NCBI GenBank assembly: GCA_903928055.1
Contig: CAIYPG010000046.1
Location: forward strand, 2,639 to 66,638
Direction of reading: 5' to 3'
Source: an uncultured beta proteobacterium
GTDB lineage: Bacteria; Pseudomonadota; Gammaproteobacteria; Burkholderiales; SG8-39
DNA: 64,000 bases
In this document: positions 1-64,000 of the stretch, one piece after another
Layout of the letters: the number at the start of each line of letters is the position of its first letter
How positions within the stretch are numbered: position 1 is the stretch's first letter
Made by a program: the position numbers and the translations under genes
The notes under the pieces: model-generated
Databases searched by the model: none
What the model saw: only the letters and a program-made list of their open reading frames with translations
Told to the model about the DNA's origin: nothing

Positions 1-1
1 G

Positions 2-415
2 CCCGGCTACATCGAGATCAGCGAGCGCAACAAGAGCTTCAGCGAGCGCAAGCGCTCGGGGAAGCCGGCAGTCACTGATCCTGTCGCGCTCATCCATCCG
101 AGCCTCAAGCCATTGGCGGCAGAGCCGGTGGTGGGCAAGCACAGGGTGAACGCCTTCCACAACACTGACCTGGAAGTCATCCTGCGGGCCAACAACGTGG
201 ATACCCTGATCCTGCTGGGCTATGCCACCAGTGGCGTCGTGCTGTCCACCACGCGGCATGCTGCCGACGCCGACTATCGCCTGTTCATTGCCGAGGATTG
301 CTGCGCTGATGCAGATGCCGCCGTGCATGATTTTCTGTGCACGAAGATATTTCCGCGCCAGGCTGAAGTGGTTCAGTCCGCTGATCTCATAAAGGCACTG
401 GCAGGCCGCCAGTAG
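2..415 (+). CDS. isochorismatase-like hydrolase family protein, 5' end cut by window edge
   Basis: Frame 2 is open from the window edge into ORF 113..415. LILLGYATSGVVLSTTRHAADADYRLFIAEDCCAD resembles the isochorismatase fold. The usual nucleophile Cys position appears to read Val. Confidence 0.65.
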   Translation, partial: PGYIEISERNKSFSERKRSGKPAVTDPVALIHPSLKPLAAEPVVGKHRVNAFHNTDLEVILRANNVDTLILLGYATSGVVLSTTRHAADADYRLFIAEDCCADADAAVHDFLCTKIFPRQAEVVQSADLIKALAGRQ

Positions 416-471
416 ATTTTGCCGCGAGGCAGCGCAGGCGCGCCGCCGTGACAACCCTGCAACGTCGGGGA

Positions 472-1749
472 TTAAACCGAGGTCAGTCGGGTATTCGCCA
501 GTGTGAGGCGTTCCACCAGGATACCCATGAAGGCCCGGTCGAAGCGGTGGCGGCAGACGTCCGAGGCCCGGTCAAGGTCCTCCGCCTTGATGCGGATGAT
601 GCGTGAATCGCTCATTGTGGCCACGTCCGCAGTGCGTTCGTTGCCGGTGCGTGACAGGTAGGCCATTTCGCCGAAGCATTCGCCCGGCGTCAGCACGTTC
701 AGGAGCTTCTTCCGTTTCGTGACCTTTACCTCGCCTGAGGCGAGCAGGCAGAAGAAGTCGCCCGGGTCACCGTCCTGCATGATCGTGGTGTTTGCGCGCA
801 GGTTCTCCCAGCTCGAAATGCGCAGCACTTCCCAGAGCTCGGCGTCGGAGAACTCGGAAAAGAACGGCATGCCGCGCAGCGTGCTGAACTTCTCGCTGTC
901 GGCCACCTCATCGGTGCGGTTTGACAAATGCTCGCTGCGAAAGGCCTCGGCAAGGTCAAAGGAGAATTCGCCCCAGCTCTGGTAGCGGCGCTCCTGCTCC
1001 TTCTGCATCGCCTTCCTCACGATCTTGTCCACCGCCAGCGGAATCTCGCGGCGATAGGACGAGGGTAGCGGTGGCTCCACATTCGCGATCTGGTACATCA
1101 TGGAAAAATTGTTCGAGGCCTGGAATGGCAGATGGCCGGTGAGCAACTGGTACATCACCACGCCCAGCGAATAGATGTCGGTCTGGTGGTTGAGCGGATG
1201 CTCCTTGATCTGCTCGGGCGACATGTAGGCCGGTGAGCCGATGCCGGCAACCTGGGTCTGGTCGCCCGAGGCCATCAGCGCGGCACCGAAGTCGGTGATC
1301 TTGATGTCGGTCTCGCCAGTGAGGAGGATGTTTGCCGGCTTGATGTCGCGATGGGTGACGCCCTGTTTGTGGGCGAAATCCAGGGCGCGCGTGCACTTGA
1401 AGATGATCTCCACCACCTTGTCGATCGGCAGCAGGCCGGCCGGATCACAGAATTTCTCCAGCGTGCCACCGTCCACAAACTCCATCACGATATAGCTCAG
1501 GTCATCGCCGACCACGGCATCGAAGATCTCGACCACGTGCGGATGCTGCAGCTTGCCGGCAAGCGAGGCTTCGGTGATGAACAGTTTTTTCGTGAGCGCA
1601 CCGCCAGTGGTCGCGGTCAGCCGATCCTCGAACACCACCTTGACCGCGACTTCGCGGTTCTTGAATGGATCGCGGCACAGGTACACCTCGCTCGTCGCCC
1701 CTTCACCGAGCTTGCGGATGACCTCGTACTTGCCGATGGTTTCAAGCAT
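472..1749 (-). CDS. Ser/Thr protein kinase with C-terminal cyclic-nucleotide-binding domain
   Basis: Hanks kinase motifs are present: GEGATSEVY..VAVK, HRDIKPANILL, DFGAA, SPAYMSPE. The C-terminal ~120 aa has the cNMP-binding signature FGEMAYL..RTADV. Confidence 0.85.
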   Translation of the reverse strand: MLETIGKYEVIRKLGEGATSEVYLCRDPFKNREVAVKVVFEDRLTATTGGALTKKLFITEASLAGKLQHPHVVEIFDAVVGDDLSYIVMEFVDGGTLEKFCDPAGLLPIDKVVEIIFKCTRALDFAHKQGVTHRDIKPANILLTGETDIKITDFGAALMASGDQTQVAGIGSPAYMSPEQIKEHPLNHQTDIYSLGVVMYQLLTGHLPFQASNNFSMMYQIANVEPPLPSSYRREIPLAVDKIVRKAMQKEQERRYQSWGEFSFDLAEAFRSEHLSNRTDEVADSEKFSTLRGMPFFSEFSDAELWEVLRISSWENLRANTTIMQDGDPGDFFCLLASGEVKVTKRKKLLNVLTPGECFGEMAYLSRTGNERTADVATMSDSRIIRIKAEDLDRASDVCRHRFDRAFMGILVERLTLANTRLTSV

Positions 1750-1766
1750 GGGTTTTGTGATTCGAC

Positions 1767-3164
1767 TCAGCGCCCGAGCCGTTTGCGTGCCGCGCGTGCC
1801 GCTGCCCGCACCTGCGCGGGGGCCGTGCCACCGGTGTGCTTGCGCGCCGCGGCGGAGCCTTCCAGCGTCAGCACGGCGAACACATCCTTGCCGATTCCGG
1901 ACGCGAACTGGCGCAATTCGGCGAGAGACAGGTCGGAGAGGTCGCGCTTGGCCTTCTCGGCAAATTTCACCGCGCGCGCCACGGCTTCGTGCGCGTCGCG
2001 GAAGGGCAGCCCTTTCTTCACCAGATAATCGGCCAGGTCGGTGGCCGTGGCATAGCCCTCGAGCGCCGCGGAGCGCATGGCGCCGGCATTGGCGGTGAGC
2101 CCCGCGACCAGTTCCGCGAAGATCGCCAGCGTGTCGCGCAGCGTATCAACCGTGTCGAACAGCGGTTCCTTGTCTTCCTGGTTGTCCTTGTTATAGGCCA
2201 GCGGCTGCGCCTTCATCAGTGTCAGGAGGCCCATCAGGTGGCCGAACACGCGCCCGCTCTTGCCGCGCGCCAGTTCCGGCACGTCGGGGTTCTTCTTCTG
2301 CGGCATGATGGACGAGCCGGTGCAGAAGCGGTCAGGCAGGGTCACGAAACCGAAGCGCGGATTCACCCAAAGCACCAGTTCCTCGCAAAGGCGCGACAGG
2401 TGGACCATGGTGATCGAGCTTGCCGCGCAGAATTCGATCGCGAAATCGCGGTCGGACACGGCATCCAGTGAATTCGCGGCGACGGCATCGAAGCCCAGTT
2501 CCTTTGCGACCAGTTCACGGCGGATCGGGAAGGACGTGCCGGCCAGCGCTGCGGCGCCCAGCGGCAGCACATTCGCGCGCTTTCTGCAGTCGGCAAAACG
2601 CGTGTGGTCGCGTTCGAACATCTCCACATAGGCCAGCAGGTGATGGCCGAAGGTCACGGGTTGGGCGACCTGCAGGTGGGTGAAGCCGGGCATGATGGTC
2701 GCGGCATAGCGTTCCGCCTGTGCAATCAGGCTTTTCTGCAGTGCGGCGAGCAGCGCGATGATGGCGTCGGTCTCGTCGCGCAGCCACAGGCGGATGTCGG
2801 TGGCCACCTGGTCATTGCGCGAGCGGCCCGTATGCAGGCGTTTTCCGGCATCGCCCACGAGTGCGGTGAGGCGGCGCTCGATGTTGAGGTGCACGTCTTC
2901 GGCGTCCAGCGACCAGATGAACTTGCCCGCGGCGATTTCATTAGAAATCGCTGAGAGGCCCTTTTCGATCTTCTTCAGATCGACGCCGGTGAGGATGCCG
3001 CAGGTCTTGAGCATGCGCGCATGCGCCAGCGAGCCGCGGATGTCGTGTTGTGCCAGGCGCTGGTCGAAACCCACCGAGGCGGTGTAACGCTTCACGGTTT
3101 CGGACACCGGTTCGGCAAAACGACCGGACCAGGTGGAGGATTTTTTAGGAGATTTTGCGGCCAT
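1767..3164 (-). CDS. argH: argininosuccinate lyase
   Basis: 465 aa. WSGRFAEP N-terminus, fumarate-lyase signature [12 protein letters not shown], typical length. Confidence 0.95.
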
Positions 3165-3362
3165 GTGTACAATGAACCCGGATGATTGTGGTGTCCCGCC
3201 GCTTCGCTTCCGCCCCTGCCGCCGATCAACAGAAATCCGAAAAACAACAGTCGTGCCTGCACCTAAGTCGCAGAGTATAAGAGCTTATTTCGGAAAAGGG
3301 GAGCAGGCTGACCCTTTTGTCAGGGTTGATCATGATCCTGTCCGGTACGGAGCAAACACACG

Positions 3363-4403
3363 ATGAGTGCCAATGCTGATGTTGTCCGCAAGGATGCTTC
3401 CGGCATGCATCCCGACAGGCTTCCCGATTTTCGCAGCCTGGGCGTCATGCTGCGCATCCTGCTCGGCGTGAATATCGCGCTGGTCTTCGCCGCGGCGGTG
3501 CGCGCACAGACGCTGATGCTGATGCCGAACGCCGTCGTGGAGTTGAGCGCCTGGGTCGAGCCGGTGCTGCTCACCACGGTCGTGCTGCTGTATGCCGCCG
3601 CGCGGCCGCTGCTGCGCCTGAGCTACCTCGCTGGTGCGGCGTGCGTGGTCGTCGTTGCCGTGCTGGTAACCGCTGGCTATTCGCTTGCGATCCGGGGCAC
3701 CGGCATACCGATGTTCGAAAGCGAAGGGCACTGGACGCTGCATGCCGCCTTCGCAGCGTTTGCCGCGTGGGGCATGCTGGGCTACTTCCGTCTGCGCGAA
3801 CGCGCCTTCTCGCCGGCACTGGCGGAAGCGCGGCTGCAGGCATTGCAGGCGCGCATCCGTCCCCACTTCCTGTTCAACAGCCTTAATGCGGTGTTGTCGC
3901 TGGTGCGCTCCGATCCGCGCCGTGCCGAGGGCGCGCTCGAGGACATGGCCGAACTGTTTCGCACGCTCATGGCCGACAACCGCACGCTGTCCACACTGGG
4001 TGAAGAGGTGGCGCTGACCCGCCAGTACCTGAACATCGAGCACCTGCGTCTGGGCGAGCGTCTCACGGTGGAGTGGAAGATCGATCCGCGTGCCGAATCC
4101 GTGCAGGTGCCGCCGCTGATGCTGCAGCCGCTGGTCGAGAACGCCGTGTACCACGGCGTTGAGCCGGGCATGGGTCCGGGCACCATCCAGATCGCAGCTG
4201 CGCTGCAGGGCGATGAGCTGCGCCTGGTGCTCTCCAATCCCTACCATCCGGAACACCAGCATCGCCAGGGCAACCGCATGGCGCTGGCGAACATCGGCGA
4301 GCGCCTGCGGCTGCATTTTGATGTCGAGGCGAAGATCGAGACAAAAATCACCGGTGGCCGCTTCGAGATCCGGGTCACCGTTCCCAACCGGAAAATGCCC
4401 TGA
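3363..4403 (+). CDS. algZ: LytS/AlgZ(FimS)-type sensor histidine kinase
   Basis: Multi-TM N-terminus. His_kinase motif PHFLFNSLNAV and HATPase region LQPLVENAVYHG. Lies upstream of a LytTR regulator in the same argH-algZ-algR-hemC order as Pseudomonas. Confidence 0.75.
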   Translation: MSANADVVRKDASGMHPDRLPDFRSLGVMLRILLGVNIALVFAAAVRAQTLMLMPNAVVELSAWVEPVLLTTVVLLYAAARPLLRLSYLAGAACVVVVAVLVTAGYSLAIRGTGIPMFESEGHWTLHAAFAAFAAWGMLGYFRLRERAFSPALAEARLQALQARIRPHFLFNSLNAVLSLVRSDPRRAEGALEDMAELFRTLMADNRTLSTLGEEVALTRQYLNIEHLRLGERLTVEWKIDPRAESVQVPPLMLQPLVENAVYHGVEPGMGPGTIQIAAALQGDELRLVLSNPYHPEHQHRQGNRMALANIGERLRLHFDVEAKIETKITGGRFEIRVTVPNRKMP

Positions 4404-4414
4404 TACGTGATTCC

Positions 4415-5173
4415 ATGACCCTGCGCATCCTCATCGTCGATGACGAGCAGCCGGCCCGCAACCGGTTGCGTGAACTGCTCGATGACTGCCGCCTCGAAGT
4501 GCCCCATGAAATCGTCGGTGAAGCGGCCAACGGCATGGAGGCACTGGCGCTGCTGCCCGAGGCGCGGCCGGACGTGGCGCTGGTGGACATCAACATGCCG
4601 GGCATGAGCGGCATTGAGCTCGCCGGCCACCTGCAGGTGCTGGAGCATCCGCCCGCAGTGATCTTCGCCACCGCGCACAACCAGTATGCCGTCGAGGCCT
4701 TTGAAGTGAATGCCATCGACTACCTGCTGAAGCCGGTGCGCGCGGTGCGCCTTGCCGCGGCCTTGAAGAAGATCGGCGGCGCGCGGGCGCCGGCCGGCCT
4801 GTCGCGAGAAACGCTGTCCCGCCTCGATCCGCAGCCGCGGCGTCATTTCGCGATTGCCGAGCGCGGCAAGGTGAAGCTGGTACCGGTCGCGGACGTGCTG
4901 TTCCTCAAGGCCGACCTGAAATACGTATTGGTGCGCACGCACGAAGCCGAGCACCTGATCGAGGAGCCGCTCAGCCGCCTCGAGGAGGAGTTCGGCGGGC
5001 TGTTCATCCGTATCCACCGCAGTTGCCTCGTGGCCCGGCACCTGATCCGTGGTTTTGAGCGCGTGACCGGCGAGGACGGGGAGGGATGGGCAGTGGTGCT
5101 GGAGGGCTGGCCGGAGAAGCTGCCTGTCAGCCGGAGGCAGTGGCCGGGGGTTAAGGCGATAGTTGGGGTTTGA
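4415..5173 (+). CDS. algR: LytTR-family response regulator
   Basis: Receiver domain (ILIVDDE..DVALVDINMPG) plus C-terminal LytTR DNA-binding domain. Paired with the upstream kinase. Confidence 0.85.
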   Translation: MTLRILIVDDEQPARNRLRELLDDCRLEVPHEIVGEAANGMEALALLPEARPDVALVDINMPGMSGIELAGHLQVLEHPPAVIFATAHNQYAVEAFEVNAIDYLLKPVRAVRLAAALKKIGGARAPAGLSRETLSRLDPQPRRHFAIAERGKVKLVPVADVLFLKADLKYVLVRTHEAEHLIEEPLSRLEEEFGGLFIRIHRSCLVARHLIRGFERVTGEDGEGWAVVLEGWPEKLPVSRRQWPGVKAIVGV

Positions 5174-5174
5174 T

Positions 5175-5665
5175 AGAAGCTTTTTCGGCTTCGCCGAGTG
5201 ACTTTCTTTGCTTCGCCAAAGAAAGTCACCAAAGAAAGGCGACCCTACGGTGCCGGTTCCGGCGCTTGCGCGCCGGAACCCCCTGCGATGCTCGCAGTCT
5301 TCGGCGGCTGCGGAACTCGCTGTCTTCGCTTCGCTCGCAGCTCAGACAGTCCTCGCCGACGGCCCCTCAGACTGCTGCGCTTCTCGGCGTCACCAAAGGG
5401 GCACAGCCACAGCAAACCAGTGGTTTGCTTTTGACTTTCGCTCTTGGGGGCCCTTGATGCGTCGCCGAGCAGCGCAGATGAGGCCAGGGTTTCGGCGAGT
5501 TCCGCAGCCGCTGGCCTCAGCGAGCAGCACAGGGTAGTCGCCGCAGGCGACCGGCGCATGGGGGGGGCTTTTCTCTGCTTATTCTCTTTTGCACAAGCAA
5601 AAGAGAATAAGTCGCCGAGAGGCGAAACAACTCTTCAAAGAAAAGGTAAAGCCGAAGGGGTTTGA
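5175..5665. repeat. mosaic of nested palindromes / inverted ~100-bp repeat units in the algR-hemC spacer
   Basis: Perfect hairpins at 5198-5209/5218-5229, 5255-5265/5270-5280, 5411-5418/5422-5429, 5537-5542/5546-5551 and 5578-5592/5597-5611. Perfect 17-bp long-range inverted repeat at 5304-5320/5495-5511. Confidence 0.75.
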
Positions 5666-5781
5666 GTGGGGCTTATCCCAGTGAGATGCACTACACCTCA
5701 TGCTAAAATTCCCCCATCCTGTTCGATGTCCGAACACCGCTTTCCCACTGGCGCAACCACGCCATCGGCGTCCCTGACCCC

Positions 5782-6708
5782 ATGAGCGCTCCCAAAAAAA
5801 TCGTCATTGCCTCCCGCGAAAGCCGCCTTGCGCTGTGGCAGTCCGAACATGTGCGCAGCGCGCTCAAAGGGCTCTATCCCGAATGCGACGTGCAGATCCT
5901 CGGCATGACCACGAAGGGTGACCAGATCCTTGACGTGTCGCTGTCCAAGATTGGCGGCAAGGGACTGTTCGTGAAGGAACTCGAGGCTGCGCTGGCTGAC
6001 GGGCGCGCGGACATTGCAGTGCATTCGGCGAAGGATGTGCCGATGGACCTGCCCGCAGGCTTCATGCTGGCTGCGTTCGGCACGCGCGAGGATCCGCGCG
6101 ACTGCCTGATCTCCAATACCTACGATTCCCTCGCTGCACTGCCTGCGGGCAGCGTGGTCGGTACCTCCAGCCTGCGCCGCGAAGCGCAGCTTCGTGAACG
6201 CTATCCGCAGTTGAAGGTGGCGCCGCTGCGGGGCAACCTCGATACGCGCCTTGGCAAGCTTGATCGCGGCGAATACCAGGCCATCATCCTGGCCGCCGCC
6301 GGCATGAAGCGCCTCGGGATGGCCGGACGCATCCGTGCATTGCTGTCGGTTGAAGACAGCCTGCCCGCGCCGGGGCAGGGTGCGCTGGCGATCGAATGCC
6401 GTGAAGGGCGCGAAGACATCGTGCGCTGGCTTGCACCGCTGCATGATGCGGCCACCGCCGCCTGTGTGCGTGCCGAGCGCGCGCTCAGTCGCGCGTTGTC
6501 GGGCAGTTGCCAGTTGCCGCTGGCAGCGCATGCAACCTGCGAGGGCGCGACCCTGTCACTCCATTCGCTGGTCGCCCAGCCCGACGGGCAGCGCGTGATT
6601 CGCGCCGCCCAGAGCGGAACGCGCGAAGCGCCCGAGGCGCTGGGCGATGCGCTGGCGGCAAAGCTGCGCAGCATGGGTGCCGGCGAGATCATCGCAGCCC
6701 TGTCGTGA
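5782..6708 (+). CDS. hemC: hydroxymethylbilane synthase (porphobilinogen deaminase)
   Basis: [19 protein letters not shown]-terminus, 308 aa, followed by hemD. Confidence 0.95.
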
Positions 6709-6729
6709 AAACCCCGTGAGCCCCGCGAC

Positions 6730-7518
6730 ATGAAGGCACCGGCTGCCTCGGACGCCTTGGCCGGCAGGGCCATCCTTGTCACCCGTCCCGTTGCGCGTGC
6801 TGCGCGCCTGGCCGCGCTGGTGCGCGAGGCCGGTGGCGATCCGGTGCTGTTCCCGACGCTTGAAATAGTATCAATTTCAAAAAATAGTGATTCATCCACG
6901 CAAATCGATGACATGAATGTTATTGATGCGGACCTGCTGGTCTTTGTCAGCCCGACGGCCGTGGAGCATGCCGTCGCGGTGTTCGATGCGCTGCTGCCGG
7001 AGTCCGTGAAAGTCGCCGCCGTCGGACATGCCACGGCGCGCGCGTTGCAGGCGCGCGGGGTGGCCAGGGTCATTGCACCCGAAGATGGTGCCGACAGCGA
7101 AGCGCTGGCTGCATTACCGGACATGCAGCAGCTTGCCGGCCGTCGCGTCCTCATCGTGCGCGGCGAGGGCGGTCGCCCCTGGCTGGCCGATACGCTGCGC
7201 GCGCGCGGCGCCACGGTTGAATACCTGGAGTGTTACCGGCGCGTCCGTCCGGACGTCGATGCCGCGCCGCTGGCGGCACGCGTCATTGCGGGTGACATTG
7301 CCGCGGCCACCATCACCTCGCGCGAAGCCCTCGACAACCTGCTGGCCATGCTGCCCGCGGAAGCCCGTGCAGCGGTCCTCGCCACGCCGATGTTCGTCGT
7401 TCATCCGCGCCTTGCCGGGCATGCGCGCGCCCTTGGCGCACGTGAAGTGGTCGTCACCGGCGCGGGCGATGATGCAATGGTTCGGGAATTGCAGGCCTTT
7501 TTTGCTAAAGTAGCGTAA
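6730..7518 (+). CDS. hemD: uroporphyrinogen-III synthase
   Basis: 262 aa, HEM4-like (ILVTRP.., LLVFVSPTAV), sits between hemC and hemX. Contains an anomalous AT-rich patch at 6861-6928. Confidence 0.88.
   Translation: MKAPAASDALAGRAILVTRPVARAARLAALVREAGGDPVLFPTLEIVSISKNSDSSTQIDDMNVIDADLLVFVSPTAVEHAVAVFDALLPESVKVAAVGHATARALQARGVARVIAPEDGADSEALAALPDMQQLAGRRVLIVRGEGGRPWLADTLRARGATVEYLECYRRVRPDVDAAPLAARVIAGDIAAATITSREALDNLLAMLPAEARAAVLATPMFVVHPRLAGHARALGAREVVVTGAGDDAMVRELQAFFAKVA
6861..6928 (-). repeat. AT-rich patch inside hemD, probable degenerate copy (F) of the 63-bp element family
   Basis: The reverse complement shares with copy D the 10-mer TGAAATTGAT and a TGAT box (TGATACTATTT) at one end, and ATCA..TAA..TTCATGT at the other. 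It is 3-4 nt longer. Confidence 0.45.
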
Positions 7519-7555
7519 TGCTTCGGCAATCCGGGTCGATGCATCACCCATTCAC

Positions 7556-8632
7556 ATGAACGAAACCTCCCCCTCCCCTCAGCCAGAGCTTCCGCAGCCC
7601 GAGTCGACGCCGCCTGTTTCGCGGCGCGGACTGCTGCTGGCATTGCGGGAATTCCTGCGCAATCCCTGGGCGATTGTGGTGCTTCTGCTGGTGCTGCTGC
7701 TCGCCTGGCAGTGGTACGACGAGCACAGCCGCATGTCGGCATTGCGCGAAGAACTGGCCACCCGCCTGCGCGACAGCGATGCCGACAGCCGTGATGCCCG
7801 CCTGGTGGCACGCCAGGCCCAGGAGGCGGTGCGCGAGGCACAGACCAGGCTCGGCCAGCTCGATTCCAAACTGGCCGAATCCCAGAACCAGCAGGTGGCG
7901 CTCGAGGCGTTGTACCAGGAGCTGTCGCGCAATCGCGACGAGTGGGCGCTGGCTGAAGTGGACCAGATCCTCACCATCGCTTCGCAGCAACTGCAGTTGG
8001 CCGGCAATGTGCAGGCCGCCGTGGCGGCGCTGCAGACCGCCGACCAGCGCCTGGCGCGCGCCGACCGGCCGCAGTTCATTCCGCTGCGCAAGGTCATCGC
8101 GCGCGACCTGGATCGATTGAAAGTCACCCCCAACCCCGACATCGCCGGCCTGGCCCTCAAGATCGACCAGCTGATCACGGCGGTAGACACCTTGCCGCTG
8201 GCAGGCGATGAGCGCATTGCCGCCTCCGCGCGCACGCCGGCCGCCGCGCTGCCCGACGGCTTCTGGGCACGCCTGGGTGCCGAGGTCTGGAACGAATTCA
8301 AGTCGCTGATCCGCATCCAGGTCACCGACCGGCCGGAGCCGGGCCTGATCGCGCCCAGCCAGGTGTTCTTCCTGCGCGAGAACCTCAAGCTGCGCCTCCT
8401 GAATGCGCGCCTTGCGCTCCTGTCGCACGATGAATCCACGTTCCGCGAGGACGTGAAGACCGCATCGGCATGGCTGGCGAACTGGTTCGACACGCGTTCC
8501 CGCGCCACGCAGGCGGCGCAGACCACGCTGCGCCAGATGTCCGCGTCCGCGATCCAGATCGAATTGCCGACCATTGGCGACAGCCTGAACGCGGTGCGCA
8601 ACTACAAGGTTGCCCGCGACAGGGCGAGATAG
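7556..8632 (+). CDS. hemX: HemX-like membrane protein
   Basis: N-terminal TM followed by a long coiled-coil region. Conserved position after hemD. Confidence 0.8.
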   Translation: MNETSPSPQPELPQPESTPPVSRRGLLLALREFLRNPWAIVVLLLVLLLAWQWYDEHSRMSALREELATRLRDSDADSRDARLVARQAQEAVREAQTRLGQLDSKLAESQNQQVALEALYQELSRNRDEWALAEVDQILTIASQQLQLAGNVQAAVAALQTADQRLARADRPQFIPLRKVIARDLDRLKVTPNPDIAGLALKIDQLITAVDTLPLAGDERIAASARTPAAALPDGFWARLGAEVWNEFKSLIRIQVTDRPEPGLIAPSQVFFLRENLKLRLLNARLALLSHDESTFREDVKTASAWLANWFDTRSRATQAAQTTLRQMSASAIQIELPTIGDSLNAVRNYKVARDRAR

Positions 8633-8640
8633 GTTCCGGA

Positions 8641-9840
8641 GTGAGAGGCCTCTTCTGGGTGGTGGGCGTGTTCGGGCTGGCGGTGGCCCTGTCGCTCGGG
8701 TTGCGCGCCATTGATGGTTACGCGCTGTTCGTTTTCCCGCCCTACCGCGTCGAGATCTCGCTCATTTTGCTGGTGATTCTGCTGTTCGCCGGCTATGCAC
8801 TGGCCTACGGCCTCACACGCATCGTTTCACACACCCTGGAGCTGCCCTCCTATGTGCGCGCTTTCCGCGAACGCAAGCGGCGCGACCGTGCCGAGGACGC
8901 GCTGCATGGCGCGCTGCAGGCCTGGTTCGAGGGCCGCTTCTCGCGCGCCGAGAAACTTGCCACGAAAGCCTGGGACCTGGGCGCGGAACGCGGCGCCGTC
9001 AGCCTGGTTGCGGCACGTGCGGCGCAGCGCGTGCGCGACATCGAGCGGCGCGAGTTGTGGCTGGCGCGCGCCGAGGAAGCCGGTGGCGCCGCCTGGAAGC
9101 TGGCGACGCAGGCCACGCGCGGTGAACTGCTGGTCGATGATCGCAAGTACGCCGATGCGCGTCGCGTGCTGCGCGGCCTGCATGACAGCGGCCCCATCCA
9201 CATCGCCACGCTGCTGTTGCTGCTGCGTGCCGAGCAGGAGCTGGGTGACTGGGAGGAAGTGATCCGCATTGCGCGCCTGCTGGAGAAGCGCTCCGGCCTG
9301 CCGGCCGCCGCGCTCGAAGGCATACTGATGCGGGCGCGCATTGCCGTGCTGGACAAAAAGTCCCACGATCCCAAGTCGCTCGCCGAATACTGGAAGGGCG
9401 TTCCCCAGGATGAACGGCGCGGTTCCAAACTTGCCGCCGCCGCCGCGCGCGCCTACATGCAACTGGGCGACTGCCATACCGCGCACAGCATCATCGAGGA
9501 TGCGCTGGGCACGGCCTGGACCGCCGAACTGGTGCTGCTCTACGGCGAATGCCTTGATGATGACGCGCTGTCGCGCATCGAACGCGCCGAGCGCTGGCTG
9601 AACCAGCGCCCGCGCGACTGGCCGCTGCTGCTCACGCTGGGGCGCCTGTGTGTGCAGCGCGAGTTGTGGGGCAAGGCGCAGAGCTACCTCGAGGCCAGCC
9701 TGTCGGTGCAACCCACGCGCACCGCACACATTGCGCTGGCCCGCCTGTTCGACCGTGTCGGCCGCATCCACGATGCGAACCGGCATTTCCGCGCTGCGGC
9801 CGATGCCGGCCTCGCGGCGGGTGCCACCGGCGAAGCCTGA
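8641..9840 (+). CDS. hemY: HemY-like TPR membrane protein
   Basis: GTG at 8641 preceded by GGAG, just after the hemX stop. N-terminus VRGLFWVVGVFGLAVAL has two TMs and is followed by TPR-like repeats. The 8470 start in the ORF track overlaps hemX. Confidence 0.8.
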   Translation: MRGLFWVVGVFGLAVALSLGLRAIDGYALFVFPPYRVEISLILLVILLFAGYALAYGLTRIVSHTLELPSYVRAFRERKRRDRAEDALHGALQAWFEGRFSRAEKLATKAWDLGAERGAVSLVAARAAQRVRDIERRELWLARAEEAGGAAWKLATQATRGELLVDDRKYADARRVLRGLHDSGPIHIATLLLLLRAEQELGDWEEVIRIARLLEKRSGLPAAALEGILMRARIAVLDKKSHDPKSLAEYWKGVPQDERRGSKLAAAAARAYMQLGDCHTAHSIIEDALGTAWTAELVLLYGECLDDDALSRIERAERWLNQRPRDWPLLLTLGRLCVQRELWGKAQSYLEASLSVQPTRTAHIALARLFDRVGRIHDANRHFRAAADAGLAAGATGEA

Positions 9841-9927
9841 GTTTCCGCAGCGGCAGCGCAGCTTAATGTGCGCGGCCGGCATAAAGCCGGATAATGTCGC
9901 CTTGCCTTTCCATGCCTGAAGACGTCC

Positions 9928-10935
9928 ATGCCCATCCAATGGTTTCCCGGCCACATGCGCACCGCCCACAAGAAGGCGGGCGAGACCATGTCGGACATCG
10001 ACGTCATCATCGAGGTGCTCGACGCCCGCCATCCCGAGGCGAGCAGCAATCCCATGATCACGTCGCTGCGCAAGCTGCACCAGCGCCCCTGCCTGAAGCT
10101 GCTCAACAAGGCGGATCTGGCCGACCCCGATGCGACCAGGGCATGGCTCGACCATTTCAACAGGCAGAAGGGCGTCACCGCCGTGGCGATCTCCTGCAAA
10201 AAGGCAGGTGAAGTCGCAAAGGTGCCCGCGCTGTGCCAGAAACTCGCGCCGCATCGCGACGACAATTTCAAGCCATTGCGCATGATGATCATGGGCATCC
10301 CCAACGTCGGCAAATCAACGTTCATGAATGCGCTCGTGAAGCGCAAGGTGGCCAAGGTGGGTGATGAGCCGGCCGTCACCAAGTCGCAGCAGCGCTTCGA
10401 CATCAGCCCGCGCCAGTACATTGTCGACACCCCCGGCCTGATGTGGCCCAAGATCGACCATGAGTCCGATGGCTGGATGCTGGCCGCGAGCCATGCGATC
10501 GGCCGCAATGCCGTGATTGACGAGGAGGTTGCGACCTTTCTCGCCGGTCTGCTTCTTGTGCGTTACCCGGAGCGGCTGACTGCGCGCTATGGCTTCAAGA
10601 CGGAAGGGCTGGATGCGGCCGGCGTCATTGAGGCGGTGGCAAAGCGCCGCGGCTGCCTTTTGAAGGGGCGGGGCGGCGAGCCTGACTTCGAACGCGCATC
10701 GCTGATCTTCCTGCAGGACTACCGCGATGGCGCGCTGGGCCGCATCAGCCTGGAGACCCCGGAGACGCGCGCCGTGATGATCGCCGAAGACGAAATCAAG
10801 GCGGCTGCCAAGGCTGCGGCGCTTGCCGAGAAAGCCGCCAAAGCGGCGAAGGCGAAAATGCCTGATCGTGACAAGCGTTTGTCGTCGTCGCCGTCATCGC
10901 CTCCTACGGCACCTGATGACGAGGAGGCGGCGTGA
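9928..10935 (+). CDS. rbgA: ribosome biogenesis GTPase YlqF/RbgA
   Basis: QWFPGHM N-terminus and circularly permuted GTPase motifs (NKADL, GIPNVGKST). Lys/Ala-rich C-terminal tail. Confidence 0.85.
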   Translation: MPIQWFPGHMRTAHKKAGETMSDIDVIIEVLDARHPEASSNPMITSLRKLHQRPCLKLLNKADLADPDATRAWLDHFNRQKGVTAVAISCKKAGEVAKVPALCQKLAPHRDDNFKPLRMMIMGIPNVGKSTFMNALVKRKVAKVGDEPAVTKSQQRFDISPRQYIVDTPGLMWPKIDHESDGWMLAASHAIGRNAVIDEEVATFLAGLLLVRYPERLTARYGFKTEGLDAAGVIEAVAKRRGCLLKGRGGEPDFERASLIFLQDYRDGALGRISLETPETRAVMIAEDEIKAAAKAAALAEKAAKAAKAKMPDRDKRLSSSPSSPPTAPDDEEAA

Positions 10936-11162
10936 GTTCTCTGCAAAGCCATGGCAAGCCGGTCGAGGACCGTCTGACCGAGCTGGAAATCAAGGCTTCG
11001 CTTGCCGAAGACCTTCTCGAGGAGCTCAACCGCACCGTCTATCGCCAGCAACAGCAGATCGAACAACTGCACCAGGAACTGCGTGCCCTGCGCCTGCAGG
11101 TACAGATGGCAGCACCCAACGAGCCGCGCAATCCGGCGGACGATGTGCCGCCGCATTACTGA
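10932..11162 (+). CDS. slyX: SlyX family protein
   Basis: 76-aa coiled coil ending in PPHY. The GTG start overlaps the rbgA stop (GTGA), with GAGGAGG upstream. Confidence 0.8.
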   Translation: MSSLQSHGKPVEDRLTELEIKASLAEDLLEELNRTVYRQQQQIEQLHQELRALRLQVQMAAPNEPRNPADDVPPHY

Positions 11163-11178
11163 TGGCCGTACTTCGTGC

Positions 11179-11610
11179 ATGAAACCACGCATCACATTGA
11201 TCACCCTTGGCGTCGATGACCTTGAGCGGGCTGTGCGGTTTTATCGCGACGGGCTTGGCCTGAAGACCGAGGGCATTGTCGGCCGGGAATGCGAGCACGG
11301 CGCGGTGGCGTTCTTCGATCTGCAGGCGGGCCTGAAGCTGGCGCTGTGGCCGCGGGAAAGCATTGCACATGACACCGGACTTCCCGTCGATGACGCCGGT
11401 GCCGCCCATGTCACGAATTCCACGATAGGCCACAATGTTTCGTCAAAAGCCGAAGTCGATGCCGTCATGGCGCAGGCTGCAGCGGCGGGCGCGGTGATCG
11501 TCAAGCCGGCGCATGAGACGGCCTGGGGCGGGTATGCCGGCTATTTCCGGGACCCCGATGGCCACCTTTGGGAAGCGGCGTGGAATCCAGCCTGGGAACT
11601 CGCCGACTGA
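11179..11610 (+). CDS. VOC (glyoxalase/bleomycin-resistance) family protein
   Basis: ATG at 11179. ITLGVDDLERAVRFYRDGLGL and C-terminal GYFRDPDGHLWE are typical of VOC proteins. Confidence 0.8.
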   Translation: MKPRITLITLGVDDLERAVRFYRDGLGLKTEGIVGRECEHGAVAFFDLQAGLKLALWPRESIAHDTGLPVDDAGAAHVTNSTIGHNVSSKAEVDAVMAQAAAAGAVIVKPAHETAWGGYAGYFRDPDGHLWEAAWNPAWELAD

Positions 11611-11616
11611 CCTGCT

Positions 11617-12132
11617 TCAATGCAGCGCTGATGACGCGGTCGAGCGCAGTTGCTTTGCCTGCATGCGACGCACCTGCAGCATTGCACCGATCAAAAAGAT
11701 CAGAAACATCACGCCGGACGCCACCTGCAACTCCTGCGCTTCGGGGCCGGAGAAGAGGGGCGCACCCGGCGGCAGTCGCGTGGTGGCCTCGATCGTTCCG
11801 GGGATCATTTGCAGCAGGAAAGTTGCCGAGTAGCTGACGGTCTCCACGTAGGGGCCGGCGCGTCCGAAGAGCGCCGAGCGTCCCGCGAGAAAGGCGACGC
11901 CAAGCACGATCAGCGTCAAAATGCCCAGCATGTGCGGCCTGCCGAAACCATCGTGCTGGAAAATGCCAAAACTGGTCAGGCAGGTGAGGACAGTGGCCCA
12001 GATGTACACCTGGCCAAGCGTGTTGCCGCGGGAAATCTGCCGATCGCGAACGAGAGCTATGAGTCCCGCGGTGACGGCGACCAGGCCGATGGCGGTGTGA
12101 ACGACACCAAGCGGTGTCAGGCCATAGAACAT
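11617..12132 (-). CDS. hypothetical integral membrane protein
   Basis: ATG at 12132 preceded by GGGGAG. About four predicted TM helices. Family not recognised. Confidence 0.55.
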   Translation of the reverse strand: MFYGLTPLGVVHTAIGLVAVTAGLIALVRDRQISRGNTLGQVYIWATVLTCLTSFGIFQHDGFGRPHMLGILTLIVLGVAFLAGRSALFGRAGPYVETVSYSATFLLQMIPGTIEATTRLPPGAPLFSGPEAQELQVASGVMFLIFLIGAMLQVRRMQAKQLRSTASSALH

Positions 12133-12169
12133 ATCAATACTCCCCGGGTCTGAGGTTTGTCTGGCGACA

Positions 12170-13021
12170 TCATCGGATGGTGTTTGCCGGGCCGTCGGTG
12201 CCGCCCTGCCGGCCAAGCGGGCCTCGCACGAGCGGTGGTACATGCGCCAGTGCGATGCTGACCCACACGCCAAATGTGAAGTAAGGCGTCATCCAGGCAG
12301 CTTCGCTCCGCCATCTTGTCCAATCGAAGGTGACGGTGCAGCGCTCCAGCACTTCATGCATGCCTTCTGCGAGCGACAGGTACTGCCGTCCGGCAGCCAG
12401 GTCTGCCCGCCAGCGCGAGAAATACATGGGCAGGTCGAAGGAGAGCATGAATGTGATGTAGACAAGGGCGAAGGCGATGGCCGCCGTCACGCAGCGTTGC
12501 GGCCCGCCCGCCAGTCGCGGCCGCAGTGACAGGCATCCTGCCGCGATCACCGCGGTGGTGAGCGTCCAGAGCGAATTCTCGACCAGGTGGAAGAAATAAT
12601 TCGTGCTCAGTACGGCGGTCCAGCAGGATATTTCCGCCAGGACAATGAGCGGAATTGGCAATTGTGCGGCGAGCATCGCAAAGCGGTCGCCGGTGTTGCG
12701 GCCCGCCTCGCGCAACAGCAGCGCCCACTGGGCGACGAAGCACAGTTCCGCGATGGTGGCGACGGAGCGGCTGATGCCGACGCGGGAAATCCACACATCC
12801 AGCAGGCAGGTGCGCGGCGCATCGACCAGCGGCAACAGGGAGCGGAATGCACAGCCGAGCACATAGCTCAGTGACAGCCACAGTACCCACTGCCGCGTGG
12901 CGCGGACCTCCGCCGGCAGATCGTTGCGCTGAGCCAGCCTGCGCCGGGCGAAAACCCAGAGTCCCGAGTTCAGCAGTGCCACGGCGGCGAGGCATGCCCA
13001 CCACAGCGTCACGCTGTCCAT
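12170..13021 (-). CDS. hypothetical integral membrane protein
   Basis: 283 aa with multiple hydrophobic helices. The start overlaps the stop of the upstream esterase gene (TGATG). Family not recognised. Confidence 0.6.
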   Translation of the reverse strand: MDSVTLWWACLAAVALLNSGLWVFARRRLAQRNDLPAEVRATRQWVLWLSLSYVLGCAFRSLLPLVDAPRTCLLDVWISRVGISRSVATIAELCFVAQWALLLREAGRNTGDRFAMLAAQLPIPLIVLAEISCWTAVLSTNYFFHLVENSLWTLTTAVIAAGCLSLRPRLAGGPQRCVTAAIAFALVYITFMLSFDLPMYFSRWRADLAAGRQYLSLAEGMHEVLERCTVTFDWTRWRSEAAWMTPYFTFGVWVSIALAHVPPLVRGPLGRQGGTDGPANTIR

Positions 13022-14124
13022 CAGGGTTTCAATGCCCTGTACAGGAACGGCAGGCTGACATCCATGCGGTAATCGACGTCCGAGTGGTTATCGTCGAACT
13101 CCTCATAGGTGTGGCGAATGCCCGCGGCGGCCAGGCGCTTGGACAGGATGCGCGTGCCGTATTGAATGTGGTACTGGTCACGCCAGCCGCAGTCGATGTA
13201 GATGCCGCGCAGGGTCTTCAGGTTTGCGCGGTACTTGTCCACCAGGTTCACGGGGTCATTGGCCTGCCACTTCGCCCAGCGCTTCGGGATCAGTTCGCCA
13301 GTTTCCAGATTGAAGGGCACGCGAAAGCCGTTTGGCGCGCGCGGGTCCGGATCGTAGGTCGCCGCCATGCACAGATTCATGATGCAGTGGCCTTCACTGC
13401 CGGCAAGCTTTTCCTTTTTCCAGGCCTGGGCGAGAAAACGTTTGATGCGGCCGTCATCGAGGCCTTCGGCCATCCCCTTGCGCGTTGATTCGGCCAGCGC
13501 GTCATAGGCGCCGGGTTTGCGCCGCGCGGTGCGGTGGCGCGAGAGTTCGTTCAGTGTGTTCGGCCAGTCATGCCAGTACACGAAGTCGAAATACGAATCA
13601 CCCGAGTGGTCGGCGATCGCACCCCAGTACTGCGGATACTTCATGGCGTGGATGATCGAGCCATACCCGCCGGATGACTTGCCGAAGCAGCCCCGGTGCT
13701 CGCGGCCGGCGAGCGTGCGGAACTCGTGGTCCACGAAGGGGATGATTTCGCGCGTCAGGTAATCGGCGTAATTGCCGATCGCCGACGAGTTGATGTACTG
13801 GTTGCCGCCCAGTGCCGTGAAGCAGTCCGGGAACACGATGATGGCCGGGCCCATCTTCTGTTCATGGATGAGCCGTGCGGCACGCTCCGGCACGTTGTCG
13901 CCAAAGGGCTTCCAGTTCGTGTGCGACAGGCCGGTGCCAGTGAAGCCCACCAGGTCGTAGAGCACCGGAAAGCGCTGCTGCGGATTGGCCTCGTATTGCG
14001 GCGGCAGCCATACCGCGAGTTTGCGCACATGCGGATCGCCGAGGGGATTGCCCTTGAGGATTTTCGAGTTGTGGTCCTGCACGACCAGCGTGCCGGCGGG
14101 CGCTTTGGAGCGTTTGATGGCCAT
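13021..14124 (-). CDS. alpha/beta hydrolase, esterase-D/enterochelin-esterase-like family
   Basis: PVLYDLVGFTG.., nucleophile elbow GKSSGG, 367 aa. Confidence 0.75.
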   Translation of the reverse strand: MAIKRSKAPAGTLVVQDHNSKILKGNPLGDPHVRKLAVWLPPQYEANPQQRFPVLYDLVGFTGTGLSHTNWKPFGDNVPERAARLIHEQKMGPAIIVFPDCFTALGGNQYINSSAIGNYADYLTREIIPFVDHEFRTLAGREHRGCFGKSSGGYGSIIHAMKYPQYWGAIADHSGDSYFDFVYWHDWPNTLNELSRHRTARRKPGAYDALAESTRKGMAEGLDDGRIKRFLAQAWKKEKLAGSEGHCIMNLCMAATYDPDPRAPNGFRVPFNLETGELIPKRWAKWQANDPVNLVDKYRANLKTLRGIYIDCGWRDQYHIQYGTRILSKRLAAAGIRHTYEEFDDNHSDVDYRMDVSLPFLYRALKP

Positions 14125-14205
14125 GGTGTTTTCCGACGAAGAGTGGTTTCAGCAGTCTTATGGCCGGATTGTGGCATGGCCGGTGAGGCTGTACCGGGCC
14201 CCGCT

Positions 14206-14946
14206 TCAGCGCGCCTTGAACACCGGTTTGCGGTTTTCGCGGCGCGCGGCCTGTGCCTCCTTGCGGTCCTCGCTCGCCTTCAGCGTGTCAAGGCGGCCAA
14301 CCTCGCGGTAGAAGCGCTCGGCCGGGCTGCGCGGGACGGTCGAGAGTGCAAAGCCCTTCAGCGCCTGCATCACCAGCGGGGCGTTGCCTGCGATCTTCGC
14401 CGCATACTCCTGGGCCACCTTCAGGTGCTGTCCCTTGGGCACCACCTTGTTGACGAAGCCCACCTCGTAGGCGCGCTGCACGCCCAGTTCGTCGCCCACC
14501 AGCATGACCTCCATCGCCACCTTGTAGGGCATGCGCGATACCAGGGCGGCCATGATGCCGCCGGAGTTGCCGACCTTGCCTTCCGGGTATAGGAAGCGCA
14601 CCGATTCGTCGGCAATGATCATGTCGGCCATCAGCGGATACACCATGGCGCCGCCGATGCACCAGCCGGTCATGGCCATGATGACCGGCTTGTCGAGGTC
14701 AATGCCGACATTGGGAACGCTGCGCCAGGAATCCTTGGGCGGATGCTTCAGGTCGCGGCCGGAGGAGAACGCCACGTCGCCGGCCGAGGTCAGGACCGCG
14801 ACCCAGTCGTCCTTGCTTGCAGCAAAGCGCTGCCAGGCCGCGGCCAGACCGACGCTCACCTCCTCGTTGATGGCGTTGCGCTTTTCCGGCCGGTTGATGG
14901 TGATCGTGGCCACATGGTCTTTTGATTCATAAAGTACGGCGCTCAT
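14206..14946 (-). CDS. enoyl-CoA hydratase/isomerase (crotonase) family protein
   Basis: VATITINRPEKRNAI N-terminus and crotonase-fold length. Confidence 0.85.
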   Translation of the reverse strand: MSAVLYESKDHVATITINRPEKRNAINEEVSVGLAAAWQRFAASKDDWVAVLTSAGDVAFSSGRDLKHPPKDSWRSVPNVGIDLDKPVIMAMTGWCIGGAMVYPLMADMIIADESVRFLYPEGKVGNSGGIMAALVSRMPYKVAMEVMLVGDELGVQRAYEVGFVNKVVPKGQHLKVAQEYAAKIAGNAPLVMQALKGFALSTVPRSPAERFYREVGRLDTLKASEDRKEAQAARRENRKPVFKAR

Positions 14947-15178
14947 CGGTCTCTCCCCGTTGTCTGTTTTCGGCCCGTTGTTTTACCGGCATTCCAGTGC
15001 CTGATCGGATTGTGGCACGCGGCTGGCGGCTTTCATATGTGCGCTGGCGTACGGAATCCGGTCGTCGGGAGGGCCACCATTCATGTCTGAAGCGCTTTTG
15101 ATCCGGGAATCGTCCCGGCCGCAGGCGCTGAAACAGGCGAAGTCCTGCGCATTCCCGAACACCTACACAAGGAAGACC

Positions 15179-15883
15179 ATGAACACATTCAACAAGCATG
15201 CGATCGCCCTCGCGATCGGCCTGGCATTCAGCACCGGCGCAATGGCCCAGGTCATGTCCAAGACCGACCTGAAGAACGCCCAGGACACGATTTCCGCCGC
15301 TTTCAAGTCCGCCTCCGCCACCTGCGCAACGCTCAAGGCCAATGCCAAGGACATCTGCATGGCCGAGGCCAAGGGCAAGGAAAAAGTCTCCCGTGCCGAA
15401 CTCAATGCCAGTCAGTCGGTGGCTGTTGCCAAGTCCGACAGCACCTATGCCATCGCCAGGGAAAAGTGCGATGACCTGTCCGGCGATGCCAAGTCTACCT
15501 GCGTGAGCAATGCCAAGGCAGCGCACAACGGAGTCGAGGCCGAAATGAAGCCGGCCATGAAGACATCGGAAGCCGCGAAACCGGCCAAGACGGCCGCTGC
15601 CGCAGCGCCGGCCAAGGAAGTCTCCACAACGACGGCCAAGAAGGAATCCACCGGCGAGTACGTCGATGACGCCATGATTACCACCAAGGTGAAGGCCGCC
15701 GTGCTGGAAACCTCATCCCTCAAGTCGTCCGAAATCAATGTCGAGACCTACAAGGGCACTGTCCAGCTGACCGGCTTCGTGCGCTCAAAGGCCGACATCG
15801 ACAAGGCTGTTGAAGTGGCCAAGGGCGTCAAGGGCGTCAAGTCGGTCAAGAATGACATGCTGCTCAAGCCGGCCACGAACTAA
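15179..15883 (+). CDS. periplasmic BON-domain protein (OsmY-like)
   Basis: ATG at 15179 after AGGAAG. Signal peptide ..STGAMAQ. C-terminal BON domain (VETYKGTVQLTGFV..VKGVKSVKNDM). Confidence 0.8.
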   Translation: MNTFNKHAIALAIGLAFSTGAMAQVMSKTDLKNAQDTISAAFKSASATCATLKANAKDICMAEAKGKEKVSRAELNASQSVAVAKSDSTYAIAREKCDDLSGDAKSTCVSNAKAAHNGVEAEMKPAMKTSEAAKPAKTAAAAAPAKEVSTTTAKKESTGEYVDDAMITTKVKAAVLETSSLKSSEINVETYKGTVQLTGFVRSKADIDKAVEVAKGVKGVKSVKNDMLLKPATN

Positions 15884-15930
15884 GGCAGGACTCCACCCTT
15901 TCACACAATGCCCCAACCGGAAGAACAGAC

Positions 15931-16089
15931 ATGAACCTTGGAACCATACTGATCGTGATTCTGGTTCTGCTTCTGGCGGGCGCGATCCCGACATGGCCCC
16001 ACAGCAGCAAGTGGGGTTATGGTCCCAGCGGCGGCGTCGGCCTGATATTAATTATTGTTGTGATTCTGCTGTTGACGGGCAGGATGTAG
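15931..16089 (+). CDS. DUF3309-family small membrane protein (52 aa)
   Basis: My own translation: MNLGTILIVILVLLLAGAIPTWPHSSKWGYGPSGGVGLILIIVVILLLTGRM. The PTWPHS..WGYGPSGG core is characteristic. Too short for the supplied ORF track. Confidence 0.7.
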   Translation: MNLGTILIVILVLLLAGAIPTWPHSSKWGYGPSGGVGLILIIVVILLLTGRM

Positions 16090-16135
16090 AAATGCGCAGA
16101 ACGGCTGGCGAAGCTGCCTGAATCAGGTCGCAACG

Positions 16136-17422
16136 TCAGCTGCCCAGCATTTTTCGGCGCCGCTGAAGGAAGGCACGAACTGCCGGATCGGATTCCAGGC
16201 CGATGGCCTGGGCATAGGCGGCATCGGCAGCGTCCACATTCCCGGTCCGTGCGAGCAGGCCGGCGCGCGCCGCCCAATAGGGTTGATATTCGGCAAGCCG
16301 GGCGTCGCCGGCCACGGAGTCAAGCGCCGCAATGCCGGCAGAGGCACCCAGCGTTTCGGCAACGGCGATTGCACGGTTGATCGCCACCACCGGCGAAGCG
16401 GTCATGGCAAGCAGCGCGTCGTAGAGCTGCACGATGGCTGCCCAGTCGGCGCGGCCGGTAGTACCGACCCATTGGCGGCGCACGACATGTGCGGATTGCA
16501 GTGCAGCCTCCAGTTGGTAGCGGCCCGTCCGGCCGATGCCGCTTGCGCGGAACAACAGTGCTTCGGCCTCATCGATCAGCGTCGCATGCCACGCGGCGGG
16601 ATCCTGTTCGGCGAGCGGCACATAGTCTCCTGCGGCATTGCGCCGCGCGCCGCGTCGGGCCTCGGCATACAGCATCAGCGCGAGCAGGCCCAGCGCTTCA
16701 GGCTCTTCAGGCAGCAGCGAGGCGACGAGCCGGCCCAGCCAGATGCCTTCTGCGGCAAGGTTGCGGCGGCGGGTTTCGGTTCCGGCCGGGTCGGACCAGC
16801 CTTCGGCGAAGGCCGCATAAATGGCATCGAGCACGGCCTCCAGCCGTTCAGCCAGGTCGGCGCGCTCGGGCACGCGAAACGGAATGCCAGCCTGGCGGAT
16901 CTTGTTCTTGGCACGCACCAGTCGCTGCGCCATGGTGGCAGGCGACACCAGAAAGGCCGAGGCAATGGTTGCGGCATCGAAGCCCAGCGTGGTCTGCAGG
17001 ATCAGCGGTGCGCGTATGCCTGCCTCAATGGCCGGATGGGCGCAGGCGAACATCAACGGCAGGCGGTCATCAGGGATGGCCGCTTCACCATCGGCGCGAT
17101 CTTCAGTGTCGGCAAGCTCGACCAGAAGCTGCAGATGCGGTGCGGCGTCCTCGCCCACCCGGCGCCGGCGCACGGCATCGACCATGCGATGCCGCGCCAC
17201 CGTCAGCAGCCAGGCCTCGGGTGAGCGTGGAACGCCGTTCGCCGGCCAGTCGGTGAGCGCGGCGGAAAAGGCCTCGGACAAGGCGTCCTCGGCCCCGGCC
17301 ACATCACGGGTGCGCGCCGCGAGGAAGGCGAGCAGCTTGCCGTAGCTGCGACGGGCCACGGCTTCCGCCACTGCGCGCGGTTCGCGGTGCCCGTCTTCGT
17401 TCGCCGGATCGCGCATTGCCAT
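16136..17422 (-). CDS. ECF sigma factor with long C-terminal TPR-like extension (ECF42-type)
   Basis: Sigma-70 regions 2 and 4 at the N-terminus (EDALSEAF.., WLLTVARHR..), a ~250-aa C-terminal extension, and an adjacent YciI-like gene. Confidence 0.8.
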   Translation of the reverse strand: MAMRDPANEDGHREPRAVAEAVARRSYGKLLAFLAARTRDVAGAEDALSEAFSAALTDWPANGVPRSPEAWLLTVARHRMVDAVRRRRVGEDAAPHLQLLVELADTEDRADGEAAIPDDRLPLMFACAHPAIEAGIRAPLILQTTLGFDAATIASAFLVSPATMAQRLVRAKNKIRQAGIPFRVPERADLAERLEAVLDAIYAAFAEGWSDPAGTETRRRNLAAEGIWLGRLVASLLPEEPEALGLLALMLYAEARRGARRNAAGDYVPLAEQDPAAWHATLIDEAEALLFRASGIGRTGRYQLEAALQSAHVVRRQWVGTTGRADWAAIVQLYDALLAMTASPVVAINRAIAVAETLGASAGIAALDSVAGDARLAEYQPYWAARAGLLARTGNVDAADAAYAQAIGLESDPAVRAFLQRRRKMLGS

Positions 17423-17428
17423 CCCTTG

Positions 17429-17779
17429 CTACTGCATTGGCCAGATCGGGCGGACTTCCATGGTGCCGAAGCTTGCGCCTGGGCAGCGTGCCGCCCAGGC
17501 GATCGCGGCGTCGAGATCGGCCACGTCGATCATGTAATAGCCGCCGAGCTGCTCTTTGGTCTCCGCGTAGGGGCCGTTCAGCACTTCGGTCTTGCCCTTG
17601 GCGACGCGCACCGAAGTCGCTGTTGACGTGGGCTTCAGGCGCTCCCCGCCGAGCAGGACGCCGGCCTTTTTGAGCGCCTCGGTATAGGCGCCATAGGCGG
17701 CGTGCATCTGGCTGCTTTGCTCCGGGGTGGCCGGCGTCATGGCGGCTTCGTTGCCGTAAATCATCAGTAAATACTGCAT
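17429..17779 (-). CDS. YciI/DGPF-family protein
   Basis: MQYLLMIYGNE.., GGYYMIDVADLDAAIAWAARCP, 116 aa. First gene of the pair with the ECF sigma. Confidence 0.85.
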   Translation of the reverse strand: MQYLLMIYGNEAAMTPATPEQSSQMHAAYGAYTEALKKAGVLLGGERLKPTSTATSVRVAKGKTEVLNGPYAETKEQLGGYYMIDVADLDAAIAWAARCPGASFGTMEVRPIWPMQ

Positions 17780-17852
17780 GGCGATCTCCTGGTCTGTTGG
17801 GTTTGCTGTCAGTGACGACAGCGGTGCGGCAAATCTGCCTCACTGTGACAAT

Positions 17853-17879
17853 GACGCGCGGTCCGGCCCGAAATCGACA
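17853..17879 (-). promoter_or_regulatory. candidate ECF-type promoter upstream of yciI-sigma operon
   Basis: The minus strand reads TGTCGA-N17-CGTC about 75 nt upstream of the yciI ATG. It resembles ECF -35/-10 elements. Motif match only. Confidence 0.3.
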
Positions 17880-18044
17880 GACTTTGATGTCTCGGCGAAG
17901 ATATTTCCGGCATCGTGCTGTCCAATGTGATTCTGGCCGATTTCACATGCGCCTGTCGCGTTATGCGATGGCCCGTGTTTTGCTGCGGTTTGGCGCTGTG
18001 CATCGGTCTTCCAGCAGGTTATTTGGAAGTAAAGCGGAGAAATC

Positions 18045-19232
18045 ATGGCGAAAACATCGACAGCGACAAAGAAACCCTCGGGCATTGCCCGCCGGCACGA
18101 CCGGATTGCGCTCGTACTGCAGGGTGGTGGTGCGCTGGGCGCCTATCAGGCCGGCGTGTACGAAGAACTGGCCAGCACCGAATTCCAGCCCGACTGGATT
18201 GCCGGGGTGTCGATCGGCGCCATCAACGCCGCGCTGATCGCGGGCAATCCGCCGGAACGGCGCGTGGAACGGCTTTCGGAGTTCTGGCACCTCGTGTCTT
18301 CGGGCATGGGGCCGGTCAGTGATGCACTGTCTGCGCCGCCGCATGACTACCAGAGCATTCATCTCGGCAAGCCGCGGAGCGCATTCAACCAGTTCAGCGC
18401 GCTGTGGTCGGCCATGCTGGGCATCCCCGGTTTTTACGCACCGCGCATGCCGCCAGCCTGGCTGCTGCCCGATGGCGCGTCCGGCGCACTGAGCCTCTAT
18501 GACACCGCGCCGTTGCGCGGCACCTTGGAGAAACTGGTCGATTTCGACCTGATCAACAGCCGCAAGGTGCGCCTGTCCATGGGAGCGGTGAACGTGCGCA
18601 CCGGCAATTCGGAATACTTCGACAACTTCGATCGCACCATCACCCCGGAACACGTCATGGCCAGCGGCGCGCTGCCGCCATCGTTTCCGCCCATCGAGAT
18701 CGGCGGGGAGGCCTACTGGGACGGCGGGCTGGTCTCGAACACGCCACTGCAATATGTGCTCGATGTGCGGGAGAGGCAGAGCCTGATGGTGTTCCAGGTG
18801 GACCTGTTCAGCGCGCGCGGCGACCTGCCAAAAAACCTTGCCGGCGTGGCGCAGCGCCAGAAGGACATCCTGTATTCCAGCCGCACGCGCTACAACAGCA
18901 ACATGGCGGCCGAAGTGGCCAACACCCGCAAGGCGCTCTGCGACCTGCTGGGGAAGCTGCCCGAAGCGTTGAAGGGCGAGCCCTCGGTCAGGCAACTTTT
19001 GTCGTCAATGCACGCGATTCCGACGGACATCGTCCACCTCATTTACCGGCAGGCGGCACATGAACTCGAATCCAAGGACTACGAGTTCTCGCGGGTGTCG
19101 GTGCTCGAGCACTGGCAGGCCGGCCAGCGCGACATGCGCGACACCATCGTGCATCCGGACTGGCTCAAATCGACGGGGATCGACGAAGGAGTGACGCAGT
19201 ACGATCTGACACGGCACACGAGGGTGGTGTGA
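18045..19232 (+). CDS. patatin-like phospholipase family protein
   Basis: LVLQGGGALGAYQAGV oxyanion motif, GVSIGA nucleophile motif, and a long C-terminal domain typical of housekeeping patatin-like proteins. Confidence 0.85.
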   Translation: MAKTSTATKKPSGIARRHDRIALVLQGGGALGAYQAGVYEELASTEFQPDWIAGVSIGAINAALIAGNPPERRVERLSEFWHLVSSGMGPVSDALSAPPHDYQSIHLGKPRSAFNQFSALWSAMLGIPGFYAPRMPPAWLLPDGASGALSLYDTAPLRGTLEKLVDFDLINSRKVRLSMGAVNVRTGNSEYFDNFDRTITPEHVMASGALPPSFPPIEIGGEAYWDGGLVSNTPLQYVLDVRERQSLMVFQVDLFSARGDLPKNLAGVAQRQKDILYSSRTRYNSNMAAEVANTRKALCDLLGKLPEALKGEPSVRQLLSSMHAIPTDIVHLIYRQAAHELESKDYEFSRVSVLEHWQAGQRDMRDTIVHPDWLKSTGIDEGVTQYDLTRHTRVV

Positions 19233-19233
19233 T

Positions 19234-19686
19234 TCAGGTACGCAGGATGAAGATGGCCAGTGCAAGCAGGCTGGCCATGCTGACGCCCGCATGCAGGTGG
19301 GCCAGATGCTTGAAGGCGGCCAGCGCCAGCGTCGGGTCATCCTGCTCGGCCATGCCGGCGAGTTTGCGCGTCTTGGGCGTGATCACCAGCAGATGCATCA
19401 GCGCCGAGAGCGCGAGGATGATGCCGCCGATGCCCGACCAGATTGAGCCGCCGGCCCAGCCGTGCACGAGGCCCGCCAGCGAGCCGAGCGCTGCGAATCC
19501 GCCCTGAACGATGGCAGGCCGCGGATGCGCGATCAGCCGGTAGGTGCTGGACAGTTCCGCCCCGCCTTCGGCGATCGCCGGGTCTTCGACCAGGCTGATG
19601 TAGGCCGAGCCGCCGGCAAACAGCGCGCAGCAGAACAAGGCGATGTTCTGCGAGATGGATTGCAGCAAAAGCATGGTCGAATTCAT
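19234..19686 (-). CDS. DUF1772 (anthrone-oxygenase-like) membrane protein
   Basis: 150 aa, four TM helices, FAGGSAYISLVE motif. Confidence 0.6.
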   Translation of the reverse strand: MNSTMLLLQSISQNIALFCCALFAGGSAYISLVEDPAIAEGGAELSSTYRLIAHPRPAIVQGGFAALGSLAGLVHGWAGGSIWSGIGGIILALSALMHLLVITPKTRKLAGMAEQDDPTLALAAFKHLAHLHAGVSMASLLALAIFILRT

Positions 19687-19707
19687 GTCGGGCCGTTCGC
19701 GTCTTGT

Positions 19708-20205
19708 TCAGGGGGTTCCGGTTGCTGCAGCCTTCGTCATGGCCATGACCGGCAGCGCCGTCTTGTCCACCACCTTGCGCAGCACGAAGCTCGAATGCAC
19801 GCCGGTCACCCCTTCGATGCGCGTGATCTTGTCGAGCAGCAGTTCCTGGTAGGCATCCATGTCGCGCACGATCACCTTCAACTGGTAGTCGGCGTCCTGC
19901 CCTGTGACCAGCAGGCACTCCAGCACTTCCGGCAGTTCACCCACCCGGGCCTCGAAGTTCGCAAAGCGCTCCGGCGTATGGCGGTCCATGGAAATGTAGA
20001 TCAGCGCCATCAGCGTCAGCCCGAGTGCGCGCGCCGACACCAGCGTGCGATACCCCGTTACCACGCCAGCCTCCTCCAGCGCCTTCACCCGCCGGAGGCA
20101 GGGTGAGGGCGACAGGCCGATGCGGTCGGCGAGGTCCTGGTTGCTGATGCGGGCATCTTCCTGCAGCACTTCCAGGATGTGCCTGTCGTAGCGGTCAAGT
20201 TGCAC
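19708..20205 (-). CDS. Lrp/AsnC family transcriptional regulator
   Basis: LDRYDRHILEVLQEDARISNQDLADRIGLSPSPCLRRVKALEEAGV HTH plus RAM domain. GTG start at 20205. Confidence 0.9.
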   Translation of the reverse strand: MQLDRYDRHILEVLQEDARISNQDLADRIGLSPSPCLRRVKALEEAGVVTGYRTLVSARALGLTLMALIYISMDRHTPERFANFEARVGELPEVLECLLVTGQDADYQLKVIVRDMDAYQELLLDKITRIEGVTGVHSSFVLRKVVDKTALPVMAMTKAAATGTP

Positions 20206-20232
20206 GATATTGCCAGTAAATAACGATAGAGC

Positions 20233-20287
20233 AATTATTATAGGAAATAATCGTAAATTTAAGCAATATTATTGCGTAAATATATCA
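20233..20287 (-). repeat. shortened (55 bp) degenerate copy (E) of the AT-rich element family
   Basis: The minus strand reads TGATATATTT..TTGCTT..CTATAATAATT. Left box, GCTT core and right box are in family order, but about 8 nt are missing. Confidence 0.4.
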
Positions 20288-20520
20288 GTCGAGGCCATAT
20301 AACGCAATCGCCTGCCGGGCCCCTTGGCCTACACTGGCTGCTCCTGTTACCCACAGGTTGTTTCAGGCCCGGCGCGGGTCAGCCGCTGTCCCACAAGGAC
20401 GGGCGGCACGATCCGAGGCCGGCGCATCCCAAACGGATGCGTGCAGAGTTTGAGTGATCCACGAATCAGCCCATAGCAATGGCAATGACGACCGCAATGA
20501 CGACCGGCAAGGAGCCGCCC

Positions 20521-22200
20521 ATGAAAGCCTTCGACCACAGCAAGTACCGCCCGACCTTAGCTCCGGCATTGGCCAACCGCCAGTGGCCGAGCCGCTCCAT
20601 CACCAAGGCCCCGATCTGGGCCAGTGTGGACCTGCGCGATGGCAATCAGGCGCTGCTCGAACCCATGAACCCGCAACAGAAAAAGCGCATGTGGGCGCTG
20701 CTGGTCAAGCTCGGCGTCAAGGAAATCGAAGTGGGTTTCCCCTCGGCCAGCCAGACGGACTTCGATTTCGTGCGCTGGGCCATCGAGGAAAAGCAGATTC
20801 CCGACGACGTCACGATCCAGGTGCTGGTGCAGGCGCGTCTCGAATTGATCAAGCGCACCTACGAAGCGGTGAAGGGCGCCAGGCGCGTCATCGTGCATGT
20901 CTACAACTCCACCTCGCCGGTGCAGCGCGAGCGCGTGTTCGGCATGGACAAGGCGGGCATCACCGCCATCGCGCGCCAGGGCGCGCAGTGGGTGAAGGAC
21001 GAAGCCGCGAAATATCCGGGCACCGAATGGCAGTTCGAATACTCCCCGGAGAGCTTCACCAGCACCGAGACCGAATACGCCGTGGAGGTCTGCGAGGCGG
21101 TGATGGGCGTATGGCAGCCCACGCCGCAGAACAAATGCATTTTCAACCTGCCCACCACGGTGGAAGTGGCCACGCCGAATGTGTTCGCCGACCAGGTCGA
21201 GTACTTCCACACCCACATCAGCCGTCGCGACTCGGTGGTCCTGTCCGTGCACACGCATAACGACCGCGGCTGCGCCGTCGCCGCCGGTGAACTTGCATTG
21301 CTCGCGGGCGCCGATCGCGTTGAAGGCACACTGCTCGGCAATGGCGAGCGCACCGGCAACATGGACATGACCACCATGGCCATGAACCTCTACAGCCAGG
21401 GCGTTGATCCGAAGCTCGATTTGTCCAATCCGGACGAGATCATCCAGGTGGTCACCGAGTGCACCGACATTCCTTTGCATCCGCGCCATCCGTGGTTTGG
21501 CGAGCTTGTGTACACGGCCTTCTCCGGCAGCCACCAGGACGCGATCCGCAAATGCCTGCAGCAGCAGAAGGCCGGTGAACCCTGGTCAGTGGCCTACTTG
21601 CCGATTGATCCCAAGGACCTGGGTCGTGATTACCAGGCCATCATTCGCGTCAACAGCCAGTCCGGAAAGGGCGGCGTGGCGTTCGTGCTGGAGCGCGACT
21701 TCGGCCTTGCCCTGCCGCGCTGGCTGCAGATCGAACTGGCGCAGGTGGTGCAGAAGGCCAGCGAGGTTCGCGGCGGCGAAATGGACCCGGCCACGATCCA
21801 CAACCTTTTCAGGGAACAGTTCATCGCCGATCGCGACCCGGTGTCGCTCACTGGCTACCAGCTCGATCGCAGCGCCGGCCATGATGCGATCAAGGTGCAT
21901 GTCGTCGATCGCGGCGTGAAGGTGACCATGCACGGCGAAGGTGAGGGCGCGCTGTCGGCCTTTGTCGATGGACTGATGAAGCACGGCAAGAGCAAGATCG
22001 CCGTCGTCGATTACAGCGAGCACGCCATCGGCACCGGCACCAACGCCGAAGCCGTGGCCTATGTGCAGATCAACATCGATGGCCAGCGCGTCTCCGGCGT
22101 CGCGCTCGACCACGACACGGTCAGCGCGTCGATGAAGGCGGTGCTGTCGGCATGGAACCGCATGCAGGCCGAAGTCGCGCAGCGCCAGAAGGTCGCTTAA
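20521..22200 (+). CDS. leuA: 2-isopropylmalate synthase (long, actinobacterial-type LeuA)
   Basis: ATG at 20521 preceded by AAGGAG. WASVDLRDGNQAL, EVGFPSASQTDFDFVR, and a C-terminal LeuA dimerisation/regulatory domain. Confidence 0.9.
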   Translation: MKAFDHSKYRPTLAPALANRQWPSRSITKAPIWASVDLRDGNQALLEPMNPQQKKRMWALLVKLGVKEIEVGFPSASQTDFDFVRWAIEEKQIPDDVTIQVLVQARLELIKRTYEAVKGARRVIVHVYNSTSPVQRERVFGMDKAGITAIARQGAQWVKDEAAKYPGTEWQFEYSPESFTSTETEYAVEVCEAVMGVWQPTPQNKCIFNLPTTVEVATPNVFADQVEYFHTHISRRDSVVLSVHTHNDRGCAVAAGELALLAGADRVEGTLLGNGERTGNMDMTTMAMNLYSQGVDPKLDLSNPDEIIQVVTECTDIPLHPRHPWFGELVYTAFSGSHQDAIRKCLQQQKAGEPWSVAYLPIDPKDLGRDYQAIIRVNSQSGKGGVAFVLERDFGLALPRWLQIELAQVVQKASEVRGGEMDPATIHNLFREQFIADRDPVSLTGYQLDRSAGHDAIKVHVVDRGVKVTMHGEGEGALSAFVDGLMKHGKSKIAVVDYSEHAIGTGTNAEAVAYVQINIDGQRVSGVALDHDTVSASMKAVLSAWNRMQAEVAQRQKVA

Positions 22201-22227
22201 GCAGTACGCATTCTGTACCCCTGCTTT

Positions 22228-22388
22228 TCTCCCCTCTCCCCCGGGGAGAGGGGCCGGGGGCGAGGGAAACCGTGTTTCCCGATGCCAGCCTGATTTCGTT
22301 CATGGTTCGATCCTTCGAACGAGATTAGGACTCACCATGAAACGGAATCAAACAACCACCGTTCGTCCTGAGCCTGTCGAAGGACGAA
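22228..22388. repeat. cluster of REP-like extragenic hairpins
   Basis: Perfect stems at 22231-22239/22245-22253, 22264-22270/22274-22280, 22305-22310/22315-22320 and 22362-22369/22381-22388. The CCCCTCTCC..GGAGAGGGG and TTCGTCCTGAGCCTGTCGAAGGACGAA motifs resemble repeats common in proteobacterial genomes. Confidence 0.55.
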
Positions 22389-22424
22389 GCCAATCCCCGC
22401 ATTCATCAAGCTCCTCCAACAACA

Positions 22425-23363
22425 ATGACCTGGCTCTGGATCCCCATCACGCTCATCGCTGCAGTCCTCCAGACTGCGCGCAATGCCGCCCAGCGCGGCC
22501 TCATCAAGACTGCCGGCACACTCGGCGCCACACTGGTGCGCTTCCTCTACGGACTGCCGTTTGCCGTGGTGTGGCTGGCGATCCTGCATTACCAGCATCC
22601 GCCGGTTGTGAATGCCGATGCGCCAGACGTGTCCGCAGCCTTCCTGATGTGGGTGTCCATGGGCGGCGTGTCGCAGATCATCGCCACGGCTTTCCTGCTG
22701 CTTGCCATGCAGACCCGCTCCTTTGCCGTCGCCACCGCCTATGCCAAGACCGAGGTGCTGCAGGTGGCGCTGTTCAGCTTCGTGCTGCTCGGCGAGGCGG
22801 TGAGCACTGGTGGCATGGTGGCCATATTGCTTTCGGTGGTGGGCGTGATGCTGCTGTCGGTGAAGCCGGACGCGCAGATGGGCGATGGGGGTGCAGGCAA
22901 GCGCTGGTGGTCCGAATGGCTGTCCCCTGCCGCCTTCTACGGCATCGTGGCCGGCGGCCTGTTCGGCCTCTCGGCGGTGGGCTACCGCGGCGCGGCCCTT
23001 CAGCATCCCGACTGGACGCCGTTCTACTCCGGGGCATTCAACCTGGTGTGGGCACAGGCGATACAGACCGTGTTGCTCGGCGGATGGCTGCTGGTGAAGA
23101 ACCGCCAGGCGCTGATGATGGTGATGCGCGAATGGAAGCTGTCGCTGGCTGCGGGCTTCCTCGGCGCCACCGCCTCCGCGGGCTGGTTCACCTCGTTCGC
23201 CATGCACAACGCCGCCGAAGTGCGCGCGCTCAGCCTCGTCGAAGTGCTGTTCGGCTTCTTCATCTCGCACCAGTGGTACAAGGAGAAAACCGAGAAGCGT
23301 GAGCTGCTGGGGATGGCGCTGCTGTTGCTGGGGCTGGCGGTGCTGGTGACTTCGGTCAGTTGA
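22425..23363 (+). CDS. DMT/EamA-like permease
   Basis: 312 aa, about ten TM helices, duplicated EamA-like halves. Confidence 0.7.
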   Translation: MTWLWIPITLIAAVLQTARNAAQRGLIKTAGTLGATLVRFLYGLPFAVVWLAILHYQHPPVVNADAPDVSAAFLMWVSMGGVSQIIATAFLLLAMQTRSFAVATAYAKTEVLQVALFSFVLLGEAVSTGGMVAILLSVVGVMLLSVKPDAQMGDGGAGKRWWSEWLSPAAFYGIVAGGLFGLSAVGYRGAALQHPDWTPFYSGAFNLVWAQAIQTVLLGGWLLVKNRQALMMVMREWKLSLAAGFLGATASAGWFTSFAMHNAAEVRALSLVEVLFGFFISHQWYKEKTEKRELLGMALLLLGLAVLVTSVS

Positions 23364-23376
23364 CCTCATCTTTTAA

Positions 23377-23439
23377 TGATCATAATTGTCTTGTAAAGTT
23401 GCTTTAATAATTAATAAATCTGTAAAATTGATTATAATG
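23377..23439 (+). repeat. AT-rich 63-bp element, copy A
   Basis: TGATCATAATTGTCTTGTAAAGTTGCTTTAATAATTAATAAATCTGTAAAATTGATTATAATG. Ungapped identity is 44/63 to copy D and 41/63 to copy B. It ends 2 nt before the methyltransferase ATG. Confidence 0.8.
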
Positions 23440-23441
23440 AT

Positions 23442-24296
23442 ATGACCGAATCACCGATCCGGAATGTTTCCGACACTGCCTTCTGGATTGCGCACCATCG
23501 CGCAGAAGAAAGCGACCGGCCCGATGCCCTGTTCCATGACCCGCTTGCCCGGCGGCTGGCGGGTGAGCGCGGGCAGGTGATCGGGAGGGATTTGCCGGCG
23601 CAGCGCTTCGTTGCCTGGAACGTATCGGTCCGCACCTGCATCATCGACGATTTCATCCGCGAATCGATTGCGCACGGGGTGGACACGGTGCTCAACCTCG
23701 GCGCCGGCCTCGATGCGCGGCCCTGGCGGATGGAACTGCCGCCGACGCTCCGCTGGGTGGAAGTGGACCATCCGCACCTCATGGCCTACAAGGCCGAGCA
23801 ACTCGCCGGGAAGAAGGCGCACTGCCAAGTGGAGCGCATCAGCCTGGACCTTGCTGATCGCGAGGCACGCCGCAGCATGCTGGCCGGCGTGAATGCGCGC
23901 GCCGGAAAGATGCTGCTGATCACCGAGGGCGTGCTGCCCTATCTCAGCGTGGAGGAAGCCGCCGCACTGGCCGACGACCTCCGAACCCTTGATCGAGCCA
24001 GCGGCTGGATCGTGGACTACATCTCGGCACTGGCGATGGAATACCGCGAACGCGGCGGCATGGCGAACCGCATGCAGAACGCGCCATTCAAATTCAAGCC
24101 GCAGGACTGGTTCGAATTCTTCCGCGGCCATGGATGGCAATGCAACGAGATGCGCTACATGCCCGTGGAAGGCGAACGCCTCGGACGGCCCTTCCCGATT
24201 CCCGTGCCGATGAAGTTGATGATGCGCCTGGCTTCGCCGGAGAAAAAGAAGGCGCTTCGGGAGTTGATGGGGTACGCGTTGATGGGGCCGTGCTGA
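23442..24296 (+). CDS. class I SAM-dependent methyltransferase (LCM / TIGR00027-like)
   Basis: SDTAFWIAHHRAEE.., LNLGAGLDARPWR SAM-binding motif, 284 aa. Confidence 0.8.
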   Translation: MTESPIRNVSDTAFWIAHHRAEESDRPDALFHDPLARRLAGERGQVIGRDLPAQRFVAWNVSVRTCIIDDFIRESIAHGVDTVLNLGAGLDARPWRMELPPTLRWVEVDHPHLMAYKAEQLAGKKAHCQVERISLDLADREARRSMLAGVNARAGKMLLITEGVLPYLSVEEAAALADDLRTLDRASGWIVDYISALAMEYRERGGMANRMQNAPFKFKPQDWFEFFRGHGWQCNEMRYMPVEGERLGRPFPIPVPMKLMMRLASPEKKKALRELMGYALMGPC

Positions 24297-24313
24297 TCTA
24301 AGTAACGAGCTGG

Positions 24314-25489
24314 CTACCAGGCATTCTCAAGAACCTGTTCCAGTTCGCCCGCATTCTGTACCCGCCGCGGATTGTCGCGAACGAACCAGTCTTCCATCGA
24401 GATGGCGGCCAGATGCGGAAGGGATTCGCGTGTGACACCGATGTCCCGCAGGCGCCCCGGTGTGCCGAGCGACTCAAAAATTGATCGCATGGCCTCGACC
24501 ACGACATCGACAGGCGCCCTTTGGTCGGCATTCATTCCGAAGGCATTCACCAGCTTCTGGAGTCCTTCTGCCGCTGCCACCTCGTTGAACCGAACCACAT
24601 GCGGCAGCACGATGGCATTGGCCAGGCCGTTGTCGACATGAAACCGGGCGCTGATGGCATGTCCCAGCGGAAGGGCAATTCCCGCGCCGGTGTAGTCCGT
24701 GCCGTGGCCGCAGAGCAGCGATGCGAACATGAGGTCGGCGCGGATTGCCGGATCGTCGCCATCCCCTTCCACCAGGCGCTGCCGCAGCAGCCGCGCGGCA
24801 TGCATCAGCAGCGCATCGGAAAACGGATCGCCCGAGCGTGACATGAGCCCTTCCATCGCCATGGCCAGCGTATTGAGACCGGCGCTGACAACCAGCTTCC
24901 TTGGCGGTGTTGCGAGCAGTTCCGGATGGATGAACACCGCCTGCGCGCGGGTCTTGGGATCGAATAGCGCGAGGCGCCTGCCATCAACGGGGTCGAGCAC
25001 TGCGCTCCCCGCCTTCAGCGTGGCGGTCGTCGGTGTCGTGGGAATCACGAACTGCGGGAGCTTCGGTGCCAGCAACTTGGGGCTTCTGAGCCTGCCACTC
25101 TCGTCGCGCGATGTGCAGAGCTGCCGTGCGCCACCCTTTTCCGCGAGCAGGATGCCCGCCGCACGGGCCGTCACAATCGCCGATCCCCCGCCCAGGGCGA
25201 TGATGCAATCCGCGTTGAGGCGCTGCAGTTCGGCCGCTGCCGCCTCCACGGCGGGCAGCGGACTGTGCGCCTTGACGCCGGCATGCACGCCTGCGCACCT
25301 GTCGCCCGCTGCGACGCGAACACGGTCGGCCATGCCGTCCCGCGCCAGCGACGAACCGCAGAAGAGCACGGCACGATGGCTGTCGATGCGTTCGAGTTCC
25401 CTGCCCAGCATCGCCAGGCTGTCAGGCCCGTGGAAGAGGCGTAGCGCAGGCACGATGTGCCGGAAAGATTCGATGCTGCCGATGCTCAC
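24314..25489 (-). CDS. iron-containing alcohol dehydrogenase family protein
   Basis: 391 aa, GGGSAIVTARA glycine motif and conserved His-rich C-terminal half. Confidence 0.85.
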   Translation of the reverse strand: MSIGSIESFRHIVPALRLFHGPDSLAMLGRELERIDSHRAVLFCGSSLARDGMADRVRVAAGDRCAGVHAGVKAHSPLPAVEAAAAELQRLNADCIIALGGGSAIVTARAAGILLAEKGGARQLCTSRDESGRLRSPKLLAPKLPQFVIPTTPTTATLKAGSAVLDPVDGRRLALFDPKTRAQAVFIHPELLATPPRKLVVSAGLNTLAMAMEGLMSRSGDPFSDALLMHAARLLRQRLVEGDGDDPAIRADLMFASLLCGHGTDYTGAGIALPLGHAISARFHVDNGLANAIVLPHVVRFNEVAAAEGLQKLVNAFGMNADQRAPVDVVVEAMRSIFESLGTPGRLRDIGVTRESLPHLAAISMEDWFVRDNPRRVQNAGELEQVLENAW

Positions 25490-25553
25490 TTGCGGACTCC
25501 AGCGAGAAATGGATCGTAATGACGATCACGATGGAATTGCTTTCTGGACACTA

Positions 25554-25934
25554 TCAGTCCCCGAATTGCGCCGCCAGGTCTTCGTAATTTTCCTGGCGGA
25601 ATCGTGGCGTGCAAATCGCCAGAAACACCAGCTTCCCCTCACCAACATTGGCAATCCGCTGTCGGCACATCGCCGGGATCAGCACCACATCCCCGGCTTT
25701 GACTTCGTGCGGCGCAAGGTCGCCAATCTCGACGCGGCCGCGTCCTTCCAGGATCACATAGCGCTCACCGGTGCCCTTGAGGCGGTGCCAGCGCGTGGTG
25801 ACGCCCGGCGCGACGCTGGCGCGGGCGATGGAGCAGTCCGGGTCGTCCGGGGTGTTGGAGAGTTCGAGGATGTCGCAGCGCTCTTCGGTGGCGAAGGTCT
25901 GCGCAGGGTCGGGGGCAAGGATGGCGGGGTTCAT
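25554..25934 (-). CDS. cupin domain protein
   Basis: ATG at 25934 avoids overlap with the MFS gene. Cupin motifs WHRLKGTGERYVILEG and GDVVLIP. Confidence 0.75.
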   Translation of the reverse strand: MNPAILAPDPAQTFATEERCDILELSNTPDDPDCSIARASVAPGVTTRWHRLKGTGERYVILEGRGRVEIGDLAPHEVKAGDVVLIPAMCRQRIANVGEGKLVFLAICTPRFRQENYEDLAAQFGD

Positions 25935-25959
25935 GGCCGCCAGCATGCCAGCAGCGCGG

Positions 25960-27126
25960 CTATTTGTCGCCGGGCTGGTCCGGTGTTGCCTCTGCTGTTC
26001 TCTTCCGCGTGGCAAGTGCGCCGCCGCCCATCAGCACCGCGCTGATCATGAACACGGTGAACAGTCCGGCGGCCGAGGCGATCGCGCCGAACACTGGCGG
26101 GCTGATGACGCGCGCCAGGTTGTTCACGGTCTGCCGCAGGCCGATCGCCTGCCCCGAGCGGCCTTCGGGCGCGCTGTTGAACAGCATCATCATGGTGATG
26201 GGCATGCCGCAGCCCATGCCGAAACCGAAGCAGAACGAAATCGCACAAAGTATCAGGATGTTCCCGGACAGGGGCAGCAGCAGGAAGGCGACCGCTGCTG
26301 CGAGAAAGGTGCCACCCAACAGCCGCTCCTGGCCGATGCGCGCGAGCAGCCAGGGCAGCACGAGGCGCACGACGCATGAGGCCGTCGCAAAACTGGCCAG
26401 CACCGTGCCGATGGCCGATGCCGACAGCGGAATGCTGTGGCCGTAGATCGGCATGTAGAACATGTACAGGTCCTGCCCGATCTGGATCAGCGTCGTGGTG
26501 AGGATGGCGGCCATGACGGCCTTGTCCGAAATCAGTTCCTTCAGGGAATTCTGTGCCGCGATGGCGTGCTTGCCCCCGCCGCCGGGCAGTTGCTGGCCGC
26601 GGAGCGCAACCATCGTAAATGCCATGAAGAACAGGCCCGCGGCGCACAGGCTGGCGATGGCGTGGCCGGCGTGGTCGATGGCAAATCCGGCGATTAGGGG
26701 GCCGAGGATGTTGGAGCCGGAGCCCATCAGGCTGGCGTTGCTGAAATTGCGTGCGCGTTCCTCGGGTTTGCTCACGAGGCCCACGATGTTCTGCACCAGC
26801 ACATTGCAGAACACGAAGGCCATGCCGGAGAGCGCACCGCCCACATAAAGCGCCGGCAGCTTCGGGAACAACCAGGGCACGAGCATGCCGACTGAGCCGG
26901 CGAACATTCCGTAGAGCAGCAGCTTGCGCGGGCCGGTGCGGTCGGCCCATACGCCGATCGGCCAGGACAGCACGAGGGGGAATGCAAAGAACGTGGCGGC
27001 GAGCAGGCCGATCTCGGCCGGCTGCGCGCCGAGTTCCAGTGCATACAGCGACAGCAGCACCCGCGCAGCAGTGACCGCGCTGTAGGTGATCAGCGAAAAG
27101 GCAAAGGTCAGGTAAAGCGGGGACAC
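25960..27126 (-). CDS. MFS transporter
   Basis: 388 aa, 12 predicted TM helices, GVWADRTGPRK loop motif. Confidence 0.85.
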   Translation of the reverse strand: MSPLYLTFAFSLITYSAVTAARVLLSLYALELGAQPAEIGLLAATFFAFPLVLSWPIGVWADRTGPRKLLLYGMFAGSVGMLVPWLFPKLPALYVGGALSGMAFVFCNVLVQNIVGLVSKPEERARNFSNASLMGSGSNILGPLIAGFAIDHAGHAIASLCAAGLFFMAFTMVALRGQQLPGGGGKHAIAAQNSLKELISDKAVMAAILTTTLIQIGQDLYMFYMPIYGHSIPLSASAIGTVLASFATASCVVRLVLPWLLARIGQERLLGGTFLAAAVAFLLLPLSGNILILCAISFCFGFGMGCGMPITMMMLFNSAPEGRSGQAIGLRQTVNNLARVISPPVFGAIASAAGLFTVFMISAVLMGGGALATRKRTAEATPDQPGDK

Positions 27127-27141
27127 CGGTGAATCTCCTGC

Positions 27142-28119
27142 CTATTCCGCCAGCTTGATTCCCGCGCCGTCCACCACCTTCTTCCAGCGCACGACTTCCG
27201 AGGAAAAGTACTGTTTGAACTGTACCGGCGTGTTGCCCACGGCGAGGCTGCCCTGGTTGTCGAGCTCGGCCACGATGGGCGGCATCTTCGCCACCCGGAC
27301 AAGCGCATCAGTCACCTTGTTCACGATCGCAGGCGGCGTGCCGCCGGGCGCGAAGAAGCCCAGCCAGTTGGCGTAGTCGAATTCCGGCAGGTTGTGCTCG
27401 GCCACCGTGGGCACGTCGGGCATGTGCTTGGAGCGCTCGCTGCCCAGCATGGCCAGCGGCCGGATCTTGCCGGACTTCACCAGAGGCAGCGTCGCGATCA
27501 GCGTGCCCGATGAAACATCCACGCGGCCCGCCATCAGTTCGGTCATCAGCGGCCCGGTGCCCTTGAAAGGCACAAAGGTCACCTTCGTATTGGTGAGCGA
27601 ATGCATCCACTCGCCAACGAGGTGGCTGATGTCGCCGACGCCGGCGGTGCCGTAGTTGATCCTGCCGGGATTGGCTTTCGCGTAGGCGAGGTACTCGGCG
27701 TAGGTCTTGAACGGCGCGATGGTGCTCGCCACCAGCACCGAGGAACGCTTGCTCATCTGCGTGATTGGCACGAGGTCCTTCAGCACGTCGAAGTTGAGGT
27801 CGGTGTAGAACGCCGGGAACACGGCCAGGGCCGCGGACGTGGACAGCAGCGTGTAGCCATCCGGCCTGGCCTTCGCCACATAGCCGCTGCCGACCGCAGT
27901 GCCGCCGCCGACCTTGTACTCGATGACCAGGGGCTGTCCGATGATCTCTGAGGCCTTGGTGGTGTACAAGCGGCTCTCCAGGTCAACCGGTCCGCCGGCT
28001 GCGAAAGCCACGATGACCGTGATCGGCTTGGTGGGATAGGTCTGGGCCTCTGCAATGCCAGTCGCCATGGTTAAGATGGCCATTGATGCCGCCATGCACA
28101 TCTGGCGTGAATTCAACAT
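27142..28119 (-). CDS. Bug-family (TctC-like) tripartite tricarboxylate transporter substrate-binding protein
   Basis: Signal peptide followed by YPTKPITVIVAFAAGGPVD, 325 aa. Confidence 0.9.
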   Translation of the reverse strand: MLNSRQMCMAASMAILTMATGIAEAQTYPTKPITVIVAFAAGGPVDLESRLYTTKASEIIGQPLVIEYKVGGGTAVGSGYVAKARPDGYTLLSTSAALAVFPAFYTDLNFDVLKDLVPITQMSKRSSVLVASTIAPFKTYAEYLAYAKANPGRINYGTAGVGDISHLVGEWMHSLTNTKVTFVPFKGTGPLMTELMAGRVDVSSGTLIATLPLVKSGKIRPLAMLGSERSKHMPDVPTVAEHNLPEFDYANWLGFFAPGGTPPAIVNKVTDALVRVAKMPPIVAELDNQGSLAVGNTPVQFKQYFSSEVVRWKKVVDGAGIKLAE

Positions 28120-28168
28120 GGATTTTCCCTTATCGGATTGCTGTTTTCGTTGTTTTTGTGGTGCTGGT

Positions 28169-28935
28169 TCAGGTCTTCAGTCGGTAGCCGGTCTTGAAGA
28201 TCCATGCCACGACCCCGAGGAAGGCGGCGAGGAAGGCCAGCGTCATCCCCAGGCTCACGGCGATGCTCACGTCCGATGAGCCATGGAAGCTCCAGCGGAA
28301 GCCGCTGATCAGGTACACCACCGGATTGAACAGCGACACCGTCTGCCAGAACGGCGGCAACATCTTGATCGAATAGAAGCTCCCGCCGAGGAAGGTGAGC
28401 GGCGTGATCACCAGCAGCGGAATGATCTGCAGTTTCTCGAAGCCGTCGGCCCAGATGCCGATGATGAAGCCGAGCAGGCTGAAGGTCACCGAGGTCAGCA
28501 CCAGGAAGCAGATCATCCAGAACGGGTGCTCGATCTCCAGCGGCACGATCATTGCCGCGGTGGCGAGGATCACCAGCCCGAGGATGATGGACTTCGAGGC
28601 CGCGGCCCCGACATAGGCGATGACGATCTCCAGATACGAGATCGGCGCGGACAGCAGCTCGTAGATCGTGCCGGTGAACTTCGGGAAGTAGATGCCGAAC
28701 GAGGCATTGGCGATGCTCTGCGTCAGCAGCGACAGCATGATCAGGCCGGGCACGATGAAGGCGCCGTAGCTGATGCCGTTCACCTCCTGCATGCGCGGAC
28801 CGATGGCCGCGCCGAACACCACGAAATACAGCGCTGTCGACAGCACCGGCGAGATCAGGCTCTGCATCAGCGTGCGCTTGAAGCGCGCCATCTCGAAAGT
28901 GTAAATGGCGCGGGTGCCGTGGAAATTGAAGTTTT

Positions 28936-28939
<4 letters not shown>
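28169..28939 (-). CDS. yadH: ABC-2 type transporter permease (YadH-like)
   Basis: Collinear similarity to E. coli YadH as recalled (FIVPGLIM.., [12 protein letters not shown]...LPPFWQ..S..NP.VY.ISGFR). Confidence 0.8.
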
Positions 28940-29913
<974 letters not shown>

Positions 29914-30098
29914 GCCGTCATGATAACGGATTGGGTATCCCTTACCGCTGAATGACCCTTCCGCACAGAGGGTGTCATCGAAAGACTTCGGGCTCCGCCG
30001 GGGCGGGCCCTGCACAGACAGCTTGGCGACAGTGATTGCCGCGCTCAGGCGGGGATAATGGCGAACCGGAATCTTTCGGCGTTTGAATTATCAATCGC

Positions 30099-31427
30099 AT
30101 GCAGACCGGCAACGGCATGCAACAGCAGGCTCAACGCATGAATCAGGAATCCCCTCCACACGCCAAAACGCACGCCACGGACCATGTGCCGCTGCTGAAG
30201 AAGCTCGGCCCCGGACTGATCACGGGCGCCGCGGACGATGATCCCAGTGGCATTGCGACGTATTCGCAGGCCGGTGCGCAGTTCGGCTACGGGCTGCTGT
30301 GGTCGACGCTGCTCACTACACCGCTGATGATCGGCATCCAGATTGTCAGCGCGCGCCTCGGTCGGGTTTCGGGGCACGGCCTCGCGGCCAACATCCGCGC
30401 GCAGTTTCCGCGACCGCTGCTGTATTTCATCGTTTCATTGTTGCTGATCGCGAACACGATCAATATTGCCGCGGATCTGGGCGCCATGGGCGATGCGCTG
30501 GCGCTGATCGTCGGTGGCCGCAGCGCAATCTACATCGTGTTCTTTGCGCTGGTGTCGCTGACGCTCCAGGTCTTCATTCCGTTCCCGCGCTATGCACCGC
30601 TCCTGAAGTGGCTGACGCTGGCGTTGTTCGCCTATGTAGGTACGGTGCTGGTGGTGCATGTGCCGCTCGAGGAGATGTTGAGCGGTGCGCTGCTGCCGAA
30701 CCTGTCCTTCCAGAGCAGCAATGTGGGCATGCTGGTGGCGGTGTTCGGCACCACCATCAGCCCGTATCTGTTCTTCTGGCAGGCATCGCAGGAGGTCGAG
30801 GAACAGCGTGCCACCCCCGGGGATGAACCGCTGCGCGAGGCTCCGGAACAGGCGCGCATTCATTTGCAGCGCATCAAGGTCGACACCTACATCGGGATGA
30901 TCTTTTCCAACCTGATCGCCTTCTGCATCATGCTGACCACGGCTGTGACGCTGCATGGCGCGGGGGTCGTCAATATCGACAGCGCGGCAGAGGCGGCGAC
31001 GGCATTGCGGCCGCTTGCGGGGGATTTCGCCTTCCTGCTGTTTGCCGCGGGGATCGTCGGTACCGGCCTGCTGGCGGTTCCCGTGCTGGCCGGTTCGGCG
31101 GCCTACGCCGTGGCCGAGAGCTTCAGCTGGCGCATCGGCCTGGGGTTGCCGTTGACCGAGGCGCGCGGCTTTTATTCGATTCTCACCATTGCCACGCTGC
31201 TTGGCGTGGTGATCGACCTGACCGGCGTTGATTCCATCAAGATGCTGCTGTGGGCCGCGATGATCAACGGCGTGGTGTCGGTGCCCATCATGGCGGTGAT
31301 GATGCTGCTCTCCGCCCGGCCAGAGGTGATGGGCCGCTTCGTGGTGAGCGGGCGGCTGCGTTTCCTGGGGTGGCTGGCCACGGGTGTCATGGCTGCCGCG
31401 GTCGTGGCGATGTTTGTGGTGTCCTGA
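30099..31427 (+). CDS. NRAMP-family divalent metal transporter
   Basis: GPGLITGAADDDPSGIATYSQAG motif, 11-12 TM helices, 442 aa. Confidence 0.85.
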   Translation: MQTGNGMQQQAQRMNQESPPHAKTHATDHVPLLKKLGPGLITGAADDDPSGIATYSQAGAQFGYGLLWSTLLTTPLMIGIQIVSARLGRVSGHGLAANIRAQFPRPLLYFIVSLLLIANTINIAADLGAMGDALALIVGGRSAIYIVFFALVSLTLQVFIPFPRYAPLLKWLTLALFAYVGTVLVVHVPLEEMLSGALLPNLSFQSSNVGMLVAVFGTTISPYLFFWQASQEVEEQRATPGDEPLREAPEQARIHLQRIKVDTYIGMIFSNLIAFCIMLTTAVTLHGAGVVNIDSAAEAATALRPLAGDFAFLLFAAGIVGTGLLAVPVLAGSAAYAVAESFSWRIGLGLPLTEARGFYSILTIATLLGVVIDLTGVDSIKMLLWAAMINGVVSVPIMAVMMLLSARPEVMGRFVVSGRLRFLGWLATGVMAAAVVAMFVVS

Positions 31428-31476
31428 CGCCGCTGAAGCAGAGCGGTTTCCCCATGCCGGATATTCCGGACTGTGT

Positions 31477-31539
31477 TGATTTTAATTATTCGGTGAACAC
31501 GCTTCTGAAAACAGATGATTATTGTTTTTGATAATAATT
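31477..31539 (+). repeat. AT-rich 63-bp element, copy C
   Basis: TGATTTTAATTATTC-37 nt-TGATAATAATT. Same 15/37/11 architecture as A and B, and the right module is identical to B. Lies at the convergent NRAMP/cgs junction. Confidence 0.7.
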
Positions 31540-31556
31540 ACGGAAACTCCTGACGC

Positions 31557-34500
31557 TCAGGCGACCTTGCTTGGGGCAACCGGCAAGGTCCTGCCCACCG
31601 TCACTTCGACCGCATGTTCCTGGCGGTCATCAACCAGCGCAATCACCGGTTCGGACTGATCGACGCCGTCGACTGACACGTGCATCGCGCTGTCTGCTGT
31701 CGTTATCGAACCGGAGGGTTGCTGCCGCACCGTGATGTGCCAGTTGGTCTCGCGATGGCGGTAGTGCAGCACATACCCCTCCCATACTTCGGGCGGGCAA
31801 GGGGCGAGGCGCAGCGTGTCGCCTTCCAGCCGCAGGCCGAGCAGCGACTCCACGATCAGCCGGTACATCCAGCCGGCCGACCCCGTGTACCAGGTCCAGC
31901 CGCCGCGGCCGGTGTGCGGTGCAACGGCATAGACATCGGCGGCAACGACATAGGGTTCCACCTTGTAGCGCTCGATGTCCGGGGCCGTCATTGCATGATT
32001 CAGCGGATTGATCATGGTGGCCAGTTCCCAGGCGCGCCGGCTGTCGCCCTGGGCGGCAAAGGCCATCGCCGCCCAGATCGCAGCATGGGTATATTGCCCG
32101 CCGTTCTCGCGCACGCCCGGCACATAGCCCTTGATGTAGCCCGGATTCATCGCCGACTTGTCGAAAGGCGGATCGAGCAACTGCACCAGCGCGTGCTCGC
32201 GGCGCACCAGGCGCCGGTCCAGTGAATCCATGGCCTGCCGTGAGCGCTTCGGGTCGCCTGCCCCGGACAGCACCGACCAGCTTTGCGCGATCGAGTCGAT
32301 CTGGCATTCATCATTGCCCGCCGAACCCAGCGGCGTGCCGTCGTCGAACCAGGCGCGGCGATACCACTCGCCGTCCCAGCCGTGCTGTTCGAGGTTGCGG
32401 CGCAACTGGTCGGCTTCCGCCAGGCAGCGCGCGGTGAAGGTCGCGTCGCCGTGATTGCGGGCCAGGCCGCTGAAGCGCGTCAGCACCTCGTACAGAAAGA
32501 ACCCAAGCCAGACACTTTCGCCGCGGCCCTGGTTGCCGACCATGTTCATGCCGTCATTCCAGTCGCCGCCGCCCATGAGCGGCAGGCCGTGCGCGCCGAA
32601 GCGCAGGCCCTTCAGCACGGCGCGCACGCAGTGCTCGTAGAGGCTGGCGGTTTCCTCGGAGCGTACGGGCAGGTCGTAATAGGAGTCCTCCTCGGGATTG
32701 AGCGGCCGGCCCTCGAGGAACGGCACGACCTCGTCGAGGATGGCGCGATCGCCGGTGGTGAGCACGTAACGGCTCACCGACAGCGGCAGCCACAGATAAT
32801 CGTCGCTGCAGTGGGTGCGCACGCCGCGGCCCGAGGGCGGATGCCACCAGTGCTGCACGTCGCCTTCGCGGAACTGGCGCGAGGCGCTGCGCAGCAGGTG
32901 TTCACGCACGAGGCCGGGCTCGACATGCATCAGCGCCATCACATCCTGCAACTGGTCACGAAAGCCGTAGGCGCCGCCTGACTGGTAGTAGCCGCTGCGC
33001 GCCCACAGCCGGCAGGCCAGGGTCTGGTACACCAGCCAGCCGTTGGTCAGCACATTGACGGCGCGGTCCGGTGTTTCCACCTGCAGCGCGCCCAGCGTGT
33101 GCTGCCAGTACTGGCGCACCGCCTCCAGTGCCTGGTGCGCGGCGGCGGGCCCGCGGAAGCGGCGCACGAGCTTGTTGGCGTCCTGTGCGCCGCGCCGGCC
33201 GGCAACGCCCAGCCGGAAGATGATTTCACGTTCCTCGCCGATGGCAAGCTCGACCGGAACCTGGATCGCGGCGCAGGGATCAAGGCCCGCTCCCAGCTTG
33301 TTGGAAAGCTGCGCGCGGGTCATGGCGGCCGGACGGCGCAGCGTGCCGTTGCGCCCGATGAACTCGGTGCGGTCGCCGGTCACGGTGCGCGTGGTGTCGT
33401 CGGCATCGAAGAAGGCGATCTGGTCGACGTACTCGCTGTTGTAGGCGTTGTGCGCGAACAGCGCGCCGCTGGAGGGATCGAGTTCGGTGATCACATGCGG
33501 AACCGTTTTCGGCCGCAGGTCGCCCAGCACCCATTCCACATAGCCGGTGGCGGAGATCTGGCGTGCCCGGTTGGATTCGTTGCGCACCTTCAGTACCGAG
33601 AACTTGATTGATGCATCCAGCGCAACGTACATGCACAGTTCGGAATGGATGCCGTCTTCGCTGTGTTCGAACACGCTGTAGCCGAAGCCGTGGCGGGTGA
33701 CGTAGGGTCCGTTGCCGCGCGCCGGGAGCGGGGTGGGGGACCAGAAATGCCCGCTTTCCTCGTCGCGCAGGTAGAAGGCTTCGCCGCTGGAATCACAGAC
33801 CAGGTCGTTGCTCCATGGCGTGAGGCGGAATTCGTGTGCGTTCTCCGCCCAGGTGTAGACCGCGCCGCTCTCCGAAACCACGCTGCCGAAATGCGGATTG
33901 GCCAGCACATTGGCCCAGGGCGCCGGCGTGAGTTTCCCGCGCACCGTGGTGATGACGTACTCGCGCCCGTCGGCACTGAAGCCGCCCACGCCGTTGTCGA
34001 AGATCAGCGCGCCGTCCTGCACCTTCGCTGCTGCAGGGGTTGCCGGCAGGAGGGGCACCGCAGCCTGCATGGTTTCGGCGCGCCGCGTGCGGGTCGGGAT
34101 GAAGCGCGGCAGGTTCAGGTGCGGGGCGCGCATCGCGCCGCGGCTGCGCCGGCTGATCTGCTCTTCGAGTGTGCCGCGCTGGTCGGTGATGATGGCGCGC
34201 GCCACGGATTTGATCAGGATGCGGTCCTCGTCGGAGATCTGTTCGGCGCGGCGCACGAAGATGCCGCCGGGCCGGTCCATGACATGGGCTTCGACGCCCG
34301 CGGCGATCAGGCCGATGATCTGGTCCTGCAGCACCTGCCGGTAGCCGGCCGTGTCCTCGTTCCAGATCACCAGTTCCACCGCCAGGCCCTTCAGGCGCCA
34401 GTAGGCATGGGCCTGCACGAGCTGGCGCACCAGGTCGATGTTCTCCAGGTCGGAGATCTGCAGCAGCACGATGGGCAGGTCGCCGGAGATGGCATAGCCC

Positions 34501-37500
34501 CACAGGCTGGATTGCCCGCGGCGGTTGCTGGCGAGGACGACCGGGTCGGCACGCAGCGCCGGGCTGGTGTAGAGCACCGAGCCGGCGAGGCGCCCGTACA
34601 ACTGCGCGTCGGACTCGGTGGCGTTGATCTGGCGCAGGATCACCCAGCTGTGGGTCCAGGCCAGGTCGAAGACGCGATCGGCCAGGTGGCGGTCGTGGTA
34701 CTTGTCGATCAGTGCGAGCGCGGCATCGCGCGTTTCACCCACGCCGGTCACCATGTCGACGATCACCGACTGTTCCGGTTCGAGCGTGATCTGGTGGCGG
34801 ATTGCGACGATGGGATCGAGCACCGAGCCGGCGCTGCCCGACAGTGCTGCCGGTTCGCGCAGGGCGCGCGGTGCGGCGAGCGTGCCGCCACGGCCGATGA
34901 AGCGCAGCCGGTCGGTCTCATAGGACACCGCCGTGCTGTCGGCCTCGTGCACCGCCATGAGGTGGAACATCGAGGGTGTCTGCTCGTCCACCGAACGCGG
35001 CCGGCGCGTGCACAGGATGGCCTGGCGGTGCGGGATGATCTCGGTCTGCACGAAAAGATTGCTGAAGGCCGGATGCAGCGCATCGGCGGTCGCCGAGGCG
35101 AGCACGACTTCGGCATAGCTCGTCACGTCGATGGTGCGGCGCGAGCGCGAGCGGTTCGTGATGTGCAGGCGGCGCAGCTCGATGTCGTCTTCGGGCGAGA
35201 CCACGATTTCGGTGTGGGTGTCGAAGTTGTGGTCGCGGCGGCGGAACTCCACGCGCGCCTCGGAGAACATCGCTTCATAGGCCGGCGTGGGCGCGAGCGT
35301 CGGCTGGTGCGCGCTTGACCAGAATTCGCCGCTCGCCAGGTCGCGGATGAAGCAGAAGGTGCCCCAGCTGTCGCAGGTGCTGTCCTCGCGCCAGCGCGTC
35401 ACGGCGATGTCCTTCCAGCGGCTGTAGCCGCCGCCGGCGTTGGTCACCATGACGTGATAGCGCCCGTTGGACAGCAGTTGCACCTCGGGTGCCGGCGTGT
35501 CGGGGCTGGAGAGCATGCGCACCGGCATCTCCGGACCGCTCGATACGGCGGGAATGCCCGACAGTTCCGCACCGCGCAGATGGAAGGCGGCGACCTTCGG
35601 GATGCGCTCCTGCAGCAGCAGCAGCGTGGCGCGGAACATGGTGTCCGCCTCGAAGCGCCGCTGCATGCTGCGATTGCGCAGCACATGCGCCAGCGACAAC
35701 AGCGTCATGCCCTGATGGTGCGCCATGTAGGAGCGGACCACCGTGCCGGCCGCGCTGGTCCCGGTGGTGCCTGTTGTACCGGCACCCGTGGCGCGGCGCT
35801 GCCGCGAGGGCGTGTAGTCGATGGCTTCATGCAGGCCGTAGCGGCCCTCGAGGCCTTCGTCGGCCAGTCGCTGCAGGTTGAGGCAGGCCGCCTCGGGCAT
35901 CACCAGCAGCGCCAGCGCCGATGCATAGGGGGCCACGACCAGGTCCTCGGCCAGCCCGCGCTTCAGGCCCAGCCCCGGCACGCCAAAGGCGCGGTACTGG
36001 TAGTTGAGCTGCACATCGACCAGGTGATAGCCCGATTCGGAAATGCCCCAGGGCACGGCGCGCTGCCGGCCGTAGTCGATCTGTCGCGCCACCGCAGAGC
36101 GGCAGGTCTGTTCGAGCAGCGTGTCCTCGTAGGCCGGCATCACCAGCAGCGGCATCAGGTACTCGAACATCGAGCCGCTCCACGACAGCAGGACGGGGTC
36201 GCCCCCGGAACTGGTCAGCAGGCGGCCGAGCGCGAACCAGCTTTCCTGCGGGAGCTGCCCCTGGGCGATGGCCACGAAGCAGGAGAAGCGCGCCTCCGAT
36301 GCCAGCAGGTCGTAGAAACTGGCGTCGCGCCGGCGGTCATCGACGTTGTAGCCGATGGCCAGCAGGTGGCGCGCATGGTCGTACAGGAAGTCGTATTCCA
36401 TGCGGGACAGATCGGCAGCCTGTTGCGCCAGCGCATCGATGGCCGCGATGCGTTCACGGGCGCGCTCGCCGGCCAGGGTGACTGAATCGCGCAGTGCGGC
36501 GAGCCAGGCGCGCTCTTCAGTGCGGGCATGGGTGAGCGCATCTGCAGTTGCGCCGGCGGCGGGGTTTGCATCGGGCAGGTTCAGCCGCTTGTCGATGGCG
36601 GGCAGCAATTGCGCATCGAGTACGGCCATATGACGCAGCGTCGGAATCGATATGCGGCCCGGCAGCGAGGCGATGCGTGCCGGCGCAGCGGGCAGCGCAA
36701 GCCATGGCGCAAGCCACAGCAGTTCGTCGGCGAAGCTGCGGCACTGGCGGTCCAGTGCATGGGCCCACCAGCGCGCATCGTCGTCCGCGGGTATGGCATC
36801 GACGGCATCGATGCCGAGCGCAACCGTCCTGGCCGTGGCGGCCAGACGGGTCATCCAGTGCCAGGCGGCGGCAATTGTGGCGGGACGTGAATCAAAGGCG
36901 GAGTCGAGGTCGCGGCGCATCTGGCCGAGCATCTCGTCCAGGGGTGCGGGCGTGGGATGCGTCCCGGCAGCGGCGATGAGCACATCCAGCGTGTCGCACA
37001 GGCCCTCGAATACGTGCGTCGAGAAAATGCGCTCGTCGGGCTGCGCCAGCAGGCCCTGGCGCAGGGTGAGCAGGTGGCCGGCAAGGTTGCCGCTGTCCAC
37101 CGACGAGATGTAGCGCGGCTGCAGCGGCTGCAGTGACTGCGTGTCATACCAGTTGAAGAAATGCCCCTGGTGCCGCTCCAGGCCCGCCATTGTCTGCAGC
37201 GTGTTCGCGGTGCGCTCGGCCAGCAGGCCGGCAGGCAGGTAGCGAAAGTCATACGCTGCCAGGTTCGCGAGCAGCGCAAGGCCCATGTTGGTCGGCGAGG
37301 TTCGATGTGCCAGTACCGCGTCGCGATATTCCTGGAAGTTGTCCGGGGGCAGCCAGTGGTCATCGGGGCCGACGAAGGCCTCGAAGAACGCCCAGGTCCG
37401 GCGCGCGAGTTTGCGCAGGAACACGCGCTGTTCCCCGGTCAGGCGCGCGGCGCGCCGCGGCAGGGGCCGGCTGACCCACCAGGCGATGGCTGGTGATCCA

Positions 37501-40500
37501 AACCACAGGCCCAGCAGCGGAGCGGCGATGACCAGCACCGCAGGGCGCGTCGCTGCCAGCCATGCCGCGGTCGAGACGGCAATGGCCGGCGCAATCCACA
37601 TGGTTCCCCAGGCCGATGCAAAGTCGGTGCGATCCGAGCCGGTGGTCCGGGCCGGTTCGCCCGAGGGCTGCCATTCGAGCAGTCGATGGTGCGTGAACAG
37701 CACGCGCGCGTGGGTGCGCAGGATCGCATCGAGGCTGAACCAGGCTTCGTAGGGCAGGCAGGCCAGGGCAAATGCCGACTGTGCAAATTGTCCGGCGGCG
37801 GCACGCAGGCTGCCTTTGGCATGCTGCCGGAAGTCCATGTCATCGGGCCTGCGTGCCAGGTCGAGTGCGGCCGCGGCCAGCGTTGGCGTGAGCAACAGGC
37901 CGAGCACGGCGAACGTCCAGAACACCGGCGATGCCAGCACGGTCCAGCCGATGAGCAGCAGCAGCGTGATTGCCGCCGGCACCAGGCTGCGGCGCAGGTT
38001 GTCGAACAGCTTCCACTGGGACAGGGCGGAGAGCGCATTGTGTTCGTGCCGCTTGCCTTTGGCGGGAATGCGCGACAGCAGCCACTGCGCGATCTGCCAG
38101 TCGCCGCGGATCCAGCGATGGCGGCGGCTGACATCGGCCTGGTAGCGCGCGGGGTGTTCCTCGTAGAGTTGCACGTCGCTCAGCAGGCCGGAGCGCGCGT
38201 AGCAGCCTTCCAGCAGGTCGTGGCTGAGGATGCGGTTCTCGGGGAAGCGGCCCTTGAGCGCGAACTCGAATGCGTCGATGTCGTAGATGCCCTTGCCGAT
38301 GAAGGAGCCTTCGGCAAACAGGTCCTGGTAGACGTCGGATACGGCGCGGGTGTAGGGATCAATGCCCGATTCGCTGCCGTACAGCCGCGCATAGCGCGAG
38401 CGTCCGGCGGCCGGCAGGCTCACCGCCATGCGCGGCTGCAGGATGCCGTAGCCCTCGCTGATGCGGCGCTCGGCCTTGTCCTGGCGCGGACGGTTCAGCG
38501 GATGCGCCATCGCGCCGACGAACTGGCGTGCCGAATCGCGCGGCAACTGCGTGTCGGTGTCCAGCGTGATCACGTACTTCATGCCCGCGAGGTTCTCGAT
38601 GGCGCCGACGATCAGCGCAAAGCGCGTTGCCGGAGCGCCGCGCAGCAGCGCATTGAGGTCGGCCAGTTTGCCGCGCTTGCGCTCATAGCCCATCCACAGT
38701 CGCTCCTGCGGATTCCAGGTGCGCGGGCGATGCAGCAGGAAGAACCGGTCGCCTTTTCCGGCGTTGCCCGCATACTTGGTGTTCAGGTCTTCGACCAGCC
38801 GGCGTGCGAGCTGCAGTGGTGCCGCGTCGCCAGGCAGACTCTCTGCGCCTGCATCGTTCCAGTCGGTGAGCAGCGCGAACAGCAGGTTGTCATCCTGGTT
38901 GGCAAGGAAGCGGATCTCCAGTGCCTCGACCAGCGCCTCGACACCGGCTTCGTCCGGCAGCATGGTCGGCACCACGACCAGCGTGCGGAATTCAGCCGGT
39001 ATGCCTGCGCTGAAATCCAGCCGCGGCAGCGCATGGGGCGTTGCCAGCAGGGTTGCAACCCAGTTCACCAGTGCCACGGCGAGATGGCTTGCGCCGAGGG
39101 CGAGCAGCAGGGCTGCAAGTGTCAGCACCGCCTCGCCGGCCCCATCGGCCCAGGCCCGGCTCCACAGGCCCGTGGCGAGTGCGGCCGTGAGCAGCGCGAT
39201 GGCGCCCAGGTACAGCGACAGCGGAACACGCGCCGCGGCGCGGCGCAGCGTCGTGGTTGTGGCGTAACGCGTCTGCGCAGCGTGCTCGAGTTCGGGCAGC
39301 CCCTTGCCGATCAGGTAATGGCCGACGTGCGCCGCGCGCTGGTCGTCACTACCGCCTTCATTGCCGTCGTGAAGGGCTGCCGCCCTGTGCGCCAGTTGCA
39401 CGGCCTTGCGGGCCACATCGGATTCGGACAATTGTCCGGCCTTCGCGATGCGTTCCACCACGTGCCGGTAGTTGTCGCGCGTGGCGAAGTCCATGCGGCC
39501 GTAGACCCCGCCGGGGTCTTCGCGCAGCTTCTGCTCGACCACGCTCATGGCTTCGACGAATTCGCGCCAGTCCACAGCGCCGAGAAGGCGCAGGCTGCCG
39601 ATGCTGTTGCTGACGTAGACCTGGTCAGCGGCCTGCTTCTGCGCCTCGGACTGCACCAGTTGTTCGATGGTCTGGCTGGACTCCGAGAGCCGCTGTTCTA
39701 TCCAGGTGAGGGGCAGCGCAAGTGCCGGGCTCTGGCCCTGCAGGCGGCGCGCGAATTCGGAGACGAAGGACGAACTCATCGGCGGGCTTGAGCGCGCCAT
39801 GTCCGCGATCATGAGGATGAGGCTCTTGGGATCCTTTGTGGCGACTTCGATCATGCGGTCGGCCCATGCGCCGGCCTGGTCGCGGTCGCTGGTGCCTGAA
39901 GAAATGCGTGCGGCAACGCGGCGCAGGTTCTCGATCAACGCAAGCCGCAGCATGATGGGAATGGCCCACAGTTCGCCGAGGGCGAGCAGGGTCACCTTCT
40001 GGTAGGCGGCGACAAAGCGGCTGAGCCGTTCGAGGTCGATGCGCCCGTCGCCATGCGACACCGATTCGAGCGCAATGTCGTAGACGCGCGGCCGTCCGGC
40101 CGAGGGGCCGTAGGCCAGTCGCGGCAGCTCGCGGCTGTAGCGCCGGGGCAGGTGGCGCTTGGCGGTGCGGATCTGCTCCTCGATCAGATAGAAGTTGTCG
40201 AGCAGCCATTCACCGGCGGGGGAGATGCGGCGGTTGGCGGTGACCGCGCCGGTCAGCAGGTTGCAGACCGTAACCAGCATGGCTTCATTGTCGGCCAGCC
40301 TTGCCAGGAGGCGGTCCGGCGCCGGTGTGAGGGTGAGCCGGTGCGCGCCGGCCAGGATGCGGCCGTGCTGTTCCATCTGGTCGGTGCTCAGCAATTCCGC
40401 GCGCAGCGGCGGCTCGTCTTCGACGGAGGCTGGCACTGGCGCAGGGCGCAGCCATTTTGACCAGCGGGCCGGCGACCACCAGTTCGTGGCGGGCTTGCGA

Positions 40501-40559
40501 ACGGGCTTGGCGCTCGATTTCAAGTGCAGTTCTCCTTGAAGTGGCGTCAGCCAGGGCAC
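31557..40559 (-). CDS. cyclic beta-1,2-glucan synthase (Cgs/ChvB/NdvB-type, GT84 + GH94-like)
   Basis: 3000-aa single ORF. N-terminal region EWLLDNFYLIEEQ, GT84 DxD region YVITLDTDTQLPRD, C-terminal GH94-like MGGGDWNDGMN and GGQYTHAAIW. Confidence 0.9.
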   Translation of the reverse strand: MPWLTPLQGELHLKSSAKPVRKPATNWWSPARWSKWLRPAPVPASVEDEPPLRAELLSTDQMEQHGRILAGAHRLTLTPAPDRLLARLADNEAMLVTVCNLLTGAVTANRRISPAGEWLLDNFYLIEEQIRTAKRHLPRRYSRELPRLAYGPSAGRPRVYDIALESVSHGDGRIDLERLSRFVAAYQKVTLLALGELWAIPIMLRLALIENLRRVAARISSGTSDRDQAGAWADRMIEVATKDPKSLILMIADMARSSPPMSSSFVSEFARRLQGQSPALALPLTWIEQRLSESSQTIEQLVQSEAQKQAADQVYVSNSIGSLRLLGAVDWREFVEAMSVVEQKLREDPGGVYGRMDFATRDNYRHVVERIAKAGQLSESDVARKAVQLAHRAAALHDGNEGGSDDQRAAHVGHYLIGKGLPELEHAAQTRYATTTTLRRAAARVPLSLYLGAIALLTAALATGLWSRAWADGAGEAVLTLAALLLALGASHLAVALVNWVATLLATPHALPRLDFSAGIPAEFRTLVVVPTMLPDEAGVEALVEALEIRFLANQDDNLLFALLTDWNDAGAESLPGDAAPLQLARRLVEDLNTKYAGNAGKGDRFFLLHRPRTWNPQERLWMGYERKRGKLADLNALLRGAPATRFALIVGAIENLAGMKYVITLDTDTQLPRDSARQFVGAMAHPLNRPRQDKAERRISEGYGILQPRMAVSLPAAGRSRYARLYGSESGIDPYTRAVSDVYQDLFAEGSFIGKGIYDIDAFEFALKGRFPENRILSHDLLEGCYARSGLLSDVQLYEEHPARYQADVSRRHRWIRGDWQIAQWLLSRIPAKGKRHEHNALSALSQWKLFDNLRRSLVPAAITLLLLIGWTVLASPVFWTFAVLGLLLTPTLAAAALDLARRPDDMDFRQHAKGSLRAAAGQFAQSAFALACLPYEAWFSLDAILRTHARVLFTHHRLLEWQPSGEPARTTGSDRTDFASAWGTMWIAPAIAVSTAAWLAATRPAVLVIAAPLLGLWFGSPAIAWWVSRPLPRRAARLTGEQRVFLRKLARRTWAFFEAFVGPDDHWLPPDNFQEYRDAVLAHRTSPTNMGLALLANLAAYDFRYLPAGLLAERTANTLQTMAGLERHQGHFFNWYDTQSLQPLQPRYISSVDSGNLAGHLLTLRQGLLAQPDERIFSTHVFEGLCDTLDVLIAAAGTHPTPAPLDEMLGQMRRDLDSAFDSRPATIAAAWHWMTRLAATARTVALGIDAVDAIPADDDARWWAHALDRQCRSFADELLWLAPWLALPAAPARIASLPGRISIPTLRHMAVLDAQLLPAIDKRLNLPDANPAAGATADALTHARTEERAWLAALRDSVTLAGERARERIAAIDALAQQAADLSRMEYDFLYDHARHLLAIGYNVDDRRRDASFYDLLASEARFSCFVAIAQGQLPQESWFALGRLLTSSGGDPVLLSWSGSMFEYLMPLLVMPAYEDTLLEQTCRSAVARQIDYGRQRAVPWGISESGYHLVDVQLNYQYRAFGVPGLGLKRGLAEDLVVAPYASALALLVMPEAACLNLQRLADEGLEGRYGLHEAIDYTPSRQRRATGAGTTGTTGTSAAGTVVRSYMAHHQGMTLLSLAHVLRNRSMQRRFEADTMFRATLLLLQERIPKVAAFHLRGAELSGIPAVSSGPEMPVRMLSSPDTPAPEVQLLSNGRYHVMVTNAGGGYSRWKDIAVTRWREDSTCDSWGTFCFIRDLASGEFWSSAHQPTLAPTPAYEAMFSEARVEFRRRDHNFDTHTEIVVSPEDDIELRRLHITNRSRSRRTIDVTSYAEVVLASATADALHPAFSNLFVQTEIIPHRQAILCTRRPRSVDEQTPSMFHLMAVHEADSTAVSYETDRLRFIGRGGTLAAPRALREPAALSGSAGSVLDPIVAIRHQITLEPEQSVIVDMVTGVGETRDAALALIDKYHDRHLADRVFDLAWTHSWVILRQINATESDAQLYGRLAGSVLYTSPALRADPVVLASNRRGQSSLWGYAISGDLPIVLLQISDLENIDLVRQLVQAHAYWRLKGLAVELVIWNEDTAGYRQVLQDQIIGLIAAGVEAHVMDRPGGIFVRRAEQISDEDRILIKSVARAIITDQRGTLEEQISRRSRGAMRAPHLNLPRFIPTRTRRAETMQAAVPLLPATPAAAKVQDGALIFDNGVGGFSADGREYVITTVRGKLTPAPWANVLANPHFGSVVSESGAVYTWAENAHEFRLTPWSNDLVCDSSGEAFYLRDEESGHFWSPTPLPARGNGPYVTRHGFGYSVFEHSEDGIHSELCMYVALDASIKFSVLKVRNESNRARQISATGYVEWVLGDLRPKTVPHVITELDPSSGALFAHNAYNSEYVDQIAFFDADDTTRTVTGDRTEFIGRNGTLRRPAAMTRAQLSNKLGAGLDPCAAIQVPVELAIGEEREIIFRLGVAGRRGAQDANKLVRRFRGPAAAHQALEAVRQYWQHTLGALQVETPDRAVNVLTNGWLVYQTLACRLWARSGYYQSGGAYGFRDQLQDVMALMHVEPGLVREHLLRSASRQFREGDVQHWWHPPSGRGVRTHCSDDYLWLPLSVSRYVLTTGDRAILDEVVPFLEGRPLNPEEDSYYDLPVRSEETASLYEHCVRAVLKGLRFGAHGLPLMGGGDWNDGMNMVGNQGRGESVWLGFFLYEVLTRFSGLARNHGDATFTARCLAEADQLRRNLEQHGWDGEWYRRAWFDDGTPLGSAGNDECQIDSIAQSWSVLSGAGDPKRSRQAMDSLDRRLVRREHALVQLLDPPFDKSAMNPGYIKGYVPGVRENGGQYTHAAIWAAMAFAAQGDSRRAWELATMINPLNHAMTAPDIERYKVEPYVVAADVYAVAPHTGRGGWTWYTGSAGWMYRLIVESLLGLRLEGDTLRLAPCPPEVWEGYVLHYRHRETNWHITVRQQPSGSITTADSAMHVSVDGVDQSEPVIALVDDRQEHAVEVTVGRTLPVAPSKVA

Positions 40560-40809
40560 CGGAAGTGGTGGGTACGGGAAGCGCGCAGGTCAGACTCGCC
40601 TTGTGCGCGCATGCCCGATCAGCCGCGCAGGCGAACGCGACGGCGGGAGCATTCATCCTGGCGGGATCACGAAGGCGCATCCGACCCGGCGACCCGGCGG
40701 CCCGGCGCCTTCCTGAACGTCTAGGGTCTTGTTTCCGGCGTGTGCAGTCTGTGCGCCGACGCACATAACCCGGACGGGTCATGTGCTATTGGAGGTTGTG
40801 CTTTGCGGG

Positions 40810-41544
40810 CTAGGTGCCCGTGCCGCCGCCCGTGGCCCGCGCGAGGCGTGCCGCGTTGTCCTTCGTATCGTAGATGTTGACGGCGGCCTTGCCTTTGGCC
40901 GCCTCGGCCATGCGCTCGCGGATCTCGTGCGCCATGCGCTTGTTCCGCTGCACGGCGGGCCTGGCCTCCATGGCTTCGAACCAGCGCATGAAATTCGGGA
41001 ACCCGGCCTTGTCGATGCCCCGGTCCGCATGGCCGCGCGTCCAGGGATAGACCGCCATGTCGGCGATGGTGTATTGGTCGCAGCCCAGCCATGCGCTTTC
41101 GCGCAGGCGGTTCTCCAGCACGCGGTAGATGCGCAGTGCCTCGTTGTTGTAACGGTCGCGCGCGTACTGAAGTTCGGGGCCCTTGGCCTGGTTGTTGAAA
41201 TGCCCGGCCTGGCCGAACATCGGGCCGACATGCGCCATCTGGAAGATCAGCCACTGCAGCGTGTCGTAGCGCTTGCGCGGGTCCTTGGGCAGGAACTTGC
41301 CGGTCTTCTCCGCGAGGTAGATCAGGATGGCGCCCGATTCCATCATGGTGTATCGGCCCCCGGGCCCCTCGGTGTCGACGATGGCCGGAATCTTGTTGTT
41401 CGGGCTGAGCTTCAGGTAATCCGGCGTGAACTGCTCACCGATGCTGATGTCGACATCGAAGTGCTTCCATTCGAGGCCGGTCTCCTCGAGCATGATCATG
41501 ACCTTCTGGCCGTTCGGCGTGGGTTTCGAGTGCAGTTCGATCAT
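40810..41544 (-). CDS. glutathione S-transferase (Nu-class, YfcG/YghU-like)
   Basis: TPNGQKV.IMLEE.GL, NNKIPAIVD, ESGAILIYLAEKTGKF, QMAHVGPMFGQ. Confidence 0.85.
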   Translation of the reverse strand: MIELHSKPTPNGQKVMIMLEETGLEWKHFDVDISIGEQFTPDYLKLSPNNKIPAIVDTEGPGGRYTMMESGAILIYLAEKTGKFLPKDPRKRYDTLQWLIFQMAHVGPMFGQAGHFNNQAKGPELQYARDRYNNEALRIYRVLENRLRESAWLGCDQYTIADMAVYPWTRGHADRGIDKAGFPNFMRWFEAMEARPAVQRNKRMAHEIRERMAEAAKGKAAVNIYDTKDNAARLARATGGGTGT

Positions 41545-41595
41545 GTCGTTCTCCTGTGTCGGTTCTGGACGGAGGGGTGCGGTCAGCCACGGGCA

Positions 41596-42573
41596 TCATT
41601 CCGGAACGATGCCTGCATCCTTGATCACCTTCGCGGAGCGCGCGACTTCCGCGGCGAGAAAACTGGTGAACTGCTCAGGGCTGGCGCTGGCCTGCAGTTC
41701 GATGCCCTGTTCGGCAAAAAATTTGCGCGCTTCGGGGTTGTTCGTGTACCTGGCGATTTCCGCATGCAGGCGCGCCAGCACATCCTTTGGCACGCCCGCC
41801 GGCGCGACCACGCCGTTGAAGATGCTCGCCTCGAAGCCGGGCAGTGTTTCGGCGATGGCCGGGATGTCCGGCAGCAGTGAAAAGCGCTGCGGGCTGCTGA
41901 CGCCCAGCGCCCTTACCTTGCCGCCCTTGACCAGCGGGATGGCCGTGCTGAAATTGTCGAACTTTACGCTGACATGCCCGCCGGCCAGGTCGGCCAGTGC
42001 CTGCGCATCACCGTTGTAGCCGATGCGCACAATGGCGACGCCCGCAGCGTGCTTGAACAGTTCCATGCCGATGTGCGAGCCCGAGCCCAGGCTGGAGGAG
42101 CCGTAGTCGAGCTTGCCCGGATTGGCCTTGGCGTAGCTGATGAGTTCCTTGACGTTGCGTGCCGCCAGGCTCGGGGTGACCAGCAGCATCTGTGGAATCC
42201 AGGCGGCGAGGCTCACGCCGGTGAAGTCGCGCAGCGTGTCGTAGGGCAGGCTCTTTGTCATGTAGGGCGCGTAGGTGAAGCTGGGCGAGATCATGAGCAG
42301 GGTATAGCCGTCGGCCGGTGATTTGGCCACATGGTCGATGCCGATGACGGAATTGGCGCCCGGGCGATTCTCCACCAGCACGCGTTTTCCCAGCCCGTCG
42401 CTGATGCCGTTGGCCACCGCCCGCGCGATGATGTCCAGGTTCCCGCCCGGCACCACGCTGACAACGATGCGTGGCTGCTTTGTGGGATAACTTTGGGCTG
42501 CAGCCTGACTCGCTGTGCCGAAGATGGCTGCGGTCACGATGGCAGCCCTGATCAACGGTGATGATGTATTCAT
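41596..42573 (-). CDS. Bug-family (TctC-like) substrate-binding protein
   Basis: Signal peptide followed by YPTKQPRIVVSVVPGGNLD, 325 aa. Confidence 0.9.
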   Translation of the reverse strand: MNTSSPLIRAAIVTAAIFGTASQAAAQSYPTKQPRIVVSVVPGGNLDIIARAVANGISDGLGKRVLVENRPGANSVIGIDHVAKSPADGYTLLMISPSFTYAPYMTKSLPYDTLRDFTGVSLAAWIPQMLLVTPSLAARNVKELISYAKANPGKLDYGSSSLGSGSHIGMELFKHAAGVAIVRIGYNGDAQALADLAGGHVSVKFDNFSTAIPLVKGGKVRALGVSSPQRFSLLPDIPAIAETLPGFEASIFNGVVAPAGVPKDVLARLHAEIARYTNNPEARKFFAEQGIELQASASPEQFTSFLAAEVARSAKVIKDAGIVPE

Positions 42574-42775
42574 GTCTCCCTCCTTGGGTAGCCCGGATGG
42601 GGTTCTTGTTTTGATTGTCTGGCGATCCGGAATCCGTGAATCCTACACTGCTGCGCGACGGTCTACTTTGGGAGCCGCGGATTTCCGGCGCGGCAGAATC
42701 GCGGCAATCCAGGCGCTGCGTGCACAAGGGATGGATCGGAAGTACGTCCCGTGCTGCCTTCCCGGAATTAAATCA

Positions 42776-42838
42776 TGATCATAATCATTGTTTAAAACTG
42801 CTTTAATAGAGGAGTAAATATTACTACTGATAATAATT
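42776..42838 (+). repeat. AT-rich 63-bp element, copy B
   Basis: TGATCATAATCATTGTTTAAAACTGCTTTAATAGAGGAGTAAATATTACTACTGATAATAATT. Flanked by a perfect 9-bp inverted repeat at 42759-42767/42839-42847. Confidence 0.8.
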
Positions 42839-42957
42839 TTCCGGGAATGACCTGCTGCTGCAGGGCGGGGAGTATCGTACGAGGGCCAGCCCAAAGGCAG
42901 CGCATCCTCGACGCAGGGGCGGACCGTACTGGCCGGAGCAGGTCCTGATTCAGGAAA

Positions 42958-43944
42958 TCAGACCCAGTCCCGTGCCTTGAGATAGTTCTCGTACAGCACC
43001 GCTTCGGGGCTGCCCGCTGCGGGATGCCAGTCGTAGCGCCACTTCACGGCAGGTGGCATGGACATCAGGATGGATTCGGTGCGTCCGCCCGACTGCAGGC
43101 CGAACAGCGTGCCGCGGTCGAACACCAGATTGAACTCAACGTAGCGCCCGCGGCGATAGGCCTGGAAGTCACGCTCACGCTCGCCCCAGGCCGTGTCGCG
43201 GCGGCGCTCGACGATGGGCGCGTAGGCCGGCAGGAAATGGTCGCCCACGCTTTGCATCAGCGCAAAGCAGGTCGCGAAATCCGGCTGCATCAGATCGTCG
43301 AAGAAGATGCCGCCGATGCCGCGCGGTTCATTACGGTGCTTCAGGAAGAAGTATTCGTCGCACCACTGCTTGTATTTCGGATGAGTTTCGGCGCCAAAGG
43401 GTGCGAGCGAGGCCTTGCAGGTGGCATGGAAGTGGCGGCAGTCCTCATCATTGCCATAGTAAGGTGTCAGATCCATGCCGCCGCCAAACCACCAGATCGG
43501 CTTCGATTGCGCGCCTGCGCCGTCGTTGCCTTCGTCGCCGGCGCCTAGGCTCGGCTGCGCAATCGAACCCGATTGCACCGCTGGGTGAGCCACGAAGCAG
43601 CGCACGTTCATGTGCACGGTGGGCACGTAGGGGTTGCGCGGATGCAGCACCAGCGACACACCCATGGCCTCGAATCCGCGGCCGGCGAGTTCCGGGCGGG
43701 CGGCCGTTGCAGAAGGTGGAAGCTTGGAGCCGCGCACATGCGAGAAAGCCACGCCGGCGCGCTCGAACACGGTGCTGTCCTCGATGATGCGCAGCCGACC
43801 GCCGCCGCCCAACGTGGCGCCAGGGGGCTTCTCCCAGGCATCGGACCTGAACGTGCCGCCGTCCAACTGCTCCAGTCCCGCAATGATGCGGTCCTGCAGG
43901 TCCATGAGATAGGTTTTGACGCTCTCGACGTTGACGATGCTCAT
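42958..43944 (-). CDS. hemF: oxygen-dependent coproporphyrinogen III oxidase
   Basis: [34 protein letters not shown], 328 aa. Confidence 0.95.
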
Positions 43945-43964
43945 TGCACTTGGCCGGAAAAGGC

Positions 43965-45269
43965 TCAGGCCTTTTTCGCCGGATCACTGCGACCGCTGGT
44001 GGCCGCAGCGATCGCACGGTAGCCGATGTCGCGGCGGAACTGCATGCCATCGAAACGGATCTGGTCGACCGCCTGATAGGCGCGCCGCTGCGCCATCTTT
44101 ACCGAGTCACCGAGGCCGGTGACACACAGCACGCGGCCACCGGAGGTGAGCACCTGCTTGCCTTCCAGCGCCGAGCCGGCGTGGAACACCTTGCAGTCTT
44201 CGGTTTCTGCGGGAATGCCGGTGATGGCATCGCCCTTGCGCGGTGATTCGGGATAACCGTGCGCTGCCATCACCACGCCGAGCGCGGTGCGACGGTCCCA
44301 GTTGGCTTCGGCGGTGTCCAGCTTGCCGTCGACGGCAAGCTCGATCAGTTCCAGCAGATCGCTTTTCAGGCGCATCAGGATGGGCTGCGTCTCGGGATCG
44401 CCGAGGCGGCAGTTGAACTCCAGCACTTTCGGATTGCCGGCCTTGTCGATCATCAGGCCGGCATACAGGAAGCCGGTGTAGAGGTGGCCTTCGGCAATCA
44501 TGCCGGCGATGACCGGCTGGATCACCTCGCGCACCACGCGCGCATGCAACTCGGGCGTCACGACCGGGGCCGGGGAATAGGCGCCCATGCCGCCCGTGTT
44601 CGGGCCGACGTCGCCGTCGCCGAGCCGCTTGTGGTCCTGGCTGGTGGCCAGTGGCAGCACGTGGCGACCATCGGCCATGACGATGAAACTGGCTTCTTCG
44701 CCGTCGAGGAAGCCCTCGATCACGACGCGGTTGCCGGCCGAGCCCATGGTGTGGTCAATGAGGAAGCGGTCCACGGCCTCGTGCGCTTCGGCGGCGGTCA
44801 TGGCCACCACCACGCCCTTGCCGGCGGCAAGGCCATCGGCTTTGACAACGATGGGAGCACCCTGGCGGTCGATGTAGGCGTGGGCCTGCTTCGGGTCGGT
44901 GAAACTGCCGAAGGCCGCCGTCGGAATGTGGTGGCGCTGCATGAATTCCTTGGCGAATTCCTTGGAACTCTCCAGTTGGGCGCAGGCCTGCGTCGGACCG
45001 AAAATGCGCAGTCCGGCGGCGCGGAACGCGTCGACCACGCCTTCGGCAAGCGGTGCTTCGGGGCCGACGACGGTAAGGTGGATGTTTTCCTTCCTGGCGA
45101 ACTCGACGAGCTCAGCATTGCCCGAAACGGCGATGTTCTCCAGGCCGGGCTCCAGCGCGGTGCCGGCATTGCCCGGTGCAACATAGACCTTCTGCACGCG
45201 CGGGTTCTGCGTCAGGCGCCATGCGATGGCGTGTTCGCGTCCGCCACTGCCAATGACAAGCAGTTTCAT
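43965..45269 (-). CDS. purD: phosphoribosylamine--glycine ligase
   Basis: [18 protein letters not shown]-terminus, ATP-grasp domain, 434 aa. Confidence 0.95.
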
Positions 45270-45273
45270 GGGT

Positions 45274-45849
45274 TCAGAAACTCACGTGACCAAAGACGAA
45301 CAGCACGTCACCGTTGCCCTTGTTTCCGGACAGCCGCGGAACGTAGGCGCCCATCAGCGTAAAATCCCTGTAATTGATGGATGCCATGGGCAGCACCACG
45401 GGAACAGGAAAGCCGCCGGCAATGTCCCGGCGTGAGGTAAAAGCCGCGGTATAGCCGATGCCGAAGTTGATGTTATTGGTGCCCAGATAGGTCTGGTAGG
45501 CATAGCCGGCCATCAACTGGAGCTGGCGGTGGGAGTCGCGAAAGCCCATGGCCTAAATGCCATCCCAGTCATCCCGGTAGCGGCCCCGATCCGTCACGAT
45601 CGAGCGTCCGTAACCGATGCCGTAGGCATCCTCGTTCAGCTCGGCGATGCGCTCCGGCGTATAGGTGTCGCGGCCGTGATGCGCAAGAAAGGGCAGGTAA
45701 AGGTCGTTGCGCCCCTTGTCCCAGGCTTCGACGATGCGCAGACACTTGCGCCCGAGCCAGGAGTCCGGTGTGCAATCAGCCAGCGCCTGTGTAGCGGGCA
45801 GCAGGCACAGGCCGGCGATCAGAAGCAATCGGGAGCAGGCTGTGCGCAT
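45274..45849 (-). pseudogene. pagP: lipid A palmitoyltransferase PagP interrupted by one in-frame TAG
   Basis: ORFs 45553..45927 and 45274..45549 are in the same frame, separated only by TAG (45553-45555). Joined, the sequence aligns with E. coli PagP as recalled (DLYLP..HH, ..[stop]AMGFRDS.., PVVLPMAS). ATG at 45849 is preceded by GAGGAGG. Confidence 0.75.
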
Positions 45850-45862
45850 GGGGTCGGCCTCC

Positions 45863-47446
45863 TCAGTGACGGAAATGCCGTATGCCGGTAAACACCATGG
45901 CCACGCCGCGCTCGTCGGCGGCGGCAATCACTTCGTCATCACGCATGCTGCCGCCGGGCTGGATGACCGCAGTGGCGCCGGAATCGATGACCACGTCCAG
46001 CCCGTCGCGGAAGGGAAAGAATGCATCCGAGGCCACGACAGTGTCCTTCAGCGAGAGGCCGGCCGCCTGGGCCTTGATGCTGGCGATGCGCGCCGAGTCG
46101 AGGCGGCTCATCTGGCCCGCGCCCACGCCCATGGTCATGCCGTCCTTGCAGAACACGATGGCATTGGATTTGACGTATTTGCCGACGCGCCAGGCAAACA
46201 GGAGATCGCCCAACTGTGCTGCGGTAGGCTGCTTTTTCGTGACGATCTTCAGGTTCGCGCGGGTGATCTCGTGGTTGTCCGCGGTCTGGATCAGGAGACC
46301 CGAGCCGACGCGCTTCACGTCATGGCTGTTGCGGCCATTTTTGCCGTCCGGGCCCGGCGGGATTTCCAGCACGCGCACATTGGCCTTGGCGGCGAAGACC
46401 TTCAATGCGGCATCGTCAATTTTCGGAGCCATCACGACTTCGACGAATTGTTTGGACACGGCCTCGGCTGTGGCAGCGTCAACCGGCCGGTTGAAGGCGA
46501 TGATGCCGCCGAACGCCGAGGTGGGATCGGTCGAGAGGGCCTTTTTGTAGGCTTCCAGCGCATTCGCGCCGAGTGCCACGCCGCAGGGATTGGCGTGCTT
46601 GACGATGACACAGGCCGTCTGCCCTGCCATGTCATCAAAGGTCTTGACGCATTCCCACGCAGCATCCGAGTCGGCGATGTTGTTGTAGGACAGTTCCTTG
46701 CCCTGGAGCTGGCGTGCCGTGGCGAGCGTGCCCGGCGCGGGATAAAGGTCGCGGTAGAACGCCGCGCTCTGGTGCGGGTTCTCGCCGTAGCGAAGGTCCT
46801 GCAGCTTCACGAAGCGGCCGTTGGACTGCCCCGGGAATTCGCTCTTCGAGCCGTCCGGCTGGAGTGCGGACAGGTAATCGCTGATGGCGGCGTTGTAATT
46901 GGAGATGCGATTGAAGGCCGCCACCGCCAGCGCGAAACGCGTCTTCTGCGAGACCGAGCCCTGGGCTCCGATCTCGGCCAGCGCTTCGGCGTATTGCGAC
47001 GGGTCGGTCAGCACCGCCACGCCCTGCCAGTTCTTGGCCGCGGAACGCACCATGGCCGGGCCGCCGATGTCGATGTTCTCGATCGCCTCCTCAAGCGTGC
47101 AGCCGGGCTTGGCCACGGTGGCCTCGAAGGGGTAGAGGTTCACCACCAGCAGGTCGATCGGGCTGATGCCATGCTGTTCGATGGCACTCATGTGCGCCGG
47201 AAGGTCACGGCGCGCCAGCAGGCCGCCGTGGATCTTCGGGTGCAGCGTCTTGACCCGGCCATCCAGCATTTCCGGGAAGCCGGTATGGTCCGCAACCTCG
47301 GTGACGGGAATGCCGTTCTCGGCGAGCAGCTTGGCCGTGCCGCCAGTGGAGAGGATGCGGATGTTGTGTCTGGCGAGGCCCCGGGCCAGTTCAACGAGGC
47401 CGGTCTTGTCTGAGACGCTGATCAGCGCCTGGCGGATCTGTGCCAT
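45863..47446 (-). CDS. purH: bifunctional AICAR transformylase / IMP cyclohydrolase
   Basis: [13 protein letters not shown].., 527 aa, ends in GIRHFRH. Confidence 0.95.
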
Positions 47447-47452
47447 GGCCGG

Positions 47453-47701
47453 TTACAGCTTTATCTTCAGCATCAGCATCTTCTTGCGCAGGGTATTGCG
47501 GTTGATGCCCAGCATTTCGGCGGCAATGGTCTGGTTGCCCTCGGCGTGGTCAAGGATGGCCTCGAGCAGGGGGCGCTCCACGTTGCGGATCACCATGTCG
47601 TAGACCGATCGCGGCTTTTCGCCGTCGAGGTCCTTGAAGTATTTTTCCAGCGACCGCTTCACGCAGTCGGCGATCTCGTTTGTCTGTCGTATTGCGGTCA
47701 T
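47453..47701 (-). CDS. fis: DNA-binding protein Fis
   Basis: 82 aa. The C-terminal HTH GNQTIAAEMLGINRNTLRKKM is typical. The start overlaps the dusB stop (ATGA). Confidence 0.9.
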   Translation of the reverse strand: MTAIRQTNEIADCVKRSLEKYFKDLDGEKPRSVYDMVIRNVERPLLEAILDHAEGNQTIAAEMLGINRNTLRKKMLMLKIKL

Positions 47702-48720
47702 GCGGCCAGCTCCATCATCTCCGTCTCCTCCACGTAGCGCAGCCGCCGGTCGCCTGTCGCGAGCTCCTCGAAGAAGCGGTTGATCGCCTCGAGTTGCTCG
47801 TTGCAGGTCGCCAGCGTGTTCATGCGATGGCGGAAGCTCGCCGATCCGGTGAGCCCCTTCGTGTACCACGATATGTGCTTGCGTGCGATCTTGACGCCGC
47901 GCTCGATGCCATAGAACGAATGCAGGTCATGCAGGTGCGCAACCAATATTGTGTGAATTTCCGACACCAGTGGTGACGGCAGCTTCTCGCCGGTGGCGAG
48001 GAAATGCTCGATTTCGCGGAAGATCCAGGGACGGCCCTGGGCGGCGCGCCCGATCATGATGCCATCGGCGCCGGTATAGTCGAGAACGTGTTTGGCATCT
48101 TCAGGCGTGATGATGTCGCCGTTGGCGATCACCGGCAGGTGCGTGGCCGCCTTCACCTCGCGGATGGTGTCGTATTCGGCGTGTCCCGTGTAGCCACAGG
48201 CGCGCGTGCGCCCGTGGATGGACAGCAGTCGTATGCCGGCGTCGGCGGCGATTTTCGCCACCACGAGGGCGTTTTTGTTCTGGCGGTCCCAGCCCGTGCG
48301 GAATTTCAGCGTAACCGGCACCTGCACGGCCTTCACCACGGCCTCAAGGATCTGTCCCACCAGCGGTTCGTTCTTCAGAAGCGCGGAGCCGGCCTGCACA
48401 TTGCAGACCTTCTTGGCGGGGCAGCCCATGTTGATGTCGATGATCTGCGCGCCTTCATCGACGTTGTAGCGTGCCGCATCGGCCATCATCTGCGGATCGG
48501 CGCCGGCAATCTGCACCGAGATCGGATCGGCTTCGCCATCGTGGTTGGCGCGACGGCGCGTCTTCTCGCTGCCCCAGAGCAATGAATTCGATGCCACCAT
48601 TTCCGAGACCGCGAGCCCTGCGCCGAACTGCTTGCACAGTTGTCGGAAAGGGCGGTCGGTGACTCCGGCCATGGGCGCGACAAATAGATTGTTGCGCAGT
48701 ACGTGCGTACCGATTTGCAT
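47698..48720 (-). CDS. dusB: tRNA-dihydrouridine synthase B
   Basis: ATG at 48720. NLFVAPMAGVTDRPFR, DINMGCPAKKV. Classical dusB-fis operon. Confidence 0.9.
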   Translation of the reverse strand: MQIGTHVLRNNLFVAPMAGVTDRPFRQLCKQFGAGLAVSEMVASNSLLWGSEKTRRRANHDGEADPISVQIAGADPQMMADAARYNVDEGAQIIDINMGCPAKKVCNVQAGSALLKNEPLVGQILEAVVKAVQVPVTLKFRTGWDRQNKNALVVAKIAADAGIRLLSIHGRTRACGYTGHAEYDTIREVKAATHLPVIANGDIITPEDAKHVLDYTGADGIMIGRAAQGRPWIFREIEHFLATGEKLPSPLVSEIHTILVAHLHDLHSFYGIERGVKIARKHISWYTKGLTGSASFRHRMNTLATCNEQLEAINRFFEELATGDRRLRYVEETEMMELAA

Positions 48721-48924
48721 GAACCGAACTGGAATGAGGGTTAACGGGGACAGCGGGGGAGCAATTCTATACCTAATCACTGCGTGAAAGAAATGCTGCA
48801 CACGCGTGATTATTGCGCACCAGTTTGGGCGCGAAGTTGACGCAGGAAATGCGCGGTGTTAGGAAATTTTTCCGGAAGAATGTTCAGGGCCACGCAGGAA
48901 TTGCGCGGTCCTGCGCAATGCTTT

Positions 48925-50085
48925 TCAGGGCAGCGCGCGGGCGCCGAACATCATGCGGCGTGAAAGCAGGCGGCGTGCCGGCGGCACGCTGTCGAAAAAC
49001 GCCAGCCCTGCGCCGCGCAGCAGCGATGCAAACGGCAATTGCATGCCGAACGCCCCGATCATGCCATCGGTGATGCGCACCATGACATTGCGGTCCAGGC
49101 TGCGGCTGTTGGTGTAATGCTTTGTGAACGTGGCGCTGCCGATGTCGGCGGCAGGACTGTCCGGATGCGCATCGGCGCTGTCGGTGATCTGCTGGGCCAG
49201 TTCCCAGACATCGCGCAGCGCCAGATTGAGCCCCTGTCCGGCGACCGGATGCAGTGTCTGCGCGGCGCTGCCGATCGTGACGACATGGGCCTGTGCCGAA
49301 GCCTGGCGAAAGCGCAGCGTGAGTGGAAAGGCTGCGCGCGCGCCGGCATCGTGGAATGTGCCCAGGCGCCGGCCGAAGGCCGCCTGCAGTTCGGAAAGAA
49401 AAGCGTTCTCATCGAGCGAGATCAGTCTTTCCGCTGTTTCGGTGCGCGAGGTCCACACCAGGCCGTGGCGGTCGCGAAAAGGCAGCAGGGCAATCGGGCC
49501 CTCGGGCGTGAAACGTTCCCAGGCGGTGTTGCCGTGCGGGTGTTCGGACATGACTTCGCAGACCACGGCGCTCTGGCCGTAGGGCTTGACCTTTTCACGG
49601 CCTGCCACCGGACGCTCATCGCGCCCGCGCACGCCATCGGCGACGACCAGCAGTCGCGTCCGCAGCGTATTGCCGTCGAGTTTGACGGCGATGCCGTCGC
49701 CGTTGGGATCGGCGGCCCATTCCCGCACCACGCCCTTGCGCGCGGCGATCGCCGGTTGCGCCGGCAGGGCGGCGACCAGCTCGCGATGGCTGACGACGTA
49801 ACCCAGGGCATCGACCCCATGGTCTTCGGCCTGGATCAGCGTGCGTCCAAAACCGCCGCGCTGCGATACGTGCACCTGGCGTATCGGCGTGGTGGGCAGC
49901 TTGTCCCACAATCCGAGGCGTTCGAGGATCAGCCGGCTGCCCCAGGACAGCGCGATCGGCCGGTCATCGCCCGGCGGCACTTCGCCCACCTGCAGGATGC
50001 GCAATTGCGGGGAGAGGGGAGCCAGGGCATGGGCCAGCACCGCACCGACAGGGCCGCCGCCGGCGATGATGATGTCGACGTCCAT
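48925..50085 (-). CDS. ubiH: FAD-dependent ubiquinone-biosynthesis hydroxylase (UbiH/UbiF/VisC family)
   Basis: DVDIIIAGGGPVGAVLA dinucleotide-binding fold and GSAAQTLHPVAGQGLNL motif. Lies downstream of pepP as in E. coli. Confidence 0.7.
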   Translation of the reverse strand: MDVDIIIAGGGPVGAVLAHALAPLSPQLRILQVGEVPPGDDRPIALSWGSRLILERLGLWDKLPTTPIRQVHVSQRGGFGRTLIQAEDHGVDALGYVVSHRELVAALPAQPAIAARKGVVREWAADPNGDGIAVKLDGNTLRTRLLVVADGVRGRDERPVAGREKVKPYGQSAVVCEVMSEHPHGNTAWERFTPEGPIALLPFRDRHGLVWTSRTETAERLISLDENAFLSELQAAFGRRLGTFHDAGARAAFPLTLRFRQASAQAHVVTIGSAAQTLHPVAGQGLNLALRDVWELAQQITDSADAHPDSPAADIGSATFTKHYTNSRSLDRNVMVRITDGMIGAFGMQLPFASLLRGAGLAFFDSVPPARRLLSRRMMFGARALP

Positions 50086-50101
50086 GTCGTCTGGCAACGG
50101 G

Positions 50102-51439
50102 TCAGCGGCCAATGGTGTTTCCCGGCAACTGGCCGACCAGGGCTTCAATTTCGGCCACGGTCTTTGGTGTCGCGTAAGTGATCACGTCGCACCCCGTGGG
50201 TGTGACCAGCACATCGTCCTCGATGCGCACCCCGATGTTCCAGTAGCGTTCGGGAACGTTCTCCGCAGGGCGGATGTAACAGCCGGGCTCCACCGTGAGC
50301 ATCATGCCGGGTTCCAGCGTGCGCCATTCGCCGTTTGTTTTGTATTCGCCGGCATCGTGCACGTCGAGTCCCAGCCAGTGGCCGGTGCGGTGCATGTAGA
50401 AGCGCCGGTAGTCCTCGGTTTCGATCACGCGCTCGACCGGGCCTTCGCACAGGCCGAGCTTCACGAAACCTTCGGCCAGAGCCTGTACCGCCGCCTCATG
50501 CGGCTGGTTCCAGTGCGCGCCCGGGCCCGTGGCCTTGAAGGCGGCGTCCTGCGCTGCCAGGACCAGTTCGTAGATTTCACGCTGCGGCGTGGAGAATTTG
50601 CCGTTCACCGGCCAGGTGCGCGTGACATCGGACGCGTAGCCGTCCAGTTCGCAGCCGGCATCGACCAATAACAGGTCGCCGTCATTGAGCAGTTTGTCGT
50701 TCTCGCGGTAATGCAGCACGCAGGCGTTCGCGCCGCCGGCGACAATGGGCCAGTAGGCCGGGAACTGCGCGCCGCGACGGCGGAATTCATACAGCAGTTC
50801 GGCTTCGACCTCGTATTCCATCCCGCCAGGCCGGGTGGCGCGCATGGCGCGGATGTGCGCGCCCGCGGAAATGTCCGCCGCTTCACGCATGGTGGCGATT
50901 TCCGATTCGTCCTTTCGCAGCCGCATGTCATCGAGGAGCGTGCGGATGTCGCGGATTTCGGTCGGCGCGGCAATGCCGGCGCGAGCCTGTTCGCGCACCC
51001 GGTTCAGCCAGCCGATGATGCGCGCGTCCCAACCGGCATCGGCCCCCGGTGCGTAGAACAGCGCAGGCTGGTCGGCGAGCAGTTTCGGCAGCAGTGCGTC
51101 CAGTTCGGCAAAGGAGTACGCCTCATCGACGCCAAAACGCTCCTGCGCGGCCTCGGGGCCGTAGCGGAAGCCTTCCCACAGTTCGCGCTCGGCATGCTTT
51201 TCGCGGCAAAACAGGATGGCTCGCGGTGTCGGGCCGGCAATCTGCACCAGCAATGCTTCGGGCTCCGGAAAACCGGTCAGGTAATAGAAGTAACTGTCGT
51301 AACGATACAGGTAATCACTGTCACGGTTGCGCAGATGCTCCGGTGCCGTGGGAATGATGGCCACGCCGCAGCCCATGCGCCTGGCCAGTTCGGCGCGGCG
51401 CAGGGTGTGGGCGGAGAGATGTTTCAGGGGTGCATTCAT
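50102..51439 (-). CDS. pepP: Xaa-Pro aminopeptidase
   Basis: M24B motifs DGDLLLVDAG, HRTGHWLGLDVHD and VEPGCY. Confidence 0.9.
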   Translation of the reverse strand: MNAPLKHLSAHTLRRAELARRMGCGVAIIPTAPEHLRNRDSDYLYRYDSYFYYLTGFPEPEALLVQIAGPTPRAILFCREKHAERELWEGFRYGPEAAQERFGVDEAYSFAELDALLPKLLADQPALFYAPGADAGWDARIIGWLNRVREQARAGIAAPTEIRDIRTLLDDMRLRKDESEIATMREAADISAGAHIRAMRATRPGGMEYEVEAELLYEFRRRGAQFPAYWPIVAGGANACVLHYRENDKLLNDGDLLLVDAGCELDGYASDVTRTWPVNGKFSTPQREIYELVLAAQDAAFKATGPGAHWNQPHEAAVQALAEGFVKLGLCEGPVERVIETEDYRRFYMHRTGHWLGLDVHDAGEYKTNGEWRTLEPGMMLTVEPGCYIRPAENVPERYWNIGVRIEDDVLVTPTGCDVITYATPKTVAEIEALVGQLPGNTIGR

Positions 51440-51502
51440 GATGCCGCCATTGTGCCATTTCATGCCGCGCTGCGCGGAGAGGGTACGGAAGCCGCGCGAT
51501 GC

Positions 51503-52192
<690 letters not shown>

Positions 52193-53233
52193 CTAGAAGG
52201 TCAGGCCGGTTTTCTTGTCGACGGGATCAATCTGGTCCAGCAGTCTCGCCAGGGGCCAGAGCTCCTGGTAGCGCTCACAGGTCTTGCGCAGGTAGGACAT
52301 GACCAGCGGCTGGTCCTTGAGATAGGCGTCCTTGCCGTCGCGATGGCACAACCGGGCGAAGATGCCGAGCACCTTCAACTGGCGCTGCGCACCCATCCAT
52401 TCGAAATCCCGGTAGAACTCGCCAAAGTCCGGCTGCACCGGCAGTCCGGCCTTGTGCGCCGCCTCCCAGTAACGCGCGCACCAGTCAATCACGCGTTCTT
52501 CCGGCCAGGCAATGTAGGCATCGCGCAGCAGCGACATGAGGTCGTAGGTAATGGGACCATGCACCGCGTCCTGGAAATCCAGCACACCGGGATTGGGTGT
52601 GGCCACCATCAGGTTGCGCGAGTGATAGTCACGGTGCACGAACGCGCGCGGCTGGGCGAGATTGTTCGCGAGGAGGCGTTCAAACACGGTGTGCAGCGCC
52701 GCCTGCTGGGTGGGGGAGAGTGTGATTCCGCGCTGTTTTGCCACATACCAGTCGGGGAACAGCATGAGTTCACGCTGCAGCAGCGCGCGATCGTATTCGG
52801 GAAGCACGTTTTCGCGGCTGGCACGCTGGATTTCAATCAGCGCTGCGATGGCGTCGCGGTACAGGCGGTCGGCATTGGCACCGTCGTCAGCCTGCAATGC
52901 GGAAAGGTAGGTGGTGTTGCCAAGGTCGGACAACAGCAGGAAGCCCTGTTCGAAATTCTCGGCAAGGATGCGGGGTACGTTGACGCCCGCGGCACCGAAC
53001 AGTCGTGCCACCTGTGCGAACGGCCGGCAGTCTTCCTTGTCCGGCGGCGCATCCATGACGATCAGCGTGTCGGCCGGCCTGTCTGGCTGGGTGACGCGGA
53101 AATAACGCCGGAAACTGGCGTCGCTGGAGGCGGGTGCAAGCGTCCATGCGGCGTGCCCGAGTGCGTCGGCAAGCCATGCATCCAGTTGCCTGCTTCGCAC
53201 CGTTTGCTGCTGCACACCCTCGCTGTCCGGCAT
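52193..53233 (-). CDS. amgK: N-acetylmuramate/N-acetylglucosamine kinase (aminoglycoside-phosphotransferase fold)
   Basis: SSDASFRRYFRV and HRDYHSRNLM motifs. The MPDSEG start resembles the Pseudomonas AmgK N-terminus. Start codon uncertain (53233 or 53266). Confidence 0.7.
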   Translation of the reverse strand: MPDSEGVQQQTVRSRQLDAWLADALGHAAWTLAPASSDASFRRYFRVTQPDRPADTLIVMDAPPDKEDCRPFAQVARLFGAAGVNVPRILAENFEQGFLLLSDLGNTTYLSALQADDGANADRLYRDAIAALIEIQRASRENVLPEYDRALLQRELMLFPDWYVAKQRGITLSPTQQAALHTVFERLLANNLAQPRAFVHRDYHSRNLMVATPNPGVLDFQDAVHGPITYDLMSLLRDAYIAWPEERVIDWCARYWEAAHKAGLPVQPDFGEFYRDFEWMGAQRQLKVLGIFARLCHRDGKDAYLKDQPLVMSYLRKTCERYQELWPLARLLDQIDPVDKKTGLTF

Positions 53234-53340
53234 TCGGTTGCTGCTTTTTCCTGTTTGAATTGCCATGGCCCCTGAATTGTGCGATTTTAGCACCCGGCTT
53301 TGACCCCATAATTCCAATTTCCTTTCCTCCGCACCACCTC

Positions 53341-55668
53341 ATGCACATCCGTTTGCGCCCACTGGCGCTGGCGACAGCGCCTTGCCTGGCGCTCGCGACA
53401 GCCTTTTATCCGGCGAGCGGATTCGGCGCTGACACGCCTGCCGCCGCCTCCGCCGACGCTCCGTCCCCGCAGCCCGCTGTCAAGGCGGCTGCCGGTACCG
53501 GTCTCAAGTTGCCGGTGTATGTCAACGCCGAGCGCATTGAGGGCACCTCGGACAAGGAGGTGACCGCGAGCGGCAATGCCGAGCTTCGCAAGGGGAACGT
53601 CCTGGTCGGCGCGGACTCGCTGCGCTATGACAGCGAAACCGAGGAAATCCAGGCCCGCGGCAACGTCAGCATCCGGCGCAACGGTGATGTGCTGAGGGGG
53701 CCGTCGTTGCGCTACCGCACGGGTGACGGTACTGGCGATTTCCAGCAGCCCGACTACGTATTGTCGCCGCGCCGAAAGGCGACCAGGCCGGGAGCGCTGA
53801 TGCCCGTTGAGGGGCGCGGGCATGCCGAAGTGATTGAATTCGAGGGCGAAGAAGTCTACCGACTGAAGGATGCCACCTTCACGACCTGCAAACCGGGGGA
53901 GGCAGGGTGGTACGCCAAGGCTGGCGACATGCAACTCGACATGAACCGCGGGGTGGGCACGGCACGCGACGCTGCGCTGTACTTCATGGATGTGCCTCTG
54001 CTGTATACCCCCTGGCTGACGTTCGCGCTGAACGAAGAGCGCAAGTCCGGCTTCCTGCCACCGGGCGTCGGCAGCACGAGCAAGGGCGGCGCTGAAGTTT
54101 CCATTCCGTATTATTTCAACATCGCCCCGAACATGGACCTGACGCTTGCCGGGCGTTACATGGAAAAACGCGGAACGCAGATCAACGGCCAATTCCGCTA
54201 CCTTGAGCCGACTTTCGGCGGTGAACTCCGCTTCGAGGAATTGCCCGAAGACAAGGTGGTTGGCACGCATCGTTCGGCGCTGAGTTTCAACCATAGCTAC
54301 AATCGCGAGCTTCTGGGCGGCCGCATGGTGGGCGGCGTAAGCATCAACAAGGTCAGTGACGATGGGTATTTCCGCGACCTGTCCAGCCGTATCAACCTGA
54401 CTGCTCAGACAAACCTGCTGCGCGAGGGCTTCCTGAGCTATGTCGGGACCTGGTGGGGTACCGGTTCCTACAACGTGACCGGAAAGGTGCAGCGCTTCCA
54501 GACCCTGCAGGATCCGAGCAATCCGGTTGTAACGCCGTATTCGCGCACGCCCCAGGTATCGCTGTCAGCGATCCGCCAGGACCTGGGCGGACTGGATTTT
54601 TCCATGACCGGCGAGTACGTGGACTTTTCCCATCCGACGCTGGTGGTCGGCCGGCGCCTGACGGCCTATCCCAGCGTGTCACTGCCGCTGATTTCTTCCG
54701 GGGGCTTCATCACGCCCAAGATCGGCCTGCATACAACAAAGTACTCTTTGGACAACACCGCGGCCGGCGCGGAGCAGAATATCGTCCGTGTTCTTCCGAT
54801 TGCCAGTGTCGATTCCGGCTTGGTATTCGAACGTGAAACCAGCTTTGGCGGCAATTCCTTTACCCAGACACTGGAGCCGCGCGCCTATTACCTGCGGGTG
54901 CCGTATCGCAACCAGAACCAGATTCCGCTGTTCGACACGGCCGTCGGTGACTTCAACTATGCGCAGATTTTTTCCGAAAACAGTTTTGTTGGCGGTGACC
55001 GCATCAATGATGCCAACCAGCTGACGCTGGCATTGACGACTCGGCTGCTGTCGCCACGCACGGGGCAGGAAGCGGTGAAGGCGACCGTGGGCCAGCGTTA
55101 CTACTATGGTGACCAGGAAGTGACGCTCAATCCCGGGGATCCGCGCCGGACGGCCAAGGTTTCGGACTGGCTCGCTGCCCTTTCCGGGCGGGTCAGCCAG
55201 AACTGGACGGCCGAGACCGCGGTGCAGTACAACCCACAGGAATCCCGCAATGAGCGGTTTACCGTAGGTGCGCGCTACCAACCCGGCCCTTTCAAGGTGC
55301 TAAGCCTGTCCCATCGCTATTTGCGCGACCAGATCTCCCAGATCGACGTGTCGATTCAATGGCCGCTAATGAACAACTGGTATGGCGTGGGCCGCTACAA
55401 CTACTCGATCAGGGACAGAAGCATCGTCGAGACCCTTGCGGGGCTGGAATATAATGGAGATTGCTGGATTGCACGGTTTGTCGTCCAGAGTTTTGCCACG
55501 GCGACGGGCCAGACGACCAACGCCATGTTCGTTCAGCTGGAACTGAACGGCTTCTCGCGCATCGGGTCCAATCCGATGGAAACGCTGAAACGCAATATTC
55601 CGGGGTATTCGCGCCTGAACCAGGCACCGATGCCTTCGGCCAATCAAACCCATGATTTTTTCGATTAA
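53341..55668 (+). CDS. lptD: LPS-assembly outer membrane protein LptD
   Basis: ATG at 53341 with a signal peptide. OstA N-domain followed by a large beta-barrel. Followed by surA-pdxA-rsmA. Confidence 0.9.
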   Translation: MHIRLRPLALATAPCLALATAFYPASGFGADTPAAASADAPSPQPAVKAAAGTGLKLPVYVNAERIEGTSDKEVTASGNAELRKGNVLVGADSLRYDSETEEIQARGNVSIRRNGDVLRGPSLRYRTGDGTGDFQQPDYVLSPRRKATRPGALMPVEGRGHAEVIEFEGEEVYRLKDATFTTCKPGEAGWYAKAGDMQLDMNRGVGTARDAALYFMDVPLLYTPWLTFALNEERKSGFLPPGVGSTSKGGAEVSIPYYFNIAPNMDLTLAGRYMEKRGTQINGQFRYLEPTFGGELRFEELPEDKVVGTHRSALSFNHSYNRELLGGRMVGGVSINKVSDDGYFRDLSSRINLTAQTNLLREGFLSYVGTWWGTGSYNVTGKVQRFQTLQDPSNPVVTPYSRTPQVSLSAIRQDLGGLDFSMTGEYVDFSHPTLVVGRRLTAYPSVSLPLISSGGFITPKIGLHTTKYSLDNTAAGAEQNIVRVLPIASVDSGLVFERETSFGGNSFTQTLEPRAYYLRVPYRNQNQIPLFDTAVGDFNYAQIFSENSFVGGDRINDANQLTLALTTRLLSPRTGQEAVKATVGQRYYYGDQEVTLNPGDPRRTAKVSDWLAALSGRVSQNWTAETAVQYNPQESRNERFTVGARYQPGPFKVLSLSHRYLRDQISQIDVSIQWPLMNNWYGVGRYNYSIRDRSIVETLAGLEYNGDCWIARFVVQSFATATGQTTNAMFVQLELNGFSRIGSNPMETLKRNIPGYSRLNQAPMPSANQTHDFFD

Positions 55669-55701
55669 GGCGCGGTTTTTGCCGGCCGCCTCAAAGCAGT
55701 A

Positions 55702-57084
55702 ATGACAATTTCCCGCCGTCTGGTTTCCCGTCGCCCGGTGTTTCATTGTTTGGAGCGCCTGGCCCGTGCTGCTGCGTTCGCGCTGGCCGTGATGGCCACC
55801 GCCGTGCCGGCTTGGGGGCAGGGGGCCGCTCCTGCCCCCGTTGCACGCACCCCGATCACGCTGGTGGATCGCATCGTCGCGGTGGTGGGCAACGAGGTGA
55901 TCACCCGTTTTGAGCTGAACGAGCGGATCGAGCGCGCCGTGCAGGAACTGAACTCGCGCAAGATTTCGCTGCCGCCGCCGGATGTGCTGCGCTCGCAGGT
56001 GCTGGAACGCATGGTTGTTGAGCGGGTGCAGTTGAAATATGCGGAAGAAACCGGCCTGCGTGTCGACGACCAGCAGGTCGATGCCGCCCTGGGGCGGGTC
56101 GCCGAGAACAACAAGATGACCGTGCCTCAGTTCCGCGAGGCGCTGGAAAGGGACGGCATTCCGTTTGCCAAGTTTCGCGAGGAACTGCGCAATGAAATCA
56201 TCATGTCGCGCATGCGTGACCGCGATGTCGAGGGGCGCATCACGGTGTCGGAGAGTGAAGTCGACCTCTACATGGCCGACCAGGAGACGGCCAAGGACCA
56301 GGACAACTCGTCTGAATACGAGTTGTCGCACATTCTCGTGCGGGTTCCGGAGCAGGCCGGTCCGGAACAGATTGCAGAACGGCGCAGCCGGGCCGAAGAA
56401 GTGCTCAAGCGCCTGCGTGCGGGCGAAGATTTTGCGCAGGTCTCTGCGGCCTTTTCGGATGCGCCGGAGGCCCTGACCGGCGGTGGGCTGGGCTGGCGTC
56501 CCCGTGACCGGCTGCCCGACCTGTTTGTGGATGCGTTGGCGAAAATGAAGCCCGGCGACGTCAGCGATATTCTGAGGAGTCCGGCCGGATTCCATGTGCT
56601 CAAGCTCACCAACCAGCGCGGCGCCGGTATGCCGTTCCTGGTGGAGCAGAACCATGTCAGGCATATCCTGGTGCGCCCCAATGAAGTGTTGTCCGAGACC
56701 GAGGCGCAGCGCAAGCTGGCCAACCTGCGCGAGCGCATCGTCAATGGCGTGGACTTCGGCGAGTTGGCCAAGCTCAATTCCGATGATGGCTCGGCGCCGC
56801 GTGGTGGTGACCTGGGCTGGATTTATCCTGGGGATACGGTGCCGGAATTCGAGCGTGCCATGCGCGAACTCAAAGTGGGTGAAGTCAGCCAGCCGGTCAA
56901 ATCCCCGTTTGGCTGGCACCTCATCCAGGTGACAGAACGCCGCATGGCGGACATGGCGACTGACCGCAAGCGCATGGAGGCGCGTCGCGCCTTGCGCGAA
57001 AAGAAGAGCGAAGAGGCCTATCAGGAATGGGTGCGGCAGCTGCGTGACCGTGCCTATGTGGAGTACCGGCTGGACGAGCGCTGA
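55702..57084 (+). CDS. surA: periplasmic chaperone / peptidyl-prolyl isomerase SurA
   Basis: VDRIVAVVGNEVIT and two parvulin domains (FHVLKL.., GWHLIQV). Confidence 0.9.
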   Translation: MTISRRLVSRRPVFHCLERLARAAAFALAVMATAVPAWGQGAAPAPVARTPITLVDRIVAVVGNEVITRFELNERIERAVQELNSRKISLPPPDVLRSQVLERMVVERVQLKYAEETGLRVDDQQVDAALGRVAENNKMTVPQFREALERDGIPFAKFREELRNEIIMSRMRDRDVEGRITVSESEVDLYMADQETAKDQDNSSEYELSHILVRVPEQAGPEQIAERRSRAEEVLKRLRAGEDFAQVSAAFSDAPEALTGGGLGWRPRDRLPDLFVDALAKMKPGDVSDILRSPAGFHVLKLTNQRGAGMPFLVEQNHVRHILVRPNEVLSETEAQRKLANLRERIVNGVDFGELAKLNSDDGSAPRGGDLGWIYPGDTVPEFERAMRELKVGEVSQPVKSPFGWHLIQVTERRMADMATDRKRMEARRALREKKSEEAYQEWVRQLRDRAYVEYRLDER

Positions 57085-57115
57085 AAAGGCGCCCGGAATC
57101 AGAATCGGGGGCGAC

Positions 57116-58201
57116 ATGCAGCCTGACATTCGGAAAGCCGTTGGCGCCAGTGCGCGTACCGCCAAACCCCAGCCATTGATCGCAATTACCACCGGCGAGC
57201 CGGCGGGCATCGGTCCTGACATCTGTGTCGCGCTGGCTGCGCAATCTGCTTCATCCCTGTCCGCGCTGCCTGCGCGCATTGTTTTCCTCGGAGACCGCAC
57301 ACTCCTTGCCGACCGGGCGCGCCAGCTCGGCATCACGATTGCCATACGTGACTATCAGCCGGCTTCCTTGCCGGAGCCGGGGATGCTCGATGTCGTGCAT
57401 GTGCCGCTGGTGGCGGCCTGCCGTGCAGGGGCACTTGATCCGGCCAATGCGCGTTATGTGCTCGCGCTGCTGGAGGCGGCTGCCGATGGCTGCGCGAGCG
57501 GAACCTATGCCGCCATGGTCACGGCACCGGTGCACAAGGGCGTCATCAACGATGCGGGCATCCCTTTTACCGGCCATACCGAATTCCTGGAAGCGCGCGC
57601 CCATGTGCCGGGCGTGGTGATGATGCTGGCGGGTGGCGGTTTGCGCGTGGCACTGGCCACCACCCATTTTGCACTGGCCGATGTGCCCGCAGCGCTGACG
57701 CGCACCGGGCTGGAACGCACTCTGCGCATCCTGGTTGCGGAATTGACGCGCCGTTTCGGCATTGCCGAGCCGCGCATCCTTGTGGCGGGGTTGAATCCGC
57801 ACAGCGGCGAGGGCGGGCATCTGGGCCGCGAGGAAATCGATGTCATCACGCCGGTGCTGGATCGCCTGCGCGCCGAGGGCATGCGCCTGGAGGGCCCACT
57901 GCCTGCCGACACGATGTTTGTGCCGACGCGCCTCGCCACGGCCGATTGCGCGCTTGCGATGTATCACGACCAGGGCCTGCCGGTGCTGAAGTACGCGAGC
58001 TTCGGCGGCGGGGTCAACATCACGCTGGGACTGCCGTATATCCGCACCTCGGTTGATCACGGCACTGCGCTTGATCTTGCCGGCAGGGGCGGCGCCGAAA
58101 CCGGCAGCCTGCTGGCGGCGATCAACATGGCGGTGGAAATGGTCCAGGCCACCCGGGGGAAGTTACCCGAAGCAGGCGCACCCAAAGCAGGCGGCGCTTG
58201 A
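57116..58201 (+). CDS. pdxA: 4-hydroxythreonine-4-phosphate dehydrogenase
   Basis: ATG at 57116. IAITTGEPAGIGPDI, GLNPHSGEGG, TSVDHGTALDLAG. Confidence 0.9.
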   Translation: MQPDIRKAVGASARTAKPQPLIAITTGEPAGIGPDICVALAAQSASSLSALPARIVFLGDRTLLADRARQLGITIAIRDYQPASLPEPGMLDVVHVPLVAACRAGALDPANARYVLALLEAAADGCASGTYAAMVTAPVHKGVINDAGIPFTGHTEFLEARAHVPGVVMMLAGGGLRVALATTHFALADVPAALTRTGLERTLRILVAELTRRFGIAEPRILVAGLNPHSGEGGHLGREEIDVITPVLDRLRAEGMRLEGPLPADTMFVPTRLATADCALAMYHDQGLPVLKYASFGGGVNITLGLPYIRTSVDHGTALDLAGRGGAETGSLLAAINMAVEMVQATRGKLPEAGAPKAGGA

Positions 58202-59001
58202 GTCACCGCCCGCGCAAGCGCTTCGGCCAGAATTTTCTTGTTGATCGCAACGTTGTTGCGAACATCATTGCCGCTATCGCGCCCAAGGCAGGTGACCGGC
58301 TGGTGGAGATCGGACCAGGTCAGGGTGCGCTGACGGCACTGCTGCTGGCGCAACTTGACCATCTTGACGTCGTGGAGGTGGATCGCGACCTGTGCGCCGA
58401 ACTGGCCGTGCGTTTTCCGCAGGGCAAGCTCACGATCCACGAGGGCGACGCGCTGGAATTCGATTTCGGATCGCTGCCTGGGCCACTGCGCGTTGTCGGC
58501 AACCTGCCCTACAACATCTCCACCCCCATATTGTTTCATCTCGGAAAGTACGCAACGCATTGCCTCGATCTGCATTTCATGTTGCAGGAGGAGGTGGTGG
58601 AGCGCATGGCGGCGGCGCCATCGTCGGCAGCGTACGGCCGCCTGTCGGTGATGCTGCAATATCGCTTCGAGGTGACAAGGATGTTCGGCGTTCCGCCCGA
58701 AGCCTTCAAGCCCGCGCCCAAGGTGCACTCGGCGGTGGTGCGCCTGCGCCCGCTGTCCGATGCCGAGCGCGCTGCGCGCGGCCTGGCGAAGGACGAAGGG
58801 CGTTTTGCCGCGATCGTGACCGCCGCCTTCACGCAGCGGCGCAAGACCCTGCGCAATGCGCTGTCAGGTGCGGTGACTGCGGAAACCCTCGCTGCGCTGG
58901 GAATCGATGCCGGACTGCGTCCGGAGAATCTGTCCGTGGCCGACTATGTGGCCGTCGCGAATGCAGCGGTGGACAACGCGCCCGACACTCCGAACACTTA
59001 G
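58198..59001 (+). CDS. rsmA: 16S rRNA (adenine1518/1519-N6)-dimethyltransferase
   Basis: [31 protein letters not shown]. The TTG start overlaps the pdxA stop. Confidence 0.9.
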
Positions 59002-59387
59002 CCGGGCTTGCGTTCGATGAACTCGATCTTGTAGCCGTCGGGATCCTCGACGAAGGCGATGACTGTCGTGCCATGCTTCATCGGACCGGCTTCACGCGTC
59101 ACCTTTCCGCCGCGTTCCCTGGTCAGTGCGCAGGCGCGGGCGGCATCATCCACTTCGAGGGCAATGTGCCCGTAGCCCGTGCCGACCTCGTATTTTTCCA
59201 CGCCCCAGTTGTAGGTGAGCTCGATGGCCGCGGCCTCCGATTCATCGGCATAGCCGACGAAGGCCAGCGTGAATTTTCCATCCGGATAATCACGCTTGCG
59301 GAGCAGGCGCATGCCCAGCACCTCGGTGTAGAAGCGGATTGAGCGGTCCAGGTCGCCGACGCGTAGCATGGTGTGCAGGATGCGCAT
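58998..59387 (-). CDS. gloA: lactoylglutathione lyase (glyoxalase I)
   Basis: [26 protein letters not shown].., 129 aa. Confidence 0.9.
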
Positions 59388-59399
59388 GTTTGTATCCTT

Positions 59400-60182
59400 T
59401 CAGATGATGGGCAGCAGACGTCCGCGCAGATTGAGCTCGCGACGGATCGCGGCGTAGTCCGGGCAGAGCCGGGCCACTTCGGCCCAGAAGCGCGGTGAAT
59501 GGTTGAGCTGGCGGATGTGCGCCAGCTCATGCGCCACCACGTAGTCGATCAGGTGTGGTGACATCAGATACAGCTTCCAGTGCAGCCGTATGCGCGCGCC
59601 TTCACCGCCCCGCAGGCGGGTGCAGCTGCCCCAGCGGCCGTTGGCGTTGGACAGGTGCACCGAAGGCGCTGCAACGCCGAGTTGTTCAGCGAGGGCGATT
59701 GACCGGTTCGCAAAGTGCATCAATGCCTCGTCGCGCAGCCAGGCGATGACCCGGGTGCGCCAGTCCCGGTGGGTGGTGCGACCACGATGGTCCTTGTCGC
59801 CGATGATGAGGCAGCTCTCGCGGAGCGCGATGCCGCAGTGTCCCGGCGCGTCGACCAACGGCACTTCGCCACCCAGCAGCGGCAGCCGGGCGCCGGCCTC
59901 CCACGCGAAGGTGGGCAACTCGCCGGCTTCGGACAGCCGCGCAACAATCCATTCCGCCTTCTGCCACATGAAACCTTCGATGTCAGAGAGCGGCACGGAC
60001 AGCGGTGCGCGCGTTTCGACGCCGTGGGCCCCGACATGGATCGAGATGCTGCGGCGGTGCGAGCGCACCAGCCGGTAGGGCAGGTTGCGGTCATCGAGTG
60101 CCAGTTCGCGCGACTCGGTGCCGGTGATGGCACGGTGGGCACGGCGGCGCGGGGCGCGCAGTTCGCGGCTTACTTCGGGCAC
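59400..60182 (-). CDS. M48-family metallopeptidase, DUF45/YgjP-like
   Basis: HELAH zinc motif (VVAHELAHIRQLNHSPRFW). There is no ATG downstream of plsC. GTG at 60182 preceded by GGAGG gives 260 aa and a 13-nt overlap with plsC. Confidence 0.65.
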   Translation of the reverse strand: MPEVSRELRAPRRRAHRAITGTESRELALDDRNLPYRLVRSHRRSISIHVGAHGVETRAPLSVPLSDIEGFMWQKAEWIVARLSEAGELPTFAWEAGARLPLLGGEVPLVDAPGHCGIALRESCLIIGDKDHRGRTTHRDWRTRVIAWLRDEALMHFANRSIALAEQLGVAAPSVHLSNANGRWGSCTRLRGGEGARIRLHWKLYLMSPHLIDYVVAHELAHIRQLNHSPRFWAEVARLCPDYAAIRRELNLRGRLLPII

Positions 60183-60880
60183 AGGACCTCCATGCGTTCC
60201 TCGATCCAGGCCTCCGCGCGGCGGTTGATCGTCCCGGCATCCAGCCCGGCGGTCTCGATGGCAGGGCCGATCTGCACGGTGATGAGTCCCGGCTTCTTCA
60301 GGAAGGCATTGCGCGGCCACAGCAGGCCGGCATTGTGCGCCACCGGCACCACGGGCACGCCGGCCTTTTCGGCCAGCCAGGCACCGCCGGAACGGTAGTT
60401 GCCGCGCTTGCCCGGCGGCATGCGCGTGCCTTCCGGGTAAATCAGTATCCAGAAGCCCTGTGCGAGGCGCACCTTGCCGTGCTCTGCGAGGCGCTTGAGC
60501 GCCGTCACGCCCTTGGAGCGGTCGATGGCGATCGGGCTCATCAGGGCCAGGCCCCAGCCGAAGAACGGGATCCACAGCAGCTCGCGCTTGAGCACCTGCA
60601 CATGCGGCGGGAGAATGAGCTGGAAGGCGATGGTCTCCCAGGCCGACTGGTGCTTGGACAGGATGACCGCCGGCCGGTCGGGCAGGTTCTCAAGTCCTTC
60701 GACGCGGTAACGGATGCCGAGCAGCACATGCGTCAGCACGACCACGATGCGCGACCAGCCGGAGATGATGCGGTAGCGGGTCAGCCGCGGCAGCGGAAAG
60801 GTGAGCACGGAGAGCACCGCGTACGGCGGGGTCAGCACCGCCAGCGAGAGCGCGAACAGCAGGGACCGGAGAAAAACCAC
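60170..60880 (-). CDS. plsC: 1-acyl-sn-glycerol-3-phosphate acyltransferase
   Basis: ILSKHQSAWE (HX4D-type block) and YPEGTR block, 236 aa. Confidence 0.85.
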   Translation of the reverse strand: MVFLRSLLFALSLAVLTPPYAVLSVLTFPLPRLTRYRIISGWSRIVVVLTHVLLGIRYRVEGLENLPDRPAVILSKHQSAWETIAFQLILPPHVQVLKRELLWIPFFGWGLALMSPIAIDRSKGVTALKRLAEHGKVRLAQGFWILIYPEGTRMPPGKRGNYRSGGAWLAEKAGVPVVPVAHNAGLLWPRNAFLKKPGLITVQIGPAIETAGLDAGTINRRAEAWIEERMEVLCPK

Positions 60881-60898
60881 CTGCCGCCTACTCGTCCA

Positions 60899-61432
60899 TC
60901 ATCCGCACAGCGCCTGCGATACCGCGGCGAGGTCCGGATGGATGATGGTGTTCTTCGGATAGCCGCCGTCGGCACGGGTCTTCTCGCCCTTGCCGGTGAG
61001 CACGAGGATGGGCTGGGCATCCACCGCATCGGCCGCCTGCAGGTCGCGCAGCGAATCGCCGACCAGCGGCGCTTCCGCCAGCGGCGTGTTGTAGCGCTCG
61101 CTGATCGCGAGCAGCATGCCCGGGTTGGGCTTGCGGCAGTAGGATTTCGAGACGTCGGTGTCGGGGCAGTAGAACACCGCTTCGATGCGCCCGCCAGCCT
61201 GGTTCACGGCGCGATGCATCTTGTTGTGCATGGCGTTGAGTGCCGCCATGTCGAACAGGCCGCGCCCCAGGCCTGCCTGGTTCGTGGCGACCACGCAGCG
61301 CCAGCCGTTCTGCGTCAGCCGTGCAATCGCATCCAGGCTGCCGGGAATGGGCTTCCATTCCTCGGGCGACTTGATGTACTGGTCGCTGTCGAAGTTGATC
61401 ACCCCATCGCGGTCCAAAATGATCAATTTCAT
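60899..61432 (-). CDS. gmhB: D-glycero-beta-D-manno-heptose-1,7-bisphosphate 7-phosphatase
   Basis: LIILDRDGVIN HAD motif I, ATNQAG, CxC-type zinc region YCPD..C.CRKP. Confidence 0.9.
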   Translation of the reverse strand: MKLIILDRDGVINFDSDQYIKSPEEWKPIPGSLDAIARLTQNGWRCVVATNQAGLGRGLFDMAALNAMHNKMHRAVNQAGGRIEAVFYCPDTDVSKSYCRKPNPGMLLAISERYNTPLAEAPLVGDSLRDLQAADAVDAQPILVLTGKGEKTRADGGYPKNTIIHPDLAAVSQALCG

Positions 61433-61477
61433 AATTTTATCTATTTTCCAATAGGATTTACATGAAAATTATGATCA
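61415..61477 (-). repeat. AT-rich 63-bp element, copy D
   Basis: The minus strand reads TGATCATAATTTTCATGTAAATCCTATTGGAAAATAGATAAAATTATGAAATTGATCATTTTG. It starts inside the glyS stop codon and contains the gmhB ATG and its first 6 codons. Confidence 0.75.
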
Positions 61478-63583
61478 TGAAGACAGCTTGGAAAGGTCGG
61501 CGACCTGGTTCATTTCGTCGCGCAGGTCGCGCAGCAGCGCGAGGCGGTTCTTGCGAACCTCCGGGTCTTCGGCCATCACCAAGACCGATTCGAAGAACGC
61601 GTCCACCGGCGACTTGAGCACGGCAAAGGCCTGCAGGTAGCCGGTGTAGTCGCCGGACTTGAACAGCGGCGTGGCCTGCCCCGAGGCTTTTTTCAGCGCA
61701 TCGAACAGATTGCGGTCTGCCGGATCGGACATGTCGGCGGCCTGCGCATTGCCAAAGGTTTCGCCCTTGGCTTCAGCCTGCTTGAGGATGTTCGCAACGC
61801 GCTTGTTCGCAGCCGCCAGGCTTTCGGCCTCGGGCAGGCTGGCAAAGGCGCGCACAGCAGCCAGTTGCAGCGGTACCTGGTCGAGGCGCGCCGGATTCAT
61901 GCACAGCACCGATTCGATCTCGTTTGATGAGTAACCGGCGTCGCGCAGGTAACTGCGCAGCCGTTCGAAGATGAAGAGATGAAGGCTGCCAAGTGCGCCG
62001 ACTGCATTTTCTAGCTTGTCAGCAGGAAAAGCAGAAATCGCCCAGCCGACTAGGTCATTTAGCTGCAGCGGCAACTTGCCCTCGATCAATATACGAATCA
62101 CGCCCAGTGCATGCCGCCGCAATGCAAACGGATCCTTGTCGCCGGTCGGTTGCTGGCCGATGCCGAACAGGCCGGCCAGGGTTTCCAGCTTGTCGGCCAG
62201 TGCGACTGCGGTGGCCACATTGTCCGTCGGCAGAGCGTCGCCGGCGAAACGCGGCCAGTAATGCTGCTCGATCGCGTCGGCGATGCGCGGATCTTCGCCG
62301 TCCGACAGCGCGTAGTAACGGCCCATCGTGCCCTGCAGTTCCGGGAATTCACCCACCATGTTCGTCACCAGGTCGGCCTTGGCGAGGTAGGCGGCGCGCT
62401 TCGCCAGACGGGCATCTGCACCCATCGCTTCGGCGATGGTGCCGGCGAGGTCATGCACGCGCTTGACCCGCTCGGCCTGGCTGCCGAGCTTGTTGTGATA
62501 GGTCACCGAGGCCAGTTGCGGGATGCGCTCTTCGAGCGTGGTCTTCTTGTCAGTCTCGAAGAAGAAGCGTGCATCGGCCAGGCGCGGGCGCACCACGCGC
62601 TGGTTGCCTTCGATGACGTTTGTCGCGTCGTCGAGGCGCATGTTGGAGACGATCAGGAACTGGTTCGTCAGCTTTCCTGCGCCATCGAACAGCGGGAAGT
62701 ACTTCTGGTTTGCGCGCATGGTCAGGATCAGGCATTCCTGCGGCACGGCAAGGAATTCAGCTTCGAATTGACCGACATAGACCGTAGGCATTTCCACCAG
62801 TGCGGTGACTTCATCGAGCAGCGGCGCAACGTTTTCCTCGGCGCCCAGCGATGCGCCGAGCTTCGCGGCGTGCTCACGCAACTGCTTTTCGATGTCACCG
62901 CGCCGCTCGTCAAAGCTGGCGATGACGCCGCCTTCGGCCAGGAGTTTCTGCGCGTATTCGTCTGCACTTTCCAGTTCGATGCTTTTGGCGCCCTGGAAGC
63001 GGTGGCCGTGAGTGATGCGGCCGGCAGAGAGGCCCAGCACTTTGACAGGAATCACATCCGAGCCGTGCAATGCAACCAGGCCATGGGCCGGGCGCACGAA
63101 GGACACGGTGGTGGCGCCATCGGCGAGCTGGTAGGCCATGACTTTCGGAATGGGCAGCTTTGCGATGGCCTCATCCAGCGCGACCTGCAGGCCCGTGGCC
63201 AGTGCCGCCCCGGGGATGGTCTGGTTGAGGAAGGCATATTCGGCATTGCCATCCATCGCGCGGGTTACGCCGCCGGGTGACGCGCCTTCCTTTTCGAGTC
63301 GCTTCAGCAAGGCCGGCGTTGGTTGGCCATCGGCACCGAAGGCGACCTTCGTAGGCATCAGCTTTTTGGATTCCTCTTTCGGCGGTGACTCCGCATGCAC
63401 GGATGGAATCAGTACCGCGAGGCGGCGTGGCGTGGCGAACGCTTTTGCGGCAACCGTCTTTGGTGCAAAGCCCGTTGCGACCAGTTTCTCGCGCAGGGTT
63501 TCCGCGAAGTTCAATCCGATCGTCGCCAATGCCTTCGGCGGCAGCTCTTCGGTGAACAATTCAACCAGCAGGGGCGCGCTCAT
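61475..63583 (-). CDS. glyS: glycine--tRNA ligase beta subunit
   Basis: ATG at 63583 ([19 protein letters not shown]) overlaps the glyQ stop. 702 aa. Confidence 0.95.
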
Positions 63584-64000
63584 TCGGCCTCCCGCTCGGC
63601 GAGTGCCGCTTTCAGCGCAGGCAGGTCCATGCCGAGGTGTTCCAGCGATCCCGGCTTGCACATCGGGAAGTCGGCGCGGACGCGTGAATCGAAATACGAC
63701 TGCGACACGCTGCGCGCCAGATTGCGGATGCGGCCGATGTAGGCGGCGCGCTCGGTGACCGAAATCGCGCCGCGTGCATCGAGCAGGTTGAAGGTGTGCG
63801 CGGCCTTGAGCACCTTTTCGTAGGCGGGCAGCGCGAGTTTGGCTTCCATCAGGCGTTTGGCTTCGGCTTCATGGTCGGTGAAATGCCGGAACAGCATCTG
63901 CGCATCGGAATGCTCGAAGTTGTAGGCTGACTGCTCCACTTCGTTCTGGTGATAGACGTCGCGGTAGGTGACGCCGGTCTTGCCCTCCTTGTCGCGGGTC
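63580..64000 (-). CDS. glyQ: glycine--tRNA ligase alpha subunit, 5' end beyond window
   Basis: C-terminal sequence ..[30 protein letters not shown]... The frame stays open to the window edge. Confidence 0.9.

Follow-up and report, generated by a model that had tools for sequence, protein, structure and literature searches.

The hemD gene of this uncultured Burkholderiales genome contains an AT-rich patch that could well be an ancient bipartite DNA element, carried in frame and held by selection, which, as far as the compared sequences indicate, may act as a putative two-site platform for protein binding. In the window, i.e. the whole stretch of 64,000 nucleotides that was analysed, hemD is found in the gene order LytTR response regulator, hemC, hemD, hemX and hemY, and the features of the gene that matter here are:

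6730..7518, plus strand: hemD, encoding uroporphyrinogen-III synthase (262 aa), an intact open reading frame with a match to Pfam HEM4 (E=7e-45).
6864..6926, minus strand: the AT-rich element proper, consisting of box1, a 41-nt spacer and box2 (63 nt, GC 0.286), in register with the intergenic copies and with 15 relatives.
6916..6926, minus strand: box1, reading TCAATAACATT, degenerate in this genome.
6875..6915, no strand assigned: the spacer (41 nt), AT-rich, with amino acids that are hypervariable among relatives in the codon alignment.
6864..6874, minus strand: box2, reading TTGATACTATT, counted as a match in the pattern search described below.
6860..6888, plus strand: a weak sigma-70-like match, TTGAAA-17-AATAGT, in the patch (1 found versus 0.1 expected).

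As had been reported in the preliminary description of this DNA, the open reading frame of hemD contains an AT-rich patch (6861-6928; GC 0.294, or 29%, versus 0.695, or 69%, in the remainder of the gene) that is translated in frame, the ORF from 6730 to 7518 being intact. Only 0.3% of all 68-nt windows in the 64 kb scanned are as AT-rich, and the most AT-rich ones fall in six places: the hemD patch, the divergent control region of Lrp and leuA, and four intergenic islands. The hemD patch is the sole one that lies wholly within a gene. The frame stays open throughout and yields the peptide LEI-VSISKNSDSSTQIDDMNVID-AD-LLVFVSPTAV; both the nucleotide string and the peptide that had been quoted for the patch are found there, although the string begins at 6860, one base ahead of the start that was given for it, and the peptide had been deprived of the AD that precedes LLVFVSPTAV. 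The patch is real and no assembly artefact, because an identical HemD protein is present on 18 contigs from independent assemblies and because Logan contigs from three lake metagenome runs (two studies) span the patch without gaps, by which the proposed check of read support came out positive. A single synonymous change, T6924C, was found within the patch in one of these three runs. There is practically no chance that the contig is a chimera produced by assembly or binning: the abrupt change in composition would be in keeping with it and nothing else is, the relatives have the patch at identical codons, and in view of the contigs named above we consider this explanation refuted.

Read on the minus strand, the hemD element comprises two direct 11-nt boxes with the consensus TTGATnAYATT, and the whole of it spans HemD codons E45 (third base) to D66 (second base). 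On the plus strand, box1 corresponds to AAT GTT ATT GA (N63-V64-I65-D66) and box2 to (GA)A ATA GTA TCA A (E45-I46-V47-S48-(I49)). The boxes start at 6864 and 6916, exactly 52 nt apart, and the same spacing is found in 15 of the 15 clade relatives, where within hemD it is also fixed by the reading frame and the length of the protein. Since 52 nt amounts to about five helical turns, both boxes would be exposed on one face of the helix. They match the consensus better in the clade relatives than in the window: box1 reads T[TC]GATnAYATT in the relatives and box2 reads TTGATAATATT in most of them, and the lake variant T6924C turns box1 of the window back into TCGATAACATT.

The same design recurs outside genes. 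The pattern TTGATNATAWT, allowing at most one mismatch, gave 11 matches in the window versus 1.07 expected, and eight of the 11 form four direct pairs with starts exactly 52 nt apart. The intergenic layout can be written as nTGATnATAAT, 52 nt, nTGATnATAAT, where the distance is counted from start to start, and the copies are:

23376..23438, plus strand: copy 1, ATGATCATAAT, 52 nt, TTGATTATAAT (box starts 23376 and 23428), between an eamA-like gene and an LCM methyltransferase gene.
31476..31538, plus strand: copy 2, TTGATTTTAAT, 52 nt, TTGATAATAAT (box starts 31476 and 31528), between the convergent Nramp/mntH gene and a glucan-synthase-like gene of 3000 aa.
42775..42837, plus strand: copy 3, ATGATCATAAT, 52 nt, CTGATAATAAT (box starts 42775 and 42827), between hemF and tctC and antisense to both.
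61416..61478, minus strand: copy 4, the 'copy D' of the preliminary description, ATGATCATAAT, 52 nt, TTGATCATTTT (box starts 61478 and 61426).

Copy 1 overlaps the gene that follows it through an ATGA at its end, and in copy 4 the glyS stop codon lies inside box1 and box2 forms codons 3-6 of a gmhB-like gene. A fifth intergenic copy (GTGATAATAAT, 52 nt, GTGATCATATT) is situated between convergent genes in the 20.8-kb locus of a relative (L172), so that the element family would be common to the clade; the search for further copies within the clade covered about 100 kb of sequence. All five intergenic copies contain a mini-ORF of six codons (M/L/V-I-I/L-I-x-x-stop) that starts from box1; it is absent from the hemD copies, in which that frame runs on. 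An interior motif, TGCTTTAA(A)T, occupies spacer positions 14-22 in the copies at 23376 and 42775 and in that of L172, in the same register, and the interior TGCTTTAAT motif was not found in the hemD spacers. The two kinds of box also differ at position 10, which is T in 32/32 hemD boxes versus A in 8/10 intergenic boxes. With respect to transcription the element is sense in two cases, antisense in two (including hemD) and located between convergent genes in two, the latter representing 2/5 of the intergenic copies. This mixture of strands and the sites between convergent genes would fit a role at the level of the DNA that is independent of orientation. By eye the boxes agree at 9/11 positions when compared as direct repeats and at 7/11 when compared as inverted ones, and no target-site duplication was seen in the flanks of the aligned copies, the ends of the element not being defined. 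The lake-metagenome contigs over 23100-43000, inspected for the presence or absence of copies, contained only paralogue noise.

The link between the hemD patch and the intergenic copies was evaluated in both directions. A forward matrix was made from the eight intergenic boxes of the window only, with an AT-rich background, and run over both strands at spacings of 30-75 (46 tried). Over the loci of the relatives it ranked the hemD patch at d=52 first in 14/15 and second in the remaining one, a count in which the relatives, because of their shared ancestry, are no independent samples and in effect represent one maintained ancestral event. The hemD patches scored up to 22.5 and the true copies 22.8-26.5, and the d=52 pairs that scored ≥11 in 898 kb of loci were 12 hemD patches and one unrelated site. 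A reverse matrix, made from the hemD boxes of the relatives only, retrieved in the window hemD and then the four intergenic elements, each at d=52, and with all spacings considered these four were among the six best-scoring pairs in the window. Compared to mononucleotide and codon shuffles of the patch segment (69-81 nt, 72 nt in most), the two-box score was significant at p≤0.0014 in 13 relatives and at p=0.009 and 0.024 in the window. The columns of the hemD and intergenic box matrices were correlated (mean 0.81, p=0.0007). Ile-rich coding on either strand tends to yield GATAAT-like strings, which inflates the likeness between the hemD patch and the intergenic copies somewhat. With an nhmmer profile of three intergenic copies the patch was the best non-member match in the window (E=2.4), with p=0.016 against shuffles for the window and <0.001 for the relatives L081 and L001. 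A Smith-Waterman comparison of the patch with every AT-rich intergenic region (500 shuffles) gave a best p of 0.14 and lacked power, because a gapped local alignment is unable to bridge an unrelated spacer.

At the level of sequence these results demonstrate a box motif and a spacing that are common to the hemD patch and the intergenic islands, and the patch has what defines the family: two direct boxes, starts 52 nt apart and an AT-rich spacer of 41 nt. The likeness appears weak from the window alone and strong only when the relatives are added, and the match to copy D that had been described from the window alone fares accordingly: two direct 11-nt boxes at 52 nt are found, although from that one sequence the match is weak. 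The 10-mer said to be common to both, TGAAATTGAT, indeed occurs in both: at 6870-6879 of the minus strand for the patch and at 61422-61431 for copy D. The 3-4 extra nucleotides with which the patch had been credited relative to copy D disappear in the register of the boxes, which gives 52 nt in both; they resulted from anchoring the alignment on the 7-mer TTCATGT, whose position is shifted by 3 nt from that register.

The age of the patch was derived from a codon-aware alignment of 43 hemD genes, 16 of which carry the patch (including the window) and 27 of which have a normal GC content. The carriers were drawn from the window, from GTDB MAGs (labelled Burkholderiales, freshwater-type lineages) and from ENA, JGI and Logan contigs; nearly all matches in a scan of metagenome collections were outgroups. 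The HemD proteins of the carriers are 57-79% identical to that of the window and have the AT-rich patch at the same 20 codons, with a GC content of 0.22-0.48 versus 0.65-0.74 in the remainder of the gene. All three codon positions are AT-shifted: GC3 is 0.10-0.60 versus 0.66-0.86 elsewhere, and GC at positions 1 and 2 is 0.23-0.53 versus about 0.65. The 27 GC-rich sequences (26 clear outgroups and L003) have a GC content of 0.52-0.77 at the site of the patch. In most of them the segment is two codons shorter than in the carriers; in L003 it is of equal length and has a GC content of 63%. HemD homologues are alike in overall length. When the patch was masked for a neighbour-joining tree, the carriers formed a nearly monophyletic group, and the GC-rich L003 and L012 were nested within or sister to it. 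From the position at the same codons, the equal length in L003 and the near-monophyly it follows, as judged by this alignment, that the patch was already present in the ancestor of a clade of uncultured freshwater Burkholderiales and has been inherited vertically, and that it arose once, through conversion or replacement of an existing segment. A recent capture therefore does not apply, the patch being ancestral among HemD proteins with an identity of down to about 57%, and neither does a net insertion, considering the equal length of the GC-rich L003 and the mere two codons by which distant HemD are shorter. The relatives thus share the AT-rich codons as an ancestral trait, an outcome that the preliminary description had coupled to a lack of similarity to the intergenic copies; this second part did not hold.

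Within the clade, conservation is concentrated at the ends of the patch, which are kept at the level of the nucleotides (left GAA ATA TTA TCA ATT, right AAT RTW ATC). The interior (12-14 codons) is AT-rich throughout, and its peptides cannot be aligned between the sub-clades. The codons used at the conserved residues of the ends are:

I46: ATA in 14/16 in the clade; ATA makes up 5% of the Ile codons elsewhere in these genes.
Residue 47: TTA for 9/10 Leu in the clade; its share elsewhere is 1.7%.
S48: TCA in 13/16 in the clade; its share elsewhere is 4%.
N63: AAT in 16/16 in the clade; its share elsewhere is 45%.
I65: ATC in 13/14 in the clade; its share elsewhere is 69%, which makes it the common codon.

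The common codon ATC at I65 stands exactly where the motif needs GAT, and both N63 and I65 hardly vary among the sequences of the clade. Outside the patch, the majority codon ends in A or T in 11% of 96 conserved amino-acid columns. These patterns, read from the alignment, show the patch to be under a constraint at the nucleotide level that includes synonymous sites. The enzyme itself would have room for such a constraint. The AlphaFold2 model of HemD (mean pLDDT 89.7) has a single stretch of low confidence and this is the patch (residues 53-58 below 50, with an average of 50 for the block 51-60), which begins directly after strand 45-48, the first inter-domain strand of the model. In two structures of HemD (3MW8 and 4ES6; relatives in the PDB comprise 3MW8, 4ES6 and 3RE1) the segment that aligns with the patch is similar in length and unremarkable. 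Because the poorly predicted stretch coincides with the patch, the model suggests that the element occupies a part of the enzyme that tolerates almost any sequence.

Various other readings of the patch were inspected. A palindromic nature of the element was not borne out, as DNA fold z-scores ranged from -1.4 to +0.6 for the patch, three relatives'/strand versions of it and four intergenic copies, without indication of a palindrome or hairpin. Rfam 15 gave no match at gathering score anywhere in the window. Inspected by eye across the relatives, the sigma-70-like match is exact only in L081, near in L001, L163 and L164, and absent from L167; one such match occurs in the copy at 23376 and none in the other three intergenic copies. 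A consistent sigma-70 promoter was rejected, as the match is conserved neither among the copies nor among the hemD relatives. Terminator scans gave no consistent result. The window alone has a -1 slippery heptamer (A_AAA_AAT, 6879-6885), which is followed at once by a stop and was also rejected. The consensus sites of Fur, Zur, the IHF core, the DnaA box, TyrR, ArgR, OxyR and H-NS gave only half-sites or a wrong spacing by eye, and that of FNR was represented by TTGA-N7-TCAA, which is one base over length. A literature search on the box strings retrieved only primers and unrelated matches, and a search for RNA runs found none.

We infer that the constraint would act on the DNA itself, because all three codon positions are AT-shifted and the bases of the boxes are fixed in rare and in common codons alike, and because codon order matters and the same layout occurs in non-coding DNA in either orientation. 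The most likely mode of action would be that the two sites on one helix face dock a sequence-specific DNA-binding protein, with between them a bendable or meltable spacer whose 41 nt must stay AT-rich and would otherwise be free. The protein would then have been rewritten to suit the DNA, with I, L, S and N at the boxes, encoded by the rarest codons, and a filler rich in N, K, S, D and I in between. The element might act on hemCDXY as a roadblock or a regulatory site, contribute to the architecture of the nucleoid, or have a role that concerns the repeat family as such. Candidate partners would be the LytTR regulator encoded just upstream (4415-5173), a Fur-like protein (there is a GATAAT hexamer in the boxes) or an IHF-like protein (TTGAT core).

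The main competing explanation is a cluster of rare codons that slows ribosomes at the domain boundary of HemD or ties its synthesis to rare tRNAs (ATA, TTA), in which case the likeness to the intergenic copies is a coincidence. AT-richness is what rare codons look like in a genome of 64% GC, ATA, TTA and TCA are conserved at I46, L47 and S48, GC3 is depressed to the extent given above and the patch starts straight after the first inter-domain strand, all of which speaks for it. We consider it unlikely all the same, since I65 retains the common ATC at the point where a GAT is required by the box, the AT shift extends to codon positions 1 and 2, the amino acids are free to vary, codon shuffles in which all rare codons are retained destroy the two-box match (p≤0.0014) and the boxes occur at their 52-nt spacing also in non-coding DNA. 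The conserved element could also act in RNA, as an unstructured, AU-rich region of the hemCDXY message on which RNase E, Hfq or an sRNA would land, or as the start of an antisense transcript. This is quite unlikely in our estimation: the patch is AU-rich and has no structure above that of shuffles, it includes the one plus-strand sigma-70-like match, and the conserved six-codon ORF implies that the intergenic copies, at least, are read as RNA, whereas the strand relative to transcription varies among the copies, only the closest relatives and one of the four intergenic copies have the promoter-like match, and Rfam has none.

Very unlikely is a functionless relic, left by a mobile AT-rich repeat (MITE- or RPE-like) that once replaced a stretch of hemD and has persisted in a tolerant site of an essential gene. 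The family is multi-copy, another copy overlaps the coding ends of glyS (its stop) and gmhB (codons 3-6), and the capture of repeats in frame is documented for Rickettsia (PMC10969869). A relic would however be expected to lose its boxes and to drift in GC at a protein identity of 57%; in contrast to this, synonymous sites within the boxes are fixed and every sub-clade has kept an AT-rich spacer, and the element is neither a net insertion nor a palindrome. Finally, the clade may need a flexible loop rich in N, K, S and I with the motif N-[VI]-I, of which AT-richness would be a by-product. The near-invariance of N63 and I65 and the predicted flexibility of the segment agree with this, but the amino acids of the interior cannot be aligned between sub-clades, and the AT-shifted and fixed synonymous positions already contradict it, which makes a cause at the level of the protein highly improbable.

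Repeats and DNA motifs within genes are already known; what is unusual about the hemD element is how long it has been conserved in an essential gene and how strict its design of two boxes at 52 nt is. The RPEs of Rickettsia are likewise members of a dispersed repeat family that occur in frame within housekeeping genes, in tolerant parts of the protein, and are defined by a palindrome, added residues and a conserved peptide (PMC10969869). The likeness to RPEs that had been noted earlier thus extends to a member of a repeat family that is read in frame where the product of a housekeeping gene tolerates it, and not to the defining features: RPEs are about 150 bp, palindromic and residue-adding with a conserved peptide, whereas the hemD element has 63 nt with direct boxes, is not palindromic, adds no net residues, has a hypervariable interior and is conserved across a whole clade of a GC-rich free-living lineage. 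With the uptake sequences (USS/DUS), which are DNA motifs kept inside genes that favour weakly constrained segments and dictate the local choice of codons and amino acids, it has in common that a DNA-level motif is kept in a weakly constrained segment of a gene; it differs in the motif, in the bipartite layout with fixed 52-nt spacing and in its low density (5 in 64 kb). The MIRUs of mycobacteria are short intercistronic repeats in GC-rich tandem units, situated between co-directional genes, that overlap the stop and start codons of their neighbours and contain tiny ORFs. They resemble the intergenic copies only, as the copy at 61416-61478 shares bases with the stop codon of glyS and with the region of the gmhB start, and that at 23376 has the ATGA overlap; the intergenic copies are however single and AT-rich and in 2/5 cases lie between convergent genes, and the hemD copy has no mini-ORF. 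Rare-codon clusters are known to be conserved at domain boundaries, and TTA codons are used for control of the bldA type in Streptomyces. The hemD patch is likewise a conserved run of the rarest codons beside a domain boundary in a GC-rich organism, and it differs in that a common codon (ATC) is conserved in the motif, that codon order matters and that the layout is found in non-coding DNA as well.

Returning to the DNA element, a bolder version, which we regard as rather doubtful, holds that it is a new bipartite cis-element of genome-wide occurrence that has been functional in hemD since before the clade diversified and dictates about 20 codons, and that the intergenic members encode a translated Ile-rich hexapeptide (M-I-I-I-x-x); from such a translated intergenic peptide and a functional hemD site it would follow that the family could be a new intercistronic or regulatory device and no selfish repeat. 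For practical purposes the patch is a marker for the clade, and it calls for care in annotation and in tests of selection, since such a patch might be taken for horizontally transferred DNA or for an insertion. If the reading as a DNA element is true, uncultured freshwater Burkholderiales would possess a new dispersed element with a testable arrangement of two boxes five helical turns apart, and hemD would offer a natural case in which a non-coding DNA signal has in the long term overridden both the protein sequence and the codon bias of an essential gene, with about 20 codons dictated, sharp edges and an internal control in the form of a free spacer between fixed boxes.

The intergenic copies of the two-box element (two direct 11-nt boxes, box1 and box2, separated by an AT-rich spacer) were inspected with respect to the adjoining genes, and it was found that each of the five copies adjoins the 3' end of one gene or more, whereas none of the five (0/5) is placed in a divergent promoter region. 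The copy at 61416-61478 (-) has coding overlap on both sides: its box1 contains the stop codon TGA of glyS (A-TGA-TCA), and its box2 encodes residues 3-6 (L-I-I-L) of a GmhB-like HAD phosphatase (MKLIILDRDGV). This copy is a second instance, besides that in hemD, of the two-box element being written into genes.

The most AT-rich region of the window outside the elements is the divergent gap between the gene for an Lrp/AsnC-family regulator and leuA (20188-20315), which holds the perfect palindrome GCAATATTATTGC; the two-box pair is absent from this gap and no resemblance to the element family was found there. Elsewhere, a 3000-aa ORF (31557-40559, -) carries glycosyltransferase-2, glucoamylase-like and GH94 domains, and its architecture is that of a cyclic beta-1,2-glucan synthase (NdvB/ChvB type).

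Within hemD, one lake-metagenome run (X3) has C in place of T at position 6924; the codon goes from ATT to ATC, still Ile, and box1 reads TCGATAACATT instead of TCAATAACATT, nearer the clade consensus. Codons F257-F258-A259 (7498-7506) read TTT TTT GCT in all 16 clade sequences (the hemD genes carrying the AT-rich patch), synonymous sites included. Beyond the patch, just four columns keep an A/T-ending codon at ≥ 80%, and this is one of them; these codons may belong to the translation-start region of hemX or to another signal at the hemD 3' end. In the protein cluster of P0002, the HemD of the closest relative, three members measure 179 aa versus 260; their contigs or gene calls may end early, a little way downstream of the patch.

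The non-coding stretch that separates hemC from the LytTR regulator gene (5170-5660), about 600 nt, holds several inverted repeats; this region upstream of hemC may encode a structured RNA or represent a repeat element:

5200-5232, GACTTTCTTTG...CAAAGAAAGTC
5575-5612, CTTATTCTCTTTTGC...GCAAAAGAGAATAAG
5281-5320 / 5495-5534, 40-nt pair, 80% complementary

The hemY ORF as called mechanically (8470-9840) has its start at 8470, giving an overlap of about 160 nt with hemX. A start near 8659 (393 aa), as in the gene calls made on identical contigs, is likelier.

All five intergenic elements, four from the window (23376-23438, 31476-31538 and 42775-42837, all +, and 61416-61478, -) and one from the 20.8-kb locus of a relative (L172, about 3393-3455, -), contain an ORF of six codons that runs from box1 and has a stop at codon 7.

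Mini-ORFs of the five intergenic copies

1st, ATG ATC ATA ATT GTC TTG TAA
2nd, TTG ATT TTA ATT ATT CGG TGA
3rd, ATG ATC ATA ATC ATT GTT TAA
4th, ATG ATC ATA ATT TTC ATG TAA
5th, GTG ATA ATA ATT GTT TCT TGA

Because the length of the mini-ORF is constant across these copies despite differing start and stop codons, the sequences hint at a translated, Ile-rich mini-peptide.

Follow-up and report, generated by a model that had tools for sequence, protein, structure and literature searches.

A 64-kb stretch of DNA from an uncultured freshwater Burkholderiales (64% GC; the whole stretch is called the window) carries a real family of 63-bp AT-rich segments built on two boxes, and the 52-bp geometry that separates the boxes is real as well. 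In related species the segments keep to the same gene junctions, and for this reason they look like protein docking sites, not jumping elements. The reading we favor, with somewhat less than even confidence, is a small family of DNA segments that are held by selection, not inserted, and that may serve as fixed-geometry two-box docking platforms for a putative regulator or nucleoid protein. The sample behind this reading is five loci in ~80 kb from one species.

A family of 63-bp AT-rich segments

A 60-nt sliding window found six islands below 35% GC and no others (6855-6932, 20192-20313, 23347-23473, 31468-31555, 42751-42856 and 61392-61499), the same number given in a preliminary description of this DNA, and the hand-counted G+C of two of them was reproduced (12/71 at 23371-23441 and 15/73 at 42768-42840). 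Members A to D lie in four of the islands, and a probable degenerate member, F, lies in another:

Member A: 23377-23439, + strand; boxes TGATCATAAT (left, 23377-23386) and TGATTATAAT (right, 23429-23438); sits in a 78-nt gap, with an EamA transporter gene (22425-23363, +) before it and an LCM-family methyltransferase gene (23442-24296, +) after it
Member B: 42776-42838, + strand; boxes TGATCATAAT (left, 42776-42785) and TGATAATAAT (right, 42828-42837); sits in a 384-nt gap that separates hemF (42958-43944, -) from tctC (41596-42573, -) and is antisense to the two genes
Member C: 31477-31539, + strand; boxes TGATTTTAAT (left) and TGATAATAAT (right, 31529-31538); the most diverged member, between a convergent Nramp/mntH gene (30099-31427, +) and a cyclic beta-1,2-glucan synthase-like gene (31557-40559, -; 3000 aa)
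Member D: 61415-61477, - strand; boxes TGATCATAAT (left, 61468-61477) and TGATCATTTT (right, 61416-61425); at the glyS-gmhB junction
Probable degenerate member F: 6863-6925, - strand; within hemD (6730-7518, +) at codons ~45-65, antisense to hemD

Aligned without gaps over 63 nt, the pairs share 44 (A-D), 41 (A-B), 38 (B-C), 36 (B-D), 34 (A-C) and 32 (C-D) positions, which is 51-70% mutual identity; the four values previously counted by hand (A-D, A-B, B-C and A-C) came out unchanged. Composition-matched shuffling, as the preliminary description had proposed, was performed with 400 dinucleotide-preserving shuffles of the islands, taking the best register with both strands permitted. Pairs A-D, A-B, B-C and B-D gave z of 8.6, 7.2, 5.7 and 5.1, with the observed identity reached by 0/400 shuffles in each case, and the weaker pairs gave z=3.0 for A-C (5/400) and z=2.3 for C-D. 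Members A, B and D each contain the word ATGATCATAAT once, and B and C the word TGATAATAATT, both absent elsewhere in the window, and GCTT occupies positions 25-28 of A, B and C, all as first described. Members A, B and D are alike across all 63 nt, beyond the boxes too, a similarity explained equally well by common descent and by a shared binding site.

Box counts gave the same picture. Exact TGATNATWWT boxes in the window all fall inside islands A-D (7/7, compared to 0.33 expected), and a window scan for TGATnAT-N45-TGATnAT with zero or one mismatch returned A, B, C and D only, with C carrying one mismatch; at up to two mismatches there were 14 matches in the window compared to 1.45 expected. 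All four members A-D have the 52-bp spacing, as do D orthologs from three lineages and a hemD ortholog, and since 52 bp is five helical turns, the two boxes lie on the same face of the helix. Alignment, shuffles and box counts together support the earlier claim of an unrecognized family with a fixed two-box layout, 52 bp apart. Rfam likewise had no match at gathering score across the whole window and, at E<=1, nothing for B and one chance snoRNA match for A.

The signal for AA dinucleotide periodicity near 10-11 bp was mixed. The pooled in-phase minus out-of-phase statistic gave p=0.002. Tested element by element at periods of 10.2-10.6 bp, A-tract phasing had p=0.006 in A (10.2 bp) and p=0.024 in D, and was not significant in B, C, the 20.2-kb island (E), D ortholog L016 or F ortholog L022. 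Reading the sequence by eye, we also noticed a -10-like hexamer (e.g. CATAAT or TATAAT) within most boxes.

A profile was built from the glyS-gmhB spacers of other genomes only, with the window's own sequences excluded. Its top distinct sites in the window were, in order, D, B, A, C and F, with E-values of 0.03 for B, 0.044 for A and 5.7 for C at rank four. The 20.2-kb island, a divergent promoter between Lrp/AsnC and leuA-like genes, was rejected as a member, as its alignment to C had z of 1.6 and those to A, B and D had z of ~0, and it was matched by no family profile. Two degenerate copies had been suggested earlier; the one at 20233-20287 (-) is accordingly not a member, and the one at 6861-6928 (-) is a probable member with ortholog support.

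Conservation in place at glyS-gmhB and hemD

Member D consists of the glyS stop codon TGA (its first 3 nt), the entire 42-nt glyS-gmhB spacer and gmhB codons 1-6, which places the gmhB ATG at element positions 46-48. The two genes form one operon with D between them, and the first gmhB codons are AT-rich synonyms. In relatives at 96, 89 and 85% GmhB identity the spacer remains 42 nt without indels and 24-29% GC, in genomes where gmhB GC3 is ~0.8. Its identity to the window spacer falls to 0.67, 0.62 and 0.55 in these relatives, compared to 0.84, 0.75 and 0.60 at gmhB third codon positions. Both TGATCA cores are invariant in the same orthologs, the boxes are largely conserved and the left box is kept as TGATCAYAA. 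Place, length and AT content are thus conserved at D while sequence turns over, a pattern pointing to selection on the geometry and composition of the spacer, not on its sequence. When length and base composition are conserved but sequence is not, selection on DNA shape is clearly indicated, and other GC-rich genomes could be searched for the same pattern.

In a relative at 80% GmhB identity, the glyS-gmhB spacer is 33 nt long and 76% GC, showing by comparison with this more distant relative that D did not arise by a 63-bp insertion. The right box of D also encodes Lys-Leu-Ile-Ile and the left box includes the glyS stop codon, and both boxes are present in the relative with the GC-rich, 9-nt-shorter spacer. 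Since the boxes double as coding and stop sequence and are kept without an AT-rich spacer, there is a second explanation for the boxes of D.

Member F lies within the HEM4 domain (HemD residues 26-242) and is a weak member by overall sequence (z ~3.3 against shuffles), with a good right box (TGATACTATT) and a degenerate left box (CAATAACATT) at the same 52-bp offset. In a relative with a 76% identical HemF (L022/L023), the only AT-rich island is at the hemD codons of F. On the antisense strand this island reads TGATTATATT-N42-TGATAATATT, which places TGATnAT twice at a distance of 52 bp (shuffle p ~2.5e-5), and it is from this ortholog that F gains its standing as a probable degenerate member of the family. 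Amino acids differ between the two genomes, yet both drop to 0.20-0.23 GC at these codons, indicating that hemD coding constraint is overridden at F, where place and AT content are again conserved while sequence turns over. The relative has 3 more residues in the variable HemD stretch that holds F, and an insert of 63-bp size is seen in neither genome.

The preliminary description had named, among the outcomes that would refute it, orthologous loci of relatives carrying these same spacers. Such spacers were found for D and F, and they count against mobility, not against function. For A and C, the comparison across genomes is with one conspecific relative, which at 98.9% identity is too close to be informative. 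For B, the region downstream of hemF in two relatives contains no AT-rich island, and the neighbor genes there differ.

Alternative readings of the family

It is possible, if doubtful, that the family reflects paralogous spread of an intercistronic or translation-start cassette, in which a D-like stop-to-start junction was copied before other genes, above all the methyltransferase gene at A. The cassette would be an AT-rich unstructured spacer without a Shine-Dalgarno sequence, followed by AT-rich first codons, and would keep the mRNA start unstructured or provide an internal promoter. Consistent with this reading, A and D end at or overlap the start codons of unrelated genes, both without a Shine-Dalgarno sequence, with A stopping 2 nt short of the methyltransferase ATG, and gmhB does begin with AT-rich synonymous codons. 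Member A matches D orthologs of other genomes at 41-43/63 positions (24-26/42 outside the boxes), compared to 43-49/63 for the window's own D, and is not similar to the deeper D ortholog L016 (32/63). The matches of A and B to the ortholog-only spacer profile also favor copying, as does the accessory nature of the methyltransferase gene, whose next homolog beyond the conspecific one is 68% identical.

The promoter evidence for a cassette is divided. Member A was the only island matched by a sigma-70-like promoter (TTAATA-16-TATAAT, 10/12), but its -10 element ends 3 nt before the ATG, too near for a normal transcription start, and promoter scans of B, C and D gave no promoter-like match. A terminator scan found no terminator-like site inside any island. 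Furthermore, B, C and F are upstream of no gene in matching orientation, the homology has no clear extension into the flanks, and the 52-bp spacing in the hemD of another genome is left unexplained. Putative mobile promoters have been operationally defined by >=80% identity over >=50 nt (Nijveen et al. 2012, PMC3575422), and the 70% identity of A and D is below this criterion. Member A, and perhaps B too, may be a paralog that was copied from a D-like junction, which is a matter of origin, not of function.

An RNA-level element is unlikely. It could be an AU-rich unstructured entry site for RNase E or S1/Hfq, a processing signal, or the small RNA or leader put forward in the preliminary description. 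All members are in probably transcribed regions (operon junctions, 3' ends and coding sequence), D lies between glyS and gmhB inside one operon, and the AT-rich first codons and the hemD rare-codon cluster would act on RNA or translation too. In B and F, however, the strand-specific similarity runs antisense to local transcription. Fold z values ranged from +0.72 to -2.17 on either strand, which is not unusual, and an alignment fold of seven D sequences gave zero compensatory pairs. With no fold z below -2.2, no covariation and mixed orientation relative to transcription, the leader or small-RNA proposal was not borne out, and a generic AU-rich segment would leave the fixed 52-bp spacing unexplained. 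Members A and D are in sense orientation directly upstream of start codons, C is between convergent genes, and B and F are antisense to local genes. Orientation is independent of neighboring genes, and the orientation and position of the members are a better fit to a DNA-level role than to an RNA-level role.

Among DNA-level readings, canonical Fur (or Zur/Mur) operators, with the islands forming an iron or manganese regulon, are very unlikely. The words TGATAATAATT and TGATTATAAT are found verbatim inside published Fur boxes (PMC3055841). Scored by the Fur consensus forms, the boxes reach 13-14/19 and 11-12/14, which nominally exceeds shuffles in A-D but not in E or F; the 11-12/14 matches to the 7-1-7 consensus in A-D have per-island shuffle p from <0.003 to 0.043. 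Three of the five islands touch hemD, hemF or mntH, but association of 3/5 islands with heme or manganese genes has p ~0.07 by a binomial estimate. A matrix made from 22 published sites gave a best island score of 9.5 bits, compared to >=17.7 for true sites; a single 7-mer arm (TGATAAT) is matched, and no site is within 3 mismatches of the 19-mer consensus. None of the three islands at metal-linked genes is in promoter position, since C and B follow the ends of mntH and hemF and F runs antisense inside hemD, and the genes beside D and A have no metal link.

Other protein sites were compared as well. Consensus sequences for PerR, Zur, FNR and TyrR were rejected because they were not enriched, leaving the Fur forms alone as nominally enriched. 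The IHF consensus had no match by eye in any of the boxes, and sigma-54, PhoB/PhoP-type direct repeats, dif/Xer, DnaA-box, attC and Ter sites were dropped by eye as inconsistent across members. H-NS from E. coli recognizes the motif tCGATAAATT and favors curved DNA and clustered sites (PMC2094087). This motif was not enriched in the islands, with best matches of 7-8/10 per island (shuffle p 0.22-0.92), and nearly all of its 22 window matches at >=8/10 were outside the islands.

Least probable of all is the miniature non-autonomous mobile element (MITE- or REP-like) inserting into palindromes that the preliminary description had proposed. The dispersed copies do share fixed length and similarity, and members lie between co-directional or convergent genes, never divergent ones, as with REP elements. 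The GC-rich inverted repeats reported to bracket A (8 nt) and B (9 nt; TTCCCGGAA at 42759-42767 and TTCCGGGAA at 42839-42847) are both present and perfect, and each is rare, as random 63-nt window segments have a perfect flanking inverted repeat of >=8 nt in 1.5% of cases and of >=9 nt in 0.34%. Each arm of the B repeat is itself near-palindromic, so that the arms can also be read as a direct repeat at 8/9. The arms at A, however, are both within flanking coding sequences, and the left arm is broken (TTCAGTCA) in the conspecific contig; the bracketing repeat of A is not conserved.

Evidence from D and F weighs against insertion. Orthologs of D evolve in place at constant length and the GC-rich version differs by 9 nt only, while F occurs at the same hemD codons in another genome with no element-sized insert on either side; the insertion reading fails at both sites, which are orthologous without an insertion-sized length difference. 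Hallmarks of transposons are absent: the best terminal inverted match per element was 9-10/14 (shuffle p 0.12-0.58), no target duplications were found (the longest direct flank words are 4-6 nt and off the element boundaries), there is no stable hairpin, and identity among copies is only 51-70%.

Nor did searches reveal further copies. The pattern ATGATCATAATNNTNNTNTAAAN{27,35}TGATNAT had two unrelated matches only in 185,579 species genomes (a Parasphingopyxis MAG and an Exilispira MAG). The pattern TGATCAYAATNNNNNNKTRAANNTGCTT had 94 matches in metagenome contigs, of which the 25 with highest GC were all unrelated and about half were one recurrent gut-organism sequence. Both patterns match A, B and D and may be overfitted to these three, and evidently neither collection includes the source species. 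No extra copy turned up when the family profile was run over 173 kb of DNA from relatives, orthologous sites aside.

A proposed docking platform and its relation to known systems

Of the three roles offered in the preliminary description, a two-box operator for a regulator or nucleoid protein is the best fit, given the layout of the hemD ortholog and the conservation of length and AT content at D. The non-random boxes and spacing, the overridden coding constraint in hemD and the orientation of the members also favor it, as do the likeness of the boxes to Fur half-sites and, in A and D alone, the phased A-tracts. We infer protein binding to the boxes from these patterns. In the docking-platform reading, each segment would be ~63 bp long and ~20% GC, with two direct TGATnAT(A/T)(A/T)T boxes exactly 52 bp apart. 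One sequence-specific protein, possibly a metalloregulator-like or nucleoid-associated factor, would contact and bridge both boxes together as a dimer of dimers or an oligomer, and the AT-rich DNA between them, easily bent and melted, would be wrapped or looped. The putative binding could then have a regulatory or architectural effect, with transcription or topology controlled locally where genes end and at junctions inside operons.

A broader proposal, which we regard as unlikely, is that the segments are a private class of chromosomal landmark sites in this Burkholderiales lineage. They would be two-box AT-rich modules for a putative bridging protein, kept by selection at particular gene junctions and even in coding sequence at a rare-codon cost and copied without a transposase (D to A), making them a new architectural or regulatory element, not an ordinary operator.

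If a bridging protein does use the docking platforms, rare 63-bp AT-rich patches would be addressable sites for gene control or chromosome organization in a GC-rich bacterium, and they would occur where regulators are seldom sought, within operons, between convergent genes and inside coding sequence. The relationship between A and D, if true, would be a clean example of a regulatory junction reused before a gene that is unrelated and was probably acquired. Should the modules be no more than weak operator-like sites or unstructured spacers, the finding is ordinary.

Several known systems share features with this family. REP/BIME, Correia/MITE and Rickettsia palindromic elements are likewise short, dispersed and extragenic or in-frame intragenic, and are found between co-directional or convergent genes. 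Unlike them, the family has no palindrome or hairpin, terminal repeats or target duplication, is low in copy number and identity, and at D and F has orthologs in place with no presence/absence polymorphism. Putative mobile promoters resemble A and D in being similar non-coding sequences upstream of unrelated genes with no associated transposase, but A and D share only 44/63 positions (70%), B, C and F do not lie in front of genes, and D is anciently fixed at its locus.

The Fur box (7-1-7, TGATAAT-N-ATTATCA) shares with the family its TGATAAT arm, an AT-rich setting and some heme and manganese neighbor genes. In contrast to Fur operators, the family has the half-site only, arranged as direct repeats 52 bp apart and not as one palindrome over a promoter, and its sites are inside operons, at 3' ends and in coding sequence. 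H-NS nucleation sites are similar in their extreme AT-richness compared to the genome, the central T-A step in the boxes, the helically phased A-tracts (A and D) and sites within operons, whereas the islands here stand alone, with a length of 63 bp and a fixed geometry, instead of forming extended AT-rich tracts, and phasing is absent in B, C and F.

Oligomeric regulators such as LysR-type tetramers bridge two operator sites that are integral helical turns apart, and these sites are usually dyads at about -65 to -10 of the regulated promoter. The docking-platform reading is similar to such systems in having two same-face sites separated by about five turns of bendable DNA, and in conserving the spacing while the intervening sequence is free to vary. 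Unlike LysR-type operators, the boxes described here are direct repeats, and most members of the family lie outside promoter position.

Two-box islands in a GC-rich core region

The window has a GC content of 64.1%, and its genes form a Burkholderiales-type betaproteobacterial core housekeeping set that includes hemCDXY, argH, a leuA-like gene, mntH, a cyclic beta-1,2-glucan synthase-like gene (3000 aa), two tctC genes and the clusters dusB-fis-purH-purD-hemF, lptD-surA-pdxA-rsmA and glyS-gmhB-plsC. Identical copies of the gene products are confined to metagenome contigs of ENA projects of freshwater type, and MAGs labelled "Burkholderiales bacterium" are the closest relatives with a name. Adjoining argH is a gene (472-1749, -) for a Ser/Thr protein kinase that carries a fused cyclic-nucleotide-binding domain; downstream, a LytS-like histidine kinase is paired with a LytTR response regulator (3363-5173). 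Between purH and purD, a 91-aa ORF (45274-45549, -; 313-nt gap to 45863) aligns with PagP, the lipid A palmitoyltransferase, over its C-terminal part alone (positions 60-143 of 144); truncation or frameshifting of the gene, or a wrongly called start, may explain it, and in two relatives purD directly follows purH, this arrangement being absent. Contig L020, of the same species, shares 98.9% identity with the window overall, with patches of 7-17 differences per 150 nt at 24084-24383 and 25584-25883 that take in the methyltransferase gene's 3' end. The gmhB region of L011, from the same sample, is much more diverged; this pattern suggests recombination mosaicism or co-existing lineages.

Defining islands by a 60-nt sliding window with GC <35% gave exactly six in the window, the number claimed in the preliminary description, whose hand counts of G+C (12/71 and 15/73) and word positions were correct on recount. 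The gapless alignment of A, B, C and D was also reproduced. These members and F, a probable degenerate fifth member, are located as follows:

A, 23377-23439, +: 63-mer filling the gap that separates an EamA transporter gene from an LCM-family methyltransferase gene, ending 2 nt before the ATG; sense
B, 42776-42838, +: 63-mer separated by 120 nt from hemF, which lies upstream, and by 200 nt from tctC, which lies downstream; antisense to the two genes
C, 31477-31539, +: 63-mer where mntH and the glucan synthase gene converge, between their 3' ends; same sense as mntH
D, 61415-61477, -: 63-mer covering the 42-nt spacer in full, together with the stop codon of glyS and the first six gmhB codons; sense
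F, 6863-6925, -: within hemD, codons about 45-65; antisense

None of the five lies between divergent genes, and both boxes of D overlap a stop codon or coding sequence. Ungapped identities out of 63 were 44 (A-D), 41 (A-B), 38 (B-C), 36 (B-D), 34 (A-C) and 32 (C-D). Against 400 dinucleotide-preserving shuffles of the islands, taking the best register on either strand, A-D, A-B, B-C and B-D reached z scores of 5.1-8.6, with 0/400 shuffles as high. All seven exact TGATNATWWT boxes in the window fall inside the A-D islands (0.33 expected), and a window scan for TGATnAT-N45-TGATnAT with at most one mismatch found the 52-bp pair only there. On this sample of five loci in one species, the family is real and unrecognised.

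With two mismatches, a two-box match also appears at the mntH start (30087-30145, -), where a perfect TTGATAAT lies directly upstream of the ATG, TGATTCA lies 52 bp off inside the gene, and the DNA between them is GC-rich. The match is notable because member C sits at the opposite end of mntH; it is probably a coincidence, since two such non-island matches were observed versus 1.45 expected by chance. About 2.5 kb past the left end of the window, the conspecific contig L118 carries a milder AT-rich patch (12457-12521, 35% GC) without TGAT boxes, inside the coding sequence of prmC (HemK-family methyltransferase).

The remaining island, at 20.2 kb, had been proposed as another degenerate copy, and we rejected it: its similarity to the family is none beyond shuffles (z about 0) and no profile search ever matches it. 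It is a classic divergent regulatory region:

19708-20205, -: Lrp/AsnC-family regulator gene
20192-20313: island, minimum 20% GC
20479-22200, +: leuA-like 2-isopropylmalate synthase gene

Members D and F in other genomes

To collect orthologs of D, GmhB homologs spanning a range of identities were fetched together with the contigs that carry them. In the fetched relatives the glyS-gmhB spacer is the sole AT-rich island of each 20-kb locus, and it is exactly 42 nt long at GmhB identities of 96% (L011/12), 89% (L013-15) and 85% (L016/17). In these three lineages the spacer diverges faster than gmhB third codon positions (identity to the window 0.67, 0.62 and 0.55 versus 0.84, 0.75 and 0.60), with GC of 0.24-0.29 throughout and zero indels. 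The left box TGATCAYAA and right box ATGAAAnTGATCAT are kept there. In L018/19 (80% GmhB identity) the spacer is 33 nt and 76% GC; the stop codon is still followed by TGATC, and ATGAAACTGATCATT, encoding Met-Lys-Leu-Ile-Ile, is also retained. This shows that D is no 63-bp insertion; it is an in-place spacer whose AT-richness and length selection maintains.

The claim of a degenerate copy in hemD is weak by sequence (z about 3.3 versus shuffles) and gains its support from the ortholog. Contigs L022/L023 (HemF 76% identical) also carry hemD, with their sole AT-rich island at the same codons as F; GC falls to 0.20-0.23 over the island in both genomes, and the encoded HemD residues differ (LSINREVHFEIDLNNGNIIN versus VSISKNSDSSTQIDDMNVID). 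In the relative, the antisense strand reads TGATTATATT-N42-TGATAATATT, which places two boxes at a distance of exactly 52 bp; shuffles of this island yield such a pair at a frequency of 2.5e-5. This is independent confirmation of the two-box architecture, since the L022/L023 sequence had no part in defining it.

A profile built solely from other genomes' glyS-gmhB spacers and searched against the window gave as top matches D (E=1e-12), B (0.03), A (0.044), C (5.7), the B right box and F (58), all in the correct strand and register; the 20.2-kb island was never reported. A matches the D orthologs of L011, L013 and L014 at 41-43/63 (24-26/42 outside the boxes), as closely as window D does; its resemblance to the deeper L016 ortholog is not close (32/63). 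No clear homology reaches beyond the members into their flanks. Two readings fit: A may derive from a D-like junction by paralogous copying that postdates the L016 split, or A and D may both be kept close to a shared optimum. Downstream of A, the methyltransferase gene is an accessory one (next homolog 68%), which fits capture of an existing junction at A. A credible partial rival, though an unlikely one, is that an AT-rich stop-to-start junction was reused as a translation-start or promoter cassette, which explains A and D but fails to explain B, C and F. Promoter scans gave a single sigma-70-like site, in A only, its -10 ending 3 nt before the ATG.

Mobility and flanking repeats

The proposal of a miniature insertion element fails for D and F, which are kept in place at orthologous loci of relatives. 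Neither terminal inverted repeats nor target duplications were found for the members, 173 kb of relatives' DNA held no copies besides orthologs, and two collection-wide pattern scans gave no true family matches. From orthologous loci compared for D and F, and A, B and C within the species, we infer that the family is not a mobile element. One strict-pattern match, in a Parasphingopyxis MAG (L009, 666-800), was rejected as a member; it sits at a junction of GC-rich and AT-rich DNA whose AT-rich side continues up to where the stretch read ends, at least 170 nt away, and resembles the border of a foreign or AT-rich insertion.

The inverted repeats described around A and B are present and statistically odd (similar brackets occur in 1.5% and 0.34% of random segments, respectively). 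The left arm of A is located in coding sequence and mutated in a conspecific contig, which speaks against mobility. The B bracket is a perfect 9-nt inverted repeat, TTCCCGGAA / TTCCGGGAA (42759-42767 / 42839-42847), which can also be read as an 8/9 direct repeat because each arm is near-palindromic. C carries a related TTCCGG / CGGAA pair. Downstream of hemF in L021 (1243-1627; HemF 81% identical) are at least 2.5 GC-rich units of ~175 bp, each containing the palindromic motif CCCCCTTTGACAAGGGGG; this repeat, absent from the window, resembles a family of REP-like or tandem intergenic repeats.

A putative DNA-binding platform

RNA-level roles, the suggested leader or small RNA included, find no support in the members: their folds are unremarkable, they show no covariation and match no Rfam family, and in B and F they run antisense to the transcription around them. 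Of the suggested two-box operator, the layout at a fixed 52 bp holds and the binding protein is putative. Our preferred reading, a tentative one, is that the members are DNA-level, fixed-geometry two-box platforms for such a protein, maintained in place. The protein would recognise TGATnAT, akin to a metalloregulator half-site, at two boxes five helical turns apart; the DNA between them is AT-rich and would be partly curved, and selection on spacing and composition would keep the platforms in place. The A-tracts of A (p=0.006) and D (p=0.024) show phasing at 10.2-10.6 bp, with a pooled p of 0.002, and phasing is not significant in B, C and the hemD ortholog.

Among known systems, H-NS differs in that its E. 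coli motif (PMC2094087) is not enriched here. Fur differs in that a matrix of 22 real Fur sites gives at most 9.5 bits here versus at least 17.7 for real sites, and no member lies at the promoter of a metal gene. The likeness to Fur is that the boxes resemble one arm of its 7-1-7 site, with matches of 11-12/14 that are nominally above shuffles and box strings found verbatim within published Fur boxes.
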